Shown here: piece by piece, positions 1-64,000 of the stretch
How positions within the stretch are numbered: position 1 is the first letter of the stretch
How the letters are laid out: each line of letters starts with the position of its first letter
Source of the DNA: a virus
Lineage: Duplodnaviria; Caudoviricetes
DNA: 64,000 bases
Strand: one strand, 5' to 3'
Virus record (IMG/VR): IMGVR_UViG_3300027730_000005
The notes under the pieces: generated by a model
The model's input: only the letters and a program-made list of their open reading frames with translations
Told to the model about the DNA's origin: nothing
Databases searched by the model: none
Translations under genes and position numbers: made by a program

Positions 1-5
1 TTGTC

Positions 6-2873
6 CTACACTAAAATGTTCCTACGGGGAAATACTAGATATTTATCGAATGCATCTGTGTTGGTATAGATATCAACAGGTGCTTCGAATCTCATACTAG
101 TGGCGTCAAATGTTGTTTCAATTCCAGATCCGATTACCAGATCAAACTGGGCACCTGTACCTGTTCCTATTATGTTGGTACTAGATATATTGTTGAATGC
201 CTTATTCAAAGCCCAGTTGTTATATGTACCTGATCCCACTGTGGCCGTGACAAATACAACCAAATTACCAGTTACTGCAGAGTACGAGGTAACTGCTCCA
301 AACATGTAATTGGATTGATCGTACGCAATAGTCAGGTACTGTCCTATAGAATAAGGCATTCCTGGACTTACGTTTAAATTTTTAGAACCGTTGCCCAGGG
401 TCAAGCTGGTATTGCTAACTGTACTGTATTGAATCAATAACGGGGCAGTACCAGTATAATTTACTGTGGTTATTGCACCAGTTGTAGTGTTTATATCTTG
501 AACATTAATGATTACATCATTTAAAACATCTGTGCCGCTTAGATCACTGCCCTGGATCAGTATCTTGTCACCAATATTGTATCCAGTTCCACCATTTGCA
601 ATTGATATAATCACATAATGAAGTAACAAATCAAACGTAGTTTCGGCACCCGGGGGTACCCATGCACCGTGAGTTGAGTCTGCAATCGGATCCCAATTTA
701 TACTGAGTAGTCTATCTAGTTCATAACGATCAACTTCAAAATCAACCAGATTAAGTTGTTGACCAAACTGAGTTCTTACATTATATGCAATTTGTCCCGA
801 AGTTCCGGGGTTGCAATAGGCTATGACCCAGGCCGGAGTAAATCCTAATACTTTTCCATCTGCTTGCTTGCTCAACATCCACAACGGCAACAAGTTTGAA
901 ATTTGCCCAACTACATCAATCACTTGATTACGCATGTTGTCCAAGCTGTTGGGATACACTGTGGCAATCTCTGTGCTGTCACCTGCATTGATTGGATAAG
1001 GCAGTGTGACTTGTTTACTCACGCTGATACCTGAATTATTAACCAAATTATCTTGTATAGCACTATAAACTACTTCATAAATCACATTTCCAGTTGCGGG
1101 ATCTATGGCTTGAGCTGTTTTAATTTCGCCTAGTATTAAGTTTTTCCAGTAATGATTTTCAATCAAACTACTGATATACAGTTCATAAGTCGAACTGGTC
1201 AACCCAAAGCAATGATCATAAATTACTGAAGTTGCTATCCCAAAGTTAGGATCTTGAGATCTAAATATCTTGTCTGGTGGAAATATATCTGAATTTTGAA
1301 TCAAACTGTTGATCAATGCACGATTTGAATATGGTGGCATTGCTTTGATATAGAGATTTTCGTACGGCTCGTTGTACACTCGTAACACTTTTACTGTGAA
1401 TGTTTTGAACACAGATATTTGTCCGTCGGAGGAAAATGCATTTACTGTGAATGTGAATTGACTATCAAATGTGGTCTCTTGTGGAGATTGAATTAGATTG
1501 GTGCGTAATTCTTTATCAAAAGTAGTAGTTCCTAGATCCAACGCAAAAGTATTAAAACTCACACGGCCGGCAATTTCTCCTGATGGCAATAATGATAATC
1601 CCTGTGGCAACTTATTGTAAAATCCTGGCACGTAATCAGTAGGAGGAATTGCACCCGGACGTAGTCGATACTGCAATGAACGTCCACCAGTGTTAACTGC
1701 TTGAACTTGTAATAAACTAGTTGATCCGTTGATTATACTACCAAGATCTGAATCTGTGAGCCATATTACTTGTGTTTCTACCTGGCCAGTTATGGTCACA
1801 CTGAAATAGTATGGATCAGAATTTATCACTGGGTCGGCTGTATCTATTAGATAGATAGCAAAGTTATATGTGATTTCTGTAATGCCCAAATCTGGCAGAT
1901 ATCCATACAACCAACCAGTGAATGGATCAAGTGTAGTACCCGGCGGTAATTGTAATCCAACGCCTGGATATTCCAAGTATTCAATTGTATAAGGACCAAA
2001 TGTTAATCCTTTGAATTGATATGCCCAGAAGTTGTCTGAACGAACTACACCAAGATCGCTTGGTGTGGCATTGGTCAAGAATGGCGAATAATTAGGAGTC
2101 TGTGATGCATCAACAAAAGTGTCATCTGAGGTGATGTCTGTGGTGGATGCTTGCAGAGTAGTTCTACTGTATACATAAATTTGATAATTTCTCAAATCAC
2201 TACTTTTACCATCAGTTACACGTAATGTGAATTGGTAATTGGTATTGGGACTTTGTCTAACAAAGTCAAACGGAAACATATCAAAGTTTTGTTGAAATCT
2301 ATCAAACCCGCCAGTTTCGTTAATGGGATTAACTGGAATAATATATCCAGTAATGAGCCCTTGAGTGCTGATAGATAGTCCTGGTGGTAATGTGCCTGCT
2401 GCCACAGTTATAATTGTGGTATCGCCGGGGTCTGGGTCAGAAATTTGTATTTGTATAGGATCAATAGGAGTTCCATCATAGAAGGTTCCTACATTGCCAG
2501 TGGGGGTGATAAATTGAGGAGGGTTTTGTCCAGTCACTGTGAGACTGAATGTGCGATCCGCCAGTCGATCAATTACCACCTGTCCCAATACTGTTTTTTT
2601 AGTGTAGGCACGTATAGCAAACACACTTGTGGTATCTGAATTCACCGGCAACGGAACTCCTTGAATGTTAGCAACAGCTTGTGGTGTTCCAGAAATTACG
2701 CCAGATGAATTGCATTGTATACCGGGCGGCAGTTGCCCTGCTAGCAAAACATAAAATACTTCGTTACCTGATGGGTCCGCTGGGTCATATGCCACCAATG
2801 GTACCTGATAAAAAATACCTTCTGGTATGGTACCTAAACTTCCGGTATCAGTGACCCAAACTGGTTGTGCCAT
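6..2873 (-). CDS. Virion structural protein with putative Ig (He_PIG-like) repeats, baseplate-wedge-like
   Basis: 955-aa ORF with repeated G.LPPGL.(I/L)...G.I.G motifs; lies in the structural cluster. Confidence 0.7.
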   Translation of the reverse strand: MAQPVWVTDTGSLGTIPEGIFYQVPLVAYDPADPSGNEVFYVLLAGQLPPGIQCNSSGVISGTPQAVANIQGVPLPVNSDTTSVFAIRAYTKKTVLGQVVIDRLADRTFSLTVTGQNPPQFITPTGNVGTFYDGTPIDPIQIQISDPDPGDTTIITVAAGTLPPGLSISTQGLITGYIIPVNPINETGGFDRFQQNFDMFPFDFVRQSPNTNYQFTLRVTDGKSSDLRNYQIYVYSRTTLQASTTDITSDDTFVDASQTPNYSPFLTNATPSDLGVVRSDNFWAYQFKGLTFGPYTIEYLEYPGVGLQLPPGTTLDPFTGWLYGYLPDLGITEITYNFAIYLIDTADPVINSDPYYFSVTITGQVETQVIWLTDSDLGSIINGSTSLLQVQAVNTGGRSLQYRLRPGAIPPTDYVPGFYNKLPQGLSLLPSGEIAGRVSFNTFALDLGTTTFDKELRTNLIQSPQETTFDSQFTFTVNAFSSDGQISVFKTFTVKVLRVYNEPYENLYIKAMPPYSNRALINSLIQNSDIFPPDKIFRSQDPNFGIATSVIYDHCFGLTSSTYELYISSLIENHYWKNLILGEIKTAQAIDPATGNVIYEVVYSAIQDNLVNNSGISVSKQVTLPYPINAGDSTEIATVYPNSLDNMRNQVIDVVGQISNLLPLWMLSKQADGKVLGFTPAWVIAYCNPGTSGQIAYNVRTQFGQQLNLVDFEVDRYELDRLLSINWDPIADSTHGAWVPPGAETTFDLLLHYVIISIANGGTGYNIGDKILIQGSDLSGTDVLNDVIINVQDINTTTGAITTVNYTGTAPLLIQYSTVSNTSLTLGNGSKNLNVSPGMPYSIGQYLTIAYDQSNYMFGAVTSYSAVTGNLVVFVTATVGSGTYNNWALNKAFNNISSTNIIGTGTGAQFDLVIGSGIETTFDATSMRFEAPVDIYTNTDAFDKYLVFPRRNILV

Positions 2874-2877
2874 GATT

Positions 2878-3651
2878 TTACATTCTTCCTACAACAATTT
2901 CTATTTTGCCATTCTTGCCATTAAAATTTTCTAATGCTTTACCAATCACTGTGCCCATTGTCGGCGTAGAACAGGCTTGAGCGTATCCGTTGCCAGCAGA
3001 TACCATCATGTCTCCCTTGACCACCGGACCATGCACCAACGTGGGAACACGACCAGTTAATGCCACTATGGCTCTGTGGTCAGCAGTGAGTCCGTTATTC
3101 ATCAAGTAACTGGGATTTTCAGATATCACCCCAGCTACTCTAGGATCTCCTGACTTCTGAGTTAATGTGACTTCTTTGTCACCGCCAAATACCACCACAG
3201 TACCAGGTGAATAGTCTGCATCCGCTTCGTAAACTTCGGCCAGGTCAGCATACAATGCTGTGGTTGCTTGTGCAAATACTCGATTGAAATATGAACTGGT
3301 TGATCCAATGTTGCCCACAGAATTGGCAGCACCATTTACAATGGCTGTGGCTTGGGCACCACCGCTATTCACAGTAAGTGCAGTGGTCATTGCCACACTG
3401 GACCCAGAGATACCGCCAGTGACTGATACTGTAGTTCCTGCAATAGTGCCGGCACTCACAGTACCAGTTGTACTTAAATTTCCACCAGTGACTGTGCCTG
3501 TTGCAGATACTGTGGTAGCATTCTGAGTTATAAAAGCACCCAACGTGGTGACTGATACCTTATAGGTGCTACCAGAAAAATCAACTGGGGCTACAGTGGC
3601 TCCGTCAATGGTTACCGTTTCTGTTAATCCAGATATGCTTGTGGTTGCCAT
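2878..3651 (-). CDS. Short fibre protein with C-terminal peptidase G2/IMC-like autocleavage domain
   Basis: T/G-rich beta repeats, then [13 protein letters not shown]...VAGVISENP...ALTGRVP...KGDMMVS; SD AAGGA. Confidence 0.7.
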   Translation of the reverse strand: MATTSISGLTETVTIDGATVAPVDFSGSTYKVSVTTLGAFITQNATTVSATGTVTGGNLSTTGTVSAGTIAGTTVSVTGGISGSSVAMTTALTVNSGGAQATAIVNGAANSVGNIGSTSSYFNRVFAQATTALYADLAEVYEADADYSPGTVVVFGGDKEVTLTQKSGDPRVAGVISENPSYLMNNGLTADHRAIVALTGRVPTLVHGPVVKGDMMVSAGNGYAQACSTPTMGTVIGKALENFNGKNGKIEIVVGRM

Positions 3652-3661
3652 GCGTATTTCC

Positions 3662-3802
3662 TTAAATGGTGATCAACAAGTCACCAGACAGAGTGGTAAT
3701 ATTTAACCCACTGATGGTGACAATTTCTGTTCCAGGTGGCGGCCCACCTTGTATACTCCATCCACTGGCTATTCTCCATCCTCTTCCTATGTTTATACCC
3801 AT
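3662..3802 (-). CDS. Small 46-aa protein below the ORF-track cut-off (MGINIGRGWRIASGWSIQGGPPPGTEIVTISGLNITTLSGDLLITI)
   Basis: Translated by hand; SD AAGGA upstream; fills the gap between two fibre genes. Confidence 0.7.
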   Translation of the reverse strand: MGINIGRGWRIASGWSIQGGPPPGTEIVTISGLNITTLSGDLLITI

Positions 3803-3812
3803 TTTATTTTCC

Positions 3813-6800
3813 TTATAATCTTCCTACTACAATTTCTATCATACCTTCAAGGCCTGTGAAATCTTCCAATGACTTACCAATGATAGATCCTGACAATGGA
3901 TTTTCTTCTGCACGAGCTCGGCCATTGCCAGCAGATACCATCATGTCTCCTTTGGATACATTTCCAACTACCAGAGTTAGCACACGACCAGTTAATGCTA
4001 CTATGGCTCTGTGGTCAGCAGTGAGTCCGTTATTCATCAAATAACTGGGATTTTCAGATATCACCCCAGCCACACGACGACTTGAATCAACGGTGCTTAT
4101 TGTAACTTCTTTGTTGCCGCCAAATACCATCACAGTACCTGGTGAATAATCTGCATCAGCTTCGTATACCTCAGCCAAGTCAGCATACAATGCGGTGGCT
4201 GCTTGTGCAAATACTCGATTGAAATATCCAGTTGCGGAGCCAATATTTCCTACAAGATTTCCAGCAGCATTTACAATTCCAATTGCACCACCACTAGAAT
4301 TTACACTCAATGCTCCTGTAAGACTAAAGTTACCGCCGTTATCAAGAATAGCTTTTGCATTTGCAGTAGTTGCACGGCTAGCAGTTCCTAAGTATAGTAT
4401 ATTTGTGTTGCCAAGTAGCCATGGGCCACTAGACTGAAATCTCACCTCGTTGTTGGCAGCAGACAAAATCATAGGACCATCAACTGACAGTTTAAATCCT
4501 GCTGTTGCTGATCCAACTATTATATTACCACTGCCAGTGATGTTACCTGTTGATGATATACCGCCACCAGTTATAGTACCTGTGCCTGAAATTGCACCGC
4601 CGGCACCAGTTGTAACAATACCAGCGGATGTAAGATTTCCAGTTACAGATACTGCACTACCCAGTAGACTTGTTCCAGTAACATTACTAGCTGCTGATAT
4701 AAGTCCACTAGATATTAAATTACCACCTGTAATATTACCCGTAGCTGATATAGTAGTAGCAGCTGACACAGCCCCAGTTGCACTAATAAATCCTCCGAGT
4801 ACCAATCCTCCAGTGCTGAACACAGCAATATTACCAACACCACCAATTGTGATATTTGCATTGCCGCCCGGCGTACCAATATTGACCTCGGATGTACCAT
4901 TGACAATTTTGACACTAACACCTTGTGTACCTTGAGCACCAATCACACCCTGCGTACCTTGAGCACCAGTTGTGCCCTGTGCTCCTATACCGGCAAAAGA
5001 CCCTGATATGCCTTGTACGCCTTGTACACCTTGCCCAGCAAATTGACCATCACGACCTTGTACACCTTGTACACCTTGCCCGGCAAACAAACCAGATGTA
5101 CCTTGAGCACCAGTTACGCCTTGTACACCTTGACCGGCAAATTGACCATCAAGACCTTGTACGCCTTGTACACCTTGCCCAGCAAACAAACCAGATGTAC
5201 CTTGCACACCTTGCACACCTTGACCGGCAAATTGACCATCACGACCTTGTACACCTTGTACACCTTGCCCAGCAAACAAACCAGATGTACCTTGAGCGCC
5301 AGTTACACCTTGAACACCTTGACCGGCAAATTGACCATCAAGACCTTGTACGCCTTGTACACCTTGCCCAGCAAACAAACCAGATGTACCTTGAACGCCT
5401 TGTACGCCTTGAACACCTTGCCCAGCAAATTGACCATCACGACCTTGCACACCTTGTACGCCTTGTACGCCTTGTACACCTTGACCGGCAAATTGACCAT
5501 CACGACCTTGTACGCCTTGTACACCTTGTCCGGCAAACAAACCATCTGTACCTTGCACACCTTGCACACCCTGAGCACCAGTTGTACCTTGAGCACCAAT
5601 TAAACCTTGTGAACCTTGAACACCTTGTACGCCTTGTACACCTTGACCGGCAAATTGACCATCAAGACCTTGTACGCCTTGAACACCTTGTCCGGCAAAC
5701 AAACCAGATAAACCTTGTGTGCCTTGTGCAGCTTGTACGCCTTGTACGCCTTGTGTACCCTGAGCACCAATTAAACCTTGTGAACCTTGAACACCTTGTA
5801 CGCCTTGTACACCTTGACCGGCAAATTGACCATCAAGACCTTGTACGCCTTGAACACCTTGTCCGGCGAACAAACCAGATATACCTTGCACACCTTGCAC
5901 ACCTTGCACACCTTGCACGCCTTGTGTACCTTGAGCACCAATTAAGCCTTGCACACCTTGTGTACCTTGCGCAGCTTGTACACCCTGTACACCCTGTACA
6001 CCTTGAACACCCTGAACGCCTTGGCTGCCTTGTACGCCTTGAACACCTTGACCGGCAAATTGACCATCAAGACCTTGTACGCCTTGTACACCTTGACCAG
6101 CAAACAAACCAGATATACCTTGCACACCCTGTACGCCTTGCACACCCTGGAGACCCTGTACGCCTTGTGTACCCTGAACGCCTTGTACACCTTGTGTGCC
6201 TTGCGCAGCTTGTACGCCTTGCACACCCTGTACGCCTTGGAGACCTTCAACACCTTGTACACCTTGCACCCCTTGTGTACCTTGCGCAGCTTGCACACCT
6301 TGTACACCTTGAACACCCTGAACGCCTTGGCTGCCTTGTACGCCTTGTACACCTTGACCGGCAAATTGACCATCAAGACCTTGTACGCCTTGTACACCTT
6401 GCCCAGCGAACAAACCATCAAGACCTTGCACACCTTGCACACCTTGCACACCTTGTATGCCTTGTACGCCCTGAACGCCTTGTACACCTTGTGTGCCTTG
6501 CGCAGCTTGTACACCTTGTACTCCTTGTACTCCCTGTACGCCTTGTACGCCTTGTGTGCCTTGTACACCCTGTACACCTTGTGCTCCAGATCCTGCTACT
6601 GCTGCACCATTGGCATAGGTAAATCCAGCTGCTTGCACATTTCCCACAGCAGTTATTACTCCACCAGTAGTGATATTGCCAGTAGCAGTTATTTGTGCAG
6701 CACTTTGGATGTTACCCACGGCTGTAACTAATCCGTTAGTTCGTAAGTTATCACCTTGAATATTACCTGTAGCTGAGATATTACCAGCCAAGATATTACC

Positions 6801-8381
6801 AGCACTGGTGATGTTTCCTGAAACTGATATCAACGTACCAGTTAAACTAGTTGCGTTGAATAAAGTTGTTACATTGATATTATTAGCATTGACATTGCCC
6901 AGTAAACTAACACCAGTAGAGGTGAATGTGGCAACGGGGATAATTCCAGCTACGCTTACTACAACATTACCATTTGCACTAGGGATGGTGACATTACTAT
7001 TGCCATTTATAATCTGGGTACCAGTGGCAATGGTAAGATTAGTAAGTAGGCTGCCGTCTCCAATAAAATACGCACCAGTGTTGGCTGTGATGTTTCCAGT
7101 GACACTTACTATACCACCTGTAAAGCTGGCAGCATTAGCACGATTAGCGGCTATAATATTGTTGGCGGTGACGTTACCAGAGACTGAAACTAACCCACCT
7201 GTGAAGCTGGCCACATTCACAATATTAGTAAACATGCCATTGTTGGCAATTGCATTGCCGGTTACTGATAATGTGGTACCAGTTAGACTAGGAGCATTAA
7301 AATTAGCCACAACACTGATATTGTTAGCAGTGACATTTCCTGATACTGAAACTAACCCACCTGTGAAGCTGGCTGCGTTGGCTCGAGTGGTTGCAAAAAT
7401 ATTGTTGGCAAAGATATTGCCCGAAGTTGACACTAATCCTGCGGTATTTAAATTACCACCAGTAACATTGCCCGATACTGAAACTAGTCCACCTGTGAAG
7501 CTGGCAGCATTGGCTTGAGTGGTTGCAAAAATATTTCCACCGTTGATATTGGCACCTGTGACATTGCCGGAGACACTTACTAGTCCACCTGTGAAGCTGG
7601 CAGCATTGGATCGAGTGGTTGCAAAAATATTGTTGGCGGTAACATTGCCGGTGATCTCAACCCCATCTATGGTGAATACAGCCACATTGGGCACACCGGT
7701 CACAGCCACAGAAACATTTGAATTTGCAGCCACAACAATATTACTGTTACCGTTAACTATTTGAGTACCGCCAGGTATCGCAAGATTGGTAATCAGGCCG
7801 CCGTCACCTAAAAAGAATCCACCAGTAGAGATGTTGCCCGATGCTGAAATTATATTACTATTGACAGTTCCTGTGACATTGGCTATATTGGTAGCAGAAT
7901 CAAATGTAAATCCTGCCGAAGCGCCGGCATTGCCTGAATTGTTAAACAACACCTGTGTATTAGACCCAGGGACTGTGAGATTACCTGCTATGTTACCTGC
8001 AAAAGTCCCAATGAAATAACCATCTGTGTTGATGTTACCTGTAGCAAAAACCTGGCCACCAGTGTTGAGATTGCCGCCCCGGACGTTGCCTGTGGCTGAG
8101 ATATTACCAGCTGAGATATTACCAGCACTGGTAACAATCAAAGAATTTCCAATCAGCACATTGGCAGTGACATTGCCAGATGCTGTGACAGATACTAGAC
8201 TAATTGCATTGGTCCATACTCTGACTCCATCAGTTCCTAGTCTAAGAACATCATTGGCGTTGGTGCCATTGCCAAGATTTGGCTCAGCTTGATTTAATCC
8301 TAAGAATTGATAACGATCGGCTGTGAGATTGCCCAGATCTGTTACTGGAACACGCCCACTGATAAGTCTAGTTGAATTCAT
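3813..8381 (-). CDS. Long tail fibre with collagen-like G-X-Q repeats and peptidase G2/IMC-like C-terminus
   Basis: 1522 aa; N-terminal [16 protein letters not shown]-like repeats, central (GVQ)n, C-terminal domain paralogous to 2878-3651. Confidence 0.8.
4918..6590 (-). repeat. Collagen-like coding repeat array (9-nt GVQ/GTQ/GAQ units with higher-order [12 protein letters not shown] blocks)
   Basis: Repeating ccttgtaca/ccttgtacg/ccttgcaca units on the + strand; boundaries approximate. Confidence 0.9.
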
Positions 8382-8388
8382 TCTGGCT

Positions 8389-8724
8389 TTATCCTGTTGA
8401 TGTTTCTAGCACGCTCAATGTCAATTGCGAAGCAGAATTTACATTAGCACCCACTGCAAAACTGTCACCAGTTTGTAATATCAATCTACCGCCCACAAGG
8501 TTTATTGCATCGTTTGGCGGCAATAGCGCACTTTGTACCAAGGCCACATTATTCCCAGTTATTTTATATATATTTCCACTCACTGCGATAGTGTTACCAG
8601 TGATATTACTGACCTGAGCCAACAGCACTACCGCGCTGTATCCGCTAGGGCAAGTATACACATTGCCAATGACATCGGTCACGGTTGCTGTTACTGTTTT
8701 AAATGCATTTAATACTGTTGCCAT
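8389..8724 (-). CDS. Small virion structural protein (hypothetical)
   Basis: 111-aa beta-rich ORF within the structural operon, SD AAGGA. Confidence 0.6.
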
Positions 8725-8744
8725 GTTGATTCCTTAACTGTTAC

Positions 8745-11084
8745 TTATGGCACTTCTTGCAAGGCCAATATGTAAGGGGTCATGATTGCAAACAATGATC
8801 GGTAGAAGTCATCTCCACTCACGGTTCCTGTTGCTTGATTCACTGTGAACCCTTTGCCTACTCTAAAGTTACCCTTCTGGTCTGTGCTAGTAAATGTAAC
8901 TACACCACCATTCACTGTGCGCACCTCGTTTTCAGGTATTGGTATTCCGCCGTACTGTGGCAATGCTGTGGCTGGAACAGTTCCGGCTCCTACATATTCA
9001 AATGTGTGTGCGCTGGCAATAATAGCACTGCGGGTGTAGAATTCTAAATTGGTGCCAGGCACCAGATTGGCTGAAAATGTTTCTTGTATGAGTACAGTGG
9101 CATTGCCTGCCGATGGAGTATTGGGCTGTATAGTGTCAATAGTGTAATATGTTATGGGGAACAGATTTACGTCCCATGCACTGTATGTGCCCGACCCGTT
9201 GGTGCCAGTCACATCCACAATCAAGTCACCTGTGAGTGTATCATATGATTGTACTTCACCAGTCATGAAATTGATCGAATCATATGCTATGATTACATCT
9301 TGCCCTACCGAATATGATAATCCTGTTCCTATGATCAACGAAGCCACCTGGATTGCAATAGTAAGTGTAGTGCTGCTGGTAGTAACGTAGTCAAAATCAT
9401 TTATAACCATCACGGTATTCACGTGAGGTTGTCCATTGCTTAACCCTTCAATCACAAAAGTTCCAGCGGTGCTGTAACCCACGGTGTTGCCCGAAGTTTG
9501 TAGTGGGCCTATCCCTTCAGATACCAAACCGTAGTTACCAATCGAGCAATCCGATCCGTTAAGTGTCACAAACGAACCGCTACGTGTTCTTAGGCCAATA
9601 TCAGCAGCAATGGTGTAGATGTTAACTGCTTGACTGTATGCGCTGTTGAGTAGATCGACACCAATACCACCACGATTGATAATGGTATAGAAACCCAAAA
9701 TCATGGCCTTGGTGCTAATACCGCTAACAAGACTGCCGTCAATCCGGCAACCAGTTCCTGTAGTAGTAGTCGATGTGATATTCTGTATGTAAGGACTCAC
9801 AAACACATTCTGCCCTGGTGTAGCAGGATCATATGCAAATGCTGCACCCAAGTAATCTCTCACCGAGATCCCCCATACATAGGTGCCATTGGTCATGTAA
9901 AACAAGTCAGTGGCTGGATCAGCTGGTTTAATTGTGACTGTGCGTAGGTTATCCCCCATGAGTGCTGTGTTACGAGGAATTGTGATAGGAGTCTGTTCAA
10001 CATATGTGCCCGACGATACACGGATAGCAACGTTGCCGTTCAGTGCAGTTGCTGCGGTACAGGCCTGTTTGATAGTACGGAATGGAGTATTCAATCCACC
10101 GTCGTTTGAGTCGCTGCCGTTTGTGGCCACATAGAATGTGTTAGAAACTGATGGAATAGGTCCTAACACATTGCCACTGGCACTAAGGATGCTGGTGTTG
10201 ATACGTTGGGCTAGGATTGTGCTGACATCTAGTTCGTTGTCTATGGTCACCGTGGCCGAGAACCGGGTGTCCGGTGTGACTACAATTTGACTGCTGTCCG
10301 GAGAATCAATCAAGGTGGTAAAAATGTTACCATATACTCCCTGATTACCTATGATAGTATTGCCCTGAACTGTGTTGATACCTATAACATTGTTACCAAT
10401 CACATTGCCCACAGCCGACACGTAATTTAGACTGCTGACAGTATTGCCAATAACACTTCCAGTAACACTGACTGCGCCAGTTACACTTAGACCAGTTGTG
10501 GTGAATACGGCCACATTTGATGTGCCTGCAATGGTAACATTGGCATTGCCGTTTGCTGTAAAAAATCCCAACTCACTGCTGCCAAAAGCTATGGCGTTTC
10601 TAGTGATATTACCTGCAATTGTAGCGTTACCTGTAATGTTAAGATCGCCGTAAACAGTTACCAAACGATCAGCAACTTCCAATGTTAAATTTCCATTGGC
10701 CACGGTGTTTACATTGCCATTTGTGACAGGAATGCTTACATTGCTGGTGCCATTGGTCAGGGAACTGGCGCTGGAAATATCAGTAAGATAATATCCATTA
10801 CCTACAAAATTAGTTTGTGCAACTACATTGCCGGTTGCTGTTAAATTGCTACTAGTCACTCCATTGAAAGCTATAGTCATTACATTGGGCACATCTCCTA
10901 CCATTGCATAGATAGCACCACCTGCAGCGGGGATATTTATATTGCTAGTGCCATTGGAGATTTTGGTAGTGCCAAACTGTTGCAGTTGGGCAAAATTGTT
11001 GTTTATTTTTATATACGCCGTGCGTAATGGGTCACCGGTTCCGTCATCGGGCTGGGCACCAACATCCACATATTCATAGGTCAT
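8745..11084 (-). CDS. Tail/baseplate fibre with pectin-lyase-like beta-helix
   Basis: N-terminal PDDGTGDPLRTAYIKINNNF (T4-like baseplate attachment motif); FYVATNGSDSNDG...PFRTIKQA precedes a beta-helix. Confidence 0.7.
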   Translation of the reverse strand: MTYEYVDVGAQPDDGTGDPLRTAYIKINNNFAQLQQFGTTKISNGTSNINIPAAGGAIYAMVGDVPNVMTIAFNGVTSSNLTATGNVVAQTNFVGNGYYLTDISSASSLTNGTSNVSIPVTNGNVNTVANGNLTLEVADRLVTVYGDLNITGNATIAGNITRNAIAFGSSELGFFTANGNANVTIAGTSNVAVFTTTGLSVTGAVSVTGSVIGNTVSSLNYVSAVGNVIGNNVIGINTVQGNTIIGNQGVYGNIFTTLIDSPDSSQIVVTPDTRFSATVTIDNELDVSTILAQRINTSILSASGNVLGPIPSVSNTFYVATNGSDSNDGGLNTPFRTIKQACTAATALNGNVAIRVSSGTYVEQTPITIPRNTALMGDNLRTVTIKPADPATDLFYMTNGTYVWGISVRDYLGAAFAYDPATPGQNVFVSPYIQNITSTTTTGTGCRIDGSLVSGISTKAMILGFYTIINRGGIGVDLLNSAYSQAVNIYTIAADIGLRTRSGSFVTLNGSDCSIGNYGLVSEGIGPLQTSGNTVGYSTAGTFVIEGLSNGQPHVNTVMVINDFDYVTTSSTTLTIAIQVASLIIGTGLSYSVGQDVIIAYDSINFMTGEVQSYDTLTGDLIVDVTGTNGSGTYSAWDVNLFPITYYTIDTIQPNTPSAGNATVLIQETFSANLVPGTNLEFYTRSAIIASAHTFEYVGAGTVPATALPQYGGIPIPENEVRTVNGGVVTFTSTDQKGNFRVGKGFTVNQATGTVSGDDFYRSLFAIMTPYILALQEVP

Positions 11085-11095
11085 AGATACATATC

Positions 11096-11115
11096 CTCTG
11101 GTGTATTTACCAGAG
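11096..11115 (-). promoter_or_regulatory. Late promoter core TAAATA in a hairpin whose 3' arm covers part of the SD of 8745-11084
   Basis: mRNA CUCUGGU-AAAUAC-ACCAGAG-GAUAUGUAUCUAUG, 7 Watson-Crick pairs. Confidence 0.65.
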
Positions 11116-11137
11116 CTGCGTATCTATGTCTAACAGA

Positions 11138-11458
11138 CTAAACGGAGAAGCTTGATCCGCATCCGCAGGTGCTGACCGCGACGGGATTGTTGATTACAAA
11201 GCTGGAACCCATGACGTCCTCACGAAAATCAATGGTAGAACCTTGTAAATATTGCATGCTCATGGCATCTACTATTACATGTACTTCTTCATAATTGAAG
11301 TCAAAATCGTCTTCATTTTGCTCTTCATCAAAGGTAAATCCATAACTGAATCCTGAACATCCGCCACCTTGTACAAACACTCGTAGCTTGATTGCAGGGT
11401 TGGCCTCTTCGGCAATGAGTTCTCGCAGTTTTGTGACTGCTCCTAGTTCTAGTTTCAT
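11138..11458 (-). CDS. erpA: A-type Fe-S carrier (ErpA/IscA, HesB family)
   Basis: [16 protein letters not shown] and TCGCGSSF motifs. Confidence 0.9.
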
Positions 11459-11470
11459 AATGTGTTTAGT

Positions 11471-12013
11471 TTATAGTCTATCTGAGCACACATCCCAGTT
11501 GATGATACGCCAGATGTTGTTGAGATATTTTTCTTTTTCCCACTGATAGTCAGTGGCCCAAACATGCTCCCACCAGTCAATAAGTACACATATATCTGTA
11601 CGTACAGCATGATTTTTGATGGTTTTGATCTCTCCACCGGTGCTCAAGTAAACCCAACCCGATCCCTGGATTTTCATTGCTGTTTCTTTCACAGCGTCTT
11701 GAAATGCTTCGTAACTTTTGAACTTGCGTTCAATCAGTTCCAATACAGCGCCTCTAGGTCGATTTGTGCCTCGGGGCGGTTGTAATTGTGGGAAGAATTT
11801 GTTGTGCAAAAAGCTACCTGCACGATTAAAATCAGCATCACCTTCGCCGGCATTGTAGCGTTTGGCATAGCCTTTGGCCAGATGCTCGTAGTGATAGTTG
11901 ATACTGTCTGCACTCAGCACAGGTGCTAACTCGTCAGTAGCATAAGGCAGAGGTGTAGTTTCCAGTTTGGCTGGTCTTGTGCTGGCTTCTAATAGATCAA
12001 TATGTTCACGCAT
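11471..12013 (-). CDS. sod: Fe/Mn superoxide dismutase, divergent
   Basis: PLPY..LAP, NYH, FLHN and DWWEH supply all four metal ligands. Confidence 0.85.
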   Translation of the reverse strand: MREHIDLLEASTRPAKLETTPLPYATDELAPVLSADSINYHYEHLAKGYAKRYNAGEGDADFNRAGSFLHNKFFPQLQPPRGTNRPRGAVLELIERKFKSYEAFQDAVKETAMKIQGSGWVYLSTGGEIKTIKNHAVRTDICVLIDWWEHVWATDYQWEKEKYLNNIWRIINWDVCSDRL

Positions 12014-12021
12014 GCAAGTAT

Positions 12022-12240
12022 TTAGCGCCGACGGGTAATACGCCCTTTGGTGAGATCATACGGTGAAAATTCAATCAACACCCTATCACCCAGTAAGATC
12101 TTGATATCATGCTTGCGCATACGGCCTGAGATATAGCCGATAACTGGGTTTTTTACACCATCTAACTGTATACGGAACATGGTATTTGGTAGGACTTCTA
12201 GTACCTTGCCTTCTAATTCTATGTTTTCTTCTTTTGCCAT
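12022..12240 (-). CDS. infA: Translation initiation factor IF-1
   Basis: [22 protein letters not shown]...[27 protein letters not shown]. Confidence 0.95.
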
Positions 12241-12251
12241 TGACCTATTAC

Positions 12252-12653
12252 TTAGCTAAAGTTGATTTCTGCTGTGATCTTTTGCAGACGGTCAAAACGG
12301 AAACTACGCCATTCATTTTTCTCCAGGTCAAATACTCGTAGACTGTGCGGATCTGGTTCTTTACGTGATTTCTTGCTTTTGACCAGCCCGTCCACATTTG
12401 CTGTGCTGGTGCTGAAAATTGCAGCATCAGGTTGTGCAGGCATCCGGCTGCTGTCTAGGGTACAAAGCATGTCACGTACAGAGCCATCGGCTTTGACAAA
12501 GGTCACAGTGATTGGGTTCTTTTGTAACAGACTGCGCACCCAGTCTCGGATTACAGTTTTTTCTGTGTCTGTGGATTCTTGATATTGTGTGCCCGGTGCT
12601 TTTTTGAGCAGTCGAAACACTTCACTCTTTTCCCAATCCATTATTGTATCCAT
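12252..12653 (-). CDS. WYL_2/DUF2693-like SH3-fold protein
   Basis: [16 protein letters not shown]...[15 protein letters not shown]. Confidence 0.65.
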
Positions 12654-12674
12654 ACTATCTCCTTTTAAAAATTT

Positions 12675-12911
12675 CTACGACCACTTCAACGCAAACCAAG
12701 TTGCCAACTTTGGATCCTTGACTGTGATAGTTGGTATGTATTCAACTGTGGCGTCGCCCAATGGTTGTGGATTTATTTCCTTTTCAACACGCTCATAGAA
12801 CCAGTCATAATCAGTGCCGTCTTTGGGTTTGTTCAAATTGCCTCTGCCCACATTTTTCCACAACCATTCTGTACATCCTGATGGCACACCTTGCCGAAAC
12901 TCTAATGTCAT
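12675..12911 (-). CDS. Small LRWS-family protein
   Basis: Ends WFALKWS; ATG overlaps the upstream TGA. Confidence 0.7.
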   Translation of the reverse strand: MTLEFRQGVPSGCTEWLWKNVGRGNLNKPKDGTDYDWFYERVEKEINPQPLGDATVEYIPTITVKDPKLATWFALKWS

Positions 12912-13156
12912 GACCACCTCAACAAGAATAACGTAGCATCTTTACTTTCCTCAAAAGCAACCTCTCCGCCCCACCATAACTGGTATTCTCCGCAGTGTGT
13001 GTTTATCCAGTTTATTACATCCTGGCTATCATGGTGCAAGAATAAATTTGGTACCTGGACAATGGTCCATCCCCGAGCTTTGCACAGCACTTGTGCATCA
13101 ATAGTATCAGACAAGTTTTTTGCAATTTTATCAATATATTCTTGTTGTAAATTCAT
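12908..13156 (-). CDS. Small LRWS-family protein
   Basis: Ends LFLLRWS; TAATG overlap with the upstream gene. Confidence 0.7.
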   Translation of the reverse strand: MNLQQEYIDKIAKNLSDTIDAQVLCKARGWTIVQVPNLFLHHDSQDVINWINTHCGEYQLWWGGEVAFEESKDATLFLLRWS

Positions 13157-13545
13157 TATGACCACCTTAATGCCGCCATTGTAGCATACTTGGCATATTT
13201 CTGTCTAATCTTTATTGATAGACGATTTGCAGCCACATCATTATTGGCCATACCCCAGTTCCAATCCCACCCTTGCCGACCAACATGCTGTTCCATCCAA
13301 GGACGATAATGATCGTTTGGGTCAGCACTGTCAACATATTCAAAGCATTCGCCTATACCCGACCATCCATCTCTATGACTGGGTCCAACTTTTACCGGTC
13401 CCTTTGGCCACGCTACATTGACCACAACCCCGGGCATGAATCTCCACCAAAGTTTGTCATAAAAATTAAGACCGCAAGGCGTCCACCTGCTGAGTCCATT
13501 CAAGTTTTTCCAACAGAACAATCCTTTGATTTCACTCTTGCTCAT
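13156..13545 (-). CDS. LRWS-family protein
   Basis: Starts MSKSEIKG by ATGA overlap; ends AALRWS. Confidence 0.7.
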   Translation of the reverse strand: MSKSEIKGLFCWKNLNGLSRWTPCGLNFYDKLWWRFMPGVVVNVAWPKGPVKVGPSHRDGWSGIGECFEYVDSADPNDHYRPWMEQHVGRQGWDWNWGMANNDVAANRLSIKIRQKYAKYATMAALRWS

Positions 13546-13742
13546 GCCCACCTCAATGCAAACCACATGGCATCTTTACCCTCGCCAAAATAATACACGA
13601 TACTAGAGTCATTTACCCAACCACCGGGCACCGACTTTAGTCTTGTAGTATTAACAGACTCATTGGTAATATAACTAGGACAATTTTCTTTAGCCCATGC
13701 TAATGCAGTCCAATCTGGATCGTAGGGTAGTGTAACTGTCAT
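13542..13742 (-). CDS. Small LRWS-family protein
   Basis: Starts MTVTLPY; ends WFALRWA. Confidence 0.7.
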   Translation of the reverse strand: MTVTLPYDPDWTALAWAKENCPSYITNESVNTTRLKSVPGGWVNDSSIVYYFGEGKDAMWFALRWA

Positions 13743-13969
13743 GACCACCTCAGTATAAACCAAGTACGATCTGCTTCTTCACGGAACCAATACTTTTGAT
13801 TACTGCCCACCCAACGAGCATTTTCTGTAAACCAATTATTTTGACCCATTATATCCAGCAGCCATTTATTCATATCATACCACTCTTGTTCATTATAGTT
13901 GTATGGTCGAATCCAATAGGGCCATTTGGGTTGATTGTCAGCATAACCAGTTTCAAGGCGTTTTGTCAT
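13739..13969 (-). CDS. Small LRWS-family protein
   Basis: Starts MTKRLET by ATGA overlap; ends WFILRWS. Confidence 0.7.
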   Translation of the reverse strand: MTKRLETGYADNQPKWPYWIRPYNYNEQEWYDMNKWLLDIMGQNNWFTENARWVGSNQKYWFREEADRTWFILRWS

Positions 13970-14355
13970 CGACGCATATGTGCAGAATCTTCTGCTGCCT
14001 GCCGATTGAACACTGGCTGCAAACAACTCTTGTGCATCACAGCAATGCCAATGATCTCAGTACCTGTATACACTTTGACGTTGGAACTAGTATCATGCCC
14101 TTGGGTCACGCGGCTAGGAATATGATGTGTGTTAGTACGACCCACTGGCGTGTTTAGTTTATACACCAGTGGGTCTGCTGCCATTGCCCGTTTACGCTTG
14201 CGTTCTTCAGCTTCCACACCCTGGCGTTTCAACAGTTCTTTCCAGCTTGAATCTAGCTCACGGGCACGAGCAGCTTCGGCAGCATTGCGAAACTTGACCT
14301 TGCCCCGCTTTTTGCCACTCATACTGAGACTGGGGTGTGCTAAATGCATTGTCAT
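13966..14355 (-). CDS. Conserved hypothetical protein of T4-like phages
   Basis: VYTGTEIIGIAVMHKS..PVF motif; SD GGAG; follows a sigma70 promoter. Confidence 0.65.
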   Translation of the reverse strand: MTMHLAHPSLSMSGKKRGKVKFRNAAEAARARELDSSWKELLKRQGVEAEERKRKRAMAADPLVYKLNTPVGRTNTHHIPSRVTQGHDTSSNVKVYTGTEIIGIAVMHKSCLQPVFNRQAAEDSAHMRR

Positions 14356-14378
14356 ATGTATCTCCAAGTAATGCTGTT

Positions 14379-14407
14379 ATTATAGCATATACAGGATTAT
14401 TGGTCAA
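14379..14407 (-). promoter_or_regulatory. Sigma70-type early promoter
   Basis: TTGACC-N17-TATAAT with TGn extension. Confidence 0.85.
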
Positions 14408-14421
14408 GTAGTACTAGAGTA

Positions 14422-14730
14422 TTACCTGAACAGCAGCAGGGCCATGAGCACAGCTTGCACAATAAAGCCCAGGCCAATTGTGATGATGTTGAGCATGTCT
14501 TTGAGCACCACAGCACGTAGGAACATCAGTACCAGGCCTGCCCACATAAACAATACCATATCCAGCTGTGGGGCACGGTCGCTGAGTCCAGACATTAGAG
14601 CCAACAAGGTGGGAATGGTAGCAGCGTGAATCACAATCACTGAAAGCCAACCCAGGGTCTCTGCTGAGATTTTTCCAAAGTGTTCAACAAAGAAGTTTCG
14701 AACTGCGGGCACAATGTTGTTGATGTTCAT
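14422..14730 (-). CDS. Small multi-pass membrane protein
   Basis: 102 aa with about three hydrophobic segments. Confidence 0.6.
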   Translation of the reverse strand: MNINNIVPAVRNFFVEHFGKISAETLGWLSVIVIHAATIPTLLALMSGLSDRAPQLDMVLFMWAGLVLMFLRAVVLKDMLNIITIGLGFIVQAVLMALLLFR

Positions 14731-15305
14731 GAGCGGTCTCCGTAAAAAATATGACGTCCAATTTTTTCAATCCGGGGCAGTTTCCACCCCGGGCTAACAT
14801 AGTCAGCATGATAGTAAAGTGCATCTTCTAGACCAGGCAATCTAAATCCTTCCAGCAACACTTTTTTGGCCACAATCTCTGATTCATTCCACAAGGGTTT
14901 GTTAATTGCACGAGTGGTATGGTTGCCTTCGCAGTACCAGCTAAACTGACAAACTACTTTTTCGTAGAATACATTTTTCTGATACACTACCCCGCAAACA
15001 GAATCGGGAAATTTTCCAGACTCCATTCGATTCAGGGTAACCTGCGCCACACCAACTTTGCCTTCAAACGGCTCACTGGCCGCCTCCCAGTAAATGTTGC
15101 GTGTCAAACATTCTAGCTCTTTGGTTCTTTGAGCTGCTGACACATAATTGTCAGACATGTTGTTGTTTGCTTGTCGTAGGTAATCGAGTTTTGTAGTGCT
15201 AGTCACAAACACAGCAGCCAACACCACCCATAGTCCAAAGACTTTTAGTAGGCGTGAGCTCCAGGTTGCAACTTGCAAAGTGGTTGAGGTTACATTTGCG
15301 TTCAT
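14727..15305 (-). CDS. Cell wall hydrolase, SleB/Hydrolase_2 family
   Basis: CLTRNIYWEA..EP..GK..VAQVTLNR, CQFSWYC, LYYHADYV.P.W, IGRHIFY; N-terminal TM. Confidence 0.9.
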   Translation of the reverse strand: MNANVTSTTLQVATWSSRLLKVFGLWVVLAAVFVTSTTKLDYLRQANNNMSDNYVSAAQRTKELECLTRNIYWEAASEPFEGKVGVAQVTLNRMESGKFPDSVCGVVYQKNVFYEKVVCQFSWYCEGNHTTRAINKPLWNESEIVAKKVLLEGFRLPGLEDALYYHADYVSPGWKLPRIEKIGRHIFYGDRS

Positions 15306-15399
15306 AGGCTGTTACTTAGTAGGTAGTACCACATTGTGAAGCATAGCCCCACAAAATGGTACGTTTTGGCCAATAAGTGGGTAGTTATCCCACAATAGT

Positions 15400-15428
15400 A
15401 TTATAGCACAGTTTGACTTATTGGTCAA
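15400..15428 (-). promoter_or_regulatory. Sigma70-type promoter overlapping the nadE 3' end
   Basis: TTGACC-N17-TATAAT. Confidence 0.75.
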
Positions 15429-16218
15429 ACTTGCAAACCGGGATTGGTTGCATTTTGTGCATGTTTTTAGCACGAAGCTCTTGATAACGTTTTAGCTTTT
15501 TGCGATCGTCTGCTGACAGCTTGGTACTGCCGGGCATGTCCGAGTCCACCGCCTTGACAAGTTTTAAGAAGTCCAAGGCCATCATGCGTTCTAGATCAGG
15601 GTAAGTCATGCCAATCTGATCTTCATCTGTACGACCATCTGCCCAAAGTCCATCAGTAGGAGCAGCATCGATGATCTCCGGTGCTACGCCAAGTTCGCGA
15701 CCCATGTCCCATACATGTGTTTTGAGACAGTCGCCAATGGGACTGAGGTCTACTCCACCGTCACCATATTTAGTAAAGAATCCCACTCCAAAATCCTCTA
15801 CACGGTTACCTGTACCTACCACAATACCCTTCATGCTTTGTGCAATCTGATACAAAGTCATCATGCGCAATCTGGCTCTACTGTTGGCATACGCCAGTTC
15901 ATTGTATACACCATCTGCTGTGGCTTTTTCAAACTGTTTAAATGCAGCAGTAAGATCAATATTTTTGTGCAGCACAGTGTTGGGGAATTTCTCTAACAGC
16001 CAGGCTCCATGTGCCATGCTTAGACTGTGAGTGGCCTTGCTTTGACAAATGGGCATGCTCACCGCATGTACATTTAGTCCGGTCATAGCACACAAGGTAC
16101 TGACCACAGCAGAATCAATTCCGCCAGAGATTCCTATCACTAATGTGTCAATTTTGGCACTTCGGGCATATGCACGAATCCACTTGACAATTGTGTTGAT
16201 ACGTTGTTTTGGGGTCAT
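15418..16218 (-). CDS. nadE: NH3-dependent NAD+ synthetase
   Basis: GISGGIDSAVV, N.RARLRMMTLY, GTGN..E..VGFFTKYGDG, PTDGLW; no glutaminase domain. Confidence 0.92.
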   Translation of the reverse strand: MTPKQRINTIVKWIRAYARSAKIDTLVIGISGGIDSAVVSTLCAMTGLNVHAVSMPICQSKATHSLSMAHGAWLLEKFPNTVLHKNIDLTAAFKQFEKATADGVYNELAYANSRARLRMMTLYQIAQSMKGIVVGTGNRVEDFGVGFFTKYGDGGVDLSPIGDCLKTHVWDMGRELGVAPEIIDAAPTDGLWADGRTDEDQIGMTYPDLERMMALDFLKLVKAVDSDMPGSTKLSADDRKKLKRYQELRAKNMHKMQPIPVCKFDQ

Positions 16219-16802
16219 AGTGTTGGCGGTTGCATTTTCTTGAGTGCTTCCCACATCTGACTTTTCTCTTGGCATTTCTTTTCCAGTTTTCTATATCGTT
16301 CGCCAAGTCGGCGTAGATCATCCCATTCTTTTTCCATGTCAGGATTAGGTGTGAGAATGTTGAGTCTTTGTTCTATCTTGTCCATCCAGGCACTCATGCT
16401 TTTGCCATTGATCTCAATGTCGGCGGTTTGGCCCTTTAGACTCATTTTGCCGCTTTGATCAATGTTTGCTAAAGAAATATTACCCGGACTCCATGAGGTT
16501 GCCCCAGTGGCATTGGTGGTATAGATGTACGGTCCTACAGTACCAGAGGAGAGTCCTACAGTACCAGAGGAGAGTCCTACAGTACCAGAGGAGAGTGATC
16601 CTGTAGCACCAGTAACTTGCATATCACTAGCACTATACCCTACATCCATTGATCCAGTGACTTTACTAGTAGTCCATGGATATGCATTGGCATTTTGAAT
16701 TGTTTGATCGACTTGGTCTTGTGTTAGGATGTCAACAGAGTTCCAGATCTCGCGAATGTCGCGGAGGTTTTCAAGATCCAATGATGATAACTTGTGACTC
16801 AT
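16215..16802 (-). CDS. Hypothetical protein with a GLSSGTV tandem repeat and C-terminal coiled coil
   Basis: ORF track; ATGA overlap with nadE. Confidence 0.65.
   Translation of the reverse strand: MSHKLSSLDLENLRDIREIWNSVDILTQDQVDQTIQNANAYPWTTSKVTGSMDVGYSASDMQVTGATGSLSSGTVGLSSGTVGLSSGTVGPYIYTTNATGATSWSPGNISLANIDQSGKMSLKGQTADIEINGKSMSAWMDKIEQRLNILTPNPDMEKEWDDLRRLGERYRKLEKKCQEKSQMWEALKKMQPPTL
16532..16594. repeat. Three exact 21-bp tandem copies (gtcctacagtaccagaggaga)
   Basis: Read directly. Confidence 0.9.
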
Positions 16803-16804
16803 GA

Positions 16805-16993
16805 TTATGCCTTGGCAGACAATGCTTCTTTTTCGGCAGTGATTTCTTTACGGCGTTCTTTGATGCCCTTGCTCATTTCCTGCAAGGCCTTGCGAGCGCG
16901 AGCTGCTGCGGCTTTTACACCTTTGGCTGTGAATTTTTCATTCTCTGCAATATAAGTTTGGTACGCGGCGACGATTTGGTCGTGATTGGTCAT
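16805..16993 (-). CDS. Histone H1-like Hc1-family small basic protein
   Basis: ENEKF..KGVKAAAARARKALQE..K..KE.RKEI; 62 aa from ATG 16993. Confidence 0.6.
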   Translation of the reverse strand: MTNHDQIVAAYQTYIAENEKFTAKGVKAAAARARKALQEMSKGIKERRKEITAEKEALSAKA

Positions 16994-17070
16994 GATATTT
17001 GTTCCTTTGTTAATGACTGGATGTTGTGTCCATGTCAATAGTATATACTCTTGTTGACCGGAAGTCAATA

Positions 17071-17286
17071 TTATTCTATTATAATATGGCGACGTTCCCA
17101 TGAATCCCATATCACCGTGAGCTTCCAATCACCAGACCAACTTAATTGGAATAGTTCCAACGCCCTATAGTCAGGCAAGTGCAAGCGATTGTCTTGTATG
17201 CGAGCACGACCTCTAGGATTGTTTTTGATCCAGGACTTGAATTTAGCATCCGGCTCCTGGCCGCGATATAGTATTATGTATTGCAC
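17071..17286 (-). CDS. Small hypothetical protein, possible distant LRWS-family member
   Basis: Contains LFQLSW; GTG start. Confidence 0.5.
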   Translation of the reverse strand: MQYIILYRGQEPDAKFKSWIKNNPRGRARIQDNRLHLPDYRALELFQLSWSGDWKLTVIWDSWERRHIIIE

Positions 17287-17330
17287 AGAATTAGCATGAA
17301 CTTGTGTTCATGAAATATTTATCCAAAAGG

Positions 17331-17351
17331 AAAGGCCCTGTACGGGCCTTT
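17331..17351 (-). terminator. Intrinsic terminator-like hairpin
   Basis: AAAGGCCC-5nt-GGGCCTTT followed by CCTTTT. Confidence 0.6.
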
Positions 17352-17373
17352 GGCGTGCGGAAGTTGCAGTTGA

Positions 17374-17721
17374 TTATACCGCTACCTTGTCACCATTGAG
17401 AGTGGTTTCAGTAGAAGTTGGCACTGCCACGGTCTTCACAGCCTTGACTTTGATTTCGCCCTTCTTGGCGATTTTGCTCTTTTCAGAGATCTTATTAGCC
17501 ACAGCAAAGCCAGCGTCGCCTGCTGTGATACCCAGACTCTGCAAGTGTTGCAGAGCTTCCAGCTTGGTCATTGCCCTGGGCAGTTCAACCAAGTTGATAT
17601 CGGTGCAGTTGTTTTTGTTGAGAATCTTGATACGTGCTACCAAGTCGTTTGCAAAGCGGACCTTAACAGTGCCATCGGCATTGGTTGCAGTTCCTGCTAC
17701 GGTAAAAGTTTTTTCAGTCAT
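17374..17721 (-). CDS. Hypothetical early protein
   Basis: 115-aa ORF downstream of promoter 17775-17803. Confidence 0.65.
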   Translation of the reverse strand: MTEKTFTVAGTATNADGTVKVRFANDLVARIKILNKNNCTDINLVELPRAMTKLEALQHLQSLGITAGDAGFAVANKISEKSKIAKKGEIKVKAVKTVAVPTSTETTLNGDKVAV

Positions 17722-17774
17722 GATTTAAGTTGCCTTTTGAGTTGATTTAAATGCTGTTCCGCACAGCTGACCTA

Positions 17775-17803
17775 AGTATAACACAGAGATTGGTCAATGT
17801 CAA
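17775..17803 (-). promoter_or_regulatory. Sigma70-type early promoter
   Basis: TTGACA-N17-TATACT. Confidence 0.8.
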
Positions 17804-17832
17804 TCTTTTTGTTACATTAGATTGGGGATGAT

Positions 17833-18090
17833 TCACTTGGAACCAGTATTGGTGATTTGGCCTGTTTGCAGCATGCTTTCGAATGTGTCAAACAGTGTTT
17901 CAAATTTGCGATGATACACCGTGGCCAGAGCAGTAAACTCATTGCCCAGTGCTCCTTGATCAGCAAACAGCTTGACATCATCTACCATGCTCCAACATTG
18001 CAGGATTTGCTGTTCCAGATCAAAACGATCTACTTGAGTTGTTGGAACTATAGTCACGGATTCCGTGGATTTGTTTTTGCCTTTTTTCAT
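17833..18090 (-). CDS. Hypothetical protein
   Basis: ATGA-coupled to 18087-18374. Confidence 0.6.
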   Translation of the reverse strand: MKKGKNKSTESVTIVPTTQVDRFDLEQQILQCWSMVDDVKLFADQGALGNEFTALATVYHRKFETLFDTFESMLQTGQITNTGSK

Positions 18091-18374
18091 TCTTCAACTC
18101 CAGATTTCTTTTTTGCTAATTCTTGTTCGCATTGAGTAATTGCGGCGTCAAGCATAGCAGTTGTAATTTCTTTGGGATTCATTCCAAAATGCAGTTTAAT
18201 TAACTCTACACCCTGCCCGCGACTAATCATGTCACGCAACATGGGATTCAATGCTATGCAACATTCCCGCACAATCAACTCGGCAAATTTTTCAGCGTGA
18301 TCAACACCCATCCATTTACCGCTGGTATCTGTTCCGGCCTGCTGCATCAGTTCTCGAATTCGTTCGTTCATCAT
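18087..18374 (-). CDS. MNERI/EKFAELIV-family small protein
   Basis: MNERIREL...EKFAELIVREC...HFG. Confidence 0.7.
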   Translation of the reverse strand: MMNERIRELMQQAGTDTSGKWMGVDHAEKFAELIVRECCIALNPMLRDMISRGQGVELIKLHFGMNPKEITTAMLDAAITQCEQELAKKKSGVEE

Positions 18375-18610
18375 TCAACTCCGAAATGTTCTTTAATCTC
18401 GTCCCTAATCTCTTTCAACGCATCATAAGTCCATTCGCAGGCCATTTCACCTGCGGCACTATTGCCAACTGGAATACGATATGTTTCAATCTTGTCAATA
18501 CATTCCCGCACAATCAACTCGGCGAACTTTTCCTTACTGAAGACGAGTTCTCCATCGTATTCCACAAGACTTTGTGCGGCAAACCGTTCTAACATAGGTA
18601 TTTTATTCAT
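18371..18610 (-). CDS. EKFAELIV-family small protein
   Basis: Starts MNKIPML by ATGA overlap; ends EHFGVE. Confidence 0.7.
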   Translation of the reverse strand: MNKIPMLERFAAQSLVEYDGELVFSKEKFAELIVRECIDKIETYRIPVGNSAAGEMACEWTYDALKEIRDEIKEHFGVE

Positions 18611-18765
18611 AGTCCTACTTGCTTTCCAAATAAACAATAAACTTCGAACCACTTGGTAGGAGGATTCTCAATGAAATATGGATTCACACGGAATGTGATT
18701 TCCCAGTCTCTTGACCACTGAAAGTGTCGTGTTCCAAATCTAATATTAAACCAAAGATTGCTCAT
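18607..18765 (-). CDS. Small 52-aa protein not in the track (MSNLWFNIRFG...KQVGL)
   Basis: Translated by hand; ATGA-coupled at both ends. Confidence 0.65.
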   Translation of the reverse strand: MSNLWFNIRFGTRHFQWSRDWEITFRVNPYFIENPPTKWFEVYCLFGKQVGL

Positions 18766-19073
18766 ACATTCCCCAATCCTATTCTACTATAACCCAACCG
18801 GCTCTTGATATCTTTACGGTCTTTGTTCTTCTCTGGTTTCCACGCTCTGGGATCAACTGTAGCACCTGTGAGTTCATATCTAAAATCTGGGTCATAAACC
18901 ATATAGCCCAGTTTGTTCCATTTGATTGCTCCATCGTCAAACAAAAAGATACAACCACGACACATACAGAAACTGGCACCACGATCACTCATGACATTGC
19001 CATTGACGGTGCCCACATACTTGACAACATTACCCTTGTGCATTTCTCTCAGGGCTTCCGAATAATCAATCAT
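18762..19073 (-). CDS. Hypothetical protein
   Basis: ATGA-coupled; SD GGAG. Confidence 0.6.
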   Translation of the reverse strand: MIDYSEALREMHKGNVVKYVGTVNGNVMSDRGASFCMCRGCIFLFDDGAIKWNKLGYMVYDPDFRYELTGATVDPRAWKPEKNKDRKDIKSRLGYSRIGLGNV

Positions 19074-19297
19074 TCTTCAACTCCAAAATGTTGTTTTAGA
19101 TTGGCAATAATAAAACTTTTAGATAAAATTAGTGTGCCTTCTTCGGTGGCAGGCGAGCCATCAATCCAACTTACACATTCCTGAACAATCAACTCGGCGA
19201 ACTTTTCAACATCAAACTTGTTACCAATATAACAACCAGTTTCATCATAACAACGAGGTGTTGCTAACTTCTCCAGTTCTTTAATTCGTTCGTTCAT
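19070..19297 (-). CDS. MNERI/EKFAELIV-family small protein
   Basis: MNERIKEL...EKFAELIVQEC...QHFGVEE. Confidence 0.7.
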   Translation of the reverse strand: MNERIKELEKLATPRCYDETGCYIGNKFDVEKFAELIVQECVSWIDGSPATEEGTLILSKSFIIANLKQHFGVEE

Positions 19298-19395
19298 TTT
19301 GCCATGATCCTTGCCAACACTTCACGAGCCGCAGACAGGTCTTCTACTGGCCAAGTTGAATAAGATTGTGTCCAAGCAACGGAATACATTTTCAT
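19294..19395 (-). CDS. Small 33-aa protein not in the track (MKMYSVAWTQSYSTWPVEDLSAAREVLARIMAK)
   Basis: Translated by hand; SD GGAGG; ATGA-coupled to the next gene. Confidence 0.55.
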   Translation of the reverse strand: MKMYSVAWTQSYSTWPVEDLSAAREVLARIMAK

Positions 19396-19396
19396 T

Positions 19397-19825
19397 TTAG
19401 GCCTCCAAGGCATAGGGCTTGTCCCATGTGCCAATGTTGATGTCAATGTAGTGTGAGCGATGAAAGTAATCAGTTTGGGCGTCGTCTTTGTTGAAGAAGT
19501 CCGGACCTTCCATAGCAGCCTTCATCTCGGTAAGAAACGCTCGGGCCTTGCCGCTGTAGTGTTCATGGATCCAATAAGTGTTCACGTCCAGGCTACGATT
19601 CTTGCGGATGTAAGCCACTTGGTCCTCGCTCATCTTGTTACCGTAGTTCTTGGCAGCATCGGTTTGGATGTAGTTTTCAACAAAGTCAATGCTGCCTTGA
19701 CGCACATTCAGCACCAGTGTTGAGTGATTGCGAACTGCAATACTTGCCTTGATGCCGTACTTTTTGCAAATTGCCTTGATAGTAGGGGCCAGTTTTGCTT
19801 TCATGTCCTGGGATACGTATGCCAT
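19397..19825 (-). CDS. Hypothetical early protein
   Basis: First gene behind promoter 19859-19887; SD AGGAG. Confidence 0.7.
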   Translation of the reverse strand: MAYVSQDMKAKLAPTIKAICKKYGIKASIAVRNHSTLVLNVRQGSIDFVENYIQTDAAKNYGNKMSEDQVAYIRKNRSLDVNTYWIHEHYSGKARAFLTEMKAAMEGPDFFNKDDAQTDYFHRSHYIDINIGTWDKPYALEA

Positions 19826-19858
19826 CTTTCACTCCTGTTTGTTGCTGTCTATGTGTAT

Positions 19859-19887
19859 ATTATAGCAAATTGAGAAATTCTGGTCAA
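19859..19887 (-). promoter_or_regulatory. Early promoter cassette, copy 1
   Basis: TTGACC-N17-TATAAT plus leader ATACACATAGACAGCAACAAACAGGAG. Confidence 0.85.
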
Positions 19888-19929
19888 CCGTTTTTGCTAC
19901 ACAAAAAGTAGTACTAAAAAGTATTACTT

Positions 19930-20169
19930 TTAGGCCATGTTGAGTTGAACTTGCAGACCTTCCCAAGTGCCGCCAAGGCCTGTGGAACACATCTCAACAC
20001 CGTCACCTGAACGGTATGCTTCGAGTGCATTCAGAGCCTTTTGAGTAGCGGCATTACAGTTCACAAAGTCACCGACACCGTTGCGAATCTGTTTAGCGGT
20101 GGCATAGAAACATGCATCACCAACAATCACGCGGAATTTTTGGCTGGTCCTAAAACGCTTCATGTTCAT
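19930..20169 (-). CDS. Hypothetical early protein
   Basis: Behind promoter cassette copy 2. Confidence 0.65.
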   Translation of the reverse strand: MNMKRFRTSQKFRVIVGDACFYATAKQIRNGVGDFVNCNAATQKALNALEAYRSGDGVEMCSTGLGGTWEGLQVQLNMA

Positions 20170-20202
20170 TTGGAGCTCCTGTTTGTTGCTGTCTATGTGT
20201 AT

Positions 20203-20231
20203 ATTATAGCAAATTGGGAATTATCGGGCAA
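20203..20231 (-). promoter_or_regulatory. Early promoter cassette, copy 2
   Basis: TTGCCC-N17-TATAAT plus identical leader. Confidence 0.85.
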
Positions 20232-20254
20232 CCGAAATTTGTAATACTCAAGTA

Positions 20255-20737
20255 TTACATCGACCAATAAGATTCTGACGCAGGGTTGCACGACCAGGGA
20301 GTGTCACGGTCAATTTCAATGTCCTGGCCAGTCATCAGGTTTTTAACTGTTTTCATTGTGGGAAAGAACTCAATGCGGAAGCCTTTGCTCACAGGCCAAA
20401 GTTCATATTGCAGTTCACGGACTTCACGCTTCATTTCAGCTTCATCGCGATTGCGCCATACAGTAGTCGAAACCAATCGCTCACCACTCTTGGTGCGACG
20501 ATCTGTTTTGTAAATGTACACGGTGTGATCTTGCTTGCTCATGAGATTCTTGCGAGTGACCATGCGCGGTTGATAAGTTTTGGTATCAACAATGTCCAGC
20601 TCGTCAATGCTCCAACCTGCTTTATTGCAAAGACGAGTACGAGTGGCGCGAGCGGCACCAAAAGTCTTGTATGCACGGGTTCTGTGGGGACCGTCTGTAA
20701 CAATGTGCCCGGTACCTTTTGCGACAATGTAAAACAT
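20255..20737 (-). CDS. Hypothetical early protein, possible two-gene fusion
   Basis: KNLM(S/T) occurs twice; ends TPWSCNPASESYWSM. Confidence 0.65.
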   Translation of the reverse strand: MFYIVAKGTGHIVTDGPHRTRAYKTFGAARATRTRLCNKAGWSIDELDIVDTKTYQPRMVTRKNLMSKQDHTVYIYKTDRRTKSGERLVSTTVWRNRDEAEMKREVRELQYELWPVSKGFRIEFFPTMKTVKNLMTGQDIEIDRDTPWSCNPASESYWSM

Positions 20738-20754
20738 TCTAGCTCCTTTGTTGC

Positions 20755-20896
20755 TGTCTATGTGTATATTATAGCCGATCTAGCAATTCCGGTCTACCGT
20801 TTTACACCATATTTTTACAAAAAAGAACTAGATTTTTGTGGGATTTTTGCAACAAAATTTTGTTGTTTTTTTGCAACATTATCCAGTTCTGCTTCA
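20755..20896 (-). repeat. About 140-bp promoter/UP module, copy A (TAGACC-N17-TATAAT at 20768-20796)
   Basis: Near-identical to 21368-21509 (offset 613). Confidence 0.85.
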
Positions 20897-20948
20897 TATC
20901 GATCTCCTTTGTTGCCATGGGTGTCTATAGCGCCCGTCGGCACCCTTG

Positions 20949-21353
20949 TCACGCCGCTCTGTAGTGTCTCCAGCTGTCGTGGTCGCCCGAGCGCTTGCCT
21001 TTTTCCTTGTGGCATACACTGCATAACTCTTGTAGATTCGCAGTGCGGTTGTCTGTGTTGTTGCCGTTCTTGTGATCTACTTCTGTGCTGAGTTTAAAGC
21101 CGGTGCTCTTTACCAGAGCCCAATTTATCACACAGGGGAACCCCAATCGGCTCTTGGTGTTGCTGCAACGATTCTTCTTAAATCGCGTGACACCTGGCGC
21201 CAAGGGATAGTCCATGTAGCTGTTCTTGTGGCAAGTGCCGCAGAACACTCGGTACCGCACGCCTTCTTTACCCACTTTGCCACGCATGGGAACGCAAAAA
21301 CTGCCACAGCCTAGATTGATACAAACGGGTCTAAAATGCAATACTTTTCCCAC
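20949..21353 (-). CDS. HNH endonuclease with N-terminal Cys motifs
   Basis: EVDHKNGNNTDNRTANLQELCSVCHKEK; GTG start with SD AAGGAG. Confidence 0.8.
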   Translation of the reverse strand: MGKVLHFRPVCINLGCGSFCVPMRGKVGKEGVRYRVFCGTCHKNSYMDYPLAPGVTRFKKNRCSNTKSRLGFPCVINWALVKSTGFKLSTEVDHKNGNNTDNRTANLQELCSVCHKEKGKRSGDHDSWRHYRAA

Positions 21354-21367
21354 AATGTGCTCCTTAG

Positions 21368-21509
21368 TGTCTATGTGTGTATTGTAGCCAATCTAGCAAT
21401 TCTGGTCTACCGTTTTACATCATATTTTTTCAAAAAAGAACTAGATTTTTGTGGTATTTTTGCAACGAAATCTTGTTGTTTTTTTGCAACATTATCTAGT
21501 GCAGCTTCA
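21368..21509 (-). repeat. About 140-bp promoter/UP module, copy B (TAGACC-N17-TACAAT at 21381-21409)
   Basis: Near-identical to 20755-20896. Confidence 0.85.
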
Positions 21510-21889
21510 ATTTGATCCCAGGGCACACCGTGTTCCTTATACCCTTCTGATAGCATATTCAAGTATTCTTGACTGGGATAACCATCAGGATTATCGGGCT
21601 GCATACGGTAACATTCTGCCATCACAATATTGCCTTGATATTGCACAGGCAATATGTCACGGCCGTAATAATACGGATATCCTTCCAGCTGATCCAACGA
21701 TTTCAAATGATCCGTATCAATCAGCCACAGCACACCATCAACTGAAGAGTCAGCTGGCACTACATCAGCATGTCGCGCAAATCTAAACTCATGATCCAGC
21801 AGGGTGGCTGCACCCATGCTGATGGCACCAGGACAACGATGAGCCATCTGGGCGGTGTTTGTGTTCATGCCATATGCAAAATAAAACAT
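21407..21889 (-). CDS. Gamma-glutamylcyclotransferase (AIG2-like)
   Basis: YFAYGMN.N...M..RCP; GVLW; LDQLEGYP..Y. Confidence 0.85.
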   Translation of the reverse strand: MFYFAYGMNTNTAQMAHRCPGAISMGAATLLDHEFRFARHADVVPADSSVDGVLWLIDTDHLKSLDQLEGYPYYYGRDILPVQYQGNIVMAECYRMQPDNPDGYPSQEYLNMLSEGYKEHGVPWDQIEAALDNVAKKQQDFVAKIPQKSSSFLKKYDVKR

Positions 21890-22449
21890 CAGTCGATAAT
21901 CAAGTGTTTAAAATAGTCAAAGTGGCGTTCCAGTGTCCAAGTGTTTGGATCAACTGAAACTCCGTCATGGGTTTCAAATGTGGCCTCAAATACCTGACTG
22001 TAACGTCGGAATGGCAACCACATGTCCGGAGTGGCACTGGCCCACCCTGCATCTTTGAGTTGGACATGTTTTGCACGGCTCAACTTTACTGTAGGGGCAT
22101 TCAGTGCCTGTTCAACTGTGATTGCCCCTGCCAGCAACAAATCTCGAATACGTTTTAGCGGAATTAAATGTTCAAAGTCTGTTTCTGTATCAGCACCTTG
22201 TTCGTGATAATGTGCAGCCATGTTGTCACGTTGTTTGATACAATACTCGTGATAACGACGAATTTGTTCATCAATATCAGTACGGATTTCTCGCAACAGT
22301 TGTTGATCATTTTCCACAGCACGATATTCGTCGATGAATCGAGCCAGTTGTGTGTTACAGCGTGTTGCTACTGTTTTGTAAGTTTCCGCAGTGCGTTTGG
22401 TCTTACTATACACTGGTGCTGTGAATTTTTCAAGAGATTCTTTAAGCAT
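21889..22449 (-). CDS. Hypothetical protein with an EHLIP (HNH-like) motif
   Basis: DFEHLIPLKRIRD; nuclease assignment tentative. Confidence 0.5.
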   Translation of the reverse strand: MLKESLEKFTAPVYSKTKRTAETYKTVATRCNTQLARFIDEYRAVENDQQLLREIRTDIDEQIRRYHEYCIKQRDNMAAHYHEQGADTETDFEHLIPLKRIRDLLLAGAITVEQALNAPTVKLSRAKHVQLKDAGWASATPDMWLPFRRYSQVFEATFETHDGVSVDPNTWTLERHFDYFKHLIID

Positions 22450-22451
22450 GA

Positions 22452-22979
22452 TTATTCAAACAATGTGTTCCAAGTTGATGTTGCTATGTAACTTTTTTTA
22501 TCAATGTAAGATTCATCCTTGATGTTGCCAATTGGGATGTGGCCATGCAATTCCAGATGTTCTTTAATTAATTGTCTTTCAAGTTGTTTTACGTGTAGAA
22601 CAGGATCATGAATACTAGGGCTTGGCACCTTGGTTAAATCATAAACCGTAAGTTTCATTCCAACACGATTTAGATTCTTTCCAGTTTTCTGAAAAAAATA
22701 TTCGTCAATGGTACGCATATCACTGCCATTTGGCCCAGACAATCGATATTTCCACCCAAGTAAATGTCCAGCTTGTCGATATGTACGATCACCTGAGTTT
22801 GAGTTCTTATCTACACTAATCCCATGTTTGACTATCATTTCTTGATATTCAAATGTGTATACATAGTAGATTACATCTAAAGCCTTCATGATTGAAGAAA
22901 TATCTGATGCCTGAGAAAGTGAAGCCAATTCAATTTCGTAAACTGGATACGGAGTAGTTTTTAATATTCGATAACTCAT
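22452..22979 (-). CDS. Hypothetical protein, possibly GIY-YIG-like
   Basis: IYYVYTF...IVKHGIS...R.YRQ; start MSYRILK with SD AAGGAG. Confidence 0.45.
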   Translation of the reverse strand: MSYRILKTTPYPVYEIELASLSQASDISSIMKALDVIYYVYTFEYQEMIVKHGISVDKNSNSGDRTYRQAGHLLGWKYRLSGPNGSDMRTIDEYFFQKTGKNLNRVGMKLTVYDLTKVPSPSIHDPVLHVKQLERQLIKEHLELHGHIPIGNIKDESYIDKKSYIATSTWNTLFE

Positions 22980-22980
22980 T

Positions 22981-24027
22981 TTACATCTCCTTGGGGAACA
23001 ATCCTTCAGCAACATTGCCTTCTTCAATACCCATCTTGGCTCCTTCGCCGTGATATGGCAGATTCAATGTGCCACCGTTCCGCATGTACAGTTCACGCAG
23101 GAAGTTGCTCATTGCACTTGGGGCACTCCAGGTACTACCTGGATTTACATGTTCCCATTGCACTTTGGCCTTGGCGTGAATCAAGTTGGAACTTTTAAAG
23201 GTATTCTTGACTAATTTAAGAACGTCTTGCATCCAACCGGCAGGCAACGGTGTAACAACTGCATTGATGCGATGCAGCTCGTACAATCCAATGTACACAC
23301 CCTGATCAATTTCTTCTTGCATAGGGAATACATCTTTGATTGCAGTTAGAATATTAAACAACACCTTTCCGCTGTCATCAACTTCAATGCCTTTTTGTGC
23401 ATACTTAAAGTGACTGAAGAAATGATCGTTGTCGCCGCGCAGGTTGTCGCTGGCACGTGATCCTTTGTCTTGCAAGTCAATACCCACAGCATCAAATTGA
23501 TCTTGCATAGTGCGAGCTCGTACCACTTTGATATCACGGCTTCCATTTTTGTAACGCACTAGGGCATTACGATGAAGGTCGCCAGGATTCAGTCGCTTGA
23601 CGCCAGTATCATTGAGCATTTCAAATGCATAGCTGGCAAAGTTTGGGTCGTCAGTTTCAACCACAGCACAAGGAATTTCTGTAAATCCCAGAATACCAGC
23701 TGCAATAGTACGATGCTGGGCATCATACAAATAGGTCTTGGGCAATCCATTCAGGCGACAGGCAGAACCTGGCGAACAGATACGAGGATCCCATTTGCGC
23801 ATGATGTTAATGATGTGCTTGTGAATAACATCACGTTGCACCTCATAGTCGATCCAGAGATCCTCAATCAAGATCATTGTGCTTACTGGAAATTTATGTG
23901 ACATTGCACGAGCACGGGTTTTCCATGCGTCAATGTCTTTTTGTGTTACTCCGTAGTGTGCTTTGAGTTGAGTTTCAACCTCGGCAATAACATCCGTGAG
24001 TTTACGTGTGAGGCGTTTAGCTGCCAT
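22981..24027 (-). CDS. ParB/Srx-like (DGQHR-type) protein
   Basis: IDYEVQRD...YLYDAQHRTIAA...IPCAVV. Confidence 0.6.
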   Translation of the reverse strand: MAAKRLTRKLTDVIAEVETQLKAHYGVTQKDIDAWKTRARAMSHKFPVSTMILIEDLWIDYEVQRDVIHKHIINIMRKWDPRICSPGSACRLNGLPKTYLYDAQHRTIAAGILGFTEIPCAVVETDDPNFASYAFEMLNDTGVKRLNPGDLHRNALVRYKNGSRDIKVVRARTMQDQFDAVGIDLQDKGSRASDNLRGDNDHFFSHFKYAQKGIEVDDSGKVLFNILTAIKDVFPMQEEIDQGVYIGLYELHRINAVVTPLPAGWMQDVLKLVKNTFKSSNLIHAKAKVQWEHVNPGSTWSAPSAMSNFLRELYMRNGGTLNLPYHGEGAKMGIEEGNVAEGLFPKEM

Positions 24028-24078
24028 TTGAGTTACCTTTCTTACCGGAACAATACCGGATTAGTTAATTAAGTGTGT

Positions 24079-24107
24079 AGTATAGCAGCACCTGCGATAC
24101 TGGTCAA
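24079..24107 (-). promoter_or_regulatory. Sigma70-type early promoter
   Basis: TTGACC-N17-TATACT. Confidence 0.8.
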
Positions 24108-24110
24108 CCT

Positions 24111-24467
24111 CTAAATAATTGCTATTTTTTCGTTGGCAGATCTGCGATCACTGTACAACTGCTCGCCCCTGGCTCGAATCAAATCAGCTGCCGATTGCGG
24201 ATGTTGAGTGAACATTTCCACAAGATCTTCTCGGTCTATACTACCATCCACACCGATGGCATAGATTTCATAATGCCGTTGTGGATTAAACCTTGCGCGA
24301 AGTTTCCAGTGCTCGATGTTGAAATTCTCTTTAGGCACAGGTTTGTTGCCCAATATAGCCCAGGCTTTGAGAGCAGGATCGTAAACTTCGGCCACAGCTT
24401 CTAGTCCGTTGCAATCCCACATCACAACAAACGTTCGTGGGCGCGGTTCTTGATCGTCTTGAATCAT
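24111..24467 (-). CDS. Hypothetical protein
   Basis: ORF track; ATGA-coupled. Confidence 0.65.
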   Translation of the reverse strand: MIQDDQEPRPRTFVVMWDCNGLEAVAEVYDPALKAWAILGNKPVPKENFNIEHWKLRARFNPQRHYEIYAIGVDGSIDREDLVEMFTQHPQSAADLIRARGEQLYSDRRSANEKIAII

Positions 24468-24688
24468 AATTGAAATTGCTTTAGCACTTGTTTGGCTTGA
24501 TTGAAATTCTTGATGTCAAGCTCTATAGTCTCATATTCCAGTAGACACATCAACGTACTGGCTTGAACTTGGTCTTGTTCATTGAGATTTTCATACCAGG
24601 AGAGAAATTCATCACGTGTGGAACAACTCCAAATCTTATCCAACATGGCATATTGTGATCGGGTAAGGTTGTCAATTTTTATAAGCAT
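24464..24688 (-). CDS. Hypothetical protein
   Basis: ORF track. Confidence 0.6.
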   Translation of the reverse strand: MLIKIDNLTRSQYAMLDKIWSCSTRDEFLSWYENLNEQDQVQASTLMCLLEYETIELDIKNFNQAKQVLKQFQL

Positions 24689-24693
24689 GGTTG

Positions 24694-24978
24694 TTACTTT
24701 TCTTCGTTGTTGATTAATCCGTTACTGCGTCGATCTGAAACATTATCTAGGTCTTGTTCCAATCGTCTTTCTTTGATTGATTTTATACCTAAAACTTTTT
24801 CTCCCGAGCAAAGCAAACATTTGGGATTGCCACAATCCAATGCATGGTGTTTCACAAACTTGTGAGGTTCTGTAACTGGAACTCTAAAAGTTTTGGCGAT
24901 CTTGGTTTGCTTTTTCACAGCATTCTCATCTTTTTGAATGCGCTTGTTTTTTTTGATTTTGTCTTGTTCTGTGCTCAT
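24694..24978 (-). CDS. Basic protein with HC.C-like Zn motif (DCGNPKCLLC)
   Basis: Starts MSTEQDK by ATGA overlap with an LRWQ gene. Confidence 0.6.
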   Translation of the reverse strand: MSTEQDKIKKNKRIQKDENAVKKQTKIAKTFRVPVTEPHKFVKHHALDCGNPKCLLCSGEKVLGIKSIKERRLEQDLDNVSDRRSNGLINNEEK

Positions 24979-25208
24979 TGCCACCTCAGTAAAAATGCAA
25001 AATAATCTCGCTCACTGTCGAAATAAAAAACATATCTACCTGGCTGTTGATAATTGCTCATCTCTACCAGTTGCCATCGCCAATCATGCACCAGTTCATC
25101 TTTGCACCATTCGATCATCTGGTCCAGAATGCCTGTTTTCTTTCCAAGTTCATGCGAATGTCGAAAACTTTCCTTGTCGCGTACAGCATAATGATCTAAA
25201 ATTTGCAT
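24975..25208 (-). CDS. Small LRWS-family protein
   Basis: Ends FAFLLRWQ. Confidence 0.7.
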   Translation of the reverse strand: MQILDHYAVRDKESFRHSHELGKKTGILDQMIEWCKDELVHDWRWQLVEMSNYQQPGRYVFYFDSERDYFAFLLRWQ

Positions 25209-25233
25209 GTATTATTATATATGTACTCGTCTT

Positions 25234-25425
25234 CTATCTCTGACACTTTAGACCATAGAAGGTGGTCATTGTTTGGTCCTGAAACATCAGCACCACAGAT
25301 TTGGGATTTGGAATATATTTCCAACAAAAGTCCTGGCCTTGCACAAGACCATCATTTCTCAATTGGTAACATATTTCTATACCACGAGCAGCACTGGTAT
25401 TCTCAAACACAATTTCATACCACAT
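25234..25425 (-). CDS. Small degenerate LRWS-family protein
   Basis: Ends TFYGLKCQR. Confidence 0.55.
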   Translation of the reverse strand: MWYEIVFENTSAARGIEICYQLRNDGLVQGQDFCWKYIPNPKSVVLMFQDQTMTTFYGLKCQR

Positions 25426-25648
25426 ACGATGCTCGTATGTATTGTTCTAGTTCAGGTGTATGCATGTCAAATAGCTGCAACACAGCATCGTATATCTCAA
25501 AATACTGGCAAAAACTTAGACCATACTCGATGCCCTTTAACGCATCCCAGGTATAGAGCTTTTGCCAGTGTTCAAAGTCAGATTCTGAAATCTTGAGATC
25601 TCTAGCATTGAAACGAGCACTCAGTTGGTCTACCATATTTTTAAACAT
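25415..25648 (-). CDS. Hypothetical protein
   Basis: ORF track; start uncertain (25648 or 25636). Confidence 0.55.
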   Translation of the reverse strand: MFKNMVDQLSARFNARDLKISESDFEHWQKLYTWDALKGIEYGLSFCQYFEIYDAVLQLFDMHTPELEQYIRASYVV

Positions 25649-26339
25649 TCTTGCTCAATCTAAAAGTTTTTAACAAAACATAATACTGGTCTTGCTCACC
25701 ATAGAATGGTTTCCAGCTTGCATTACGTCCAGCAACTGATATACTGCCACTATCAAATAAACTATCCATGACTCCGTACAAACTATTTGTATGCCCAACT
25801 GCAACCATAACCGGGCAGTCCTGACAGTCACGAAACCAAAATTGAGTAGTATCGTGTGCCCGTCGATATTGCACTACACGTTCTACGCTATGCAAGTTCC
25901 AAACAAGTGGTCCAGGAGATTGTGTCCTCAGGCGTGCTGGTACTGGTTTTGTCAATTTCATCACGTTGGCCACAGCTTGGTCTTCATGATAAAAGTATGG
26001 CAAACGATACAGCATACCAACTTCGGCTTTGGTCAGCTCGTGATTGCCCACAAGAAATGCACCCAACTTGGCTCGCCAGTCAGACACTTTTTGATCACGT
26101 AGTTTTGCCATGACCAACTGATCCAAAAAGTGTTTTCTCACAGCAGCACCACACACACGGTCTTCTTCAGTGACCTCTGTGATTTCTTCAAGATCTGTCC
26201 ATAGTCCGTCTCCAGCATTGCCAATGCGCCAACTGGCACAACTCAGCACCACTGGATCGTCTTGAAACTTTAGTTTAGGACTGCTGGTATACGGATCTGG
26301 CAGGTTAACTTCTGTACTAGTATCAAACACAAATGTCAT
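25641..26339 (-). CDS. Hypothetical protein
   Basis: Start MTFVFDT just after the upstream stop. Confidence 0.65.
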   Translation of the reverse strand: MTFVFDTSTEVNLPDPYTSSPKLKFQDDPVVLSCASWRIGNAGDGLWTDLEEITEVTEEDRVCGAAVRKHFLDQLVMAKLRDQKVSDWRAKLGAFLVGNHELTKAEVGMLYRLPYFYHEDQAVANVMKLTKPVPARLRTQSPGPLVWNLHSVERVVQYRRAHDTTQFWFRDCQDCPVMVAVGHTNSLYGVMDSLFDSGSISVAGRNASWKPFYGEQDQYYVLLKTFRLSKNV

Positions 26340-26340
26340 A

Positions 26341-27006
26341 TCAATCCCAAAGATTTTGATAATATCGGCCGAACAAACGAAATCCATTTTGGATTCTATT
26401 TTCAACTACTTTCATTCCATCATAATCACATTTGTATGTGTTGTTAGGACCATCTTTCATTTGAAAAAACTTATGTTCACCTTTGGGCACTTCGTTACCA
26501 TGCACATCAACTGGAACCCACAGCATATCAATTTCGCCTTCACGGAAAGCATCTTCCCAGGAGTTGTCAACTTTGCACTCAAATGCAAAGATCATTTCGT
26601 TTATGACCCACTCCCAACGAGCAAAGTGGTTGCTGTCAGTGTCATACTCATTTTCTTTGGGGGCTGCTTCGGTGCTGCGTAGGCCAAGGCCTTCGGGCAG
26701 ATCTGAATCATCTACAAAGCCAGCGCCGTGTTGTTTTTCTTTCAGTTGTTTCAGCATGGGCAGGATGATGTGGGCCAGGGTATAATCCATGCTCCAAGTG
26801 TCATAGCGATCAATCTTCACATACTCAATCTTGGGATGCACAAAATCCAAGAACCGTTGTGCAGCCACACACAGTGGATTCAGTCGATTCTTCCACCGTT
26901 CAATCACAGGCTCGTCGTACTCAATCTCACGCCAGAAAAACACTTTTTCTAGTATGGTATACGGACTCAGCCAATGGTCACGATAACCAGATAGATATAC
27001 TTTCAT
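26341..27006 (-). CDS. Conserved phage hypothetical protein
   Basis: KIDRYDTWSMDYTLAHIILPMLKQLK...GFRLFGRYYQNLWD. Confidence 0.7.
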   Translation of the reverse strand: MKVYLSGYRDHWLSPYTILEKVFFWREIEYDEPVIERWKNRLNPLCVAAQRFLDFVHPKIEYVKIDRYDTWSMDYTLAHIILPMLKQLKEKQHGAGFVDDSDLPEGLGLRSTEAAPKENEYDTDSNHFARWEWVINEMIFAFECKVDNSWEDAFREGEIDMLWVPVDVHGNEVPKGEHKFFQMKDGPNNTYKCDYDGMKVVENRIQNGFRLFGRYYQNLWD

Positions 27007-27188
27007 TTTTCAACCTTTTGAATTTCCCAAGTGCCATCGTTACGGTCAATCCATTTTAGATTGTCGCCGGTGTTCCATCCTGCTTCATCCAACATGTCTT
27101 TGGGAAATGGCAACACAAGATCACCACTGCCGTCTTCGGCTTGTTCCAATGTAACTGTCCAAATTTTGCAATTTTCTGTAGTCATCAT
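27003..27188 (-). CDS. AbrB/MazE-like small protein
   Basis: DLVLPFPKDMLDEAGWNTGDNLKW. Confidence 0.55.
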   Translation of the reverse strand: MMTTENCKIWTVTLEQAEDGSGDLVLPFPKDMLDEAGWNTGDNLKWIDRNDGTWEIQKVEK

Positions 27189-27346
27189 TTGCTCCTGATA
27201 CGATCAAGCACCTGTTTAGCTTCACTGAAGTCACTGTGCTCTATTAGAGATTCTTCCAGCTGTTCTTGTAGTTTACAAATAGTTGCCTCCACTGGATACG
27301 GTTGTGACCAACGCACTGTGTATGATACCAGTTTGTAATCATTCAT
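27185..27346 (-). CDS. Small hypothetical protein
   Basis: Start MNDYKLV with SD GAGG. Confidence 0.55.
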   Translation of the reverse strand: MNDYKLVSYTVRWSQPYPVEATICKLQEQLEESLIEHSDFSEAKQVLDRIRSK

Positions 27347-27347
27347 A

Positions 27348-28241
27348 TTATACCTCAAACGTTTGCAAAGTCCAAACGTCAGCCTGGTGTTCGTAACCAA
27401 TGTATCCACGTGGGTTACATACCACACGACATGAACCAATCATGTAATCAAAGTTATGATGGGTATGTCCATGTGTCCATAACTTGATCTGCGGATGATT
27501 CAACATCAACTCACTCAAGTCCGAACTATATGCGCCATTCATCATGACATCATCCTGGTACTGTGGTTTGGTACTGAGCTTGCTAGGAGAATGATGTCCT
27601 ACCACTACAAACTTCCCTGCGGGATTCTCTGCCACTGCTGCACGAATAACTGTGAGCATGGCTTTGTGATCTTCCACAGAATCCTCTGGTGTGAACGTAG
27701 CCGGCCGTTCGTGAAATGTCACAATCTCTCGATCGGGATCATCAGGAAACTTTGGATTAGGCTGGTAACCTTTGAATGTGATCATTCTAAGACTATTTTT
27801 GATGCAACGGTAATCATTCATCATTTTACGAATACTATACAAAGTATGTGGATCTTCTTGATTCATATCAGTCCACAGTGTACCGCACACAAAGGTCACA
27901 TCACCCAGTGTGATGGTTTCTTTTTCCAGCACATGAAGGTTCTTCAAGTAGGCCAGTTTTTCACGAAGGTGGGATATTGTGGTACCGTAGTCACCATGAT
28001 AATGTTCATGGTTGCCCACGATGTAAATCACGTGCTTGAACTGTGCTGCACAGTTTTCAAAAAATTCGTGATACTTATGGCTCTTGGTATGTTCGCCCAG
28101 GAGATTGTGAACGTCACGATCAGCTAGATCACGTGCCACACAGATATCGCCGCTGAGAATCAATACATCGGCACCTTCGGTGTTGTGCAGTTCAAGTGGT
28201 CCAAATTCCAAGTGTACATCAGATGCTAGTGCTATTTTCAT
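27348..28241 (-). CDS. Calcineurin-like metallophosphoesterase
   Basis: SDVHLE, SGDI, GNHEHY, GHHSP, HGHTH, NPRGY. Confidence 0.9.
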   Translation of the reverse strand: MKIALASDVHLEFGPLELHNTEGADVLILSGDICVARDLADRDVHNLLGEHTKSHKYHEFFENCAAQFKHVIYIVGNHEHYHGDYGTTISHLREKLAYLKNLHVLEKETITLGDVTFVCGTLWTDMNQEDPHTLYSIRKMMNDYRCIKNSLRMITFKGYQPNPKFPDDPDREIVTFHERPATFTPEDSVEDHKAMLTVIRAAVAENPAGKFVVVGHHSPSKLSTKPQYQDDVMMNGAYSSDLSELMLNHPQIKLWTHGHTHHNFDYMIGSCRVVCNPRGYIGYEHQADVWTLQTFEV

Positions 28242-28584
28242 GTAATACTTTCAATTGCTGTTTCAATATGCTTAATGCAGCAGGGTCACCTTTGGCCACT
28301 GCTGCTTCTTTGTCTGGATACCGTTGTTCGAATCGATCTCGGATTTCTTCAATATTTCGTCCGGTACACACAAATTCTTTTGTAAAGTAATTATAACACA
28401 GAAATTGGTCATTTACAGGTTCAACTTCTAAAATAACCAAAGTTTTGTTGGCCACTCTTGTCAATATATCTTGTGCTTCGGGCGTGATCTCAACTGCTGG
28501 GTTTACTCGTACAGCTTGAAACAAAGAAACTATTACCCATCCAACAAGTATGCTTATCACAACTGGAAGTAAAAAGTCTAACAT
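28219..28584 (-). CDS. Membrane-anchored hypothetical protein
   Basis: N-terminal hydrophobic helix. Confidence 0.6.
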   Translation of the reverse strand: MLDFLLPVVISILVGWVIVSLFQAVRVNPAVEITPEAQDILTRVANKTLVILEVEPVNDQFLCYNYFTKEFVCTGRNIEEIRDRFEQRYPDKEAAVAKGDPAALSILKQQLKVLHENSTSI

Positions 28585-28591
28585 ACAGTAA

Positions 28592-28900
28592 TTACCCCTG
28601 ACGAATTGATTCTAGTGTGATCATTTTGCCCAATTCACGCTCAAAGTCCAGATCATCTGGAATCACATAGTGACGGAATTGATTGTCATCCTTGCGTCGA
28701 TCGTAGTGTCGAAATGTTATAATCTTGCCACCTATAGCTGGCATCACAGTGATGTTCAAGCCTGTATGGCTATCAATATTGTCACTGTTACTACGAACAG
28801 CGGTAAATGTGTCAGGACTGGACAACCCGTATTTTTCTTGCTGGTCACAGTACTGATCTTCTTGTGCCCAACGAACGATCATGCGTTTAAACCATTTCAT
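28592..28900 (-). CDS. Hypothetical protein
   Basis: Start MKWFKRM by ATGA overlap, SD AAGGA. Confidence 0.6.
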   Translation of the reverse strand: MKWFKRMIVRWAQEDQYCDQQEKYGLSSPDTFTAVRSNSDNIDSHTGLNITVMPAIGGKIITFRHYDRRKDDNQFRHYVIPDDLDFERELGKMITLESIRQG

Positions 28901-29349
28901 GCTGCTTTCCTTTGTGTCAAATATTGTTCCCACTGTACCCATTTATTCTTGACCAAGAATCCCCAATCACGTTGTTTGATACCTGGCATGAACAAGGTCC
29001 AGCATTGAATATCTGGATCCAGTTCAATCCTGTGATAGGTATTGGCCTTGGCTATACGGAAACTGCCTGCACCGCACCAACGAGCAATTTCACCCATTTT
29101 GCGACCTTGATTATCAAACTGTGGTTGCCATTCCCAATAGCCACCTTTCAAAATTAGTGTGGCAAAGGGCCATGGATGATCATGTACATCGTCCGGATCT
29201 GATTTCAAGAACTTATGCACAAAGATATTAAATGGAAACCAGTTGCGATCTTTGAGAAACACATAGTAGCGTTCCAAATAAGGCTCGTTGTCTACGCGAT
29301 CTTGAATAACACGATGCCGACCCAGTTTTTGAAAAATTTTCTTAATCAT
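28897..29349 (-). CDS. Cupin-like protein
   Basis: HDHPW...LILKGGYWE...YHRIEL. Confidence 0.65.
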   Translation of the reverse strand: MIKKIFQKLGRHRVIQDRVDNEPYLERYYVFLKDRNWFPFNIFVHKFLKSDPDDVHDHPWPFATLILKGGYWEWQPQFDNQGRKMGEIARWCGAGSFRIAKANTYHRIELDPDIQCWTLFMPGIKQRDWGFLVKNKWVQWEQYLTQRKAA

Positions 29350-29371
29350 TGATCAATTCCTTCATGATTGT

Positions 29372-29400
29372 ATTATACATGAACTGTGGTTATTGGGCAA
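29372..29400 (-). promoter_or_regulatory. Sigma70-type early promoter
   Basis: TTGCCC-N17-TATAAT. Confidence 0.75.
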
Positions 29401-29401
29401 G

Positions 29402-29429
29402 AAAAAACCCTGCATTGAGCAGGGTTTTT
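29402..29429. terminator. Intrinsic terminator, potentially bidirectional
   Basis: AAAAAACCCTGC-attga-GCAGGGTTTTT. Confidence 0.8.
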
Positions 29430-29452
29430 GGTGTGGAACCTAGTTAATAGGA

Positions 29453-29719
29453 TTAGACCAAACCAAGTGCCATTGCTCGGTAACCAGCAGCCACCAACTT
29501 GCGGCTGGGCTTGCCAATCACGTACTCAGTGACTTGCACACCATTGCCAGCTTTACGGTTGTTGGCATATACTGCAAATCCGGCTTGACGAACGCGGCTA
29601 ACTTCGGCGCTCATGTTCTTGATGCCAAAACGCTTTTCAGCAGCAGCAGGGGTCACTGCTTCGCCATTTTGCAAGGCGGTGAACAGTTTAAAAGTTTTGG
29701 TGTTTTCGCTAATACGCAT
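29453..29719 (-). CDS. Winged-helix/HTH-like small protein
   Basis: LQNGEAVT...RFGIKN.SAEVSRVRQAG; SD AGGAG. Confidence 0.55.
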   Translation of the reverse strand: MRISENTKTFKLFTALQNGEAVTPAAAEKRFGIKNMSAEVSRVRQAGFAVYANNRKAGNGVQVTEYVIGKPSRKLVAAGYRAMALGLV

Positions 29720-29763
29720 GTTTTTAATCTCCTGTAAAGTTGCTGTTGCCACAGCATGATCTT

Positions 29764-29792
29764 AGTATAAGCGATCTGTCATATCAATGCAA
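29764..29792 (-). promoter_or_regulatory. Sigma70-type promoter
   Basis: TTGCAT-N17-TATACT. Confidence 0.7.
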
Positions 29793-29869
29793 CATTTTTG
29801 GCAATCAATTTTGCCAAAATGTTTAGAAATAAACGGCGCACATAAATAACAATGTAACCGGAGGCACCC

Positions 29870-30301
29870 ATGTTACACACCATAACACAACCCAACGAAT
29901 ATCTACTGTCTTTGATAAAAGATGATCCTGTACGTCCAGAAATTCCTCTCAGCGACCGTGTGAATCACAACAGTCGAATTTATGTCTGGATGAATGGTGA
30001 CGAAACTGCTGCTGTGACTTGTGTAAAGTTTCTAGAGTCAGTTCCTGCTGCTGTGGAAGATATGGCCAACATGGTCGAGAGTGCCACCACAGCGGTATTT
30101 TATACCATCTGGAGTTATGCTGCCGGTGCTGGTCGTGTGTTGATCCAAGAAGCTCAAAAGAGCATAGAGACTGAATTTCCGGGCATACAGACCTATGTGA
30201 CCTTGAGTCCCAAAACCGAAATGGCTCGGCGTTTTCATCTCAAAAATGGTGCTCGAGAACTACGCGAAAATCTCAACACCATCAACTACATTTATAAGTG
30301 A
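29870..30301 (+). CDS. GNAT-like conserved phage protein
   Basis: FYTIWSYAAGAGRVLI...VTLSPKTEMARRFHLKNGA; TAAATA and GGAGG upstream. Confidence 0.55.
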   Translation: MLHTITQPNEYLLSLIKDDPVRPEIPLSDRVNHNSRIYVWMNGDETAAVTCVKFLESVPAAVEDMANMVESATTAVFYTIWSYAAGAGRVLIQEAQKSIETEFPGIQTYVTLSPKTEMARRFHLKNGARELRENLNTINYIYK

Positions 30302-30367
30302 TTAGATAAATAAAATACACACACATCACACACACTTTCTATATTCCACAAACTAATAGGAGGGTGT

Positions 30368-30889
30368 ATGTACCAGGAATATCTAATTTATTGGATCCAT
30401 AGCGATCAAGAAACCAGCATAGAAACACAAGGCTATGTTGGTATTACTAAAGACCTAACTCGCAGACTTAAAGAACACAGAAGAAAACACAACTTTCTGG
30501 ACAACAGAACGGTAGATGTTTTTCTTTATGGTGATAAACTCTATTGTAAACAAATAGAAAAATCATTGCGGCCTAAACGCAATGTTGGGCTAAACATTGC
30601 CGAAGGCGGTGGGCTCCCCCCAAATGTGAAGGGTATTAAACGGAGCATGGAAACCAGGGCCAAAATAAAAGCCAGCATGGTTGGGTTTAAGGGCCAAACA
30701 CATTCGGAAGAAACCAAAGCAAAGATGAGATCAGTAAAAAGAACTCCACATTTACATACAGAAGAAACTAAAAAACGGTTATCAGAGATTGCCAAAAATC
30801 GAACAACGCCCAATTCTATGTTAGGTAAAAAACATTCCCCTGAAACAATAGAAAAAATAAGGGCCAAGGCCAAAGCTCGATGGACATAA
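30368..30889 (+). mobile_element. Free-standing GIY-YIG homing endonuclease with NUMOD3 repeats
   Basis: YLIYW...GYVGIT..L.RRL.EH; H(S/T)EETK x2 and HSPET repeats. Confidence 0.85.
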
Positions 30890-30893
30890 AAAT

Positions 30894-30915
30894 GAAAGCC
30901 CCGCAAGGGGCTTTC
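30894..30915. terminator. GCAA-tetraloop hairpin between convergent genes
   Basis: GAAAGCCCC-GCAA-GGGGCTTTC. Confidence 0.8.
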
Positions 30916-31254
30916 TTATACTTGCTTGATATGTCTGCAATCACCGCGGAAACGAAATCCTGAGCAGGTACAACTATAGCTGCCATCAAGTTCTGTGACT
31001 TTGTACTCATCGCCTTTGCTACCTTTTACAGTCCAGGTACGGCCTTCGGGTTCTTTCAAACCAGTCGCAAACTGCACTGGATTCACCACAAACTTGCGAC
31101 CACGGGTATCAATACGGATAAAGTTTTTAAACGTTTTGATGTCGTCTGTGACGCGGGGCCGGAACGCATACATCTTGGTCTTGCTATCATCCAGCAAGTA
31201 GATGCCGTTGGGAACAGAGTCCTTGTAGTCGGTTGTTTCGGCAAACCATTTCAT
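30916..31254 (-). CDS. SWIM zinc-finger protein
   Basis: YSCTCSGFRFRGDCRHIK. Confidence 0.75.
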   Translation of the reverse strand: MKWFAETTDYKDSVPNGIYLLDDSKTKMYAFRPRVTDDIKTFKNFIRIDTRGRKFVVNPVQFATGLKEPEGRTWTVKGSKGDEYKVTELDGSYSCTCSGFRFRGDCRHIKQV

Positions 31255-31263
31255 TTTGATTCC

Positions 31264-31431
31264 TTAGCTGAGTCTACGGGCATTACGTTGATATTGATAT
31301 TCACGTCTAAGCCACCATTTGTATCGAACAAAGTATTCTTTAAAAGTATGGCGAGGTTGGCCGTATCCATCCAGCTCGTCGCAGTTTTCACGCCATAACT
31401 CAACCAACCAATGTCGAAATGACTGATTCAT
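31264..31431 (-). CDS. Small 55-aa protein not in the track (MNQSFRHWLVELW...NARRLS)
   Basis: Translated by hand; fills the gap. Confidence 0.6.
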   Translation of the reverse strand: MNQSFRHWLVELWRENCDELDGYGQPRHTFKEYFVRYKWWLRREYQYQRNARRLS

Positions 31432-31433
31432 GT

Positions 31434-31655
31434 TTAGTTCCCGCCTTTAGTAGAGATACTAGTGTTAACCAACAGATTGAACAGGAACTGTAGACCCCAC
31501 GCCTGAAGCCACGTGATCTCGTTGACGCCATTGATGGCACCAACCAAGCACCCGTTCCACAGCATCCAAACAGGCCAACTCAACAGGAAGGACAGCAAAA
31601 ACAGGCCTGCAATCACAGTAACGATTGTTCCAATGGTCTCAGAAATTTTTATCAT
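31434..31655 (-). CDS. Small membrane protein
   Basis: Two hydrophobic segments. Confidence 0.6.
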   Translation of the reverse strand: MIKISETIGTIVTVIAGLFLLSFLLSWPVWMLWNGCLVGAINGVNEITWLQAWGLQFLFNLLVNTSISTKGGN

Positions 31656-31676
31656 GATATTTTACTTTATGATTAA

Positions 31677-31949
31677 TTAAGCAACAGACAGCATGTTAGC
31701 AGGCACACGCCACAAGCCCTGCGGTGTACGCACGGTGACAAACTTGATAGCAATCTTGTCCACGGTGCCAACAAAAGTCAGACCATTTTTGGTGCTGGTG
31801 AATTTAACTGTGGCACCCAGCATGAGACTACGCTTGGTTTTTTGTGTGAGTTGAGCCCGAGCATATTTCACAGCGTCGATGATACTGGTCAATTGGTCGT
31901 TAGTAAAATTACCATGCAGGATTGCGGTGTTGATTGCTTTGATATCCAT
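31677..31949 (-). CDS. Hypothetical early protein with SH3/KOW-like C-terminus
   Basis: GATVKF...GTVDKIAIKFVTV...WRVPA; SD AAGGAG. Confidence 0.6.
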   Translation of the reverse strand: MDIKAINTAILHGNFTNDQLTSIIDAVKYARAQLTQKTKRSLMLGATVKFTSTKNGLTFVGTVDKIAIKFVTVRTPQGLWRVPANMLSVA

Positions 31950-31979
31950 CACAGACTCCTTTTTGCTGAACATGTGTAT

Positions 31980-32008
31980 ATTATAGCCGATCTTGTGTTT
32001 CTGGTCAA
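31980..32008 (-). promoter_or_regulatory. Early promoter cassette related to copies at 19.9-21.4 kb
   Basis: TTGACC-N17-TATAAT-ATACACAT. Confidence 0.85.
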
Positions 32009-32103
32009 CTAAAAAAGTTGTGGTTTTTTACAACAAAAATGAAGTTTTTAGCTGAAAATTTGTCTTTTTGTTATTTTGCTGACAACTTTAGTTGTAATTG
32101 GTG

Positions 32104-32520
32104 CTATTGATATAACCAACCTAAGTTGAGTTTTTGGTGCATCCAGGTAAACACTGGCACTGAAAACTCTAACTGCCAAATCCCATTCCAGCCTAGATAG
32201 TGTTGGCCGGGCAATTCGCTAGGTCCAGTTAAGTGTGCTGGGTAATCTGGCCTATACACTCCGGCCCACACAAATCGTGGATCAGTGATGCCAAAAAAAC
32301 TCACGCTCACAATTTCTACGGCTGTGGTGGGATCAGAATCCAATTTATCAACATGATGCACTTTTATTACCGTTTGATCAGTTGCAATAAAATCAAACTC
32401 AAAATCTTGAGTATGTGTTAACATTTGATCAACACTCTTACCGCCCGCAGTTATCACCACCCTTGGCCGATTTATCGGGCGCAATCTCAAACTCATTATG
32501 ACCTGATAATCAATAGCCAT
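32104..32520 (-). CDS. Hypothetical beta-sandwich protein
   Basis: Start MAIDYQ near the radical SAM stop. Confidence 0.55.
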   Translation of the reverse strand: MAIDYQVIMSLRLRPINRPRVVITAGGKSVDQMLTHTQDFEFDFIATDQTVIKVHHVDKLDSDPTTAVEIVSVSFFGITDPRFVWAGVYRPDYPAHLTGPSELPGQHYLGWNGIWQLEFSVPVFTWMHQKLNLGWLYQ

Positions 32521-33799
32521 GCTTATCCCAGACTGCTTCAAGTTCTGGGTACAATAATCTAGCATTGTAGCCATATAGTGAATCCCATTTACGGCAATGA
32601 TCTACCATGTGTGCCAGCAAGGCATCTGCTTGTTCAGGTTGGGGTGTAGACAAAATGTTCATGCACATCTGCGCCTGCTCTTTCACAATCAATGCATGAT
32701 TGTTCAGATCACTTGCATTGTAATCAACAGGCACTTTTATTTCTGCCAACTGATCTAGAAAGTGTTGATATTGATTGACATACTGTTTTTTTACATGATC
32801 TGGCAACAACACTGCATTTAAAAATGCTGGGCGGGTAACTGACAAACTTTTGACTATGAGATTTTTTTCCAAGCAATGTTGCAATAGTCCAACAAAATAA
32901 CCAATGGTTAACAAACTTATTGCAGGCCGCACTGTTAGTGTAATGTTATGATTGTTACAAAATGCTTGATAATTGTCAATATTTTTTAATACCTGTTGAG
33001 TGTCTGTGCCTTGGCGTTGATAAGCATTGTGCTCGTCTACCGTTTCTATGCTGACTTCAATTCCTACTCTCCTGAACAATTTTAATTTGTTTATCAACTG
33101 AGTATTAAACACTGTGCCATTGGTTACAAAACTTAAATTTAAATCCAGCCGATCATGCGCAATCATGTAGTCAACAAAATCTTCAAATCGTTTGGTTAGC
33201 AAAGTTTCGCCACCCATGAAATGTATGTTGTTTAGTTTGGGGATTGCAAGAAGTTGTTGCAGAAAGCTGTGCCAAACTTGTTCATCCTGAGTCCAGTCTG
33301 TACCAAGGTAAGGCCTAGAAGATTCAATGCCCCACTTTATCTGCTGACTGGCAATTTTACTTGATGCATTCGGACCGCACATTTTGCAAGCAAGATTGCA
33401 AAAGTTACCAAGGTCTATATGTATGTCAATTGGATGAGTATCAGTAATGCCAGATTGATTGAAATGTTTGAATCCTGGGCTTTGTACCACGCTCTGGACA
33501 AAGCTCTGTTTAAAAATTGCACTCTTTTGATTGCTCTTGATACGTCTGCTGTTACCACCAACTTGCTCTTCTCGATAACAAGTAGAGCATGCACTAACCG
33601 GATAATCTCCCAACACCTGCTGTCTAAATTGCTTGACCGGCTCACTATTAAACCAGTCTGATATGGTCATAGTGGCAATGTTGTAATTGCCAGAACTGTA
33701 TAACTTGTGTGATTCCTGGCAACAAATACCCAAGCTACCATCCCAATAGATGTGTAGCTCATACCACGGGGTATTACAAAAAATATTTTTATTGATCAC
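32510..33799 (-). CDS. Radical SAM protein with N-terminal SPASM/twitch-like domain
   Basis: [19 protein letters not shown]; FCNTPW...ICC...CSTC. Confidence 0.88.
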
Positions 33800-34379
33800 G
33801 ATTGGCTAGAATTTTATCAGCTAATCCGTATGCCACAGCTTGATCAGCTGTCATAAAGAAGTCACGTTCCATGTCTGACTCTAGCTCAGCATAAGATTTT
33901 CCAGTATGCTTGACATAGATATCAGTTAATACTTTTTTCCAACGTAGCAATTCACGTGCCTGGATTTCTACATCAGTGGCTTGCCCTGAGGCTCCTCCCA
34001 ATGGCTGATGAATCATATGACGTGCATTAGGTAAGATATACCGTTTTCCTGGTGCGCCAGCTGTTGCCAGCAATGATCCCATACTTGCTCCTTGCCCCAT
34101 CACAATAGTTGCAACATCAGGTTTGATAAACTGCATGGTGTCATAGATGGCCATGCCTGCGGTTACACTTCCGCCTGGTGAATTGATATACAAGCTGATT
34201 TCTTTGTCTGGATTGTCTGCTTCAAGAAATAACAACTGGGCACAGATCAAGCTGGAACTGTGTCCGTTGACTTCGCCGTCCAGCATGACCACACGATCAC
34301 GTAACAGTCGACTGTAGATATCATAACTGCGTTCGCCTTTGGAGGTTTGCTCGAGAACTATGGGTACTAGACTTGACAT
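33789..34379 (-). CDS. clpP: ATP-dependent Clp protease proteolytic subunit
   Basis: [39 protein letters not shown]. Confidence 0.95.
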
Positions 34380-35359
34380 GGTATTCCTTGTTTGATTTTT
34401 ATCCACTGACCTTGTACATAATCAGTGAAGTGATGTTTATTGTATAGGATTTTTTCCTGCAAAGCAAGATATTTGGCTTGCCAATATTTAGGAGTTTGCT
34501 CACATAACACTGCTAAAAAGTTTGCAATGTTATCCGGATTTGTTAAATCCAACTGTGTGATGTCTGTGAAATCTTGAATGTAAGATTCAAATCCACGGTC
34601 TTGTAACCATTGAGTACCACCATCAGGATCGTATACCAAGAATGGTCTACATCCTACTATGGGTTTGTAAATCTTTTCACTCACAAATCCTGAACGATTT
34701 ATGTCGTATATAGTTTCGGTAACAATGTTGACCAAATGCCGTTGCCAATTTTTAATATGTCCCAGACTCGCAATGTCATTGGGCGGCCCGTAGTGTTCTC
34801 GTCCTGGGTTAGGTGCTAACGTATCTGGTTCTCGATCAGTATCAAGTAGAATCTCTGCTTGACCGTTGACTCCTCCCATGCTTACTATTCCATGTTTGAC
34901 AATATCCATTGATTCCAACTGTTTGTACAGTTTGCGCCTGTGCAAATGTGGTTTGCGATTCAAACACATATAGGCTGTGTTGATTTGAGTTGCGTCTAGT
35001 AATATGTCTTGGGCAGGTGGATTTAAATAATGTTCTACAAACAATGCACAGAAATCCACAGCATGTTTGCCTGGATAGTACCCCACTGTTAAAATCTCAC
35101 AGTCAAACTCATTGTACCATGATTGTTGTGGTATAGCTTGATCCAGCATAGCTACCAGTATAATTCTATCTACTGGATTAGATTTCAGCCAAGCCAACAC
35201 TTGCTGATGATACTCATTGGTGTACCACACTGAGTTTATAACCACAGTTTGACTCAAGTCTATTGCAATATGTTGTAACAAACTATCAACTATACTTTGT
35301 TCAAATTGTTTAAGAGGCAAATGATTACCCCACCCATTGTCAAATTTTTGTATAATCAT
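34367..35359 (-). CDS. Glycosyltransferase-like protein (ET..SEKIYKP family)
   Basis: NIVTET...[18 protein letters not shown]. Confidence 0.55.
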
Positions 35360-36377
35360 GTGTTGTTAAATTAATTTGATGATTGCAAATTTTTGAAAGA
35401 TGTTGTCTATTGTGCATGGCAATTTTGTGGGCCTGTGTTAAAACTTCAAGTTGGTCACTACGGCTGCATTCTAATAGTCTATTCATGCTTTTACGCATGA
35501 GTTCCCAACGTGCTGGACCTTGATATAGGTCATAACTTTCGTCCCAAATTTCACTGTAGGTACGGAATCCTAAACTGCGTAATCTTGCAAGATAATATTG
35601 TGGCCCGTACACCAGGATGGGTTTAGCAGCCATGAGTGGACGGATGGTTTTTTCTGTGGGAAAAAAAGTATTGCCTTGCGTAAAAGTTTCACATACAATC
35701 TCAACAGCAAACCGATTGTAATATTGTAACAGACTGGTATTGGTATCTACCCAGCCCATTGGATTGCTAAATTGATCTCTTACTGATTTAGAGTCAACAC
35801 TGGTTATATGATTTCCGTTAAACCAATCAAACAAGTCCACTTGTTTATGCAACGGGAACCAGCTAGATATGATCTCAAGATTATGCTGATGCTGATCTGG
35901 GACTCTCCATGGAAATTCTTGCATAAGGCTGGCAAAAATTTGTCCGCTAATAGAACCTGTGCCAGCCCGCATTAAATTATAAAGTATTGCAGCACGACTC
36001 ATGGTCAACCGCCCAATGAATATACCAAATGGTTGTTGATATTGTAATTGTTGTTCTAGTGTAGGTTCGGTGTGTTGCCAATACTCACGCACCATGGTAA
36101 AAAAATGACTTATCTTGCTGCATCTAACACGCTGATATGGCACAAATTCAACAGGATTGCACCATCTCAGTATCTGTACAGTGTACGGTGATTGTTGCCT
36201 ATTTTTGAGCCAATCATTTACTACTGCGGTAACACCAAACAATTCCAAGCTAGGACCTTCGCTATGCAGGTCTAATACCAAAGGTTCTCCTTGCGGATGT
36301 TGATTCAATTGCTGTTGAAATTGCACTGGATTGGTCCACCAATCACCAATGAATTCCACTGATATGGGTTTTGTCAT
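35340..36377 (-). CDS. Glycosyltransferase-like protein (same family)
   Basis: EIVCET...TEKTIRPLMAAKPILVYG...LGFRTY..IWDESYD. Confidence 0.55.
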   Translation of the reverse strand: MTKPISVEFIGDWWTNPVQFQQQLNQHPQGEPLVLDLHSEGPSLELFGVTAVVNDWLKNRQQSPYTVQILRWCNPVEFVPYQRVRCSKISHFFTMVREYWQHTEPTLEQQLQYQQPFGIFIGRLTMSRAAILYNLMRAGTGSISGQIFASLMQEFPWRVPDQHQHNLEIISSWFPLHKQVDLFDWFNGNHITSVDSKSVRDQFSNPMGWVDTNTSLLQYYNRFAVEIVCETFTQGNTFFPTEKTIRPLMAAKPILVYGPQYYLARLRSLGFRTYSEIWDESYDLYQGPARWELMRKSMNRLLECSRSDQLEVLTQAHKIAMHNRQHLSKICNHQINLTTHDYTKI

Positions 36378-36406
36378 CTTAATACTTATGTTCCACTAAA
36401 TACCAC

Positions 36407-38002
36407 ATGAGATATTTACTAGACCGATTAGACAGATTAGTATTACCACTTGCCGAAGGTGTGGGCCTGGCCAATCGTAAACCTGGCGAAAAATTCAAAA
36501 ATTCTGTAGGTGACATTATTACCTTCCAAAACTTAGAATTTTATCCTACCTCGGGACGATTCAACACTCCTGACGAATTGCAAGCCGGTGTAGATGCCAT
36601 GTTGGCAGATAAACAAGTTCCAGCTACTCAAATACATTGGGTCAATCAACCAACCAAAAGTGCAGGTGCATTCAGTATTGCTACTTTCGCTGGTGAAGAT
36701 GGTACTCCTTACTACCTAGGCCGATGGGCTGGTGCAACTAGTGCAAATCGTACACAAAACAAATTTGCACACGACGACATTCCTGGTGGTTTTAAATATC
36801 AAAGCCGCGCAGGACAAAAAGAAAACTCTGGACTCAAACCCAGCGAATGGTTGACACAGTTTCAGGACAATACTCCCGACTCTATACTGTCACAAGTTCA
36901 ACAACATTTTGGTGCTGATAGCGATGAAGCTAATGCACTTGAGATCTTTATCAACTCAGATATTCCATGTACAGTGCCGCGTGGCAATATGAATCCCGAT
37001 GCTTTCCGTGATTACTTTGCTGAAGTGCTACAACCTATTGCTCTAGTAACAGGCAAACGAGTAGGCGGCAATGCTGAAGAAGCTGCTGATATATTCTTTG
37101 GTGAAGGTGGTTACAGTGAATGTACCATCAGCTTCAACAGCAATACCATTGGCGGATTATACGACAGCTTGTTGGTCAATCCTGAAGGTAAACAAATCAA
37201 ACTCAGTAGCAAGGGCAAAGACGGCGCTTCGGCGTCGGTCACAAACTTGTTGAAATCTGTAAATGAACTATCAGTCACGCCCAAGGGTCAAAAACTATTG
37301 ACCACACACAAAGATGCCATAGAACTGTTAAACATCATCCAGCAGGACGGTCACTTTGGTGCACCGCTGACTCTGGGTGTAAAATATGGCATCATTACTC
37401 CTGAAGAAGCTGCACAAATTCCACAACTTAAGAAACTTGGACCAACTGACGATATCGTTGGTACAGGCATCCTGAGTCCTCACTTGGAAGAACTGTACAG
37501 TCGACGCAAAAGCAAAGATCCCAAACGTGTGATTCCCCTGGAGCATATGACCGCCAGTATTGCTTACAATGTGGCCAACTACGTGAACAAAAATACTAAC
37601 TTTGGTAAAGCTGCTTCGGAGATCCTAAACAATGCAGCCTTGGTGCAGATGTACACTTATACTTCTCACACTGACCAAACTATCACCATCAGCAAGTCGG
37701 AAGCAAAATACCCTAGCGACACAGTGAATGGTGTATTGTTGGATGCCAGCAAAGTTTATTTTAGCACAGGCGGCAAAGGTAACTTTACTTTTACCATTCT
37801 CAAGAACGGTGCCACAGAGAAAGATGTTAATCCAATAGATGCTGTGGACAGTCTAGATGATCAACCACCTGCTGCTACCAGTGCAGCTGATCTAGATGCC
37901 GAAGCTGAGAAACCCAGATTGGCCGGTCCTGGAGCAAAAGCAGCCAGAACCAGTCGCGAACCCAGAATGGATCGTGCCACCCTGGGTCGCGAACTTCGTT
38001 AA
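36407..38002 (+). CDS. Large late hypothetical protein, possible internal head protein with nuclease-like motif
   Basis: 531 aa; TAAATA 4 nt before ATG; N-terminal L-A-E; LYDS...IKLSSK. Confidence 0.6.
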   Translation: MRYLLDRLDRLVLPLAEGVGLANRKPGEKFKNSVGDIITFQNLEFYPTSGRFNTPDELQAGVDAMLADKQVPATQIHWVNQPTKSAGAFSIATFAGEDGTPYYLGRWAGATSANRTQNKFAHDDIPGGFKYQSRAGQKENSGLKPSEWLTQFQDNTPDSILSQVQQHFGADSDEANALEIFINSDIPCTVPRGNMNPDAFRDYFAEVLQPIALVTGKRVGGNAEEAADIFFGEGGYSECTISFNSNTIGGLYDSLLVNPEGKQIKLSSKGKDGASASVTNLLKSVNELSVTPKGQKLLTTHKDAIELLNIIQQDGHFGAPLTLGVKYGIITPEEAAQIPQLKKLGPTDDIVGTGILSPHLEELYSRRKSKDPKRVIPLEHMTASIAYNVANYVNKNTNFGKAASEILNNAALVQMYTYTSHTDQTITISKSEAKYPSDTVNGVLLDASKVYFSTGGKGNFTFTILKNGATEKDVNPIDAVDSLDDQPPAATSAADLDAEAEKPRLAGPGAKAARTSREPRMDRATLGRELR

Positions 38003-38577
38003 CGTTGAAATTCAGATATTGAATCGCAGATGTTTAGTTTCAATGCATCATGGGCATCTAGCCAAACATCGTGTGGCGGCAATAGTTTGGATTTAATCAC
38101 TGCGTCAGTTAGCCCTGTACAATCTTTGTAGTGCTGAATCATGCGTTTTTGCGTGAGCTCAAATTCACGTATGGTTGCAAACAATTCGTGTGCTTTGCCG
38201 TCACTGCCCCAACTGAACTGATGACTTAAGATACTGGTGTTAGGTGTGAGTGTGCGTCGTCCCGGTGTTCCTGCTAGAAATATCAACAATCCAGCTGATG
38301 CAATCTGTCCCAATCCTACTGTTTTTATACTCAACTTGGAACTACGCATGACGTCGATCAGTGCAAAGGCTGAGCTCATGTCACCGCCTTCACTGCAAAT
38401 ACTTAAAACTAGTTCTTTACGTCTCTGGGTTCTTACAAAGTTTTCATGCAGTATCCATTCAATCGCTGGCTTTACAGTATCAGTGTCAATTGGCCCCATC
38501 AACACAAATATGCCAGCGGCATGCAAGTGTTGTGAGTGCGTCCAAGTGCTGGTATCCGTTGTTGCCGTTGTTGCCAT
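37999..38577 (-). CDS. Second, divergent ClpP-like protease
   Basis: ICSEGGD, GQIASAG, LSHQ, HDVWL (Ser-His-Asp present). Confidence 0.85.
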   Translation of the reverse strand: MATTATTDTSTWTHSQHLHAAGIFVLMGPIDTDTVKPAIEWILHENFVRTQRRKELVLSICSEGGDMSSAFALIDVMRSSKLSIKTVGLGQIASAGLLIFLAGTPGRRTLTPNTSILSHQFSWGSDGKAHELFATIREFELTQKRMIQHYKDCTGLTDAVIKSKLLPPHDVWLDAHDALKLNICDSISEFQR

Positions 38578-38586
38578 ATCACATAC

Positions 38587-38733
38587 TTATTTGATAGTAA
38601 GCTGATCAAGATATTCACGTAGAATATTTTCAATCAACTGATTCAAAGTAATATCTTGTTCATGTGCCCGCAGCATTAGCTGATACAACAGTTCTTCTTC
38701 AATTTCAATTTCAATGTTTTCACGTTTGCTCAT
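38587..38733 (-). CDS. Ribbon-helix-helix-like small protein
   Basis: IEIEIEEELLYQL...DITLNQLIENILREY; SD GGAGG. Confidence 0.55.
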   Translation of the reverse strand: MSKRENIEIEIEEELLYQLMLRAHEQDITLNQLIENILREYLDQLTIK

Positions 38734-38734
38734 A

Positions 38735-38953
38735 TTAACCTCCAAAATATTTAATGACCACATCCAAGGCTGCAATAGTTTGAGTATTGCCGACCACATC
38801 TTCAGGATGTAGCCAATAGCCGTCGGGATTAGTATCAGACCTGGGATTCTTTTTCCATTGTGCTAGTTCTTTTTTAAGATACGCACGGCAGTCTTTGAGA
38901 TTGCACAGTGTAATACCGTCAGCAACTTCTGCATCTAATTCAATTTTTTTCAT
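38735..38953 (-). CDS. Hypothetical protein
   Basis: TAATG-coupled. Confidence 0.6.
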   Translation of the reverse strand: MKKIELDAEVADGITLCNLKDCRAYLKKELAQWKKNPRSDTNPDGYWLHPEDVVGNTQTIAALDVVIKYFGG

Positions 38954-39171
38954 TATTCGACTCCGAAATGTTCTCTAATCAAATTGTATGCTTGACCACG
39001 GCTAACCATATCACGCAACATAGGACTTAGTGCTACACTACATTCCCGCACAATCAACTCGGCAAACTTTTCTCTATCAAATTTGGCATAACTGCTGGCA
39101 TAACCTTGTGGACCTACCATTTCTACAATCGATGTAGCCTGTTCAGCAAGTTCTCGAATTCGTTCGTTCAT
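38953..39171 (-). CDS. MNERI/EKFAELIV-family small protein
   Basis: Ends EHFGVE. Confidence 0.7.
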   Translation of the reverse strand: MNERIRELAEQATSIVEMVGPQGYASSYAKFDREKFAELIVRECSVALSPMLRDMVSRGQAYNLIREHFGVE

Positions 39172-39278
39172 TACATATAATCCTGAGGGTGTTCATCTTT
39201 TGACTGTGTGTCTAAGTATTGAAAGAATTTTACAAGACCATAAACACCAACCACAAACCAAAATAATTCAACAATCAT
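39171..39278 (-). CDS. Small 35-aa membrane peptide not in the track (MIVELFWFVVGVYGLVKFFQYLDTQSKDEHPQDYM)
   Basis: SD AAGGAG; TAATG-coupled to the next gene. Confidence 0.65.
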   Translation of the reverse strand: MIVELFWFVVGVYGLVKFFQYLDTQSKDEHPQDYM

Positions 39279-39281
39279 ACT

Positions 39282-39482
39282 TTACTCCTTGAAGTGTTCT
39301 ATCACTGCATCAGCAACATCAAGGTAAGTGTTTTGCGGTAGATTGTTGGCCACAACCTGCATGGTTTCCCGAACAATCAACTCGGCGAATTTTTCTTTGT
39401 CAAAAGTTTCAAACCCGCCAACGCATTCAGAAAAGTGACGATCAGTACATTCTTCAATAAGTTCTCGAATTCGTTCGTTCAT
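39282..39482 (-). CDS. MNERI/EKFAELIV-family small protein
   Basis: Ends EHFKE. Confidence 0.7.
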   Translation of the reverse strand: MNERIRELIEECTDRHFSECVGGFETFDKEKFAELIVRETMQVVANNLPQNTYLDVADAVIEHFKE

Positions 39483-39706
39483 TTTGGTTCGTCCAAAGGA
39501 TGCATCACCCCTGGTGATCGTTGGGTGTAAAATTTTTCATCAGGTACTGCAATCACCATAACTTCATCTATAGTATTGCAATATGGGTCCAATGGGTTTG
39601 CGTATTTTACAATAGCACATTGAGTTTCTTGCCCTTGCTCAAATCGATCCAGCTTGCTCAGCAAGGTCAATAGATTGCGCCGAGATAGATAAATTCGTTC
39701 GTTCAT
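39479..39706 (-). CDS. Hypothetical protein sharing only the MNERI start
   Basis: ORF track. Confidence 0.6.
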   Translation of the reverse strand: MNERIYLSRRNLLTLLSKLDRFEQGQETQCAIVKYANPLDPYCNTIDEVMVIAVPDEKFYTQRSPGVMHPLDEPK

Positions 39707-39858
39707 TCTTCAGACCCTTTTTTCACATGTTTAGCACGACGACGATACTGCACCCGACTCTGCTCTGCACGATGACGAAATGGAGTGTCACGAGAGTACA
39801 GTTCCACAGCACGACGGCGCTGTCGAGGTAGTTCAATTTGAAAGCTCAAGGTACGCAT
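39703..39858 (-). CDS. Small Arg-rich protein
   Basis: Start MRTLSFQ, SD GGAG, behind promoter 39892-39920. Confidence 0.6.
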   Translation of the reverse strand: MRTLSFQIELPRQRRRAVELYSRDTPFRHRAEQSRVQYRRRAKHVKKGSEE

Positions 39859-39891
39859 TCGTATCTCCGTAAAAAATCCGGTATATGCTGT

Positions 39892-39920
39892 ATTATAGCA
39901 CACCCCGGATTAGTGGTCAA
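39892..39920 (-). promoter_or_regulatory. Sigma70-type early promoter
   Basis: TTGACC-N17-TATAAT. Confidence 0.8.
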
Positions 39921-39939
39921 CTGCTTTTACGCAATCAGT

Positions 39940-40215
39940 TTAGGTATTTTTCTGCGTGTTCTGATATGCTTTCATGATACCTTCGCCAAACTTAGTATAG
40001 TCAAATTTGGAACCTGCTTGAGCCAATTTGATTGATTCCTGCATGATGGTAGTGGATGCATCTGTAGAGGCTTTGAAAGCCTTTTTGGTATAATCAGCTT
40101 GTGTGTCAATGAATTGATTCATTGACTCAGCAATGGTGCTGTTGGTGACAAAAGTCTTAACGAATTGTTTTTTACCATTTTGAATGGTGTCGATCATGGC
40201 GTCTGCTGTAAACAT
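39940..40215 (-). CDS. Phasin-like amphipathic helical protein
   Basis: 91 aa, predicted all-alpha; PhaR-like operator upstream. Confidence 0.5.
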   Translation of the reverse strand: MFTADAMIDTIQNGKKQFVKTFVTNSTIAESMNQFIDTQADYTKKAFKASTDASTTIMQESIKLAQAGSKFDYTKFGEGIMKAYQNTQKNT

Positions 40216-40272
40216 ATGTTTCTCCTAATTTAAGCAAGTAGATTATAGAACCCGCCCTATGCAGCATCCTAT
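40216..40272 (-). promoter_or_regulatory. ROSE-like 5'UTR of the phasin-like gene
   Basis: CUUGCU-UAAAUU-AGGAG-AAACAU-AUG preceded by another hairpin. Confidence 0.55.
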
Positions 40273-40381
40273 ACACTATTATATATGATAAAATGCTGCG
40301 ACCGCACATTTTTAGGCAAAATTCAGAAGAAAAATACGCAGGTATATGTAGTCACTAATAAATAAAACATAGGAGACAATC

Positions 40382-40699
40382 ATGTTCAAGAAAATCGTAG
40401 AATTCTTTACTGGAAAGAAAACCGAAAGCAACTTTGCTCATCCCCTGGATGCAGTTACCGCCCCCAATGTGCCACAAGCACCATACAAGGTTCCTGAACC
40501 TGTTGCCACAAAACCAATTCCGGTTGTTGAGCAGCCTACTACTGTTGAAAAAGTTGTAGCAGAGCCAGCTCAGACTGAAAAGAAACCTGCGGTGAAGAAA
40601 CCTGCTGCGACGAAGCCTGTTGTGAAGAAACCTGCGGTGAAGAAGCCCGCTGTGAAGAAGCCAGCTGCGCCTCGCAAGCCTCGCACCCCCAAACAATAA
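40382..40699 (+). CDS. Lys/Pro/Ala-rich histone H1/AlgP-like protein
   Basis: KKPA repeats at the C-terminus; SD AGGAG. Confidence 0.6.
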   Translation: MFKKIVEFFTGKKTESNFAHPLDAVTAPNVPQAPYKVPEPVATKPIPVVEQPTTVEKVVAEPAQTEKKPAVKKPAATKPVVKKPAVKKPAVKKPAAPRKPRTPKQ

Positions 40700-40753
40700 T
40701 CTTACACTATATCATAGATCCAGTCCCATGTAAATACTACGTGGGGGGGTTCT

Positions 40754-41194
40754 ATGAAAATAAAAATAATAACAATAGCCTTGCTTGTAGTAACAATACA
40801 GGTCAGGGCTGCCGAACTGGTACATCAGTTCAATTCATCTGCATTCAACGGTGTTGGATACAGCAGTCATGTTCTCACAATTGAACAACTAGAATCACAA
40901 CGTCGAAAAGCCTTGGCCGATGCTGCCAAATCCGCTGCTGACCAAGCCATTAGAGATGCCAAGAATACCAATCTGGCCAAATTCTTAGTCAATGTTGAAA
41001 GTCGTATCTATGCCCAACTCTCAAAACAGTTAGCCGATGCTATGTTTTCTGAAGGCGGTGAATCTGGCCAACTGAATTTTCAAGGTACCAACATCTCCTG
41101 GCTGAAAACTGCCACCGAAGTCACACTAACCATTATGGAAAATTCAGGCAATCGCACTGAAATCACTGTACCCATCGGGAGTTTTGCATTTTGA
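40754..41194 (+). CDS. csgF: Curli assembly CsgF-like protein
   Basis: Signal peptide, then ELVHQFNSSAFNG, aligning with the CsgF N-terminus (FQFRNPNFGG). Confidence 0.7.
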   Translation: MKIKIITIALLVVTIQVRAAELVHQFNSSAFNGVGYSSHVLTIEQLESQRRKALADAAKSAADQAIRDAKNTNLAKFLVNVESRIYAQLSKQLADAMFSEGGESGQLNFQGTNISWLKTATEVTLTIMENSGNRTEITVPIGSFAF

Positions 41195-42006
41195 TCCGAA
41201 CTGTGCTATCACTGTTGTTGGCTACTGTACTCACTGGTTGTGCCGCAGTGCTGTGGGACACTGAACGTGAAGAGCCTCGTGTGATCCCCAGGGTAAGGCT
41301 GTTGGATTCTATACCTGCATTGGATGGCCCTCCTATGCCTATTGCTGTGTATGGATTTTTAGACAAAACTGGTCAAATGAAATCCAATGATCGACTAGCC
41401 CTATTTTCCAAAGCAGTAACCCAAGGTGCCGAAGTGTTTCTGATCAAGGCTCTGCAAGACACAGGCCGTTGGTTTACTGTAGTGGAACGAGTGGGGTTAG
41501 ACAATCTCATCAAAGAACGCCAACTCATACGTAATCAACGCGAAGTGTATGAAGGCAAAGATGCCAAACCCTTGCGGCCCATGCTGGTGGCTGGTATTAT
41601 GATTGAAGGTGGCATTGTGGGTTACGATACCAATTTACGTTCAGGTGGCGCCGGAGCCAGAATCATGGGAATTGGCAATTCCGTGCAATATCGAGTGGAC
41701 GAAGTGGTTGTGGCCTTGAGGTTTGTGTCGGTGCATACAGGCGAAGTGTTAATCAATACTGCTGTGAGTAAGACCATTTACAGCACTGCTCAAAATGCAG
41801 GCATGCTGAGGTTTGTGGATGTGGGCACACGAGCTGTGGAATTAGAAGCTGGTGCTGCACTCAACGAACCTACAACCTACGCTGTTCGAGTGGCTATTGA
41901 ACAGGCTGTGTATGAAACTATCATCACAGGTGAACGTCGAGGACTATGGCGTTTTAAAACTACAATGAGCGTGTCTGGGGAAAACTCGGGCATAGATAAA
42001 AAATGA
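41191..42006 (+). CDS. csgG: Curli secretion channel lipoprotein CsgG
   Basis: Lipobox LTGC; IAVYGFLDKTGQ.K, FSKAVTQGA, WFTVVER.GLDNL.KERQLIR. Confidence 0.9.
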   Translation: MIRTVLSLLLATVLTGCAAVLWDTEREEPRVIPRVRLLDSIPALDGPPMPIAVYGFLDKTGQMKSNDRLALFSKAVTQGAEVFLIKALQDTGRWFTVVERVGLDNLIKERQLIRNQREVYEGKDAKPLRPMLVAGIMIEGGIVGYDTNLRSGGAGARIMGIGNSVQYRVDEVVVALRFVSVHTGEVLINTAVSKTIYSTAQNAGMLRFVDVGTRAVELEAGAALNEPTTYAVRVAIEQAVYETIITGERRGLWRFKTTMSVSGENSGIDKK

Positions 42007-42602
42007 TAACAAAAACTCTCAAAAGTGTAATATTATTGGCAGTTATGCTGTGGTCCACAGCATGGGCCAATGAACTGTATATGGAACAAAGTGATGACTC
42101 GTCCACCATAACCATCACACAGGACGGTGCCAGCAATGAAATTGGCACACAACTGTCTCCGGTGTTTATTGGTGGAGGCTCAAATACTGTAAATATTGAA
42201 CAAATTGGTGCCGGCAACCAACTACAGTTTACAGTAAATGGTGCCACCACTGCTATGACCATTGAACAACACGGTAGCAACAATATCGGTACAGTGACTT
42301 GCGGTACCACTGCCAATGCCAGTTGCAGTGGCAGTACCATTTGGCAATTTATCACTGGTGATGACAACAACATCAGTCAGCTTCTAGGTGCCGGCGGAAA
42401 TCATACCAGCAAGATCACTGTGACTGGGGACACCAACACAGTGAGTCATACCAGTACCAACACAGGCGCTGTGAGTATGCAATACCTAGTAACTGGGAAC
42501 AGTAATTCAATTTCAGTGACCACTGCAGGTACCACAGCCAAGACTCTCAATGCAACTACTACTGGCAATAGCAATACTGTTACTATCGTTCAGACCAACT
42601 GA
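42003..42602 (+). CDS. Curlin-like (CsgA/CsgB) repeat protein
   Basis: Signal peptide AWA; about seven Q/T-x-G-x-x-N repeats at roughly 22-aa spacing. Confidence 0.7.
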   Translation: MITKTLKSVILLAVMLWSTAWANELYMEQSDDSSTITITQDGASNEIGTQLSPVFIGGGSNTVNIEQIGAGNQLQFTVNGATTAMTIEQHGSNNIGTVTCGTTANASCSGSTIWQFITGDDNNISQLLGAGGNHTSKITVTGDTNTVSHTSTNTGAVSMQYLVTGNSNSISVTTAGTTAKTLNATTTGNSNTVTIVQTN

Positions 42603-43623
42603 TGCAGTAGCTTCTGTCGGAACAATTACTTCCTTGACAGGACCCACTGAAATAGTAAGAAAGCGACAAAGCATGCCTAGTCAGGCTGGCTCGGCCATTG
42701 AGATGAATGACACAGTGGTCACTGCTCGCGCTCGAGCAGAACTGACTTTTGTAGACCGGACTCAGGTCAAAATCACTGAACAGTCAAAACTGATCATAGA
42801 TGACTTTGTGTATGATTCCAATCAAGGTACAGGTAAACTGGCATTGAAAATGGCGCTGGGTACTGCTAGATATGCGTCAGGACAGATTGCCAAGAACTCA
42901 CCGCAAAATGTAGCTGTGCAAACTCCTACGGCCACAGTGGCTGTGCGTGGCACAGATTTCTCAATGACTGTGGACGAACTGGGTCGCAGTATGATTGTAT
43001 TACTACCCAGTTGCGATCAAAACAGTTGTGTCACCGGAGTGATTGAAGTGTTCAACGAAGCTGGTCGTGTGATGCTTACCCAGGCCTATCAAGCCACACT
43101 GGTCACAAGTTTGAGTACTCCGCCCAGTCAACCTACAATGATCACTGTGGATATCAATAACATAAACAATTTGCTGATCATTAGCCCACCTGTTGAACTG
43201 CGCAGAGAAGAATTTCAAAATAGCCGCCAAGAACAAGAATTCAATCTGCTAAATGTAGATTTCTTACGATACGATGAGCTGGAAAAAAACTATCTAGACA
43301 ACAGATTTTTGGATGTTGATTTTTTAGAAAACACGTTTTTGAGTAATGAATTGGATGCAGTTGGAATAAATGTCTGGGCAGCAACTGCTTATTTGTTGGA
43401 TAATGGCATGATGCCAGGATATGATCCCGCTAGTTTATTGCGATACACTGTGGATGATCAAGATCGCTTGTTTCTCATACGCAAAGTCAACAATCACTAC
43501 ACTGAACTCATTGTGAGCAAAGAAGCCAATCTAGTAGTAGATATTCGGCAAGACGGCATTCCTGTATGGCAGAGGGTAAATCGCGGAGGATCTACCACAG
43601 TTACAATTGTGCAAAGGCAATAA
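42550..43623 (+). CDS. Exported FecR-domain protein
   Basis: Signal peptide; D.V.T...A.L.F.D.T...I...S.L.ID.F, L.M..GTARY, V.TPTATVAVRGTDF. Confidence 0.8.
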   Translation: MQLLLAIAILLLSFRPTDAVASVGTITSLTGPTEIVRKRQSMPSQAGSAIEMNDTVVTARARAELTFVDRTQVKITEQSKLIIDDFVYDSNQGTGKLALKMALGTARYASGQIAKNSPQNVAVQTPTATVAVRGTDFSMTVDELGRSMIVLLPSCDQNSCVTGVIEVFNEAGRVMLTQAYQATLVTSLSTPPSQPTMITVDINNINNLLIISPPVELRREEFQNSRQEQEFNLLNVDFLRYDELEKNYLDNRFLDVDFLENTFLSNELDAVGINVWAATAYLLDNGMMPGYDPASLLRYTVDDQDRLFLIRKVNNHYTELIVSKEANLVVDIRQDGIPVWQRVNRGGSTTVTIVQRQ

Positions 43624-43630
43624 ATACTGT

Positions 43631-43912
43631 ATGGGTGATTATTTCAAACTTGTGGCCGAAGTGGGCTTTCCAATAGCAGCAGCCATAGCTGGCGGTTACT
43701 TTGTGTTTTTAACACTGAAGTTTATTCTAGCCGGGGTAACCAGCTCTGTGAATGGAATCAAAGGTATAATCAGTGCTTTAGATAATCGTGTAAAAACCAT
43801 GAACCATGATGTCATACGCATAGATACTGTGGTTTCGAATGCGTTAGGTCTTGTACCTGATGTGGTCCGTGTGGCTCGTGCTGATGGCAAAAACGATGCT
43901 CGACGTGACTGA
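43631..43912 (+). CDS. Small single-TM protein (paralogue of 44073-44411)
   Basis: GFPIAAAIAGGYF plus coiled coil. Confidence 0.7.
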   Translation: MGDYFKLVAEVGFPIAAAIAGGYFVFLTLKFILAGVTSSVNGIKGIISALDNRVKTMNHDVIRIDTVVSNALGLVPDVVRVARADGKNDARRD

Positions 43913-43921
43913 AAGACAATT

Positions 43922-44086
43922 ATGCTATTTGTTGACTACACACTTCGCACTGCCGACAATGGCAACATTATTCTCGACGAAGAACTCAAAGCTCAAAGTT
44001 TGGGCGTAGCAGAGGGTGATACCTTTGTGGTTCATATTGTAAACAATCAAATTATATTAGAAAAACAACAACATGGACTTAGCTGA
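43922..44086 (+). CDS. AbrB/MazE-like 54-aa protein not in the track
   Basis: Translated by hand: LGVAEGDTFVVHIVNNQIILEK. Confidence 0.55.
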   Translation: MLFVDYTLRTADNGNIILDEELKAQSLGVAEGDTFVVHIVNNQIILEKQQHGLS

Positions 44087-44411
44087 ACTTATCAACAAAT
44101 ACGGTTTCCCCATTGTGGCTGCTGGAGGTCTTGGGTATCTCATATATTACGTATGGGTATGGGCTACCAAAGAAATCAAGCCTGTGCTGAGTGAAGCCAA
44201 TAGCACACTGATTGCGTTGATCGATCGTATCCGTATGCTTGACAACGATCTTATTAGACTGCAACAAAAAGTCAATGTCACACTGCAATTGCGTGGCAAA
44301 GTCATTGAAAGCGAACGTGTGCTAGCACAACAGAAATTTGATTCCGAAGCTGAAACAAAATTCAAGAAGGCAGCGGCGGAAGACTCCGACACTGCTGCTG
44401 GCAAAAGTTAA
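44073..44411 (+). CDS. Small single-TM protein (paralogue of 43631-43912)
   Basis: GFPIVAAGGLGYL...LDNDLIR. Confidence 0.7.
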   Translation: MDLAELINKYGFPIVAAGGLGYLIYYVWVWATKEIKPVLSEANSTLIALIDRIRMLDNDLIRLQQKVNVTLQLRGKVIESERVLAQQKFDSEAETKFKKAAAEDSDTAAGKS

Positions 44412-45112
44412 TGACATTACTCATAGCCACGCTGTTGATGACACATGCTACTATAGTTTGTGTTACACTTTATCTACACCGCAGTCAAACTCATAGATCA
44501 GTAGAATTCCATCCGCTTGTGGCGCATGGCATGCGCCTTTGGCTGTGGCTGTCAACTGGTATGGTCACACGCCAATGGGTTGCTATACATCGTTCTCATC
44601 ATCGGCACAGTGATCAATCTGACGATCCGCACTCGCCCCATGTGTGGGGTATTTGGCGTGTGCTGTTTGGTGGTGCGTGGCTTTATAATCAAGCTGCTCA
44701 AGATAGTGCATTAGTTAAGCAATACGGAGTAGGCACTCCCGACGACTGGATTGAACGTAACCTGTATACTGCACATAGCCGCCTTGGTATTCTTTTGATG
44801 CTGATTATAGATTTATTGTTATTTGGGCCTTGGGGACTTATGGTGTGGGTCGTACAAATGCTATGGGTACCTTTTCACGCCGCCGGAGTTATTAATGGAT
44901 TAGCACATTGGTGGGGTTATAAAAATGGTCCCACCAAGGATCAAAGTCGTAACATCAGTCCCTGGGGAATATGGATTGGTGGCGAGGAATTGCATTCTAA
45001 TCATCACCAAGAACCAGCTAGTGCTAAATTAAGTCGCAAGTGGTTTGAATTTGACGAAGGTTGGATGTGGATCTGTATTTTACGTTTTTTTAAACTTGCC
45101 AAAGTTCGTTAA
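44411..45112 (+). CDS. Membrane fatty-acid (delta-9-like) desaturase
   Basis: His boxes HRSQTH, HRSHH, LHSNHH. Confidence 0.9.
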   Translation: MTLLIATLLMTHATIVCVTLYLHRSQTHRSVEFHPLVAHGMRLWLWLSTGMVTRQWVAIHRSHHRHSDQSDDPHSPHVWGIWRVLFGGAWLYNQAAQDSALVKQYGVGTPDDWIERNLYTAHSRLGILLMLIIDLLLFGPWGLMVWVVQMLWVPFHAAGVINGLAHWWGYKNGPTKDQSRNISPWGIWIGGEELHSNHHQEPASAKLSRKWFEFDEGWMWICILRFFKLAKVR

Positions 45113-47161
45113 TTATTTTTCGGTCGCTATCCATTCACCATTCCAATTGGACGGTAAGGCTTGCCGCTTCATAAAGTCGCAACGTTCCGTCCATATCTTA
45201 TAATACTTGTCCATCTGTCCGCCAAAGTTTCCCTTTAGATCTGCACACATTACAGCAGCTTCGTCAAACTTTTTCTGTCGATACAAGGCATGCATCGCTT
45301 CGTGTTGTGCTTTGTCTTTAGAGTAATCTGTGCCTTTGGTGCGTAGAGCTGTATAGATCAAGTCTGCTACAGTTTTACCCTTTGGTTGTAAGTTATCTAG
45401 CAACAAATACAAGAAGTCATCTTTGGTTCTATTATATGTTTCGGCACCAATAATACATAGCACACCATATGCTTTGCAACGTGCTTCCAAACGTGCAGCG
45501 GTGCTCACCATGTCACCCAAGATGTCATAGCTGTGTCTTTCTGTTGATCCCATTTCACCAATAAAGCCAATACCACTGTTACAACCCCAACCCATTGCAG
45601 CAGGTGGTAATCCCTGTGCTTCCATAACTTTGGTATACTCGTCTACCTTGTCTAGCATTTCAAGTCCTACCTTAACAATTGTTCGTGCGTGGTCAGGATC
45701 TTCAATAGGAGCACCGTGTATGTGCATTGATGCATCGCCCACATACTTGATGACCATACCTTGGTTGTCTAGCATTGGCTGACTAATGGCATCCATATAA
45801 CCGTTCATGTACTTGCCAAGTCCGGCAACGTCATCGCCATAGTATTCACCAATAGGAGTAAATCCACGCAAGTCGCTGAACATAACTGATACGTCTTTAC
45901 GCACACCTCGCTTGATTAAGTCTGGATCTTTTTGTAGTAACTCTACTACTTCTTTGGAGCAGTAACCGGCAAACTGTTTCTTTATGGCTTGCTTTTGCAA
46001 GAACTCGCTTAGAAACTTGATACCATAGGCATGCAGAGCGACCAAAGTTGTGCCAACTGCAAAGGCAGTAGCATCGAATAAGAATAAAAAATTGCTGTAA
46101 GCAAGAATGCTGCCAGCAATACCGCCGCCCACAATAACCAAAACTGTCGCCATACCTGCATAAGTATACCTCGTCAAAAACAACAATGTTAGGCCAGCCA
46201 GAGCCATGGCCAATATCTCAGCACCGTCGGCCCAATCAGGCCGCACAATGCGACGTTCTGAAGTCAGGGTATCTAGTACAGCGGCCTGCAGATAATGCGG
46301 GAAGACCTCACCTCTTGCAGTGGCCACTGGGTTGTTGAGTCCCCGGGCGGATAAGCCCACAATGACGATTCCACCTTGGAAATCTTTTGGCAAACTAGCC
46401 AAGGAGTGTTCTTGCGGTCGGGATGACCAATCCACCCAGATTCTACCAAGACTGTCTGTTGGGATTTTTCCAAACTGTGGAATTCTAACTGCTTCAATAA
46501 TTCCTGAGTTGACTCGAACTTGGAAAGAGGGGTCGCCTGCTGCAACTCGTAGGGTTTCAAGACTGATAGAGGGGTAGATCTGTTGTCCAACACTGACGAC
46601 CATGGGGATTCTGCGAACGACACCGTCCAGTTCGGGCACAGTGTTAACAATACCAATACCAGCTGCTGTTTCATTGATCTTCCTTTCGTTGGGTTGAATT
46701 GCCCGGTATGGTATGCCCGGTTCACCTGAACCAATCACGCTTACACCAGGTCTAAATGGCACAGTGTTGGTGCGCACTGGGTCATTGGTTGCGGTGTGTG
46801 GCAACACCACAGGATATTTTTGTAAGAGTTGCGCCAATTGCTGATCTTGACCTGCACGATCTGCGTCGGGCATGAACACATTAAACACCACAAGACCTGC
46901 ATTACGCTGATAGAGATCTTGAATTATTTGGGCGTATTGGCCCCGGGGAAAAGGAAACTGTCCACGCTGCTCAATGGCCTGATCATCAATGTTCACTAGA
47001 TGTACGCCAGAGCTGGCCGTGGTTGGTGTGCTGGTTATCACTGTGTCAAAGTAACGCAGCCTAACACTTTCTACTAAGGCTGGATCTGCGATTCTAATGC
47101 CAACCATTATGGCTAGAGTTAGCAGCGCAGTCCAAGGGGATAACAGTAATTTTTTTACCAC
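45113..47161 (-). CDS. CHASE2-domain class III nucleotidyl cyclase
   Basis: TM-CHASE2-3TM-cyclase; FSDLRGFT, KYVGDA, YDILGDMVSTAARLE; start GTG 47161 or TTG 47164. Confidence 0.9.
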   Translation of the reverse strand: MVKKLLLSPWTALLTLAIMVGIRIADPALVESVRLRYFDTVITSTPTTASSGVHLVNIDDQAIEQRGQFPFPRGQYAQIIQDLYQRNAGLVVFNVFMPDADRAGQDQQLAQLLQKYPVVLPHTATNDPVRTNTVPFRPGVSVIGSGEPGIPYRAIQPNERKINETAAGIGIVNTVPELDGVVRRIPMVVSVGQQIYPSISLETLRVAAGDPSFQVRVNSGIIEAVRIPQFGKIPTDSLGRIWVDWSSRPQEHSLASLPKDFQGGIVIVGLSARGLNNPVATARGEVFPHYLQAAVLDTLTSERRIVRPDWADGAEILAMALAGLTLLFLTRYTYAGMATVLVIVGGGIAGSILAYSNFLFLFDATAFAVGTTLVALHAYGIKFLSEFLQKQAIKKQFAGYCSKEVVELLQKDPDLIKRGVRKDVSVMFSDLRGFTPIGEYYGDDVAGLGKYMNGYMDAISQPMLDNQGMVIKYVGDASMHIHGAPIEDPDHARTIVKVGLEMLDKVDEYTKVMEAQGLPPAAMGWGCNSGIGFIGEMGSTERHSYDILGDMVSTAARLEARCKAYGVLCIIGAETYNRTKDDFLYLLLDNLQPKGKTVADLIYTALRTKGTDYSKDKAQHEAMHALYRQKKFDEAAVMCADLKGNFGGQMDKYYKIWTERCDFMKRQALPSNWNGEWIATEK

Positions 47162-47168
47162 CAAATAT

Positions 47169-48323
47169 TTATCGTGGCAGGCCTCTTAAAATATCTATCA
47201 TACGATGAGCTAAATTGCGAAACCATTTCTCATCGTGTCCACGGGTTGTTTCTGCGGCCACACCAATACGTACACCTGATGTTTCAGCAAAGCTACGAGT
47301 TTCGCCTGGTACACCATTTTTGTTTACGGTGATTCCTTGTGCTTCTAATTTATCAGCATACTCGCGACCACTCATGGCATGATTACGCAGATCTACAGTG
47401 AACATATGACATTGTGTGCTGCCACTCACGATGTCAACTCCTGCATCTAGAAACGTTTGTGCCATGGCATGTGCGTTGATGCGAATACGTTTGGCATACA
47501 GTTTGAATTCTGGTTGTAGTGCTTCATAAAAGCACTGTGCCTTGCCAGCAATGATGTGCATGAGCGGACCACCCTGGGTTCCAGGAAACACTGCACCATT
47601 AATTTTCTTGCTAAGTTCATCGTCATTCCACATGATCATACCACCACGAGGACCGCGTAAAGTCTTATGTGTAGTTGTGGTTACAACGTGAGCATGAGGG
47701 AATGGACTTGGATATTCGCCGCCAGCAATCAATCCTGAATAGTGGCTGATATCTGCTAGTAAGACGGCACCAACAGAGTCTGCAATTTCACGAAATCTCT
47801 TCCAATCAATCACTTGACTGTATGCACTAGCTCCAGCAATGATCATCTTAGGACGATTCCACTCGGCTAGTTTTTTGACTTCTTGATAGTTAATAAAACC
47901 ATTTTCGCCTACACCATAACTAACAGGATCAAACCATGCGCCGCTGACATTTACGTTGGCACCGTGGCTCAAATGCCCGCCACTGGCAAGATCCATTCCA
48001 AGAACGCAGTCACCTGGAGTCAATAATGCCTTGAACACTGCTAGGTTGGCATTAGCGCCTGAGTGTGGTTGCACATTGGCAAATGAACAGCCAAACAACT
48101 TGGTAGCATATTCAATGGCAATGTTTTCAATCTTGTCAACATTGGCACATCCATTGTAGTATCGCTTGCCCGGCAAGCCTTCTGCATACTTGTTGGTTAA
48201 AATACTACCACACAATTCCATAACTGCATCACTAGTGTAGTTTTCACTGGCAATAAGTTCAATTGTATTTTCTTGTCTGATTGCTTCGTTGTTTAAAGCA
48301 ATGTGAATTCTTGGATCTATCAT
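47169..48323 (-). CDS. glyA: Serine hydroxymethyltransferase
   Basis: ELIASEN, NKYAEG, NVQPHSG, GGHLSHG, TTTHKTLRGPRGG. Confidence 0.95.
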   Translation of the reverse strand: MIDPRIHIALNNEAIRQENTIELIASENYTSDAVMELCGSILTNKYAEGLPGKRYYNGCANVDKIENIAIEYATKLFGCSFANVQPHSGANANLAVFKALLTPGDCVLGMDLASGGHLSHGANVNVSGAWFDPVSYGVGENGFINYQEVKKLAEWNRPKMIIAGASAYSQVIDWKRFREIADSVGAVLLADISHYSGLIAGGEYPSPFPHAHVVTTTTHKTLRGPRGGMIMWNDDELSKKINGAVFPGTQGGPLMHIIAGKAQCFYEALQPEFKLYAKRIRINAHAMAQTFLDAGVDIVSGSTQCHMFTVDLRNHAMSGREYADKLEAQGITVNKNGVPGETRSFAETSGVRIGVAAETTRGHDEKWFRNLAHRMIDILRGLPR

Positions 48324-48327
48324 ACTT

Positions 48328-48834
48328 TTAACTATTTAAAACCTTGGCAACACTATTCATCACACTAGCAATTCGACCAATGTCACGAAGTTGTTCGACA
48401 GTATAACCTTCTGTCTTCAATGTTTCGTAATGTGCTTTTACACAGAAGTGGCATTTACCAACAATACTGGCCGCTAGACTGAATGCTTCAAAGTTCGACT
48501 TGGTAGTTCCGCCATGGCTTGCGATAGCGTTCATTCTGAGTTGTGCCGGTAACCCCTTGAGAGCAGGATCATCTGCCATTTCGACGAATGGGTAAAAAAT
48601 ATTGTTCTGTGCCATAATACTAGCGGCTGTCATGGCAGCATCTGCATGAACAGGTGCGTCTGCTAGCATAACTGCAAGTACCTTACCGTTGCCAGTTGCA
48701 GCAAGTGCAGCCACCGCACAACCCATGGCCACATCTGCATCTAATGTACTACGTAGTAGCACAGCATCCAGATTTAACTTGGTGTCCTTGGCATAGTCTG
48801 GCAATGCGCCTTTTACTGATTCAATAAAACTCAT
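48328..48834 (-). CDS. ahpD: Alkyl hydroperoxide reductase AhpD
   Basis: LPDYAKD.KLNL; SIVGKCHFCVKAH. Confidence 0.88.
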   Translation of the reverse strand: MSFIESVKGALPDYAKDTKLNLDAVLLRSTLDADVAMGCAVAALAATGNGKVLAVMLADAPVHADAAMTAASIMAQNNIFYPFVEMADDPALKGLPAQLRMNAIASHGGTTKSNFEAFSLAASIVGKCHFCVKAHYETLKTEGYTVEQLRDIGRIASVMNSVAKVLNS

Positions 48835-49466
48835 TCTTTTCTTCCTTCAATGGTATAAAACCAATCATCTCCAGCCGACCACTTGCGTGTACCATCAACT
48901 GTGAATATTGTCTGTGCGGCTTTAAAGTCTGGAAACTTAACATTACCCGAAATCAAACTTTGATCGTACCACAAACATCGATTGTTGGGTTGGCAGGCAA
49001 ACTGACCATTTTCTAATTTAATAAAATTAAACGATTTGTGTTCTTCGGCAACTTCAGTAAAGCCTGTGTCTACATCCATGCCGTCGGCACAAAAATCCAC
49101 AGTAAACAAATAAGTCCCGTGATGCCATTCCTTGTCTTTGCCCAAGAACTTAACACCTAAATTACGCAGACCTATTTTTTCAATAATAGTAAAGCGGTAG
49201 CCCATGCAGTCCCAAAGCTGTAGGGTATCTATGGGCAAATTACCTGTGTAATTCTCTTGCCACACATACGCATGAATAGGTAGCTTGTCGTACAGTGCTC
49301 CATAATTGGGTAACAGTGATTCAATTCGAAACACCTGTCCCCTAAGAGCTTTGAGACTGACCCATATTGCAGGTTCTAATTCACCGTGACCTTTTTCAAA
49401 GTTGTAAAGAAATTCACGTTTTATAAAACATTTAATCGGCGGCAAAGATCCTACAATATAACTCAT
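48831..49466 (-). CDS. Conserved hypothetical protein
   Basis: GALYDKLPIHAY...LQLWDC...QPNNR. Confidence 0.7.
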   Translation of the reverse strand: MSYIVGSLPPIKCFIKREFLYNFEKGHGELEPAIWVSLKALRGQVFRIESLLPNYGALYDKLPIHAYVWQENYTGNLPIDTLQLWDCMGYRFTIIEKIGLRNLGVKFLGKDKEWHHGTYLFTVDFCADGMDVDTGFTEVAEEHKSFNFIKLENGQFACQPNNRCLWYDQSLISGNVKFPDFKAAQTIFTVDGTRKWSAGDDWFYTIEGRKE

Positions 49467-50155
49467 TCTTTTCTATCGCCAAATAATTGTAACAAGTTAA
49501 TAAACAAGTTGATGAAGTCCATGTACAGAGTCAATGCACCACGCACTTCTGCGCTATCACTGGTCTCAGTACTAAGTTCCTCACGAATCTTTTGTGTGTC
49601 ATAGGCAGTTAGGCCAAGAAAGATAACGATAGCCAATGCTGAAATTACCATCTGCATCACAGTTGAGCCAATAAAAATATTAACAATACTAGCAATAACA
49701 ATAGCAATCAATCCAACAATCATAAACTTACCCATGCTGTCTAGGCTTTGTTTAGTAAAGTAGCCGTAACCACTCATGACACCAAACAAGATAGCTGCAC
49801 CCATAAATGAGCTTACAATGCTACCCATATTGAATACAGCAAAAATTGTAGCAAAGCTCAATCCCATTAGGGCCGCAAAGCCATGTAAGCATAACTGTGC
49901 CACGCCTTTACTGGGATTATTGCCTAGCACATAGCTGACACCAAAGATTGCCGCTAGTGGAGCAAAAATAACAACCCATTTTAACACACCTGTAAAAAAG
50001 AATTGTAGTAACTCTGGGCTAGAACCCACAAAATAGCTCACAAACATTGATACAATCACAGCAAGGCTCATGTGTCCGTAGACCCGACACATTGCTGAGT
50101 TGATTTCGCTTGCAGAACGATATGATCTTTCGTTTTCATAAGTTGTTTCAAACAT
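49463..50155 (-). CDS. Bax inhibitor-1/YccA family membrane protein
   Basis: About 7 TM; GLTAYDTQKI, ALTLYMDFINLF. Confidence 0.9.
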   Translation of the reverse strand: MFETTYENERSYRSASEINSAMCRVYGHMSLAVIVSMFVSYFVGSSPELLQFFFTGVLKWVVIFAPLAAIFGVSYVLGNNPSKGVAQLCLHGFAALMGLSFATIFAVFNMGSIVSSFMGAAILFGVMSGYGYFTKQSLDSMGKFMIVGLIAIVIASIVNIFIGSTVMQMVISALAIVIFLGLTAYDTQKIREELSTETSDSAEVRGALTLYMDFINLFINLLQLFGDRKE

Positions 50156-50165
50156 AAGTTTCTCC

Positions 50166-50786
50166 TTAAAATTTACCAGATGCTAATACGATTTGACAAA
50201 TATGTTCTAATCGTTCAATGTGTTCAAACGCACGCCATGGGCTGGTATCGATTGCAACAACACCGTGACCTTTGATACCCACAATGTCATAGGCAATATT
50301 ACCACGGTCATCTAATTCCAACCGATAATGGCACTGATCAGCAAGTTCTTGGCTGATTGGTTTCACGTCACCTACATTAGGTGCTACCTTGGTATAACGA
50401 CTAAGTTCAGGAAAGTCATCAACAATAGTACTCAGATCAATGCCGGCATGCATAGCCGCAACACAATAGGTAGGATGCAAGTGAACTACTACTCGAACAT
50501 CATTGCTATGTTGACCCATTGCTCTCTGTAATCCAAAATGTAATGGAAGTTCTCCACTGGGATTTAGATTAGCACTAATGTCAGTGTAGAAATCTTCTTG
50601 CCATAACAGCCCATGAATACTGATCTTTTTAAATTGGTCAGGTTGTAGTGTCTGTTTACGGACGCCACTGGGTGTGATATAAAAGTGATCACGGTCGTGA
50701 TGACGAATACTTACATTACCATCACGACTAGTAATCCAATTGCGTTTATATGCCTCGACTAGAGTATCACAAATAGTTTCTAACAT
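50166..50786 (-). CDS. Class II aldolase/adducin family protein
   Basis: GNVSIR, ITPSG, PSGELPLH, VHLHP, IKGHGV. Confidence 0.85.
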   Translation of the reverse strand: MLETICDTLVEAYKRNWITSRDGNVSIRHHDRDHFYITPSGVRKQTLQPDQFKKISIHGLLWQEDFYTDISANLNPSGELPLHFGLQRAMGQHSNDVRVVVHLHPTYCVAAMHAGIDLSTIVDDFPELSRYTKVAPNVGDVKPISQELADQCHYRLELDDRGNIAYDIVGIKGHGVVAIDTSPWRAFEHIERLEHICQIVLASGKF

Positions 50787-50982
50787 AATTATTTTCCGTA
50801 TTGTTTTTTGGCAAATCATTTGCCAGGGCATCCTCGTAAGTCAGTGATGGATCGTTCCAGATGTTACAATTATTCCACTCACGAATCCTGGCCAATCTCT
50901 CCGCGTCAGTCAGTTCATAACATCTAGGGTTACGATCTGGCTGACGAAGTGTATCAATGCCTCTACTTAGAAGCCTGAACAT
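50767..50982 (-). CDS. Small hypothetical protein
   Basis: ORF track. Confidence 0.5.
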   Translation of the reverse strand: MFRLLSRGIDTLRQPDRNPRCYELTDAERLARIREWNNCNIWNDPSLTYEDALANDLPKNNTENNYVRNYL

Positions 50983-51522
50983 TTAGAGAGTCTCGCCGCC
51001 CACTGTACGGTTACAGGCACACAGTTCGCCAGTTTGTAGCGCATCTAATACACGAAGTGTTTCGTCCGGACTACGACCAACATTCAAGTTGTTCACAGTA
51101 ACGTGTTGGATAACGTTGTCTGGGTCAACAATGAATGTGGCGCGAAGTGCGGCACCTGCTGGAGCATAGAATACGCCGAGTTGTTCAATCAAGCTCAACT
51201 CACCACGCTGTGTGTCTGCGAATTGTGTGTGGGTGATTTTCTTTAGATCTGCGTGAGCATTTTGCCAGCTAACTTTACAGAACTCATTGTCTGTTGAACC
51301 TGTTAGCAATACTGCGTCACGGTCAGCAAAATCGCTAGCCAACTTGTCATACGCAACAATCTCTGTAGGACATACAAAAGTAAAGTCCTTGGGATAGTAT
51401 ACGATAATTTTCCACTTGCCTTCAAAGCTTTTCTCCGAGATATCGAAAAATGCATCTTCTGGTTGCCCGGGACGAACGCCGGTGACTACGAATGCATCAA
51501 GTTTATCGCCAACTGTTTTCAT
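50983..51522 (-). CDS. ahpC: 2-Cys peroxiredoxin AhpC
   Basis: YPKDFTFVCPTEI; ELCAC. Confidence 0.93.
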   Translation of the reverse strand: MKTVGDKLDAFVVTGVRPGQPEDAFFDISEKSFEGKWKIIVYYPKDFTFVCPTEIVAYDKLASDFADRDAVLLTGSTDNEFCKVSWQNAHADLKKITHTQFADTQRGELSLIEQLGVFYAPAGAALRATFIVDPDNVIQHVTVNNLNVGRSPDETLRVLDALQTGELCACNRTVGGETL

Positions 51523-51636
51523 ATTTTCTCCTTAATTTAAAAATGAATTCCAATTAAGTATTATACACTTACAATAGTAATTATCAAAAGATTCTGGCAA
51601 AATTGTTAAATTTTTATGACTTGGCAACTATGGCAT

Positions 51637-51909
51637 TTACCAACCAGATTTTTCTCGGGCCTCAATTTCAAGAGGATTAGCGTGATAGCCAAATCGCAGA
51701 TTATACCAAAGATACACTAAAGTGAATTTTACTGCGCCTAGCCGTTGAATTTGTTCAATGTGTACAGCTTCGTGATCTAAAAGTTTTTGATACTGTGGAC
51801 CCACTCGATCTGGACGAAGATACACAGTTTGCCAAGGCATGGTTATAGCACCATAATCAAATGTTTCTAGAAACCAACGAATTGGACCTGTTGCTGTTTT
51901 TGTTTTCAT
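51637..51909 (-). CDS. Small HEXXH zinc-peptidase-like protein
   Basis: LLDHEAVHIEQ...NPLEIEA; TAAATA 5 nt before ATG. Confidence 0.65.
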   Translation of the reverse strand: MKTKTATGPIRWFLETFDYGAITMPWQTVYLRPDRVGPQYQKLLDHEAVHIEQIQRLGAVKFTLVYLWYNLRFGYHANPLEIEAREKSGW

Positions 51910-51926
51910 AAAAATATTTATCGTGA

Positions 51927-52124
51927 TCATTCAAAAGAAAACTTACTACTGCATCCCAAATCCTGTTCAGAGTTTTTGTCAATATCTTTAGAGATAATGT
52001 CATACACTTGTGTGTATGTGTGGGTAATTTTGTCTAGCTGTTGTTCGGTAACCAAATTATTATCTTCCAAAATAGCTAAGTCTTTAGCTAAGTTTTCTTG
52101 TAATTTTTTTAGTTGGTTGACCAT
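51927..52124 (-). CDS. Small hypothetical protein
   Basis: ORF track; TATAAATA upstream. Confidence 0.55.
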   Translation of the reverse strand: MVNQLKKLQENLAKDLAILEDNNLVTEQQLDKITHTYTQVYDIISKDIDKNSEQDLGCSSKFSFE

Positions 52125-52132
52125 GTATATAT

Positions 52133-53134
52133 TTATACAGGATTTTTGTCAACCAAATTGTCGCGGAATATTTCCCAAGCTCGTTGCCATGACCATTTTT
52201 GGCTACCTTCTAATACTCGTTCTCTATTCAATACAATACAGCGATGAACCGCAGTGGCTAAATCTTCTTCCAAGTATCCAGTCACTCCCTGCTCAACCAC
52301 ATCCTCGGGACCTTGCACAGGATATGCTGCAACCGGTGTGCCACAGGCCATTGCTTCAATCATTACAATACCAAATGTTTCCCACTGACTAGGGAATACA
52401 AACACATCGGCCTGTCTATAGTAGTCGGCCAATTCTTTACCAGTTTTATATCCTACAAATTCAACATCAGGGTACTGGTGTCGATATGTTTCCAACATAG
52501 GTCCATCACCCACCATGACTTTACAATAACCTGGGTAGTCTAGCTTAAAGAAATCTTCTAAGTTTTTTTCTTTAGAAACTCTACTAACACACAACAGAGT
52601 GCCAGTGTTAGTATAAGAATTGCTAGGATAGAAAATATCTCTATCAACACCTCTTGTCCAAGATATAATATCTCCATCAAATCCATGATCACGCAACTCC
52701 TTTACCATTGAGTCTGTAGTGGTCAGCACTTTACCACTGTGTTTGTGAAACCAACGCACTAAAGGCCAAGTAAGGACCTCAGGTATTCCAAACAGCTTCT
52801 TAATTCCTTCTGGAAATTTAGTATGATAAGCAGTATTGTAGCAATAACCGTGTTTGTCAAGATATTGTCTAGCACACAGACCCACAGGACCTTCGGTGGC
52901 GATGTGGATATGATCCGGATTGATCTCCTCAAGTATCTGGCCCATCTTCCAGGGAAAGGCAATCTTGACTTCGTTGTAGCCAGGGCAATCAACATAGCGG
53001 AACCGCCCGGGATCAAGATATACAACACGATAGTTGTCGCGAATCGCACACGTCTCAATATTTTTGTAGGTCGTGGCCACACCATTGATCTGCTCCGGTA
53101 AATTATCTGTGACTATCAGTATTGTTTTTGACAT
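52133..53134 (-). CDS. GT4 glycosyltransferase, Agt-like (DAG glycosyl/glucuronosyltransferase)
   Basis: ILIVTD...Q.NGV, HIATEGP.G, YHT.FPE, W.RGVD, EKNL, GDGP, DVFVFPS..ETFG.V..EA.A.G.PV. Confidence 0.85.
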   Translation of the reverse strand: MSKTILIVTDNLPEQINGVATTYKNIETCAIRDNYRVVYLDPGRFRYVDCPGYNEVKIAFPWKMGQILEEINPDHIHIATEGPVGLCARQYLDKHGYCYNTAYHTKFPEGIKKLFGIPEVLTWPLVRWFHKHSGKVLTTTDSMVKELRDHGFDGDIISWTRGVDRDIFYPSNSYTNTGTLLCVSRVSKEKNLEDFFKLDYPGYCKVMVGDGPMLETYRHQYPDVEFVGYKTGKELADYYRQADVFVFPSQWETFGIVMIEAMACGTPVAAYPVQGPEDVVEQGVTGYLEEDLATAVHRCIVLNRERVLEGSQKWSWQRAWEIFRDNLVDKNPV

Positions 53135-53289
53135 TTGCCTTCTACCTTAAAACTTTCAAACTTTAACTGCCACTTCATTGTGGCCAGTGCTTGTTCGCAT
53201 ATGTGTTGACTGGGAAATTGTAGTTCTATTCTCCCTGGAGTGTCTTTGGGATTGTTTATGTGAACTGCTATCAATATCATCAACCACAT
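53116..53289 (-). CDS. Hidden overlapping 57-aa protein (MWLMILIAVH...GKCQKQY)
   Basis: Own SD AAGGAG at 7 nt; hydrophobic N-terminus; two Cys; overlaps both neighbours. Confidence 0.65.
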   Translation of the reverse strand: MWLMILIAVHINNPKDTPGRIELQFPSQHICEQALATMKWQLKFESFKVEGKCQKQY

Positions 53290-54043
53290 CATCTCGCTCC
53301 TTGGACCAAGTTACTATTTCCCATTTACCATCATGATGTTCTACCAATGCGGTACAACTTTCTACCCAGTCACCGTCGTTCATATAAATGATACCGTCTA
53401 TGTCTTTGATCTCTGCGTGGTGTATGTGACCACAGATCACGCCATCAAACCCACGCTTTTTACAATAGCCTGCTAGATTCTTTTCAAATTGAAATATAAA
53501 ATCCACAGCTTTCTTTACTCTATGCTTTAGATACTTACTTAAACTCCAATAACCAAATCCCATCTTATGTCGGCCCCAGTTAAACTTACTGTTGAGATTG
53601 AGTACAAAATCGTATAATTTGTCTCCCAAGAATCCCAGCCAAGGAGCTAGTCGTGTAATGCCATCGAACAAATCACCGTGAATCACTAAGTAGTGACGAC
53701 CGTCTACACCTATATGTTCAAATTGATTGTGTATTTCTACTAGACCAAAACTAAACCCATATGGTAACATAGGTCTAAGAAACTCATCATGGTTACCAGC
53801 TATGTAGATAACTCTAGTACCACGTTTAGCATGACCAAGTACTCTACGAACTACATTAGTATGACTTTGTTTCCAACGCCATTTGTTTTGCTGTATTCTC
53901 CAAGCATCAATGATATCACCCACGAGATACAATGTATCGCAGGTGTTGTGCTTGAGGAAATTATTCAATGCTTCGGCTTTGCAATCTTTGGTGCCAAGAT
54001 GTACATCACTGATTGCTATGGTTCTATAAGTTTTGGTTGTCAT
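53156..54043 (-). CDS. plcP: PlcP-like (LpxH2-type) metallophosphoesterase/phospholipase C
   Basis: ISDVHLG, YLVGDIIDAW, AGNHDEFLR, HGDLFD, YWSLS, VICGHIHHA, NDGDWVESCTA. Confidence 0.8.
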   Translation of the reverse strand: MTTKTYRTIAISDVHLGTKDCKAEALNNFLKHNTCDTLYLVGDIIDAWRIQQNKWRWKQSHTNVVRRVLGHAKRGTRVIYIAGNHDEFLRPMLPYGFSFGLVEIHNQFEHIGVDGRHYLVIHGDLFDGITRLAPWLGFLGDKLYDFVLNLNSKFNWGRHKMGFGYWSLSKYLKHRVKKAVDFIFQFEKNLAGYCKKRGFDGVICGHIHHAEIKDIDGIIYMNDGDWVESCTALVEHHDGKWEIVTWSKERDDVVDDIDSSSHKQSQRHSRENRTTISQSTHMRTSTGHNEVAVKV

Positions 54044-54089
54044 AGTTGTTGTATTTGTTATTATAATGCAAACCCACAAATTAAAAACT

Positions 54090-54111
54090 AAAAAAGGACC
54101 AGTTGGTCCTT
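54090..54111 (-). terminator. Intrinsic terminator after pstS
   Basis: AAGGACC-AACT-GGTCCTT-TTTT. Confidence 0.75.
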
Positions 54112-54155
54112 AGTACTGGTTACGAGTTCCAGCCACACTCTATCGTTGTGTGCGG

Positions 54156-55160
54156 TTATTTAATCTGTGTCCAAACTCGCTGACGAATCTGATCTTGCAA
54201 CACTGTGGGCAAGTGTACATAATCCAATTCTTCACTCATGTTCTTGCCGTTCTTGAATGCCCAATCAAAGAATTTCAACGCTTCATCACTGGCGGCTTTG
54301 TTAGTAGGATTTTTGTACATGATAATAAAACTTGCTGAACTCACTGGCCAGGCGTTGAGATTCTTTTGATCCACAATGCTGAGTCCCATACCCGGAACTG
54401 AGAACCAATCAGCACCGTCTGCCGCAGCGGCAAATGTTACGTCATCTGGACTTACATATCGTCCTGCGTTGTTCTGGAGTTGTAGAAATGTCATGTTGTT
54501 CTTTTTAACATACGCATATTCCACATAACCAATTGATCCTTTGATACGGTTTACATTAGCAGCAACTCCTTCGTTGCCTTTACCACCCACTGAACTGGCA
54601 GCAGGCCATTTAACAGCAGCACCTCGGCCCACACGCTGTAGCCACTCGGGACTTACAGTAGCAAGATAGTCTGTCCAATTAAAAGTTGTACCCGAACCAT
54701 CAGCACGGTGTACCACGGTGATTTCTGTATTAGGCAAGGTTTTACCTGGGTTCAATGCTGTTAATTTTGGGTCATTCCACTTAGTAATGTTACCCATGAA
54801 CACTTCCGCCATAACTGGTCCAGTGATCTTTAGTTCTCCGGGCTTGATACCATCTAAGTTAACAATAGGCACAGTACCGCCAATGATGGCAGGGAATTGT
54901 ATCTGTCTCTGTTTGTCTAGGTCTTCACCCTTAACTGGAGCATCGGTGGCACCAAAGTCTACAGTTTTGGCATTGATTTGTCTAATGCCACCTGAACTGC
55001 CAATTGATTGATAGTTCATGCCTTTACCAGTGGCCTTTTTATATGCTTCGGCCCATTTAGCATAGATTGGATATGGAAATGTAGCGCCAGCGCCGGTAAT
55101 TTCCTGTGCTGTTGCAGAAAATGCAACAATTGCAAGTAGCATGGTAATGAGTTTTTTCAT
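54156..55160 (-). CDS. pstS: Phosphate ABC transporter substrate-binding protein
   Basis: Signal peptide; GAGATFPYP, YQSIGSSGG, HRADGSGTT, GKGNEGV. Confidence 0.95.
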   Translation of the reverse strand: MKKLITMLLAIVAFSATAQEITGAGATFPYPIYAKWAEAYKKATGKGMNYQSIGSSGGIRQINAKTVDFGATDAPVKGEDLDKQRQIQFPAIIGGTVPIVNLDGIKPGELKITGPVMAEVFMGNITKWNDPKLTALNPGKTLPNTEITVVHRADGSGTTFNWTDYLATVSPEWLQRVGRGAAVKWPAASSVGGKGNEGVAANVNRIKGSIGYVEYAYVKKNNMTFLQLQNNAGRYVSPDDVTFAAAADGADWFSVPGMGLSIVDQKNLNAWPVSSASFIIMYKNPTNKAASDEALKFFDWAFKNGKNMSEELDYVHLPTVLQDQIRQRVWTQIK

Positions 55161-55202
55161 CAAAATTTCCTTTAGTTGATACATTTATTTAAGCATACAA
55201 GT

Positions 55203-55220
55203 ATTACAATTATGTTACAG
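55203..55220 (-). promoter_or_regulatory. Putative Pho box upstream of pstS
   Basis: CTGTAAC-ATAA-TTGTAAT (7-4-7), 10-11 nt before TTAAAT/TAAATA. Confidence 0.6.
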
Positions 55221-56237
55221 ACTTAGCCAATGTTGATGTAATTGGTTAGTGGCCAAGTTCTTACCTTTGGCTTCAACTTGCATGTCCCACTCTTTACTAA
55301 AGGTCAACGCCCATTCAGTCACAGCATGATTCCACAAGAAGTCACTATGAGCTCGCAGCTTCTGCTTGCGGTATCCAGAATTAAGAAGTTGTCCCAGGTC
55401 GGGACGAACATTGGGATCGTGATCCACCAAAACGTCTTCACGACTAACACTGTAGTGCAAAGCAGGACGAGTACCACGCCAAGACTCCAACACGCGACGA
55501 GCACGAGGGTCGTTAGGAGTGATGTATTCGCCGGTGTTGATCCAGTGGTGGTGGATATCCAGCGTAAGAGCGCAATGCTCAGCCACAAGTAAAGTAACGT
55601 CGATCCCATTTGTCATCTCATCATTTTCAATAGCAATTAGATTCCTAGCTTCTGGAGTAAGTCGACCCAGGGTGCGAAGGAACTTTGTAGGGCCGCCTTT
55701 GCCCGACAAATGTACATTGATCTTAAATCCATGATCATGCCATGAACTGCCATACCCCATCCAACGAGCCATGTCCGCATGGTACTCGAATTCCAAAATA
55801 CTACGTTCCACAATCTCGTCTGCTTCACTGGCCAACACACAAAATTGGCCTGGGTGAAAACTGAGCCGCACACCAAGTCGACGTGCAGCTTCGCCCACAG
55901 GGGCAAAGATTTTTTTGCAATGCGCTTGGATGTCGGCCTGTTGCCACCAAGAAATCCAGCTGGGTTCAGTATAGCCTTGCAGCATTTCGCTGCCCAGCCG
56001 TACCATGCGACGTTCAGGAGCCATTGCACCCACACGTTCCACCATCATCAATGCTGCACGAGCATTGTGATTCATAATATCCCACTGGCGTTGTTCGGCC
56101 TGGTCCTTGTGTTCACGTAACCAACGCATTGTGGTACTTCGTCCGTTGATGTCACGATCAATGGCGTTGACTTTCATTCCGCCAGTTTCATCTGGAGTGT
56201 TAAGCCATTTGCAGCAAAAACCAAATCGAGGATGCAT
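55215..56237 (-). CDS. uvsE: UV-damage endonuclease UvsE/UvdE
   Basis: GFCC, RLSFHPGQF, IENDE, LDIHHH, RAHSDF, VEAKGK. Confidence 0.9.
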   Translation of the reverse strand: MHPRFGFCCKWLNTPDETGGMKVNAIDRDINGRSTTMRWLREHKDQAEQRQWDIMNHNARAALMMVERVGAMAPERRMVRLGSEMLQGYTEPSWISWWQQADIQAHCKKIFAPVGEAARRLGVRLSFHPGQFCVLASEADEIVERSILEFEYHADMARWMGYGSSWHDHGFKINVHLSGKGGPTKFLRTLGRLTPEARNLIAIENDEMTNGIDVTLLVAEHCALTLDIHHHWINTGEYITPNDPRARRVLESWRGTRPALHYSVSREDVLVDHDPNVRPDLGQLLNSGYRKQKLRAHSDFLWNHAVTEWALTFSKEWDMQVEAKGKNLATNQLHQHWLSL

Positions 56238-56239
56238 AA

Positions 56240-56785
56240 TTACTCACCGTTGTTGTTACCCAGTAATTGTAACACATTTGGCAATAGATCTCTAGTGATA
56301 TTGGCAAGTTTTTGGATGGGTTCGGCAAGATCGGTATGATGATCTACTATTACCCATTGTTTACCGCTGCTGCGTATGGCTTCAGCTAATAGTCCAACAT
56401 AGTTGGTTCTACGTTCTGTTGATTTGGTTTCTAGATCAAATCCAATCATAAGAATCACATCAGCTACACTTGCTACCAAATGAGCAGCAATTATGTCGTC
56501 AACCGAATCTACAGAAAAATCAAACTCTCCACCAAATGCCCGCACACCTTTGGGTGCCTTTAACTGTTCATAAACTGTTTGTTGGATGTAAAGATTGCAT
56601 ATCTTTGCATATCCTTGTGCCACTAACTTGGCAGCTTGCTCGGTGTCCCAGCACACCACATTGTCGGTATTATATCCTCGTTGGGTTCGCCAGCTGCCCC
56701 AGATTGGTGCAAGATTTTTTATGGCCTGAACCGGTGTCGTGGGCGGCAACATGGTATTTTCGGCAAATAACCAGGCTATGTTCAT
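56240..56785 (-). CDS. Hypothetical protein (Rossmann-like fragment)
   Basis: AAHLVASVADVILMIGFDL; ATGA-coupled. Confidence 0.6.
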   Translation of the reverse strand: MNIAWLFAENTMLPPTTPVQAIKNLAPIWGSWRTQRGYNTDNVVCWDTEQAAKLVAQGYAKICNLYIQQTVYEQLKAPKGVRAFGGEFDFSVDSVDDIIAAHLVASVADVILMIGFDLETKSTERRTNYVGLLAEAIRSSGKQWVIVDHHTDLAEPIQKLANITRDLLPNVLQLLGNNNGE

Positions 56786-57699
56786 GACTCTCTGTGCAGG
56801 TCTAAGGTGACACAATGAAACCCGCCGCCTAATGTTCGACTATGGCGAAGTTGCATAGGTACAACTGTGAATTGATTCTTTTCCAGGAAATCAATTAACA
56901 TGGGTTGATTCTGATCTACAACTACTGTGTATGGATTTACTACCAGCATATTCAATGCTATCCATTTAGATGCATATGGATATTGGAAGAACCCTTGTTC
57001 TTCCACGTGATTGCAATAGATGACTTCCCAGTCTTTTAACACTCGTGGTAAGTTTCCTGGAGTGACTCTACTGCCGTTGACTAATACCAATCCTTCACGT
57101 AACGGAACTATGGTTGAATCAATATGTACTCCTGCGTAGAAATTAACCAATTCAATATCTACTGTTGGAAATTGATTACATAACCAATCATATGCAGCGC
57201 GATTGCCTGATGCAGATTCTAAGAAAATCCATTTGTCATTTAGTCGTGCTATGTTGGCAGCATCCAGAGTCATACCCACATGTCTGGGCATGAATAGATA
57301 ATTATCAGCAGCATCTGCTATATCACGATAGCATTCAATTTCCATATCTCTGCAAGGATACATCATGGCTGGATTCACAATGGTATTACCGTATACCAAC
57401 AATCGATCTCTAGGACAATAGTTATACATGCCATCGTGTTCTTGAAAATCAAGATCATCCGGGCGAAACACTTCTACATTCAATGATCGTAAAACCCCAG
57501 CTAATGCATCAAGGTCTTCATTGGCTTCTTTAATGATCCAGTCTGGCACTGGTCCCGACGGTAATGGAGTTTCTTTCCATAACGTTCTTTCACTTTCGCT
57601 GCGGAACACTGGATCTTTTGTTGGCCAATTGGCATGGTCAGCACGCCCTACTACTACGGATCGCAATGTATCCCATTCATTGAAACTGTGTATCTTCAT
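56782..57699 (-). CDS. Amidinotransferase (glycine/inosamine-phosphate type)
   Basis: NEWD.L..VVVG, CPRD, HIDST, TLGGGFHCVTLD. Confidence 0.88.
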   Translation of the reverse strand: MKIHSFNEWDTLRSVVVGRADHANWPTKDPVFRSESERTLWKETPLPSGPVPDWIIKEANEDLDALAGVLRSLNVEVFRPDDLDFQEHDGMYNYCPRDRLLVYGNTIVNPAMMYPCRDMEIECYRDIADAADNYLFMPRHVGMTLDAANIARLNDKWIFLESASGNRAAYDWLCNQFPTVDIELVNFYAGVHIDSTIVPLREGLVLVNGSRVTPGNLPRVLKDWEVIYCNHVEEQGFFQYPYASKWIALNMLVVNPYTVVVDQNQPMLIDFLEKNQFTVVPMQLRHSRTLGGGFHCVTLDLHRES

Positions 57700-58217
57700 A
57701 CGGTTCCGGTAAGTTGTAATGTATATCTATCAGTTTGTCCCATGTTAGCTGCCAAGTGTAAAAAATCATCACGCCAGCTTACCCAATCACCGGCACGCCA
57801 GCCAGTAAACGGTTGTCCATTCATTTCCAAGTAATGCCCACTGGCCCAGTCCTCCATGAATACAATGGTGCGTACCACATTGTGGGTGGTTTCTAATCCA
57901 TGTATCAGCTTGAATCTATCATATGTATCTCTATGTGCAGGCAATACACTTCCTGGAGGCATACGATAAAAACTCCAACCAAATCGTTCAAATGGAAATA
58001 TTGTTTGGAACGGTGTTATCCAGTCTGGTTCGACTTGTTTCATGTCATACATGTCACCGGTGAATCTAGTTTGTGTATAACCTAATCTGCGCCACTCACG
58101 CAATGCGTAAGTGTCATTGAACTGCTGGTTGATGTAGTTGAGATCGCGATGTCGTAGATCCCACCAAGGATCTACATGCCCTTGCGCCCAAGCATTATTT
58201 GTTGCGAGTGTTTCCAT
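57696..58217 (-). CDS. 2OG-Fe(II) oxygenase/cupin-fold protein
   Basis: PPGSVLPAHRD...HLAANMG...RYTLQLTG (HxD...H). Confidence 0.75.
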   Translation of the reverse strand: METLATNNAWAQGHVDPWWDLRHRDLNYINQQFNDTYALREWRRLGYTQTRFTGDMYDMKQVEPDWITPFQTIFPFERFGWSFYRMPPGSVLPAHRDTYDRFKLIHGLETTHNVVRTIVFMEDWASGHYLEMNGQPFTGWRAGDWVSWRDDFLHLAANMGQTDRYTLQLTGTV

Positions 58218-59433
58218 AATGGACCACGGTTAGTCCTTCGACATTGGATAGTTTACGCCATGGATCAATGATCACTGATCCTTTGGGTATTTCACAATAA
58301 GGTTGTGTTTCAGGTTGATCACCGGTGTATTCATATGTGATTTTACGATTGTGTGCCCACAAAATAACAGCAGGGCCTGCTAGCTCTGAGATTACTTCTT
58401 TAGGATCATCTGCCAATGGGTCAAGATACCTGACACTAAACCCTGCTTCTTTGATATAGTGACCAACCAATGTAGAATATGATCCAATACAATACGGAAC
58501 ATCGGGCTTGTATGCTTTACCATGAATCACTATGCTCATTCCAAGTTGTTTGGCATACTTTACTAAAAACAATGCCAGATTCTTTGCTTGAATTTCTCGA
58601 GCATGCATCACAGTATCAAACAAGTCGTATCCAATGTCATACTCCTTGGCCAACCAACGCAAAGCAATGTTGTCGCGTGGGTGGCAGGCACCTGCATCAC
58701 CCATACCTGCAGTCATGTATTTTGGCCCCATAATACGCATGGTGCTACGTGCTAATGCATTTGTAACAACGTCCACATTGATGTGACCAATTTTCATAGC
58801 AAAGTCTTGCACCATGTTTACCAATCCTACTTTGGCTGAAATAAATGTGTTGTAGAAGATCTTAACTGCTTCGCATTCGTCCCAGGTACCAATTTCGTAA
58901 CGTGGATCGTTTTGCATCACAGTGTCGTAGAGATCCTTAAGTTCACCCGCAATGCCATTCCAGTCACCGTCTTCAGTACCAATCATAATCATTTCAGGAT
59001 TAACCATATCCCACTTTACAGATCCCATGGCAATGAGATAAGGGTTGTAAAGGAACTGATGTATTGGATCTAGCAATGGCACAAAATTTCTACGTGTGGT
59101 TCCTGGTAACACTGTACTGATCAATACCACTTTCTTGGAACTACGGGCATGCTGGTTGATTTTGTGAATAGCATCAATCACTGCGTCGTGCCCAAAATCT
59201 CGAGGTTCCATATGGCTTGATGGCACAGAGCCATCATACCCATCAGCATGAGGAGTTGGTACAGCAATAAAAATCCATTCGCTTTCGTTGATCAATTCAT
59301 CAATATCGCAAACTTTTACTGAGTCACTGGTTCGTGGGTAAATATCATAGCCTCTGACTTCATGCTTCTCAGCCATGACTTCAGCGCAATCCAATCCCAG
59401 TTTTCCAATGCCAATAAAACCAATTTTCTTCAT
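58195..59433 (-). CDS. ugd: UDP-glucose/GDP-mannose dehydrogenase family protein
   Basis: GFIGIGKLG, FIAVPTP, ISTVLPGT, KIFYNTF, GACHPRD. Confidence 0.88.
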   Translation of the reverse strand: MKKIGFIGIGKLGLDCAEVMAEKHEVRGYDIYPRTSDSVKVCDIDELINESEWIFIAVPTPHADGYDGSVPSSHMEPRDFGHDAVIDAIHKINQHARSSKKVVLISTVLPGTTRRNFVPLLDPIHQFLYNPYLIAMGSVKWDMVNPEMIMIGTEDGDWNGIAGELKDLYDTVMQNDPRYEIGTWDECEAVKIFYNTFISAKVGLVNMVQDFAMKIGHINVDVVTNALARSTMRIMGPKYMTAGMGDAGACHPRDNIALRWLAKEYDIGYDLFDTVMHAREIQAKNLALFLVKYAKQLGMSIVIHGKAYKPDVPYCIGSYSTLVGHYIKEAGFSVRYLDPLADDPKEVISELAGPAVILWAHNRKITYEYTGDQPETQPYCEIPKGSVIIDPWRKLSNVEGLTVVHYGNTRNK

Positions 59434-60774
59434 ATGAATATTCCTTTAGATAATCTTTATCATTGGGTGCAAGGCCTAGTACAACATCCAATGATACTTT
59501 ATGTATTCCGTCCACATGGCAGCAAAGATATTTTTAATCTAACTCAGTTTGAAAACTATCCAGCCATAACATATCTATTAGACATAGCGCCAGTGGTTAT
59601 CTGCCATGACCAGGAACCATTAAATTTCAACGACCATAAATTTAATTTTGATCTTGATCGAATCAAACAGTTGTTATTACATAGAGGTCGTAACAGAAAT
59701 GAGTTAAATATTCCAATAGAATTTTATTCTCATTTATCGTCATTTCCTAATTTTAATCCAAATTGGCTCAGAGCGGCCATTGGTCATAATGATTGGTTTA
59801 TACTGTTACATAGTGAAAAGAATAGTTTGGATGTTGAGCAGTTTTCGCATGTGGGATTTGTTCCAGTTTACTATTGGAGTCATGCCATGATTGCCAGAGA
59901 TTGGTACAGATTTGCCCAACACGATAAGAGACTGACTCAGAAAAAAATACAAAAAACTTTTCTTGTGTATTGCAGAGACTGGATGCCACGTCGTGAATAT
60001 AGATTAAAATTTCTTGATTTATTAGTAAACGCCGATTTAATCAATGACTGTAACATCAGCACTCAACACGTAAACAATCAAGGTGTGCATCTTAAAGATT
60101 ATGTTGCCAAAGATTCAAGATTTGCCATTGATACAAAACGTCTTGAGATTATACCCGACAACAATGTCAGCTCAAACGCTAGTGCTGACTACGATGTAAC
60201 TGACATAAATGCCACTGCTATCAGTGTGGTGTTAGAAACAGTAGTAGATGATAAGATTCATCTGACAGAAAAGATATTCAGACCCATTGCCTGCGCACAC
60301 CCGTTTGTGCTAGTAGCGGGCCCTGGATCACTGGCATATCTTAGAAGTTATGGATTTAAGACATTTGATTCTGTGTTTGATGAAAGTTATGATCAACAAA
60401 CCGATACTGTTAAACGATTAGAAATGGTTGTTCAACTCATGCAAAACATACAACAACTGACTGAGGCAGATTGGAGAGAAATCAATGACATTGCTGCATA
60501 TAATAAACAACATTTTTTCAGCGATTCATTTGTAAATCAAGTTAAGGTCGAATTACAAACAAATCTCAATGGCGCAGTAGAATTCTGTCTTGAAAACCGT
60601 GGTGACACCTGGTGGAGATGGCGGAAGATTTTAAGACGCACAAGACAACTTTATCAACTTGCTATTTTTAAATCTGACTTAGATAAGAATACCATTCGCG
60701 AATTAAGAAAACATAGATTACGAAAATCGCAGAATAACCCCAGTCCAGTCGTCCCCAAGGGTTTGGGTCTTTAG
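59434..60774 (+). CDS. Glycosyltransferase-like protein (third TEK..RP family member)
   Basis: SVVLET...TEKIFRPI...PFVLVAG...GFKTF..VFDESYD; start MNIPLD inferred. Confidence 0.55.
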   Translation: MNIPLDNLYHWVQGLVQHPMILYVFRPHGSKDIFNLTQFENYPAITYLLDIAPVVICHDQEPLNFNDHKFNFDLDRIKQLLLHRGRNRNELNIPIEFYSHLSSFPNFNPNWLRAAIGHNDWFILLHSEKNSLDVEQFSHVGFVPVYYWSHAMIARDWYRFAQHDKRLTQKKIQKTFLVYCRDWMPRREYRLKFLDLLVNADLINDCNISTQHVNNQGVHLKDYVAKDSRFAIDTKRLEIIPDNNVSSNASADYDVTDINATAISVVLETVVDDKIHLTEKIFRPIACAHPFVLVAGPGSLAYLRSYGFKTFDSVFDESYDQQTDTVKRLEMVVQLMQNIQQLTEADWREINDIAAYNKQHFFSDSFVNQVKVELQTNLNGAVEFCLENRGDTWWRWRKILRRTRQLYQLAIFKSDLDKNTIRELRKHRLRKSQNNPSPVVPKGLGL

Positions 60775-61071
60775 ATCTTGAATACGTTCAATTAACACAG
60801 TATAAAAAGTGTCAAGTTCGCCATTCCATTTGCCTCGAAGATGCTCCACAGCATCTTCACAATATTTCCAATTGCGCTTGCGATACTCTTTTAATAGATT
60901 ACTGTGCAATTCTTTGAATGTGTCCAAACTAAGCATTTCCATCAATGTTACTCGTTCAACCAGTGCGTAGGTAGTGGTCAGTTGTTGATCCACTTGAAAT
61001 GTGTCTAGTTCTAATACTATGTATTTTTCTCGGGCTTGTTGTGCTGCCAGGTTGCCAAATATTATGTTCAT
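60718..61071 (-). CDS. Conserved hypothetical protein
   Basis: KYIVLELDTF; SD AAGGA. Confidence 0.65.
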   Translation of the reverse strand: MNIIFGNLAAQQAREKYIVLELDTFQVDQQLTTTYALVERVTLMEMLSLDTFKELHSNLLKEYRKRNWKYCEDAVEHLRGKWNGELDTFYTVLIERIQDLKTQTLGDDWTGVILRFS

Positions 61072-61095
61072 GTGTAATCCTTTTAAATATGTATC

Positions 61096-61899
61096 ATGAG
61101 CATGACATTTGATTTAATTTCAGATCTACATCTGGAAACATGGCCCGGGGAATTTGATTGGTCCGGGCAACCTACTAGCCCGGTGTGTGTAGTAGCTGGA
61201 GACATAAGTTCAGATCCTAGAATAGTGAGAAACTGTTTGAAACATCTGGCCAATTGTTATGCGGCTGTGTTTTACATAGACGGTAATGACGAGCATACCT
61301 ATAACTATCACAGAATAGGTCAAAGCTATCAAGAATTAGCTCGCAGTATTAATCGATTACATCGAGTCACATATCTTCAAGACAATGTGGTTGTAATTGA
61401 CGGTGTGGCTATATTGGGTACTAATGGATGGTGGGGATACGATCTAGATGAAAATATCAACAGAGACGATTGTAAACAACACATGACCGATTGGTACGCC
61501 AAGAAAATGCCTGGATTTAAAATAAATCCTGAAGAAATCAGTGACATGTCCAGACGTGATGTAGCTTATCTGGTCAACAGTGTGCAACGATTACAAACAC
61601 ACAATGATGTAAAAAAGATTGTGATTGTAACACATACTGTGCCTGGTGCGCATTTGATACAACATGATATAGAATTAGCAAATACCACACAGTTTAATCA
61701 CATGGGCAATAGACTCATGCATCTAGTGCATACCAATGATACTGAACGCAAAATAAACACCTGGTGCTTTGGCCACTATCATGGTAATGTGGACAAAACT
61801 ATAGAAGGTATAAGATTTGTAAACAATTGCCGAGGGCGCGGCGACACATCTTATCGGCAAGATGTTTACTTTCCCAAACGCATAGAAATAAAAACTTAA
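61096..61899 (+). CDS. Calcineurin-like metallophosphoesterase
   Basis: ISDLHL, AGDI, DGNDEH, THTVP, FGHYH. Confidence 0.85.
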   Translation: MSMTFDLISDLHLETWPGEFDWSGQPTSPVCVVAGDISSDPRIVRNCLKHLANCYAAVFYIDGNDEHTYNYHRIGQSYQELARSINRLHRVTYLQDNVVVIDGVAILGTNGWWGYDLDENINRDDCKQHMTDWYAKKMPGFKINPEEISDMSRRDVAYLVNSVQRLQTHNDVKKIVIVTHTVPGAHLIQHDIELANTTQFNHMGNRLMHLVHTNDTERKINTWCFGHYHGNVDKTIEGIRFVNNCRGRGDTSYRQDVYFPKRIEIKT

Positions 61900-61900
61900 T

Positions 61901-62209
61901 TTATTTAGAATCAGGCTCTAGCTTGATTTGCAAAGGAAAATCTTGCTCACGTGCGCTTTCGTTTACTTCATACTTTTTTTGCTCAGCAATTTCAAACGGC
62001 AATACTGCTACAATAGCTTGACCATTTTCATGTATGCTCACTGTCAACTGTGTAGCTGTTTCAATGGTATAGTCAAAAAACTCTACTAGACTTTCTACTA
62101 CAAATTCCATAGTAGTAGTGTTATCATTGATATAAATCACACGATAAAGAGGCGGCTCTTTGATGGCTTTTTTAGTTCGGATAATGGTTGCTGCTTCTGC
62201 GTTTGACAT
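61901..62209 (-). CDS. clpS: ClpS N-degron adaptor
   Basis: PPLYRVIYINDNTTTMEFVV..L...IHENGQAIVA. Confidence 0.88.
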   Translation of the reverse strand: MSNAEAATIIRTKKAIKEPPLYRVIYINDNTTTMEFVVESLVEFFDYTIETATQLTVSIHENGQAIVAVLPFEIAEQKKYEVNESAREQDFPLQIKLEPDSK

Positions 62210-62264
62210 ATGGTTCCTATTGGAGTGGTAGGATAATTCCTACCACTGTATTTACACAATTATA

Positions 62265-62711
62265 TTACACAGTGTATGTGATTGCAATGCTCTTCGGCTT
62301 GGCTGATTCAGGAACTTTACGCTCCAAGTATACAGTCAAGATACCATCTTTGATGGCTGCACCATTGACTTCCACGTGTTCGGCAAGCGGAAATGTTTGC
62401 TTGAACTCACGGCTAGAAATACCACGATGTAGATATTCATGCTCAACGCTGTCATTGCGCTTTTTATTACCAGTTACGGTAAGCAATCGCTTGTCCAAAC
62501 TGATATCAATTTCGCCTTCAGAAAATCCTGCCACTGCGACTTCAATTGTGACTGTGTCGTCACCAGTTTTAATCACATTGTGTGGAGGATAGTTGGTTGA
62601 GCTTTGAGTTTGTGTTACACGCATCAGATCGTCAAACAGATTGTCAAAACCAATTCCAAATTTGTTGAATGCGGGGATATCGAAACTACGAAGGTGTAGA
62701 GTTTTTGTCAT
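62265..62711 (-). CDS. Small heat shock protein Hsp20 (IbpA-like)
   Basis: NYPPHNVI, IEVAVAGF, YLHRGIS.R.F...F.LAEHVEV..A..KDGIL. Confidence 0.93.
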   Translation of the reverse strand: MTKTLHLRSFDIPAFNKFGIGFDNLFDDLMRVTQTQSSTNYPPHNVIKTGDDTVTIEVAVAGFSEGEIDISLDKRLLTVTGNKKRNDSVEHEYLHRGISSREFKQTFPLAEHVEVNGAAIKDGILTVYLERKVPESAKPKSIAITYTV

Positions 62712-62776
62712 GTTGTTTCTCCTTTAATAAGCAAGTATGACTGAATAATGTAGACCCCACCATGGGCATCTACAAA
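62712..62776 (-). promoter_or_regulatory. ROSE-like RNA thermometer 5'UTR of hsp20
   Basis: CUUGCUU-AUUA-AAGGAG with bulged G, plus upstream hairpin GUAGAUGCCC/GGGGUCUAC. Confidence 0.75.
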
Positions 62777-62778
62777 TG

Positions 62779-62809
62779 TATTTATACAAGAAATCTCAGT
62801 GGCCGTCAA
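62779..62809 (-). promoter_or_regulatory. Composite sigma70/late promoter of hsp20
   Basis: TTGACG-N17-TATAAA, extending to TATAAATA. Confidence 0.7.
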
Positions 62810-63032
62810 GTTTCATTGGCTCAATTACTCTATACTTTCTAAGATATTCATATGGTGGATTCCAGCTTAGAGCAAAAAAACTATAAAGTTCGTCGGATGC
62901 AAATACCACACGGGTTACATTTTTGACTGTTTTGGTCTGATAAGGTATATCGTATTTTTCTTGCCACTTATCTAATGCATCTTGAATATCATTCAAGTGA
63001 CGAAAGTTCACAAGATCAAATGCAATATACAT
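62796..63032 (-). CDS. Small hypothetical protein, possible distant LRWS-family member
   Basis: Contains SFFALSW. Confidence 0.55.
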   Translation of the reverse strand: MYIAFDLVNFRHLNDIQDALDKWQEKYDIPYQTKTVKNVTRVVFASDELYSFFALSWNPPYEYLRKYRVIEPMKLDGH

Positions 63033-63036
63033 GACA

Positions 63037-63999
63037 TTAGTCTGTACCAGTTAGTGCAGTTGGTTTGTTCACTTGTGCAGGATCAATTTCCACACACTTG
63101 ATACCTGTGTTGGCATAGCGACGTAGATTAAACATGTGCGGAATCAATGTACGTTCCAGTTCAGAATGCAGTCCACGAGCACCAGTTTTGTTGACCAGAG
63201 TGTGTTCAGCAATAAGATCCAAAGCAGGTTCTGTGAATGTTAACTCCACTCCATCTTCTTTGAACAACCAATGATACTGTTCAATGTAGTTGTTCTTGAC
63301 TTCAGTGAGAATACGGATCAAGTCTGCTTTGCTGAGTTCTTTGAGACTAACCCAATTAGGAAAACGTCCAACAAACTCTGGAATCATTCCAAACTTTACT
63401 AGATCATCAGGAGTGGTCATGGCTAGATCTGCGTCTATGTCTGTCTTTACTTGGGCATTGAATCCAATACTTGTGCCTTGCACACGGTTCTTTACAATGC
63501 CGTCTAGTCCTACAAATGCTCCACCTGCAATAAACAAGATATTCTTGGTGTCAATTTCAATCATTTCCCCACCAGGATGTTTCCGCCCGCCCGCAGCACT
63601 CACGCGACAGATAGTACCTTCGACCATCTTTAACAAGGCCTGCTGTACACCTTCGCCGGACACATCTCGTGTGATGCTGGTGCTTTCACCTTTGCGCGAA
63701 ATTTTATCAATTTCATCCACAAACACAATACCTTTCTGTGTTTTGGCTATATCATTTCCTGATGCTGCGTACAGTCTGCTGATCAAACTCTCTACATCGT
63801 CACCAACATAACCTGCTTCTGTAATACTTGTGGCATCTGCAATAGCAAACGGTACATCAAGATATCGTGCTACACTTTTGGCCAGCAGGGTCTTGCCCGA
63901 GCCAGTGGGACCTAACATCAAGATGTTGGCTTTGTCTAGTTCTGGCTGTGTTGTGGTTTTATTGATGCGTTTGTAATGATTTACAATGGCCACCGCCAA
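63037..63999 (-). CDS. clpX: ClpX AAA+ ATPase, 5' end beyond the window
   Basis: [52 protein letters not shown]. Confidence 0.93.
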
Positions 64000-64000
64000 C

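What the first reader, a model, noticed from the sequence alone, without database searches (positions are those of the whole stretch)
39940..40310. Phasin-like gene with a PhaR-type operator and a second ROSE-like element
Seen: upstream of the 91-aa helical ORF lie an imperfect inverted repeat AATGCTGCGACCGCACATT (40292-40310), ATGCAGCAT (40259-40267), a TATAAT, and a UTR ending UACUUGCUUAAAUUAGGAGAAACAUAUG. That ending is almost the same as the hsp20 UTR (UACUUGCUUAUUAAAGGAGAAACAACAUG). Known: PhaR binds TGC-rich CTGC-N3/4-GCAG-like sites upstream of phasin genes. Inference: the phage senses host PHB granules via PhaR and temperature via ROSE, then deploys a phasin to mobilise carbon stores or to act as a chaperone. 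A ROSE element on a non-HSP phage gene would be unusual.
Basis: partly seen in the sequence, partly recalled or inferred. Interest (0 to 1): 0.7.

Follow-up and report, generated by a model that had tools for sequence, protein, structure and literature searches.

The report
Phage gene behind PhaR operator, ROSE leader
A giant lake-water phage drives a small, highly conserved helical protein from a control region made of two bacterial-type switches, the DNA site used by the PHB carbon-store sensor PhaR and a heat-shock-type RNA leader, so the phage probably reads its host's carbon reserve (and perhaps temperature), although the protein is not a provable phasin.

Summary

**RNA leader.** The leader of the 91-aa gene (39940-40215, minus strand) is a conserved two-hairpin ROSE-like RNA. 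Its best Rfam hit is ROSE_3, below threshold. Hairpin 1 shows strong covariation. A model trained only on this leader finds just one other site in each related 320-350 kb phage genome: the hsp20 leader.

**Operator.** The inverted repeat lies over the -35 region. In relatives it reads ATGYTGC-N3-GCARCAT, then about 9 nt, then TAYAAT. That matches published PhaR/PhbF sites and the layout in front of Polynucleobacter phasin genes. The same palindrome also lies just upstream of Polynucleobacter phaR. It is essentially unique in each phage genome. The window carries a conserved variant with one half-site shifted by one base.

**Protein.** It is a phage-specific amphipathic three-helix protein. Phasin homology is not established.

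PhaR binding, heat sensing and granule binding are all untested. This scan has already reached similar readings on related phage genomes.

The parts
40293..40309 (-). PhaR-type operator, variant form ATGTGCGGTCGCAGCAT. It has one consensus half-site (GCAGCAT). In the other half the TGC triplet is shifted by one base. It overlaps the -35 position.
   Evidence: The same variant occurs in L004, L007 (two copies), L014, L028, L030 and L062. Canonical ATGYTGC-N3-GCARCAT sits at the same place in most relatives.
40278..40283 (-). -10 hexamer TATAAT, 9 nt downstream of the operator. The start of transcription is inferred at about 40271-40274.
   Evidence: The spacer to a TAYAAT hexamer is 9 +/- 1 nt in 28 of 35 distinct relatives. 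L008 and L026 keep the box and -10 but have a short leader without hairpins.
40244..40273 (-). ROSE-like leader, hairpin 1.
   Evidence: Six of seven outer pairs show changes on both sides. 92.5% of cells are paired, against 35-49% in slid controls.
40222..40238 (-). ROSE-like hairpin 2. CUUGCU pairs with the Shine-Dalgarno AGGAG (40222-40226) around a bulged G.
   Evidence: The U(U/C)GCU motif is present in nearly all relatives.
39940..40215 (-). 91-aa ORF encoding a phage-specific amphipathic three-helix protein.
   Evidence: 934 close homologues, all unnamed. 185 cluster representatives (... collected). AF2 model pLDDT 87 with helices 4-22, 26-69 and 73-89. Hydrophobic moments 0.37-0.51.
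62706..62775 (-). Sister ROSE-like leader of the phage hsp20 gene (ORF 62265-62711).
   Evidence: Rfam ROSE_3 at 22.2 bits. Found by model R1, which was trained only on 91-aa-gene leaders (29.2 bits, E 7e-4).

Best explanation
The 5' region of the 91-aa gene combines two host-type cis-elements.

1. A sigma-70-type promoter has its -35 region covered by a PhaR/PhbF-type palindrome, laid out as at host phasin promoters. Host PhaR would repress the gene until PHB granules titrate PhaR away. This step is inferred. No phage PhaR was found.

2. The roughly 60-nt leader folds into a two-hairpin ROSE-like element, the same family as the phage and host hsp20 leaders. Its second hairpin pairs U(U/C)GCU with the Shine-Dalgarno sequence around a bulged G. 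Translation would therefore be damped and possibly released by warmth. This step is also inferred.

The product is a phage-specific, very conserved amphipathic three-helix protein. Its most likely role is to coat PHB granules or other hydrophobic surfaces alongside Hsp20, in a phasin-like way. I put that role at about 0.4-0.5. It is inferred from regulation and physical chemistry, not from homology.
For: **Operator.**
- Relatives carry ATGYTGC-N3-GCARCAT, then about 9 nt, then TAYAAT.
- This contains the footprinted H. seropedicae PhbF motif TG[N]TGC[N]3GCAA (PMC3206438).
- It fits the R. eutropha motif YTKNTGCRNYGCANMAR with 3 or fewer mismatches in 25 of 35 loci (PMC12849132).
- It shares the YGCRNYGCR core validated by EMSA in S. 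meliloti (PMC12542648).
- The same box and -10 layout precedes Polynucleobacter phasin genes. The box also lies just upstream of the phaR start. It precedes 28 of 29 Burkholderiales phasin genes sampled.
- In Polynucleobacter genomes G010 and G013 the box occurs 12 times against 1 for the control pattern. The perfect sites lie at phaP1.
- Four of five near-complete phage genomes (320-353 kb) hold one or two copies at 1 or fewer mismatches, one of them at this gene. The fifth has a more degenerate copy there.

**Leader.**
- The best Rfam hit is ROSE_3, aligned over the full model.
- Hairpin 1 shows covariation.
- Model R1 finds only this gene and hsp20 in five phage genomes.
- R1's best hit in Polynucleobacter is a host hsp20 leader.

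**Modularity.** L008 and L026 keep the box without hairpins. L039-L048 keep the hairpins without the box.

**Protein.** It is amphipathic and helical. Seven of 87 distant family members give subthreshold Phasin_2 hits. Its ESM-feature neighbours include clusters carrying Phasin_2 and PHB_acc.
Against: - The window's own box is a shifted variant: 5 mismatches to the R. eutropha motif and 3 to the phage consensus.
- The box also occurs at non-PHB genes in Polynucleobacter.
- The host assignment rests on MAG binning and motif likeness only. Two Haliscomenobacter MAG contigs also carry the gene.
- The ROSE_3 score of 25 bits is well below the gathering score of 43.
- The window protein matches no phasin HMM.
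- The weak Phasin_2 and hhalign alignments disagree in register. They vanish against a diverse phasin alignment.
- The phage genomes encode no PHB depolymerase.
Confidence: 0.6

Rival explanations
1. The wiring is as described, but the protein is not a granule coat. The phage uses the PhaR box only as a read-out of host carbon status. It times a small protein that targets another conserved host or phage partner.
For: - Sequence conservation is very high (GKKQFVKTFV and KFDYxKFGEGIMKAY are nearly invariant). That is unlike fast-evolving phasins and suggests a specific partner.
- There is no phasin HMM match.
- PhaR regulons reach beyond PHB genes (PMC12542648).
Against: - All three helices are amphipathic.
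- Phasin_2 is the only Pfam family recurring among distant members (7 of 87).
- The gene shares its leader with Hsp20, another binder of hydrophobic surfaces.
Confidence: 0.25
2. The leader is not a thermometer. It is a constitutive translational damper or an mRNA-stabilising 5' structure, or it responds to a protein or to stress rather than heat. It was inherited together with the hsp20-type ribosome-binding site.
For: - In-silico melting shows little temperature dependence.
- Lake hosts rarely experience 37-42 degrees C.
- The Rfam score is below threshold.
Against: - The U(U/C)GCU motif, bulged G and Shine-Dalgarno arrangement that define ROSE-like elements are conserved.
- The same leader sits on host and phage sHSP genes.
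- Nearest-neighbour models ignore the non-canonical pairs of ROSE.
Confidence: 0.3
3. The palindrome is bound by a phage regulator, or is a phage promoter element. Its likeness to PhaR boxes is coincidental.
For: - The window copy departs from the PhaR consensus.
- A second upstream palindrome, TTAGTGAC-N4-GTCACTAA, in relatives shows that other regulators act here.
Against: - The motif is essentially unique in each phage genome, so it is not a general promoter element.
- The extended motif and its spacing to the -10 are those of host phasin promoters, and the same box also lies before host phaR.
- The asymmetric variant occurs in both orientations, as expected for a site bound by a dimeric protein.
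Confidence: 0.08

Closest known systems
PhaR/PhbF-phaP repression circuit of PHB-storing Burkholderiales (R. eutropha H16 PhaR, PMC12849132; H. seropedicae PhbF, PMC3206438)
   Same: A TG-N-TGC-N3-GCAA-type palindrome overlaps the -35/-10 region of a sigma-70-type promoter in front of a small amphipathic helical protein gene. The identical layout is found at Polynucleobacter phaP genes.
   Different: - The gene is in a phage that encodes no PhaR.
- The product is not a recognisable Phasin_2 protein.
- There is a single box rather than two or three.
- The window's copy has one half-site displaced by 1 nt.
- An RNA leader is added that host phaP genes lack.
Short two-hairpin ROSE-like RNA thermometers of ibpA/hsp20 genes (Rfam ROSE_3, RF02523)
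   Same: - Two hairpins precede the start codon.
- Hairpin 1 has a GAUGCY...GGGUC core.
- Hairpin 2 pairs U(U/C)GCU with AGGAG around a bulged G.
- The match covers the full Rfam model.
   Different: - It scores 25 bits against a gathering score of 43.
- It sits on a non-HSP gene.
- It lies behind a sigma-70-type, PhaR-gated promoter instead of a sigma-32 promoter.
- It is phage-borne. The phage RNA thermometers listed in PMC11182007 are lambda cIII and fourU types.
Phasins (Pfam Phasin_2 PF09361; PhaP of Aeromonas hydrophila, PDB 5IP0)
   Same: A small amphipathic all-helical protein under a PhaR-type operator. The model superposes on 5IP0 at Z 7.2, rmsd 2.1 A over 70 residues.
   Different: - No HMM match for the window protein.
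- Weak matches among relatives are inconsistent in register.
- The fold match is tied with many unrelated helical hairpins.
- The sequence is far more conserved than phasins usually are.

Membership tests
ROSE-like RNA thermometer (Rfam ROSE_3) | Lies in the 5'UTR, with 2-4 hairpins, the last holding the Shine-Dalgarno sequence | tested here: met
   There are two hairpins, and the Shine-Dalgarno sequence (40222-40226) lies in hairpin 2.
ROSE-like RNA thermometer (Rfam ROSE_3) | U(U/C)GCU opposite the Shine-Dalgarno sequence, with a bulged G | tested here: met
   CU(U/C)-G-CU pairs with AGGAG. U-G alternates with C-G at one pair (13 sequences each).
ROSE-like RNA thermometer (Rfam ROSE_3) | Score at or above the Rfam gathering threshold (43 bits) | tested here: not met
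   25.0 bits for this leader and 22.2 bits for the hsp20 leader. Nothing reached gathering.
ROSE-like RNA thermometer (Rfam ROSE_3) | Structure conserved through compensatory changes | tested here: met
   44 cells have changes on both sides, against 8 or fewer in slid controls. 0 of 500 shuffles reach the observed score. This applies to hairpin 1 only. Hairpin 2 is invariant apart from the U/C position.
ROSE-like RNA thermometer (Rfam ROSE_3) | Temperature-dependent opening and translation | not testable with these tools
   The ViennaRNA ensemble gives no clear melting. Reporter or probing experiments are needed.
PhaR/PhbF operator | TGC-N3-GCA palindrome matching published motifs | tested here: inconclusive
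   Relatives: 25 of 35 match YTKNTGCRNYGCANMAR with 3 or fewer mismatches. Many contain TG-N-TGC-N3-GCAA exactly. The window's copy has 5 mismatches and its TGC and GCA are 4 nt apart.
PhaR/PhbF operator | Overlaps the -35/-10 region of the regulated promoter | tested here: met
   The box ends 9 nt before TATAAT.
PhaR/PhbF operator | The same site occurs at phasin and phaR genes of the presumed host lineage | tested here: met
PhaR/PhbF operator | Bound by PhaR and released by PHB | not testable with these tools
   No experiment exists. No phage PhaR was found.
Phasin (Pfam Phasin_2 / NCBIfam phasin models) | HMM match above the curated cut-off | tested here: not met
   No hit at E 0.1 or below in Pfam or at E 1 or below in NCBIfam. 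No six-frame hit at E 10 or below.
Phasin (Pfam Phasin_2 / NCBIfam phasin models) | Remote homology by profile comparison | tested here: inconclusive
   - 7 of 87 distant members hit Phasin_2 below the cut-off, best E 1.2e-4, with differing registers.
- hhalign gives P 1e-3 against six Polynucleobacter type-2 phasins and beats 40 of 40 column shuffles.
- Probability is about 1% against diverse phasin alignments.
Phasin (Pfam Phasin_2 / NCBIfam phasin models) | Small amphipathic alpha-helical protein with a fold like PhaP | tested here: inconclusive
   Amphipathic helices are confirmed. 5IP0 scores Z 7.2, but is tied with many unrelated helical proteins.
Phasin (Pfam Phasin_2 / NCBIfam phasin models) | Binds PHA granules | not testable with these tools
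   Needs localisation or binding assays.

The most novel reading that the evidence does not exclude
The phage has assembled an AND-type switch from two host cis-elements: a phasin promoter-operator read by host PhaR, and an sHSP-type RNA thermometer. With it, the phage makes a granule-coating protein only in PHB-loaded (and warm or stressed) cells. It then uses that protein, together with its Hsp20, to open the host's PHB store as carbon and energy for replication. This would be a virus reading and exploiting a bacterial storage polymer through the host's own sensor.
Probability: 0.3. Interest if true: 0.8.

Novelty: new variant of a known kind. Interest (0 to 1): 0.62.

Why it matters
PhaR operators and ROSE-like leaders are textbook bacterial elements. 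I found no paper describing either in a phage. My searches on phage, phasin and auxiliary metabolic genes returned nothing relevant. The phage thermometers listed in PMC11182007 are lambda cIII and fourU types.

If host PhaR binds this site, these abundant freshwater jumbo phages sense their host's PHB reserve through the host's own sensor. Hundreds of contigs carry the gene. That would be a new kind of host-state sensing. It would also point to a PHB-storing Burkholderiales host such as Polynucleobacter.

The question is directly testable with EMSA and reporter fusions in Cupriavidus necator.

Tried and rejected
- **Proximal TATAAT (40242-40247) as the promoter: rejected.** It is the 3' arm of hairpin 1, which covaries with the 5' arm. 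Loci without hairpins keep only the distal -10.
- **ATGCAGCAT as a second PhaR site: rejected.** It is an RNA stem, and the hsp20 leader has the equivalent GAUGCC.
- **Palindrome as a general phage promoter motif: rejected.** It is essentially unique in each genome.
- **PHROGs, the PDB sequence profile, Foldseek against PDB and the Atlas shape search** gave nothing specific.
- **Blastn of the region against the phage collection** gave one 64-bp hit only.
- **Cluster names:** all hypothetical.
- **Rfam ROSE_3 in five Polynucleobacter genomes:** no match at E 1 or below, although my own model found a host hsp20 leader.
- **PhaR and PHB depolymerase families in five phage genomes:** none found.
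- **ViennaRNA melting curves.** Shine-Dalgarno pairing probability was 0.2-0.5, with almost no temperature dependence and competing folds into the ORF. This is uninformative either way.
- **RNA evidence.** One 151-nt, depth-2 contig of a relative in a metatranscriptome covers 40106-40254. That is too little to show transcription or a 5' end.
- **Terminator scan:** no canonical terminator after the ORF.
- **Complex prediction:** not attempted, because no binding claim depends on it.

Full report
**Observation**

The region was read on the minus strand.
- the imperfect inverted repeat at 40292-40310;
- ATGCAGCAT at 40259-40267;
- TATAAT hexamers at 40278-40283 and 40242-40247;
- a leader ending TACTTGCTTAAATTAGGAGAAACATATG before a 91-aa ORF (39940-40215).

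The hsp20 gene is 62265-62711 (Pfam HSP20 3e-16). Its leader ends in a near-identical way. The shared pattern CTTGCT-N3-10-AGGAG occurs only at these two genes in the window. The chance expectation is 0.22, and 0 of 100 shuffles reach 2. It also occurs only there in the whole 153,873-bp IMG/VR record, which CheckV rates 44% complete. Earlier notes of this scan describe the genome as an uncultured T4-like jumbo lake phage.

**The leader is a conserved ROSE-like RNA**

- Nothing in the window reaches an Rfam gathering score.
- In a permissive scan, the best hit of both leaders is ROSE_3 (RF02523), aligned over the full model. The scores are 25.0 bits (40210-40273) and 22.2 bits (62706-62775), against a threshold of 43.
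- I fetched 46 homologous loci from viral contigs. Nearly all show the same order: palindrome, -10, hairpin 1, then AC(U/C)(U/C)GCUU-loop-AGGAGAAA-AUG.
- RNAalifold on 27 distinct leaders predicts two hairpins. In the second, CU(U/C)-G-CU pairs with AGGAG around a bulged G, the ROSE signature.
- Pair counting gives 92.5% paired cells, against 35-49% when the partners are slid. There are 44 double-change cells, against 8 or fewer in the controls. None of 500 shuffles reaches the covariation score. Almost all of this comes from hairpin 1.
- A covariance model built only from these leaders (R1) finds exactly two significant sites in each of five phage genomes. One is the 91-aa gene and the other is the hsp20 leader.
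- 48 of 53 distinct phage hsp20 upstream regions carry the hairpin-2 motif.
- In Polynucleobacter genome G010, R1's best hit (36.9 bits) is the leader of a host IbpA-like gene behind a sigma-32-like promoter. That host protein is 41% identical to the phage Hsp20.
- Whether the RNA senses temperature cannot be settled here. Ensemble folding gave no clear melting.

**The inverted repeat is a PhaR-type operator**

- In relatives the repeat reads ATGYTGC-N3-GCARCAT. It ends 9 +/- 1 nt before a TAYAAT hexamer in 28 of 35 distinct loci.
- It is not a general phage promoter element. Four of five near-complete 320-353 kb relatives hold one or two copies at 1 or fewer mismatches, one of them at this gene. 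The extra copy, in G001, lies before a 55-aa ORF. The fifth relative has only a more degenerate copy at this gene.
- The family's only hits in 185,579 species genomes are four MAG contigs: two in Polynucleobacter bins and two in a Haliscomenobacter bin. These are probably binned phage DNA.
- Polynucleobacter genomes each have one to six Phasin_2 matches.
- Their upstream regions carry the same palindrome with the same spacing to the -10. One example is ATGTTGCAACGCAACAT, 8 nt, TATAAT. A second phasin type carries two or three copies.
- The box also lies just upstream of the start of phaR, which follows phaB. This fits autoregulation.
- It lies upstream of 28 of 29 phasin genes from other Burkholderiales.
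- Genome-wide in Polynucleobacter it is enriched, at 12 against 1 for the control pattern. The perfect sites lie at phaP1. Some sites lie at unrelated genes.
- Published work agrees:
  - H. seropedicae PhbF protects TG[N]TGC[N]3GCAA in a footprint (PMC3206438).
  - R. eutropha PhaR sites fit YTKNTGCRNYGCANMAR, next to the -35 and -10 boxes (PMC12849132).
  - S. meliloti PhaR binds YGCRNYGCR palindromes in EMSA (PMC12542648).
- 25 of 35 phage loci fit the R. eutropha motif within that paper's three-mismatch limit.
- The window's own copy, ATGTGCGGTCGCAGCAT, is a variant. It has one good half-site, and the other TGC is displaced by one base. The variant recurs in six other loci and in both orientations, so it is probably functional but may bind more weakly.
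- The five phage genomes searched (the window's partial record and four relatives 92-100% complete) encode no PhaR and no PHB depolymerase.

**Promoter assignment**

The distal TATAAT (40278-40283) is the conserved -10. The proximal one is the 3' arm of hairpin 1. That arm covaries with its partner, which would make no sense if transcription began downstream of it. Loci L008 and L026 keep the box and -10 but have a short leader without hairpins. The shorter 75-aa relatives (L039-L048) keep a ROSE-like leader without the box. The two elements are therefore separable modules.

**The protein**

- The family is large: 934 close members and 185 cluster representatives at 50% identity. It is phage-specific and unnamed. 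It is very conserved, with GKKQFVKTFV and KFDYxKFGEGIMKAY nearly invariant.
- AlphaFold gives three helices at pLDDT 87. All three are strongly amphipathic.
- No Pfam, NCBIfam or PHROG family matches the window protein.
- Hints of a phasin relationship exist but do not add up:
  - 7 of 87 distant members hit Phasin_2 below the cut-off, in inconsistent registers.
  - ESM-feature neighbours include a cluster in which 13% of members carry Phasin_2, and a PHB_acc cluster.
  - hhalign reaches P 1e-3 against six type-2 Polynucleobacter phasins and beats 40 of 40 column shuffles. It drops to about 1% probability against diverse phasin alignments.
  - PhaP 5IP0 superposes at Z 7.2, tied with many unrelated helical proteins.
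- 'Phasin-like' is therefore a functional guess from the wiring and physical chemistry, not a family assignment.

**Mechanism proposed**

- Host PhaR occludes the -35 until PHB granules titrate it away. This is inferred from the established PhaR model.
- The transcript then carries a ROSE-like leader that limits ribosome access, possibly in a temperature-dependent way. This is also inferred.
- The product may coat granules or other hydrophobic surfaces alongside Hsp20. This is speculative.
- From general knowledge, sHSPs can bind PHB granules in recombinant E. coli, and phasins show chaperone-like activity. That makes a shared leader on both genes plausible.

**Novelty**

Both elements are known kinds. 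Their presence in a phage, their fusion on one gene and the orphan product are new, as far as my literature searches show. This scan has already reported similar readings on related phage genomes. I treated those notes as leads and tested the claims here myself.

Noticed in passing
window 40382-40699 (+): A divergently transcribed 105-aa gene. It has the N-terminus MFKKIVEFFTGKK, an APYKV motif and a Lys/Pro/Ala-rich tail (Pfam HC2 25 bits, below the cut-off). Homologues sit next to the 91-aa gene in about half of the relatives. The tail recalls the DNA-binding tails of PhaF and PhaM, but such tails are common.
   Followed up: partly
window 40754-43623 (+): A phage-borne curli-type secretion cluster: CsgF (1e-11), CsgG (5e-50), a curlin-repeat protein and a further 357-aa ORF.
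   Followed up: no
window 40351-40358 (-); L018-L038 about 30-40 nt upstream of the PhaR-type box: Many relatives have a second conserved palindrome, TTAGTGAC-N4-GTCACTAA, between the divergent genes. The window keeps only a half-site. No good copy exists elsewhere in the record.
   Followed up: partly
L060 1501-1517 (complete relative G001): A second PhaR-type box (ATGTTGCGTCGCAATAT), followed by the same AAATAA, precedes a 55-aa ORF (L060 1283-1450, minus). This suggests a two-promoter regulon in some relatives.
   Followed up: partly
L039-L048: A shorter 75-aa branch of the family lacks the C-terminal KFDY...GEGIMKAY helix. It keeps a hairpin plus the CUCGCUU...AGGAG leader, but has no PhaR-type box.
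   Followed up: partly
window 39892-39920 (-): A near-consensus sigma-70-type promoter (TTGACC, 17 nt, TG-n-TATAAT) lies just after the 91-aa ORF. It sits inside a hairpin-like stretch ending in a T-run, ahead of an Arg-rich small ORF starting at 39857.
   Followed up: no
window 38953-39171 and 39282-39482 (-): Two small paralogous ORFs both start MNERIRELxE and share FDKEKFAELIVRE. A third ORF (39479-39706) also starts MNERI.
   Followed up: no
window 37999-38577 (-): A ClpP-like protease gene (Pfam CLP_protease 3e-26) lies close to the chaperone-type genes.
   Followed up: no
L249 1501-1573 (Polynucleobacter genome G010): A host IbpA-like gene has a two-hairpin ROSE-like leader behind a sigma-32-like promoter. 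The Rfam ROSE_3 search did not report it, but the phage-trained model did.
   Followed up: partly

What the first reader, a model, noticed from the sequence alone, without database searches (positions are those of the whole stretch)
40725..47179. Curli-type secretion locus with its own curlin, FecR protein and CHASE2 cyclase: candidate phage trans-envelope signalling system
Seen: csgF-csgG-curlin-FecR are coupled by overlapping starts/stops, followed by two paralogous TM proteins, an AbrB-like gene, a desaturase and a convergent CHASE2 cyclase. csgF and the cyclase both have TAAATA cores. Known: csgF/csgG have been reported in SAR11 and OM43 myophages, mostly without a subunit. In S. meliloti, CHASE2 cyclases with a FecR-containing outer-membrane partner relay surface cues to cAMP. 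Inference: the phage builds an amyloid fibre or pore on the infected cell and couples its state via FecR to a cyclic-nucleotide signal (lysis timing, superinfection sensing, aggregation). No csgE or csgD is seen in the window.
Basis: partly seen in the sequence, partly recalled or inferred. Interest (0 to 1): 0.8.

Follow-up and report, generated by a model that had tools for sequence, protein, structure and literature searches.

The report
Known phage curli–FecR–cyclase module, lake variant
A giant lake-water phage carries the curli-fibre export genes joined to a FecR-type protein and a membrane receptor adenylate cyclase; this cassette was published for marine phages in 2022, so the locus is a real new member of a known kind whose function is still untested.

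Summary
Window 40754-47164 encodes CsgF, lipoprotein CsgG, one curlin-repeat protein, a secreted FecR-domain protein, two paralogous small membrane proteins, a weak AbrB/MazE-like ORF, a DesA-type desaturase and a convergent CHASE2 class III cyclase with ATP-type specificity residues.

The contig is a viral record, about 44% of a ~350 kb phage, and its DNA is held in lake-water metagenomes.

The cassette is not new. It is annotated in Pelagibacter phage HTVC008M and Methylophilales phage Melnitz. Wittmers et al. 2022 (PMC9599517) described it with CsgA/B, FecR and the cyclase. This scan has already met it in at least 45 other genomes.

- csgF, curlin, FecR and the cyclase co-occur in 34 of 34 adequately flanked relatives, through three gene orders.
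- The same cassette sits in three alphaproteobacterial chromosomes, whose CsgG is sister to the phage clade.
- Half of the nearest bacterial FecR genes have a CHASE2 gene next to them.
- The curlin folds as a beta-solenoid like solved CsgA.
- The FecR C-terminal domain ends in a curlin-like unit and co-diverges with the curlin.
- The CHASE2 domain tracks the envelope proteins, not its own catalytic domain.
- A phosphoesterase and a free copy of the cyclase tail, 14 kb away here, lie next to csgF in relatives.

The signalling mechanism remains inferred.

The parts
40731..40736 (+). TAAATA promoter-like core, 17 nt before the csgF start
   Evidence: Read in the sequence. The motif is enriched upstream of ORF starts: 12 of 35 against 1.2 expected, p 1.4e-9. 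It also precedes a tail-fibre gene at 8745-11084. Late-class expression is an inference from its likeness to the T4 late promoter core TATAAATA.
40754..41194 (+). CsgF-like curli assembly protein with an N-terminal signal peptide
   Evidence: Pfam PF10614, E 1.3e-11. phrog_35372, E 1.1e-49. Present in 34 of 34 relatives.
41191..42006 (+). CsgG outer-membrane lipoprotein channel (LTGC lipobox)
   Evidence: Pfam PF03783, E 5e-50. E. coli CsgG, E 4e-47 over residues 8-256. F56 of the E. coli constriction loop is kept, while Y51 and N55 are replaced by N and L in that alignment.
42003..42602 (+). Curlin-repeat fibre subunit; the only copy in the contig
   Evidence: Pfam Curlin_rpt, 28 bits. QxGxxN repeats are conserved in 24 relatives. 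Its profile matches Pontibacter CsgA 8c50 at E 2.5e-9. AF2 model: pLDDT 86.8, strand-turn-strand pattern. Structural match to 8c50_A at Z 16.1 and to E. coli CsgA fibril 8enq at Z 12.8. No second curlin in the 154 kb contig.
42550..43623 (+). Secreted FecR-domain protein. It has a signal peptide, a FecR domain (22-205) with a conserved Cys pair, a Leu/Asp-rich linker and a C-terminal beta domain that ends in a curlin-like unit
   Evidence: Pfam PF04773, E 6e-11. phrog_37870, E 4.3e-95. Alignment A1. AF2 model pLDDT 58.6, with the C-terminal strands near 80. The C-terminus aligns end to end with the last curlin repeats in hhalign, E 8.4e-4, probability 24%. The C-domain co-diverges with the curlin: partial Mantel r 0.60, p 0.0005.
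43628..43912 (+). Small membrane protein tm1 (phrog_18771); an alternative TTG start lies at 43607
   Evidence: phrog_18771, E 1.7e-32. No Pfam, NCBIfam or PADLOC family. Within 10 kb of csgG in 27 of 34 relatives. Its homologues are the hypothetical genes just upstream of csgF in Melnitz and HTVC008M.
43922..44086 (+). 54-aa AbrB/MazE-like ORF; weak call and not a constant member
   Evidence: MazE_antitoxin at 20 bits, under the 24.7 cut-off. Found in 4 of 34 relatives.
44073..44411 (+). Small membrane protein tm2, a paralogue of tm1
   Evidence: phrog_18771, E 2.8e-29. Found in 29 of 34 relatives.
44411..45112 (+). DesA-family membrane fatty-acid desaturase with three His boxes; a facultative neighbour
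   Evidence: PF00487, E 1e-12. NF049918 at 390 bits, covering model positions 10-240 of 385. Found in 15 of 34 relatives.
45113..47164 (-). CHASE2 receptor class III adenylate cyclase. Layout: TM1, periplasmic CHASE2 (about 26-312), three TM helices, catalytic domain (about 420-600) and a C-terminal helical tail (611-683)
   Evidence: Pfam CHASE2 E 2.6e-39 and Guanylate_cyc E 1.5e-13. Hydrophobic segments. Alignment to solved cyclases. D431, K473, D477, D547, R558 and K595 are conserved, but the canonical transition-state Asn is a Ser in this 'type A' lineage.
47166..47171 (-). TAAATA core that overlaps the glyA stop codon, 1 nt before the annotated cyclase start
   Evidence: The exact cyclase start codon (TTG or the next GTG) is uncertain.
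60718..61071 (-). Free-standing 117-aa homologue of the cyclase C-terminal tail
   Evidence: BLASTP to cyclase residues 571-676, E 2e-8. Tail profile, E 1.5e-16. Its orthologues lie directly upstream of csgF in L048, L037, L038, L049, L045, L056, L018 and L030.
61096..61899 (+). Divergent calcineurin-type phosphoesterase, a candidate cyclic-nucleotide phosphodiesterase, lying head to head with the tail copy
   Evidence: Motifs DxH, GD, GNDE and GHxH were read in the sequence. TIGR03729, E 4e-13, under its cut-off. Metallophos_2, E 0.002. Its orthologues lie within about 1.5 kb upstream of csgF in six relatives. The substrate is not known.
27348..28241 (-). Second metallophosphoesterase, whose orthologue lies next to tm1 in relatives L012 and L020
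   Evidence: Pfam Metallophos, E 1e-9, over the cut-off. 45% identity to the L012 gene at 19368-20171.

Best explanation
This is the lake-phage version of the viral type VIII (curli) secretion module with a built-in cAMP sensor.

Shown:
- The phage encodes a complete minimal export set: CsgG channel, CsgF cap and one curlin subunit predicted to be a beta-solenoid.
- It also encodes a secreted FecR-domain protein, a CHASE2 receptor cyclase with ATP-type specificity residues, and two small membrane proteins.
- Elsewhere in the window lie a phosphoesterase and a free copy of the cyclase tail that sit beside csgF in relatives.
- The set is inherited as a unit in marine and freshwater phages and in three alphaproteobacterial chromosomes.

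Inferred mechanism:
- Probably late in infection, the genes from csgF to the desaturase are transcribed from the TAAATA site.
- CsgG and CsgF form the outer-membrane channel, and the curlin is exported and polymerises.
- The FecR protein acts as an adaptor. Its C-terminal curlin-like unit binds curlin, either subunits in the periplasm or the fibre base. Its N-terminal FecR domain contacts the periplasmic CHASE2 domain.
- The state of curlin export or of the fibre would thereby set cAMP synthesis in the cytoplasm.
- A phosphoesterase would reset the signal.
- No cyclic-nucleotide receptor was found in the part of the phage that is held, so cAMP would act through host receptors.

What the phage gains (aggregation, a shield against other phages, or timing of lysis) is not known.
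For: Identity of the parts.

Beta-solenoid fold of the curlin.

Phage origin: tail-fibre, baseplate and head-protease families in the window. The contig is a viral record at 44% completeness. Relatives lie on contigs of up to 364 kb.

Linkage: csgF, curlin, FecR and cyclase in 34 of 34 relatives with three different gene orders. The same set is in HTVC008M and Melnitz. It is also in bacterial chromosomal contexts, loci L076, L079 and L086.

The CsgG proteins linked to FecR and CHASE2 form one clade (support 100/99), apart from canonical alphaproteobacterial CsgG, whose loci lack FecR and CHASE2.

FecR-CHASE2 pairing outside phages: 33 of 66 bacterial FecR loci have a CHASE2 gene within 4 kb. 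Published clusters agree: PMC5192318, PMC9239204 and PMC7529298.

Adaptor model:
- The FecR C-terminus aligns end to end with the last curlin repeats.
- The same terminal strand is kept in Melnitz and HTVC008M.
- The FecR C-domain co-diverges with the curlin after controlling for csgG, csgF and the FecR N-domain (r 0.60, p 0.0005). The N-domain, which lies between them on the DNA, does not (r 0.08).
- CHASE2 co-diverges with the FecR N-domain (partial r 0.26, p 0.007) but not with its own catalytic domain (r 0.05).

Phosphoesterase and tail copy beside csgF in relatives.

Shared TAAATA cores.
Against: - No experiment exists on any member of this module.
- The transition-state Asn of class III cyclases is a Ser here, so activity is not assured. 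Relatives with the other catalytic type keep the Asn.
- The window and its nearest relative L005 share 81% of the FecR N-domain but only 51% of CHASE2. That is looser than a tight binding pair would suggest.
- The likeness of the FecR C-terminus to a curlin repeat is weak (hhalign probability 24%). Only one short unit is involved.
- Partial Mantel tests on related sequences overstate significance.
- The FecR structural model is of low confidence (pLDDT 58.6).
- Only one curlin is present, so a separate nucleator is missing or lies in the unseen 56% of the genome.
- The cyclase TAAATA lies 1 nt from the annotated start. That fits poorly with a T4-type promoter unless the mRNA is leaderless or the start lies further downstream.
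- No cyclic-nucleotide receptor was found in the contig.
Confidence: 0.45

Rival explanations
1. Fibre maker with a separate regulator. The curli genes build fibres that clump host cells ('sibling capture') or shield the infected cell from other phages. FecR and the cyclase only retune host physiology through cAMP in response to some unrelated envelope or environmental cue, with no physical link to the curlin.
For: A complete minimal export set and a solenoid curlin. These uses were proposed in PMC7029224 and PMC9599517. FecR-CHASE2 pairs work without curli genes in most bacteria. The FecR N-domain and CHASE2 diverge rather freely between the window and L005.
Against: The linkage survives three gene orders and transfer between phage families and bacteria. 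The FecR C-domain carries a curlin-like end and co-diverges specifically with the curlin. No clumping was seen in Melnitz cultures (PMC9004378).
Confidence: 0.25
2. Lysis-timing pore. CsgG and CsgF act as a gated outer-membrane channel or pinholin-like device. The curlin acts as plug or cargo, and the cyclase, tm1 and tm2 feed into the lysis clock.
For: Proposed for Melnitz (PMC9004378). tm1 and tm2 are small single-pass proteins of holin or antiholin size, and tm2 has a faint match to a holin family at its N-terminus (phrog_4898, E 0.0026). TAAATA cores are shared with structural genes.
Against: An outer-membrane channel cannot depolarise the inner membrane. CsgF, a curlin and FecR are not needed for a simple pore. 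No endolysin or spanin was seen beside the module in this window. The bacterial chromosomal copies lack tm1 and tm2 and any phage context.
Confidence: 0.1
3. Cyclic-nucleotide exclusion or defence-type system. The cyclase makes a signal that activates membrane effectors (tm1, tm2) to block superinfecting phages, as in Pycsar.
For: The catalytic domain matches the Pycsar cyclase model PycC at E 1.5e-10. Two small membrane proteins travel with the cyclase, also in L087 where no csgFG was detected in the 16 kb fetched of a 22 kb contig.
Against: The PycC match is what any class III cyclase gives, and Pfam Guanylate_cyc scores better. The Lys/Asp specificity pair points to ATP. tm1 and tm2 have no cyclic-nucleotide-binding domain, and none is found in the contig. 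The CHASE2 sensor and the FecR partner are not Pycsar features.
Confidence: 0.05
4. Uptake channel. An ungated CsgG pore (no CsgE) lets larger solutes or cofactors into the infected cell, and FecR reports on iron or another nutrient.
For: No CsgE in the contig. The idea was raised in PMC7029224 and PMC9599517.
Against: It does not explain the conserved curlin, CsgF or the curlin-like end of FecR. This FecR protein has a signal peptide instead of the cytoplasmic anti-sigma part of iron-citrate FecR, and Pfam finds only PF04773.
Confidence: 0.05

Closest known systems
Viral T8SS (curli) module of pelagiphages and methylophages: HTVC008M, Melnitz and HTVC023P-type podophages (Zaragoza-Solas 2020 PMC7029224; Buchholz 2022 PMC9004378; Wittmers 2022 PMC9599517)
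   Same: The same gene set: two small genes, csgF, csgG, a curlin-repeat gene, FecR and a cyclase. CsgG is 51-53% identical. All parts are homologous by tblastn. FecR ends in the same terminal strand.
   Different: Lake water instead of ocean. A phage of about 350 kb instead of 30-150 kb. A separate freshwater CsgG clade. Only one curlin. The small membrane genes lie after FecR instead of before csgF. The cyclase is convergent, and a desaturase and an AbrB-like ORF are inserted. The phosphoesterase and tail copy are moved 14 kb away. The published papers do not name the CHASE2 domain. They call the small genes histidine kinases, but no kinase domain is detectable in the small genes at the matching position here.
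Chromosomal csgF-csgG-curlin-FecR-CHASE2 cyclase operon of Caulobacterales genomes assembled from metagenomes (L076, L079 Caulobacteraceae; L086 Henriciella)
   Same: The same order and content of the five core genes. FecR is 35-45% identical, including the C-terminal domain in L076 and L079. Their CsgG falls in the same clade as the phage CsgG.
   Different: A bacterial housekeeping context: TonB receptors, methylmalonyl-CoA mutase and acyl-CoA dehydrogenase. No tm1 or tm2. Two curlins in L076 and L079. A Metallophos gene upstream of csgF in L076 is not detectably related to the window's. The operon is rare: one of 401 sampled alphaproteobacterial genomes, the query genome itself.
Bacterial FecR / CHASE2 sensor clusters: S. 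meliloti NsrA with CyaK/CyaD1/CyaD2; the Campylobacterota cluster of CHASE2 cyclase, phosphodiesterase, FecR outer-membrane protein and TPR protein; the Burkholderia LysM-FecR plus CHASE2 histidine kinase operon
   Same: A periplasmic FecR domain is encoded next to a CHASE2 membrane sensor. The output is cAMP in two of the three systems. A phosphoesterase and a small helical protein also travel with the phage module.
   Different: The phage FecR protein has no outer-membrane barrel and no LysM domain. Its C-terminal part is curlin-like instead. In about 18 relatives, though not in this contig, a separate autotransporter-barrel protein follows FecR. The bacterial systems are not linked to curli genes.
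Canonical curli system of E. coli (csgBAC-csgDEFG)
   Same: A CsgG lipoprotein channel (E 4e-47), CsgF, and a curlin subunit with QxGxxN repeats and a solenoid fold.
   Different: No CsgE match in the contig; CsgC and CsgD were not searched for; no separate CsgB. Constriction residues Y51 and N55 are replaced. FecR and a cyclase lie in the operon.

Membership tests
Viral T8SS/curli module (Wittmers 2022) | csgF and csgG adjacent on a phage genome | tested here: met
Viral T8SS/curli module (Wittmers 2022) | Curlin-repeat gene directly after csgG | tested here: met
Viral T8SS/curli module (Wittmers 2022) | FecR-domain gene directly after the curlin | tested here: met
   41% identity to the Melnitz and HTVC008M proteins.
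Viral T8SS/curli module (Wittmers 2022) | Adenylate cyclase in the cluster | tested here: met
   45% identity to the Melnitz cyclase.
Viral T8SS/curli module (Wittmers 2022) | One or two small genes called 'histidine kinase' beside the module | tested here: inconclusive
   tm1 and tm2 are homologous to the two genes that precede csgF in HTVC008M and Melnitz. They show no kinase domain. That they are the paper's 'HK' is judged from position only.
Viral T8SS/curli module (Wittmers 2022) | Second curlin-repeat gene after FecR (frequent, not universal) | tested here: not met
   No second curlin in the 154 kb contig. 56% of the genome is unseen.
Canonical curli T8SS | CsgG lipoprotein homologous to E. 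coli CsgG | tested here: met
Canonical curli T8SS | Subunit with curlin repeats that folds as a stacked beta-solenoid | tested here: met
   By prediction only.
Canonical curli T8SS | Separate nucleator (CsgB) and periplasmic factor CsgE | tested here: not met
   One curlin only. No CsgE match.
Canonical curli T8SS | Amyloid fibres on the cell surface | not testable with these tools
   Needs expression, dye binding and microscopy.
FecR / CHASE2 envelope sensor pair | Exported FecR domain encoded near a CHASE2 sensor | tested here: met
   The pairing recurs in 33 of 66 bacterial loci.
FecR / CHASE2 envelope sensor pair | CHASE2 domain between transmembrane helices, cytoplasmic output domain | tested here: met
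FecR / CHASE2 envelope sensor pair | Outer-membrane anchor on the FecR partner (beta-barrel as in NsrA-type proteins) | tested here: not met
   The protein is 357 aa with no barrel. No autotransporter domain is found in the contig. A separate barrel protein follows FecR in about 18 relatives.
FecR / CHASE2 envelope sensor pair | Physical contact between the FecR and CHASE2 domains | not testable with these tools
   Only indirect co-divergence is available.
Class III adenylate cyclase | Two metal Asp, Lys/Asp purine pair, transition-state Asn and Arg | tested here: inconclusive
   D431, D477, K473, D547 and R558 are present. The Asn is replaced by Ser in this lineage.
FecIRA-type anti-sigma FecR | Cytoplasmic anti-sigma N-terminus, one membrane span, cognate ECF sigma and TonB receptor | tested here: not met
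   The protein has a cleavable signal peptide and only PF04773. No sigma factor or TonB receptor is among the neighbours.
Pycsar | Cyclase plus an effector with a cyclic-nucleotide-binding domain | tested here: not met
   Weak PycC match only. No cNMP_binding domain in the contig.

The most novel reading that the evidence does not exclude
The amyloid itself is the ligand or antenna of a receptor cyclase. The FecR protein docks by its curlin-like last repeat onto curlin subunits or the fibre base. Through its FecR domain it sets the activity of the CHASE2 cyclase. A phage (and a few alphaproteobacteria) would then read the state of a surface amyloid, or of its export, as a cAMP signal. That would be the first amyloid-coupled trans-envelope sensor, and it would assign a first ligand class to a CHASE2 domain.
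Probability: 0.18. Interest if true: 0.8.

Novelty: new member of a known kind. Interest (0 to 1): 0.42.

Why it matters
The cassette is among the most widespread accessory modules of aquatic phages, yet it has no tested function. This member shows that it also lives in giant lake phages. It also shows that the cassette has a chromosomal counterpart in Caulobacterales.

That counterpart opens a route to testing. If a bacterium carrying the operon can be cultured and manipulated, the operon could be studied without an unculturable host.

The domain-level co-divergence gives concrete, cheap binding experiments: the FecR C-domain with the curlin, and the CHASE2 domain with the envelope parts rather than with its own catalytic domain.

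If the adaptor model holds, it would give CHASE2 sensors, whose signals are largely unknown, a first defined input. It would also explain why phages carry amyloid genes.

Tried and rejected
- Complex prediction of the FecR domain (22-205) with the CHASE2 domain (26-312): no answer, score 0.01 against a mark of 0.32. This is neither support nor evidence against binding.
- Foldseek of the curlin model against PDB and Swiss-Prot models: nothing at E <= 0.001, and only beta-helix proteins among the weak rows. The exhaustive aligner then found CsgA.
- RNA evidence: no RNA holder is listed for the stretch, so expression could not be examined and read laying was not used.
- Megablast of 25 kb of the window against the phage collection: no match.
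- CsgF against solved structures by sequence: no meaningful hit. Pfam does recognise it.
- The paper on S. meliloti NsrA (PMC5952392) is not held, so the FecR content of NsrA rests on other papers' wording.
- Curlin_rpt search of the contig through the genome search found nothing, not even the known curlin. That search is insensitive for a 34-position model. My own profile found exactly one curlin.
- The window phosphoesterase against the L076 Metallophos gene: not detectably related (E 0.3).
- Protein Atlas look-ups of tm1 and the tail copy returned only unnamed viral clusters.
- I considered whether the lysine-rich histone-like ORF at 40382-40699 belongs to the module. I rejected it, because it is present in 0 of 34 relatives.
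- I considered that the matches in bacterial assemblies were all mis-binned phage contigs. That is probably true for L073-L075, L077, L080-L082, L084 and L085, which carry tm1/tm2 or are short contigs. It is not true for L076, L079 and L086, which have housekeeping flanks.

Full report
WHAT IS THERE

The stretch 40754-47164 holds ten ORFs. Pfam identifies six of them:
- CsgF, E 1.3e-11.
- CsgG, E 5e-50.
- A curlin-repeat protein, 28 bits against a cut-off of 20.7.
- A FecR-domain protein, E 6e-11.
- A fatty-acid desaturase, E 1e-12.
- On the other strand, a protein with a CHASE2 domain (E 2.6e-39) and a class III cyclase domain (E 1.5e-13).

The two small ORFs at 43628-43912 and 44073-44411 are paralogues. 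Both belong to phrog_18771 and have no other family. The 54-aa 'AbrB-like' ORF scores under the Pfam cut-off.

The plus-strand genes are packed with overlapping stops and starts. These include a 53-nt curlin/FecR overlap that recurs in relatives. The desaturase and cyclase stop codons abut.

CsgF, the curlin and FecR have signal-peptide-like N-termini, and CsgG has an LTGC lipobox (by inspection).

The window is phage DNA:
- It holds tail-fibre, baseplate and head-protease families.
- The contig is an IMG/VR record of 154 kb rated 44% complete.
- Relatives lie on contigs of up to 364 kb.
- Near-identical DNA is held in at least 16 lake-water metagenome runs.

IT IS A KNOWN MODULE

DNA and protein searches of the phage collection lead to Methylophilales phage Melnitz and Pelagibacter phage HTVC008M. 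Their records annotate csgF, csgG, curlin-repeat proteins, a FecR-domain protein and an adenylate cyclase in one block.

The literature covers the cassette as follows:
- Zaragoza-Solas et al. 2020 first reported the csgF/csgG block.
- Buchholz et al. 2022 proposed a lysis-timing pore.
- Wittmers et al. 2022 described the full cassette, with CsgA/B, FecR, a cyclase and small 'histidine kinase' genes. They found it in podophages and myophages of SAR11, at all 65 ocean virome stations examined, and expressed.

This scan has also met the cassette in at least 45 other genomes, with the same verdict each time.

The curlin:
- It has conserved QxGxxN repeats.
- Its profile matches the solved Pontibacter CsgA, 8c50, at E 2.5e-9.
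- It folds with pLDDT 86.8 into regular strand-turn-strand units.
- It aligns structurally to 8c50 at Z 16.1 and to the E. coli CsgA fibril at Z 12.8. Every other top row is a beta-helix.

Co-occurrence:
- Of 69 related viral loci, 34 have at least 8 kb upstream and 9 kb downstream of csgG.
- All 34 carry csgF, a curlin, FecR and the cyclase.
- tm1 is in 27, tm2 in 29, the desaturase in 15 and the AbrB-like ORF in 4.
- Three different arrangements occur.
- These loci are related to one another, so the count is not 34 independent events. Even so, the linkage has survived rearrangement.

THE CYCLASE

It has the usual CHASE2 topology: one transmembrane helix, a sensor of about 290 residues, then three transmembrane helices.

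The metal aspartates, the Lys/Asp pair that specifies ATP, the arginine and the KGK motif are conserved. The transition-state asparagine is a serine here and in Melnitz ('type A'). Nine of 34 relatives, including HTVC008M and the window's nearest relative L005, have a 'type B' catalytic domain with Lys/Thr and the canonical Asn.

The gene is a mosaic. Divergence of the CHASE2 domain follows the FecR N-domain (r 0.75) and CsgG (0.72), but hardly its own catalytic domain (0.18).

FecR AND CHASE2 AS A PAIR

The nearest bacterial relatives of the phage FecR domain were fetched. Thirty-three of 66 have a CHASE2 gene within 4 kb, usually within 700 nt, and six of those have a cyclase output.

The literature reports the same pairing:
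- Burkholderia: a LysM-FecR protein with a CHASE2 kinase (PMC5192318).
- S. meliloti: the outer-membrane protein NsrA acts upstream of the CHASE2 cyclases (PMC7529298, PMC13001267).

It is neighbourhood evidence, not proof of contact.

A BACTERIAL COUNTERPART

Three assemblies carry csgF-csgG-curlin(s)-FecR-CHASE2 cyclase among ordinary chromosomal genes: two Caulobacteraceae and one Henriciella, the last on a 397 kb contig. The flanking genes include TonB receptors, methylmalonyl-CoA mutase and acyl-CoA dehydrogenase.

Seven canonical alphaproteobacterial curli loci lack FecR and CHASE2 within 10 kb. Only the query genome among 401 sampled alphaproteobacteria has the phage-type FecR.

In a CsgG tree, all CsgG proteins linked to FecR and CHASE2 form one clade (100/99). 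The Caulobacterales copies are sister to the phage copies, not nested in them. The window sits in a freshwater clade apart from the marine phages. The tree was rooted at the midpoint only, so the direction of transfer is open.

WHAT THE FecR PROTEIN LOOKS LIKE

Its layout is a signal peptide, a FecR domain with a near-invariant Cys pair, a Leu/Asp-rich linker predicted as disordered, and a six-strand C-terminal domain.

All family members, including Melnitz and HTVC008M, end in a strand of the type xTIxQ that resembles the end of their own curlin. Profile comparison aligns the last 44 columns of FecR end to end with the last curlin repeats (E 8.4e-4, probability 24%). That signal is weak.

Across 34 non-identical loci:
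- The FecR C-domain co-diverges with the curlin after controlling for CsgG, CsgF and the FecR N-domain (partial Mantel r 0.60, p 0.0005).
- The N-domain, which lies between the two on the DNA, does not (r 0.08).
- CHASE2 and the FecR N-domain show a modest partial correlation (0.26, p 0.007).

Such tests overstate significance for related sequences, so I treat them as leads. They fit an adaptor with one face towards the curlin and one towards the sensor.

FURTHER PARTS

A 117-aa ORF at 60718-61071 is a free copy of the cyclase's C-terminal tail. It lies head to head with a divergent calcineurin-type phosphoesterase at 61096-61899.

In six relatives this pair lies within about 1.5 kb upstream of csgF. 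In several more the tail copy alone does. A second phosphoesterase (27348-28241) has its orthologue next to tm1 in L012 and L020. The phage may therefore carry both synthesis and breakdown of a cyclic nucleotide, but the substrates are untested.

About 18 relatives have an autotransporter-barrel protein after FecR or between csgF and csgG. About 30 have a CsgG with a C-terminal extension, which is SH3-like in the one copy (L012) that was scanned. Neither feature is in this contig.

No cyclic-nucleotide receptor and no CsgE are found in the contig, but 56% of the genome is unseen.

TIMING

TAAATA sits before csgF and the cyclase. In the window it is strongly enriched just upstream of ORF starts, including a tail-fibre gene. 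By analogy with the T4 late promoter core this suggests late expression, which is an inference. The cyclase site lies only 1 nt from the annotated start, so either the start or the promoter reading is uncertain there.

VERDICT

The locus is a new, freshwater, giant-phage member of a published module.

The best-supported working model is a curli export machine whose curlin is read by a FecR adaptor and a CHASE2 cyclase, giving a cAMP signal. The parts and their linkage are shown; every mechanistic step is inferred.

Noticed in passing
window-wide, e.g. 11104, 29843, 36397, 40731, 47166, 55186, 59339, 61084: The hexamer TAAATA is enriched within 45 nt upstream of ORF starts (12 of 35 against 1.2 expected). 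It precedes a tail-fibre gene, pstS, csgF and the cyclase, so it looks like this phage's late-promoter core.
   Followed up: partly
window 45113-47164 and loci L005, L023, L037, L039, L049, L054, L056, L062: The cyclase gene is a mosaic. There are two catalytic-domain types: type A with Lys/Asp and Ser in place of the transition-state Asn, and type B with Lys/Thr and the canonical Asn. They are exchanged independently of the CHASE2 sensor domain.
   Followed up: partly
L012 13128-15176, L014 12921-14972, L039 8010-10001 and about 15 more loci: A protein of about 683 aa follows FecR, or sits between csgF and csgG, in about 18 relatives. In the two copies scanned that gave a match (L012, L014) it has a C-terminal autotransporter beta-domain. 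It is absent from this contig.
   Followed up: partly
L012 10001-11248 and about 30 other loci: Many relatives have a CsgG of 370-415 aa with a C-terminal extension. In L012, the one copy scanned, it is SH3-like (weak Pfam SH3_3/SH3_4 matches). The window's CsgG is 271 aa without it.
   Followed up: partly
L087 (Rickettsiales assembly, 22 kb contig): A 1327-aa FecR-domain protein, a CHASE2 cyclase, tm1 and tm2 lie together. No csgF or csgG was detected in the 16 kb of the 22 kb contig that was fetched. This suggests the two small membrane proteins belong with the cyclase rather than with the curli genes.
   Followed up: no
window 40382-40699: A 105-aa Lys/Pro/Ala-rich ORF with a weak histone H1-like (HC2) match lies just upstream of csgF. 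It has no counterpart in 34 related loci.
   Followed up: partly
window 45110-45115: The convergent desaturase and cyclase genes end on adjacent stop codons. There is no spacer and no terminator-like hairpin between them.
   Followed up: no
window 47169-51522: Upstream of the cyclase on the minus strand, and transcribed in the same direction, lies a run of host-like genes. They are serine hydroxymethyltransferase, an AhpD-like CMD protein, an unknown 211-aa ORF, a Bax-inhibitor-1 membrane protein, a class II aldolase and an AhpC/TSA peroxiredoxin.
   Followed up: partly
L012 15257-15592: A small cbb3-type cytochrome c gene lies inside the module of one relative, between the autotransporter-like gene and the cyclase.
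   Followed up: no
L076 5773-6633: In the Caulobacteraceae chromosome a canonical Metallophos phosphoesterase lies directly upstream of csgF. It is not detectably related to the window's phosphoesterases, so a phosphoesterase may have been recruited to the module more than once.
   Followed up: partly

What the first reader, a model, noticed from the sequence alone, without database searches (positions are those of the whole stretch)
52133..55220. Phage-encoded phosphate-starvation lipid remodelling module: Pho box-pstS, plcP-like phospholipase C, agt-like glycolipid synthase
Seen: pstS, then a metallophosphoesterase with the PlcP/LpxH2-type motif set (SDVHLG, GDIIDAW, GNHDEFLR, YWSLS, CGHIHHA, GDWVESCTA), then a GT4 with the Agt-type N-terminus (ILIVTD..Q.NGV, HIATEGP.G, YHT.FPE). 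Known: in Sinorhizobium, Phaeobacter and SAR11, PlcP cleaves phospholipids to DAG under P limitation, and Agt converts DAG to monoglycosyl/glucuronosyl-DAG. Inference: the phage mines host membrane phosphorus for its DNA while back-filling the bilayer with P-free glycolipid. The ugd homologue at 58195-59433 could supply UDP-glucuronate, and a changed surface could also block superinfection. I know of no characterised phage version of this pathway. Caveat: a terminator separates pstS from plcP, and no Pho box is visible at the plcP promoter.
Basis: partly seen in the sequence, partly recalled or inferred. Interest (0 to 1): 0.88.

Follow-up and report, generated by a model that had tools for sequence, protein, structure and literature searches.

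The report
Phage phosphate-starvation membrane-lipid swap genes
A large lake phage carries, behind a phosphate-starvation switch, a phosphate-binding protein plus phage copies of the two bacterial enzymes that strip phosphate from membrane lipids and rebuild them as sugar lipids; hundreds of related phages carry the same cassette, which virus surveys have listed as the lipid A gene "lpxH".

Summary
On the minus strand lie pstS (54156-55160), a PlcP-type metallophosphoesterase (53156-54043) and an Agt-type GT4 glycosyltransferase (52133-53134).

- **Not LpxH.** An LpxH model gives the phosphoesterase 31-40 bits, against cut-offs of 134-190. A profile of bacterial agt-linked PlcP-like enzymes gives it 387 bits, and gives true LpxH 18-37.
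- **Agt-like GT4.** It nests among GT4s that sit directly downstream of plcP in bacteria. It keeps His104, the Thr-Arg pair and the Trp shown to matter in the SAR11 enzyme. It has Glu where that enzyme needs Asp.
- **Widespread.** At least 591 IMG/VR contigs carry the phosphoesterase. Of the 80 best, 73-75 have a glycosyltransferase directly downstream (GT2 in 54, GT4 in 19-21), and 55 have a Pho-box-like repeat plus TAAATA upstream.
- **This window.** The only such box precedes pstS. The plcP-proximal box has decayed.
- **A fourth gene.** A conserved 57-codon gene overlaps the plcP tail and the GT4 start.

The ugd link is not supported. Enzyme activity is untested. This scan had already flagged the same module in at least 36 other genomes. 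I found no paper describing it.

The parts
55203..55220 (-). Pho-box-like direct repeat CTGTAAC-N4-TTGTAAT (two 7-nt half-sites, 11-bp period)
   Evidence: It matches 10 of 14 positions of CTGTCAT-N4-CTGTCAT. It is the only strict match in the window that is followed by TAAATA, and the only such composite in the 153.9-kb record. The same composite precedes pstS in 6 of 6 related loci that have pstS directly upstream of the phosphoesterase.
55186..55191 (-). TAAATA, a -10-like element 11 nt downstream of the box (it also resembles a T4-type late-promoter core)
   Evidence: The same box-spacer-TAAATA layout lies upstream of the phosphoesterase in 55 of 80 related phage loci.
54156..55160 (-). 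pstS, periplasmic phosphate-binding protein with a signal peptide (the listed ORF runs up to 55184)
   Evidence: NCBIfam PRK10918 389.5 bits (cut-off 339) and TIGR00975 367 bits. phrog_5385. Homologues are 334-335 aa and start MKK....
54094..54153 (-). Structured 3' region of pstS: two hairpins conserved in relatives, then a terminator-like hairpin with a T-run (54111-54094)
   Evidence: The hairpin CTGG..CCAG is CCGG..CCGG in L050, a change on both sides. The fold as a whole is not stronger than shuffled sequence (z = -1.24), so termination may be partial. This is inferred.
54060..54065 (-). TATAAT, a possible own -10 for the phosphoesterase; the aligned position in L013 and L059 holds an intact Pho box that has decayed here
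   Evidence: Consensus match only; function not shown.
53156..54043 (-). PlcP-type (LpxH2-like) metallophosphoesterase, predicted phospholipase C. The catalytic fold covers residues 1-255. The last ~40 codons are a disordered tail with no sign of selection in this frame.
   Evidence: 387 bits against the PlcP-type profile. AlphaFold2 pLDDT is 83.5 overall and under 50 for residues 256-289. The nearest solved fold is LpxH at 17-20% identity.
53116..53289 (-). Overlapping 57-codon gene with an AAGGAG ribosome-binding site. It encodes a small beta-beta-alpha-beta protein with two invariant Cys and no known function.
   Evidence: It is present in 74 of 80 related loci. Entropy by codon position is 0.75 / 0.48 / 1.07 in this frame. 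Pairwise amino-acid identity is 63% in this frame and 37% in the phosphoesterase frame. pLDDT is 92.1. It is absent from 80 bacterial plcP loci, from Mosig and from S-SRM01.
52133..53134 (-). Agt-type GT4 glycosyltransferase, predicted diacylglycerol glucosyl/glucuronosyl transferase
   Evidence: 374 bits against a profile of plcP-linked GT4s; other GT4 paralogues have a median of 32.5.

Best explanation
This is a phage-borne version of the bacterial PlcP-Agt lipid-renovation pathway, joined to pstS in one phosphate-starvation unit.

Proposed working:
1. In a phosphate-starved host, the host's PhoB binds the repeat at 55220-55203 and drives transcription from the TAAATA element. (Inferred.)
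2. pstS is made in excess. Part of the transcript passes the hairpins, or starts at the TATAAT at 54065, and reaches plcP, the 57-codon gene and the GT4. These three overlap or abut and are probably translationally coupled. (Inferred from layout.)
3. The phosphoesterase cleaves the phospho-head group from host glycerophospholipids on the cytoplasmic side, leaving diacylglycerol. (Inferred from family membership.)
4. The GT4 converts diacylglycerol to monoglycosyl- or glucuronosyl-diacylglycerol using host UDP-sugars, so the bilayer stays intact. (Inferred from family membership.)
5. The released head groups need a phosphatase, presumably the host's, to yield phosphate for phage nucleotide synthesis. 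(Inferred.)

My own rough estimate is that the phospholipid of a small freshwater cell holds phosphorus for only a few 350-kb genomes. The gain would be real but modest. The pathway could also simply lower the infected cell's phosphorus demand.

Shown here: family membership, gene order, conservation of the cassette and the cis element. Not shown: enzyme activities, PhoB binding, and the benefit to the phage.
For: **The phosphoesterase is PlcP-type, not LpxH.**
- LpxH equivalog models give it 40.2 and 31.2 bits, against cut-offs of 134 and 190.
- Genomes that carry a PlcP-like gene also carry a separate true LpxH scoring 183-336 bits, while their PlcP-like genes score 41-46.
- In the tree, five LpxH sequences split from all others at 100% support with branch length 5. 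The phage clade (100%) nests inside the proteobacterial PlcP-like family.
- A profile built from 50 bacterial agt-linked enzymes scores the window protein at 386.8 bits and true LpxH at 18-37.
- All metallophosphoesterase metal-ligand motifs are invariant.

**The gene order matches the characterised operons.**
- 49-50 of the 80 nearest bacterial loci have a 37-44% identical GT4 directly downstream. This is the 'type 2' plcP-agt arrangement of PMC4796936.
- Paraburkholderia locus L167 reads MPE-GT4-DagK. That matches the plcP-agt-dagK operon characterised in B. cenocepacia (PMC13691135).

**The GT4 is Agt-like.**
- The phage clade sits inside the plcP-linked GT4s. 27 other GT4 paralogues split off at 99%.
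- The Agt-type profile gives it 373.9 bits; paralogues have a median of 32.5.
- His104, W-T160-R161-GVD, the (S)RV(S)KEKN motif and an invariant Trp316 match residues shown by mutagenesis to matter in the SAR11 enzyme (bioRxiv 10.1101/2021.03.25.437072).

**The cassette is conserved.**
- At least 591 IMG/VR contigs encode a relative of the phosphoesterase; the 80 best kept are 76-86% identical.
- Of the 80 best, 54 have a GT2 and 19-21 a GT4 directly downstream (19 of the 20 measured GT4s and all 54 GT2s within 13-109 nt). The upstream genes vary widely.

**Regulation points to phosphate starvation.**
- The box-plus-TAAATA composite lies upstream of the phosphoesterase in 55 of 80 loci (39 of 60 distinct sequences).
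- Elsewhere in those loci it occurs 23 times in 1.49 Mb. All 23 are on the coding strand. Of the 15 with an ORF called downstream, 7 precede pstS and 8 one other recurring gene.
- In Pelagibacter phage Mosig, the 48%-identical homologue sits next to pstS.
Against: - No activity was measured, and no characterised PlcP or Agt sequence could be fetched for a direct comparison. The link rests on synteny, on residues published for the SAR11 enzyme, and on profiles of uncharacterised bacterial homologues.
- The GT4 has Glu252 where the SAR11 enzyme has Asp256, and D256E cost that enzyme more than 90% of its activity (bioRxiv 10.1101/2021.03.25.437072). Only 7 of 50 bacterial plcP-linked homologues have Glu, and I know of none that has been characterised.
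- The phage GT4 also replaces an N-terminal Trp and a Pro that are invariant in the bacterial enzymes, and it sits on a long stem (1.28).
- In this window plcP has no Pho box of its own, and a terminator-like hairpin separates it from pstS. Starvation control of plcP here is therefore indirect or lost.
- The nearest bacterial proteins are only 48-59% (phosphoesterase) and 37-44% (GT4) identical, so substrate shifts are possible.
- The host is unknown.
- PlcP releases phospho-head groups, not phosphate. No phage phosphatase was found next to it.
Confidence: 0.7

Rival explanations
1. The enzymes are a real PlcP/Agt pair, but the selected benefit is not phosphorus for phage DNA. Changing the membrane could alter receptors and porins to block superinfection. 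It could keep a starving host viable through a long infection. It could lower the phosphorus cost of new membrane. Part of this overlaps with the best explanation.
For: - Lipid renovation changes membrane-protein content and interactions with phages and predators in bacteria (PMC9804370, PMC9938194, PMC9457565).
- The cassette often lies near other envelope genes: a fatty-acid desaturase in 18 of 80 loci and in this window, and a porin in L003.
- My own estimate puts membrane phosphorus at only a few genome equivalents.
Against: - Pho-box control, shared with pstS, ties expression to phosphate starvation rather than to infection as such.
- Nothing tested here separates the benefits.
Confidence: 0.2
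2. The phosphoesterase is a phospholipase or lipid phosphatase used for another end, such as membrane weakening before lysis or diacylglycerol signalling. The GT4 glycosylates a different acceptor, such as LPS, protein or DNA.
For: - The Glu252 and N-terminal changes in the GT4, and its long stem, allow a shift of specificity.
- Most relatives pair the phosphoesterase with an unrelated GT2.
- The pelagimyophage literature reads phage glycosyltransferases as LPS modifiers (PMC7029224).
Against: - The GT4 is nested within plcP-linked GT4s, not with LPS or other paralogues.
- Residues tied to diacylglycerol binding in the SAR11 enzyme are kept.
- The GT2 partner carries a hit to the GT21 Pfam model (Glyco_transf_21), the family to which the processive diacylglycerol glycosyltransferases (Pgt) are assigned (bioRxiv 10.1101/2021.03.25.437072). 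A glycosyltransferase of either kind follows in 73-75 of 80 loci.
Confidence: 0.07
3. The gene is what databases call it: LpxH, the lipid A pathway enzyme. The GT4 would then be an LPS glycosyltransferase, making this an LPS-modifying auxiliary gene pair.
For: - JGI and GenBank annotations name homologues UDP-2,3-diacylglucosamine hydrolase.
- Virome surveys list lpxH (K03269) under LPS biosynthesis (PMC9611531, PMC10653327).
- The nearest solved fold is LpxH.
Against: - It scores far below both LpxH cut-offs.
- It is separated from LpxH at 100% support.
- Bacteria with this family keep a separate true LpxH, or lack LpxH altogether as in Azospirillum.
- Reciprocal profile scores are 387 against 18-37 bits.
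- Identity to solved LpxH structures is 17-20%.
Confidence: 0.03

Closest known systems
Bacterial PlcP-Agt lipid-renovation operon (S. meliloti and Phaeobacter MED193 PlcP; SAR11 HTCC7211 PlcP and Agt/GTcp; A. tumefaciens Agt Atu2297; P. aeruginosa PA3219 with PA3218 and PA0842; B. cenocepacia BCAL2364-2366)
   Same: - The same two families in the same order, plcP then a GT4 a few nucleotides downstream.
- The same kind of Pho-box control (PMC4796936, PMC8528852).
- The same catalytic and diacylglycerol-binding residues in the GT4.
- Distinct from LpxH.
   Different: - It is carried by a phage.
- Both proteins form phage-only clades on long stems, at most 59% and 44% identical to any bacterial species representative.
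- An extra conserved 57-codon gene overlaps plcP and the GT4 and is absent from the bacterial loci.
- Glu replaces the Asp of the TDTFG motif.
- There is no dagK.
- pstS is fused into the unit.
- The promoter combines the box with a TAAATA element.
Phage phosphate-starvation auxiliary genes (cyanophage pstS and phoA under host PhoBR control)
   Same: pstS lies behind a Pho box on a T4-like phage. The pstS protein matches the phage family phrog_5385 and is 36-37% identical to cyanophage PstS.
   Different: The known set acts on phosphate uptake and on dissolved organic phosphorus. This module turns to the host's own membrane lipids. The pstS here is of proteobacterial type, 49% identical to enterobacterial PstS.
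LpxH (UDP-2,3-diacylglucosamine diphosphatase, lipid A pathway)
   Same: A calcineurin-like metallophosphoesterase core with an inserted helical lipid-binding cap. It is the best structural match, with TM-score 0.56-0.64 normalised to the target.
   Different: Identity is 17-20%. The protein is below the LpxH model cut-offs. It belongs to a separate clade with a different genomic context.
Homologues in isolated phages: Pelagibacter phage Mosig gene 00120 and Synechococcus phage S-SRM01 QPX48289
   Same: PlcP-type proteins, 48% and 36% identical, annotated as LpxH. In Mosig the gene is next to pstS.
   Different: No glycosyltransferase follows in either phage. Mosig has an unrelated small overlapping ORF. 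Neither has been described as a lipid-remodelling gene in the papers read (PMC9004378, PMC7029224).

Membership tests
PlcP (LpxH2-type metallophospholipase C) | Intact calcineurin-like metallophosphoesterase motifs (DxH, GDxxD, GNH[DE], H, GHxH) | tested here: met
   D13, H15, D43, N84, H85, H122, H206 and H208 are invariant across 38-45 diverse homologues. Pfam Metallophos.
PlcP (LpxH2-type metallophospholipase C) | A paralogue distinct from LpxH | tested here: met
   The tree splits them at 100%. The PlcP-type profile gives 386.8 bits to the window protein and 18-37 to LpxH. The LpxH model gives 31-40 bits, below its cut-offs.
PlcP (LpxH2-type metallophospholipase C) | Encoded directly upstream of a diacylglycerol glycosyltransferase (the 'type 2' context of PMC4796936) | tested here: met
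   The GT4 start lies 21 nt after the phosphoesterase stop. The same holds in 49-50 of 80 bacterial loci and 73-75 of 80 phage loci.
PlcP (LpxH2-type metallophospholipase C) | A Pho box in its promoter | tested here: inconclusive
   There is no box before plcP in this window (7 of 14); the only box is before pstS, upstream in the same orientation. A box is present before plcP in 55 of 80 related phage loci. The aligned site in this window looks decayed.
PlcP (LpxH2-type metallophospholipase C) | Sequence identity to an experimentally characterised PlcP (SMc00171, MED193_17359, PB7211_983, PA3219, BCAL2364) | not tested
   None of these sequences could be fetched with the tools. The proxies were Pseudomonas homologues (57-59%) and a syntenic Paraburkholderia plcP-agt-dagK locus (53%).
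PlcP (LpxH2-type metallophospholipase C) | Phospholipase C activity on PE, PG or PC yielding diacylglycerol | not testable with these tools
   This needs an enzyme assay or lipidomics.
Agt / GTcp clade of GT4 (diacylglycerol glucosyl/glucuronosyl transferase) | GT-B fold with GT4 N- and C-terminal domains, about 334 aa | tested here: met
   333 aa, with PF13439 and PF00534. GTcp is 334 aa (bioRxiv 10.1101/2021.03.25.437072).
Agt / GTcp clade of GT4 (diacylglycerol glucosyl/glucuronosyl transferase) | Falls in the clade of plcP-linked GT4s, apart from other GT4s | tested here: met
   27 paralogues split off at 99%. Profile score 373.9 bits, against a paralogue median of 32.5.
Agt / GTcp clade of GT4 (diacylglycerol glucosyl/glucuronosyl transferase) | Catalytic His104, plus the residues Thr162, Arg163 and Trp320 of GTcp shown to be needed | tested here: met
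   H104 is invariant. W159-T160-R161-G-V-D is conserved. W316 is invariant in phage and bacterial members. I matched positions by motif, not by aligning to GTcp itself.
Agt / GTcp clade of GT4 (diacylglycerol glucosyl/glucuronosyl transferase) | Asp as catalytic partner in FPSxTDTFG (Asp256 of GTcp; D256E loses more than 90% of activity) | tested here: not met
   The window has FPSQWETFG, with Glu252. Among phage members 19 have Glu and 2 Asp. Among bacterial plcP-linked members 43 have Asp and 7 Glu, the latter including Limnohabitans and Rhizobacter.
Agt / GTcp clade of GT4 (diacylglycerol glucosyl/glucuronosyl transferase) | UDP-sugar motif GRVAxEKN | tested here: met
   The window has SRVSKEKN. 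R, E, K and N are conserved, with Ser in place of Gly and of Ala.
Agt / GTcp clade of GT4 (diacylglycerol glucosyl/glucuronosyl transferase) | Makes monoglycosyl- and/or glucuronosyl-diacylglycerol | not testable with these tools
   This needs heterologous expression and lipid mass spectrometry.
LpxH | Reaches the curated score of the LpxH equivalog models | tested here: not met
   40.2 bits against a cut-off of 134, and 31.2 against 190.35.
PstS | Reaches the curated score of the PstS equivalog models; has a signal peptide | tested here: met
   389.5 bits against 339, and 367 against 205. The N-terminus MKKLITMLLAIVAFSATAQE was read directly from the sequence.
PhoB-dependent promoter (Pho box) | Two 7-nt direct repeats with an 11-bp period, about 10 nt upstream of a -10 element, in place of a -35 | tested here: met
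   CTGTAAC-ATAA-TTGTAAT, then 11 nt, then TAAATA. The recurrent phage half-site is TGTAAY or TGTCAY. PhoB binding itself is not testable here.

The most novel reading that the evidence does not exclude
Freshwater T4-like giant phages carry a phage-specific, three-gene lipid-renovation system: PlcP, a new 57-residue protein, and either a GT4 or a GT2. It would be switched on by host PhoB. It would let the virus convert host membrane phospholipid into phage nucleotides and sugar lipids, possibly even in hosts that lack the pathway. The small overlapping protein would be a new subunit or regulator with no bacterial counterpart. If so, 'viral lpxH' counts in virome surveys would in fact measure viral lipid remodelling under phosphorus stress.
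Probability: 0.4. Interest if true: 0.85.

Novelty: new variant of a known kind. Interest (0 to 1): 0.78.

Why it matters
Phosphorus often limits both lake bacteria and the phages that must build DNA inside them. The known phage answers act on uptake (pstS, phoA).

A phage-encoded pathway that draws on the host's own membrane would be a new class of auxiliary metabolic gene. It is also common: at least 591 IMG/VR contigs carry it, and more than 8000 protein clusters match at E <= 1e-10, the best 120 of them at 77-92% identity.

Three consequences would follow:
- "lpxH" entries in virome surveys would need re-reading.
- Viral infection would be linked to the glycolipid signal used as a marker of phosphorus stress.
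- There would be a compact, testable three-gene cassette that includes a small protein of unknown role.

Tried and rejected
- **RNA evidence.** No RNA holder was listed for the 3.1-kb stretch or for the phosphoesterase gene. Only lake and freshwater DNA runs were listed.
- **Complex prediction.** The phosphoesterase (residues 1-256) with the 57-residue protein scored 0.17 against a mark of 0.34. The tool's verdict was 'no answer'.
- **Fold of the 57-residue protein.** The best match was Z 7.3 to PurS/PII-like split beta-alpha-beta folds, which is within the noise range for this library. No function follows from it. The Atlas returned only unnamed, mostly viral clusters of 56-60 aa.
- **Profile scan of genomes.** A 38-sequence alignment was too diverse for the scan. 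A 9-sequence alignment worked.
- **DNA searches of isolated phages.** No near match was found. The distant search found only a 149-nt match to Mosig.
- **ugd as UDP-glucuronate supplier.** I rejected this as a part of the module. No ugd homologue lies within about 5 kb of the cassette in 80 related loci. The protein is below the family cut-off. It sits in its own operon with an amidinotransferase-like gene and an oxygenase gene.
- **MAG L092.** This is the nearest bacterial row to the phage-plus-Mosig group. I checked whether it might be a mis-binned phage. It looks bacterial, with 55% GC and a response regulator.
- **N-terminus of the 57-residue protein.** I considered reading it as a signal peptide or membrane anchor. 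The model places it as a core beta-strand.
- **Characterised sequences.** I could not obtain characterised PlcP or Agt sequences by name with any tool.

Full report
**Setting.** The window is bases 60996-124995 of a 153,873-bp IMG/VR virus record that CheckV rates 44% complete. The full genome may therefore be about 350 kb.
- It encodes T4-type tail-fibre and baseplate proteins.
- Its nearest isolated relatives are Methylophilales phage Melnitz and the pelagimyophages. A cyclase-like protein is 45% identical to Melnitz's and 35% to HTVC008M's.
- Near-identical DNA is held by lake-water and freshwater metagenome runs, which may include the source sample.

**Observation.** Three ORFs lie head to tail on the minus strand: 54156-55184, 53156-54079 and 52133-53134.
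- The first ORF is PstS: 389.5 bits against a cut-off of 339.
- The second is a calcineurin-like metallophosphoesterase.
- The third has both GT4 domains.
- Homologue lengths of 293-295 aa put the phosphoesterase start at the ATG at 54043.
- The promoter geometry and the homologue N-termini put the pstS start at 55160.

**Is the phosphoesterase PlcP-type or LpxH?** It is PlcP-type.
- The two LpxH equivalog models give it 40.2 and 31.2 bits, far below their cut-offs of 134 and 190.
- In five bacterial genomes that carry a PlcP-like gene, the LpxH model finds a separate true LpxH at 183-336 bits in four. It scores the two PlcP-like genes it reports at only 41-46 bits. Azospirillum has no LpxH at all.
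- A 106-row tree separates five LpxH sequences (E. coli plus four from those genomes) from everything else, with 100% support and branch length 5. The phage proteins form one clade (100%). That clade is sister to Pelagibacter phage Mosig plus one bacterial MAG (96%). The whole group nests in the proteobacterial PlcP-like family.
- A profile built only from the 50 bacterial enzymes followed by an agt-like gene scores the window protein at 386.8 bits, Mosig's at 348.7 and true LpxH at 18-37.
- All metal-ligand motifs are invariant.
- An AlphaFold2 model (pLDDT 83.5) shows the phosphoesterase core with an inserted helical hairpin. Its best solved matches are LpxH structures at 17-20% identity. 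This fits a lipid-directed relative of LpxH.

**Link to the characterised pathway.** I could not fetch any characterised PlcP or Agt sequence, so the link is indirect.
- Among the 80 closest bacterial species representatives (48-59% identity; alpha-, beta- and gammaproteobacteria), 49-50 have a full-length homologue of the phage GT4 (37-44% identity) directly downstream.
- This is the 'type 2' plcP-agt arrangement. In that arrangement the SAR11 agt was shown to make monoglucosyl- and glucuronosyl-diacylglycerol (PMC4796936).
- One locus, from Paraburkholderia, reads phosphoesterase-GT4-DagK. This is the operon layout shown experimentally in B. cenocepacia (PMC13691135).
- Published identities between characterised members are similar in size: 46-47% for PlcPs and 35-41% for Agts (PMC8528852).

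**The GT4.**
- In a 100-row tree the phage GT4s form one clade (100%, stem length 1.28) inside the plcP-linked GT4s. 27 other GT4 paralogues, taken from three of the same bacterial genomes, split off at 99%.
- A profile of the plcP-linked GT4s gives the window protein 373.9 bits. Paralogues have a median of 32.5. The one exception is a second Agt-like gene in Limnohabitans at 261 bits.
- The biochemical study of the SAR11 enzyme names His104 and Asp256 as the catalytic pair. It names Thr162, Arg163 and Trp320 as needed for activity, and gives the motifs GRVAxEKN and FPSxTDTFG (bioRxiv 10.1101/2021.03.25.437072).
- The window protein has His104, Thr160-Arg161, SRVSKEKN and an invariant Trp316.
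- It reads FPSQWETFG, with Glu252 instead of Asp. D256E cost the SAR11 enzyme more than 90% of its activity.
- Glu occurs in 19 of 21 phage members but in only 7 of 50 bacterial ones, among them Limnohabitans and Rhizobacter. This is the main sequence-level doubt.

**Distribution and cassette structure.**
- The protein database holds more than 8000 clusters for the phosphoesterase and about 7600 for the GT4 (E <= 1e-10); the best 120 of each are at least 77% identical.
- Some carrying contigs are 350-525 kb long and have phage gene content.
- The next protein clusters outside this group are at most 53% identical. It is an old phage lineage of the gene, not a recent capture.
- In the 80 best loci the gene directly downstream is a 239-aa GT2 in 54 and the GT4 in 19-21. 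The measured gaps are 13-109 nt, most often 22 nt, apart from one GT4 at 897 nt. The upstream genes fall into more than 25 unrelated groups.
- The GT2 has a hit to the GT21 Pfam model (Glyco_transf_21). The processive diacylglycerol glycosyltransferases (Pgt) are assigned to GT21 (bioRxiv 10.1101/2021.03.25.437072).
- A phosphoesterase-plus-glycosyltransferase pair that moves between contexts is strong evidence that the two genes work together.

**Regulation.**
- Upstream of the phosphoesterase, 55 of 80 related loci (39 of 60 distinct sequences) carry TGT[AC]A[CT]-N5-TGT[AC]A[CT], followed 6-26 nt later by TAAATA, just before the start codon.
- Elsewhere in the same 1.49 Mb (both strands) the composite occurs 23 times. 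Every occurrence is on the coding strand. Of the 15 with an ORF called downstream, 7 precede pstS and 8 one recurring acidic protein of about 150-230 aa.
- The geometry is that of PhoB-dependent promoters (PMC8528852 gives the consensus).
- In this window and in the whole 154-kb record the composite occurs once, before pstS.
- Three relatives with pstS directly upstream (L050, L061, L072) also lack a separate plcP box. Two (L013, L059) have both.
- Alignment shows that the window's plcP-proximal site is a decayed copy of the L013/L059 box, now carrying TATAAT.
- Here, then, plcP is reached either by read-through past the pstS hairpins or from its own, probably PhoB-independent, promoter. The hairpin region is not more stable than shuffled sequence (z = -1.24).

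**A fourth gene.**
- A first-stage note on this window proposed a hidden ORF at 53116-53289. I tested it.
- A 56-59-codon ORF in that frame is present in 74 of 80 related loci, whichever glycosyltransferase follows.
- Across 54 distinct sequences, entropy by codon position is 0.75 / 0.48 / 1.07 in this frame. That is the pattern of purifying selection. It is inverted in the phosphoesterase frame.
- Mean pairwise amino-acid identity is 63% in this frame and 37% in the phosphoesterase frame.
- The phosphoesterase tail over the same stretch is predicted disordered, with pLDDT under 50.
- The small protein folds confidently (pLDDT 92.1) as a beta-beta-alpha-beta unit with two invariant Cys.
- It has no homologue in the 80 bacterial loci, in Mosig or in S-SRM01. 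Its role is unknown.

**What is not supported.**
- The ugd-like gene is a divergent nucleotide-sugar dehydrogenase: 134.9 bits against a cut-off of 189.8. It is never found near the cassette in relatives.
- Superinfection exclusion is possible but untested.

**Literature.**
- No paper in the library holds both 'plcP' and 'auxiliary metabolic gene'.
- Papers that mention plcP together with phage or virus concern phage attachment or therapy, not phage genes.
- The papers searched on the Melnitz/Mosig pelagimyophage group do not mention the gene.
- Virome surveys list lpxH (K03269) as an LPS-biosynthesis auxiliary gene.
- This scan has flagged the same module in at least 36 other genomes, with the same reading. 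That agreement is not independent evidence.

**Verdict.** The module is real, and its parts belong to the PlcP and Agt families with one unmet Agt signature. Starvation control is well supported for the family and indirect for plcP in this phage. The biochemical outcome and the benefit to the phage remain to be tested.

Noticed in passing
L015-L091 (for example L018:5910-6629): In 54 of the 80 best related phage loci the phosphoesterase and the small overlapping gene are followed by a 239-aa GT2 instead of the GT4. The GT2 has hits to PF00535 and to the GT21 Pfam model (Glyco_transf_21). No homologue of it was found in the 80 bacterial plcP loci.
   Followed up: partly
L070:5707, L029:6919, L015:6634, L086:4103, L078:4226 and others: A third gene class sits behind the same Pho-box-plus-TAAATA element in related phages. 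It encodes an acidic, alanine- and valine-rich protein of about 150-230 aa starting MRLEDLAARL.... It is not present in this phage's 154-kb record.
   Followed up: partly
window 54116-54153, and the aligned parts of L013, L050, L059, L061, L072: Two hairpins directly after the pstS stop codon are conserved in six phages. One stem changes on both sides (CTGG/CCAG to CCGG/CCGG). They could be an mRNA stability or processing element that sets the pstS-to-plcP ratio.
   Followed up: partly
window 44411-45112 (+): A fatty-acid desaturase gene. Homologues lie within 5 kb of the cassette in 18 of 80 related loci, and next to porin-pstS-plcP-GT4 in L003 and L004. This could be a second membrane-lipid function in these phages.
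   Followed up: no
window 41191-42602 (+) and 45113-47164 (-): CsgG and a curlin-repeat protein lie next to a large adenylate/guanylate-cyclase-like protein that is 45% identical to the one in Melnitz.
   Followed up: no
window 51637-51930 (-): A 97-aa ORF lies two genes downstream of the GT4, in the same orientation and with only an 8-nt gap after the GT4 stop. It contains an HEAVH (HExxH) motif. The transcription unit may continue into it.
   Followed up: no
L001 (Pelagibacter phage Mosig, record 93031-95047): In this isolated SAR11 phage, pstS and a 48%-identical PlcP-type gene annotated as 'UDP-2,3-diacylglucosamine hydrolase' are divergent neighbours. A different small ORF with a hydrophobic segment overlaps the end of the gene. 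No glycosyltransferase follows. This phage-host pair is culturable and could be used to test the PlcP part.
   Followed up: partly
L002 (Synechococcus phage S-SRM01, record 210536-211240): A distant PlcP-type gene (36% identity, 195 bits against the PlcP-type profile) sits among psbA, hli and peroxiredoxin genes of a freshwater cyanophage.
   Followed up: no
L180 (G003, Limnohabitans, C19:105838-106308): A second Agt-like GT4 that is not linked to plcP scores 261 bits against the plcP-linked GT4 profile. This recalls the unlinked Agt2 of P. aeruginosa.
   Followed up: no
window 56240-59433 (-): The ugd-like dehydrogenase is coupled with an Asp/Arg-hydroxylase-like oxygenase and a 305-aa protein ending GGGFHC (amidinotransferase-like). 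This looks like a separate modification pathway rather than part of the lipid module.
   Followed up: partly
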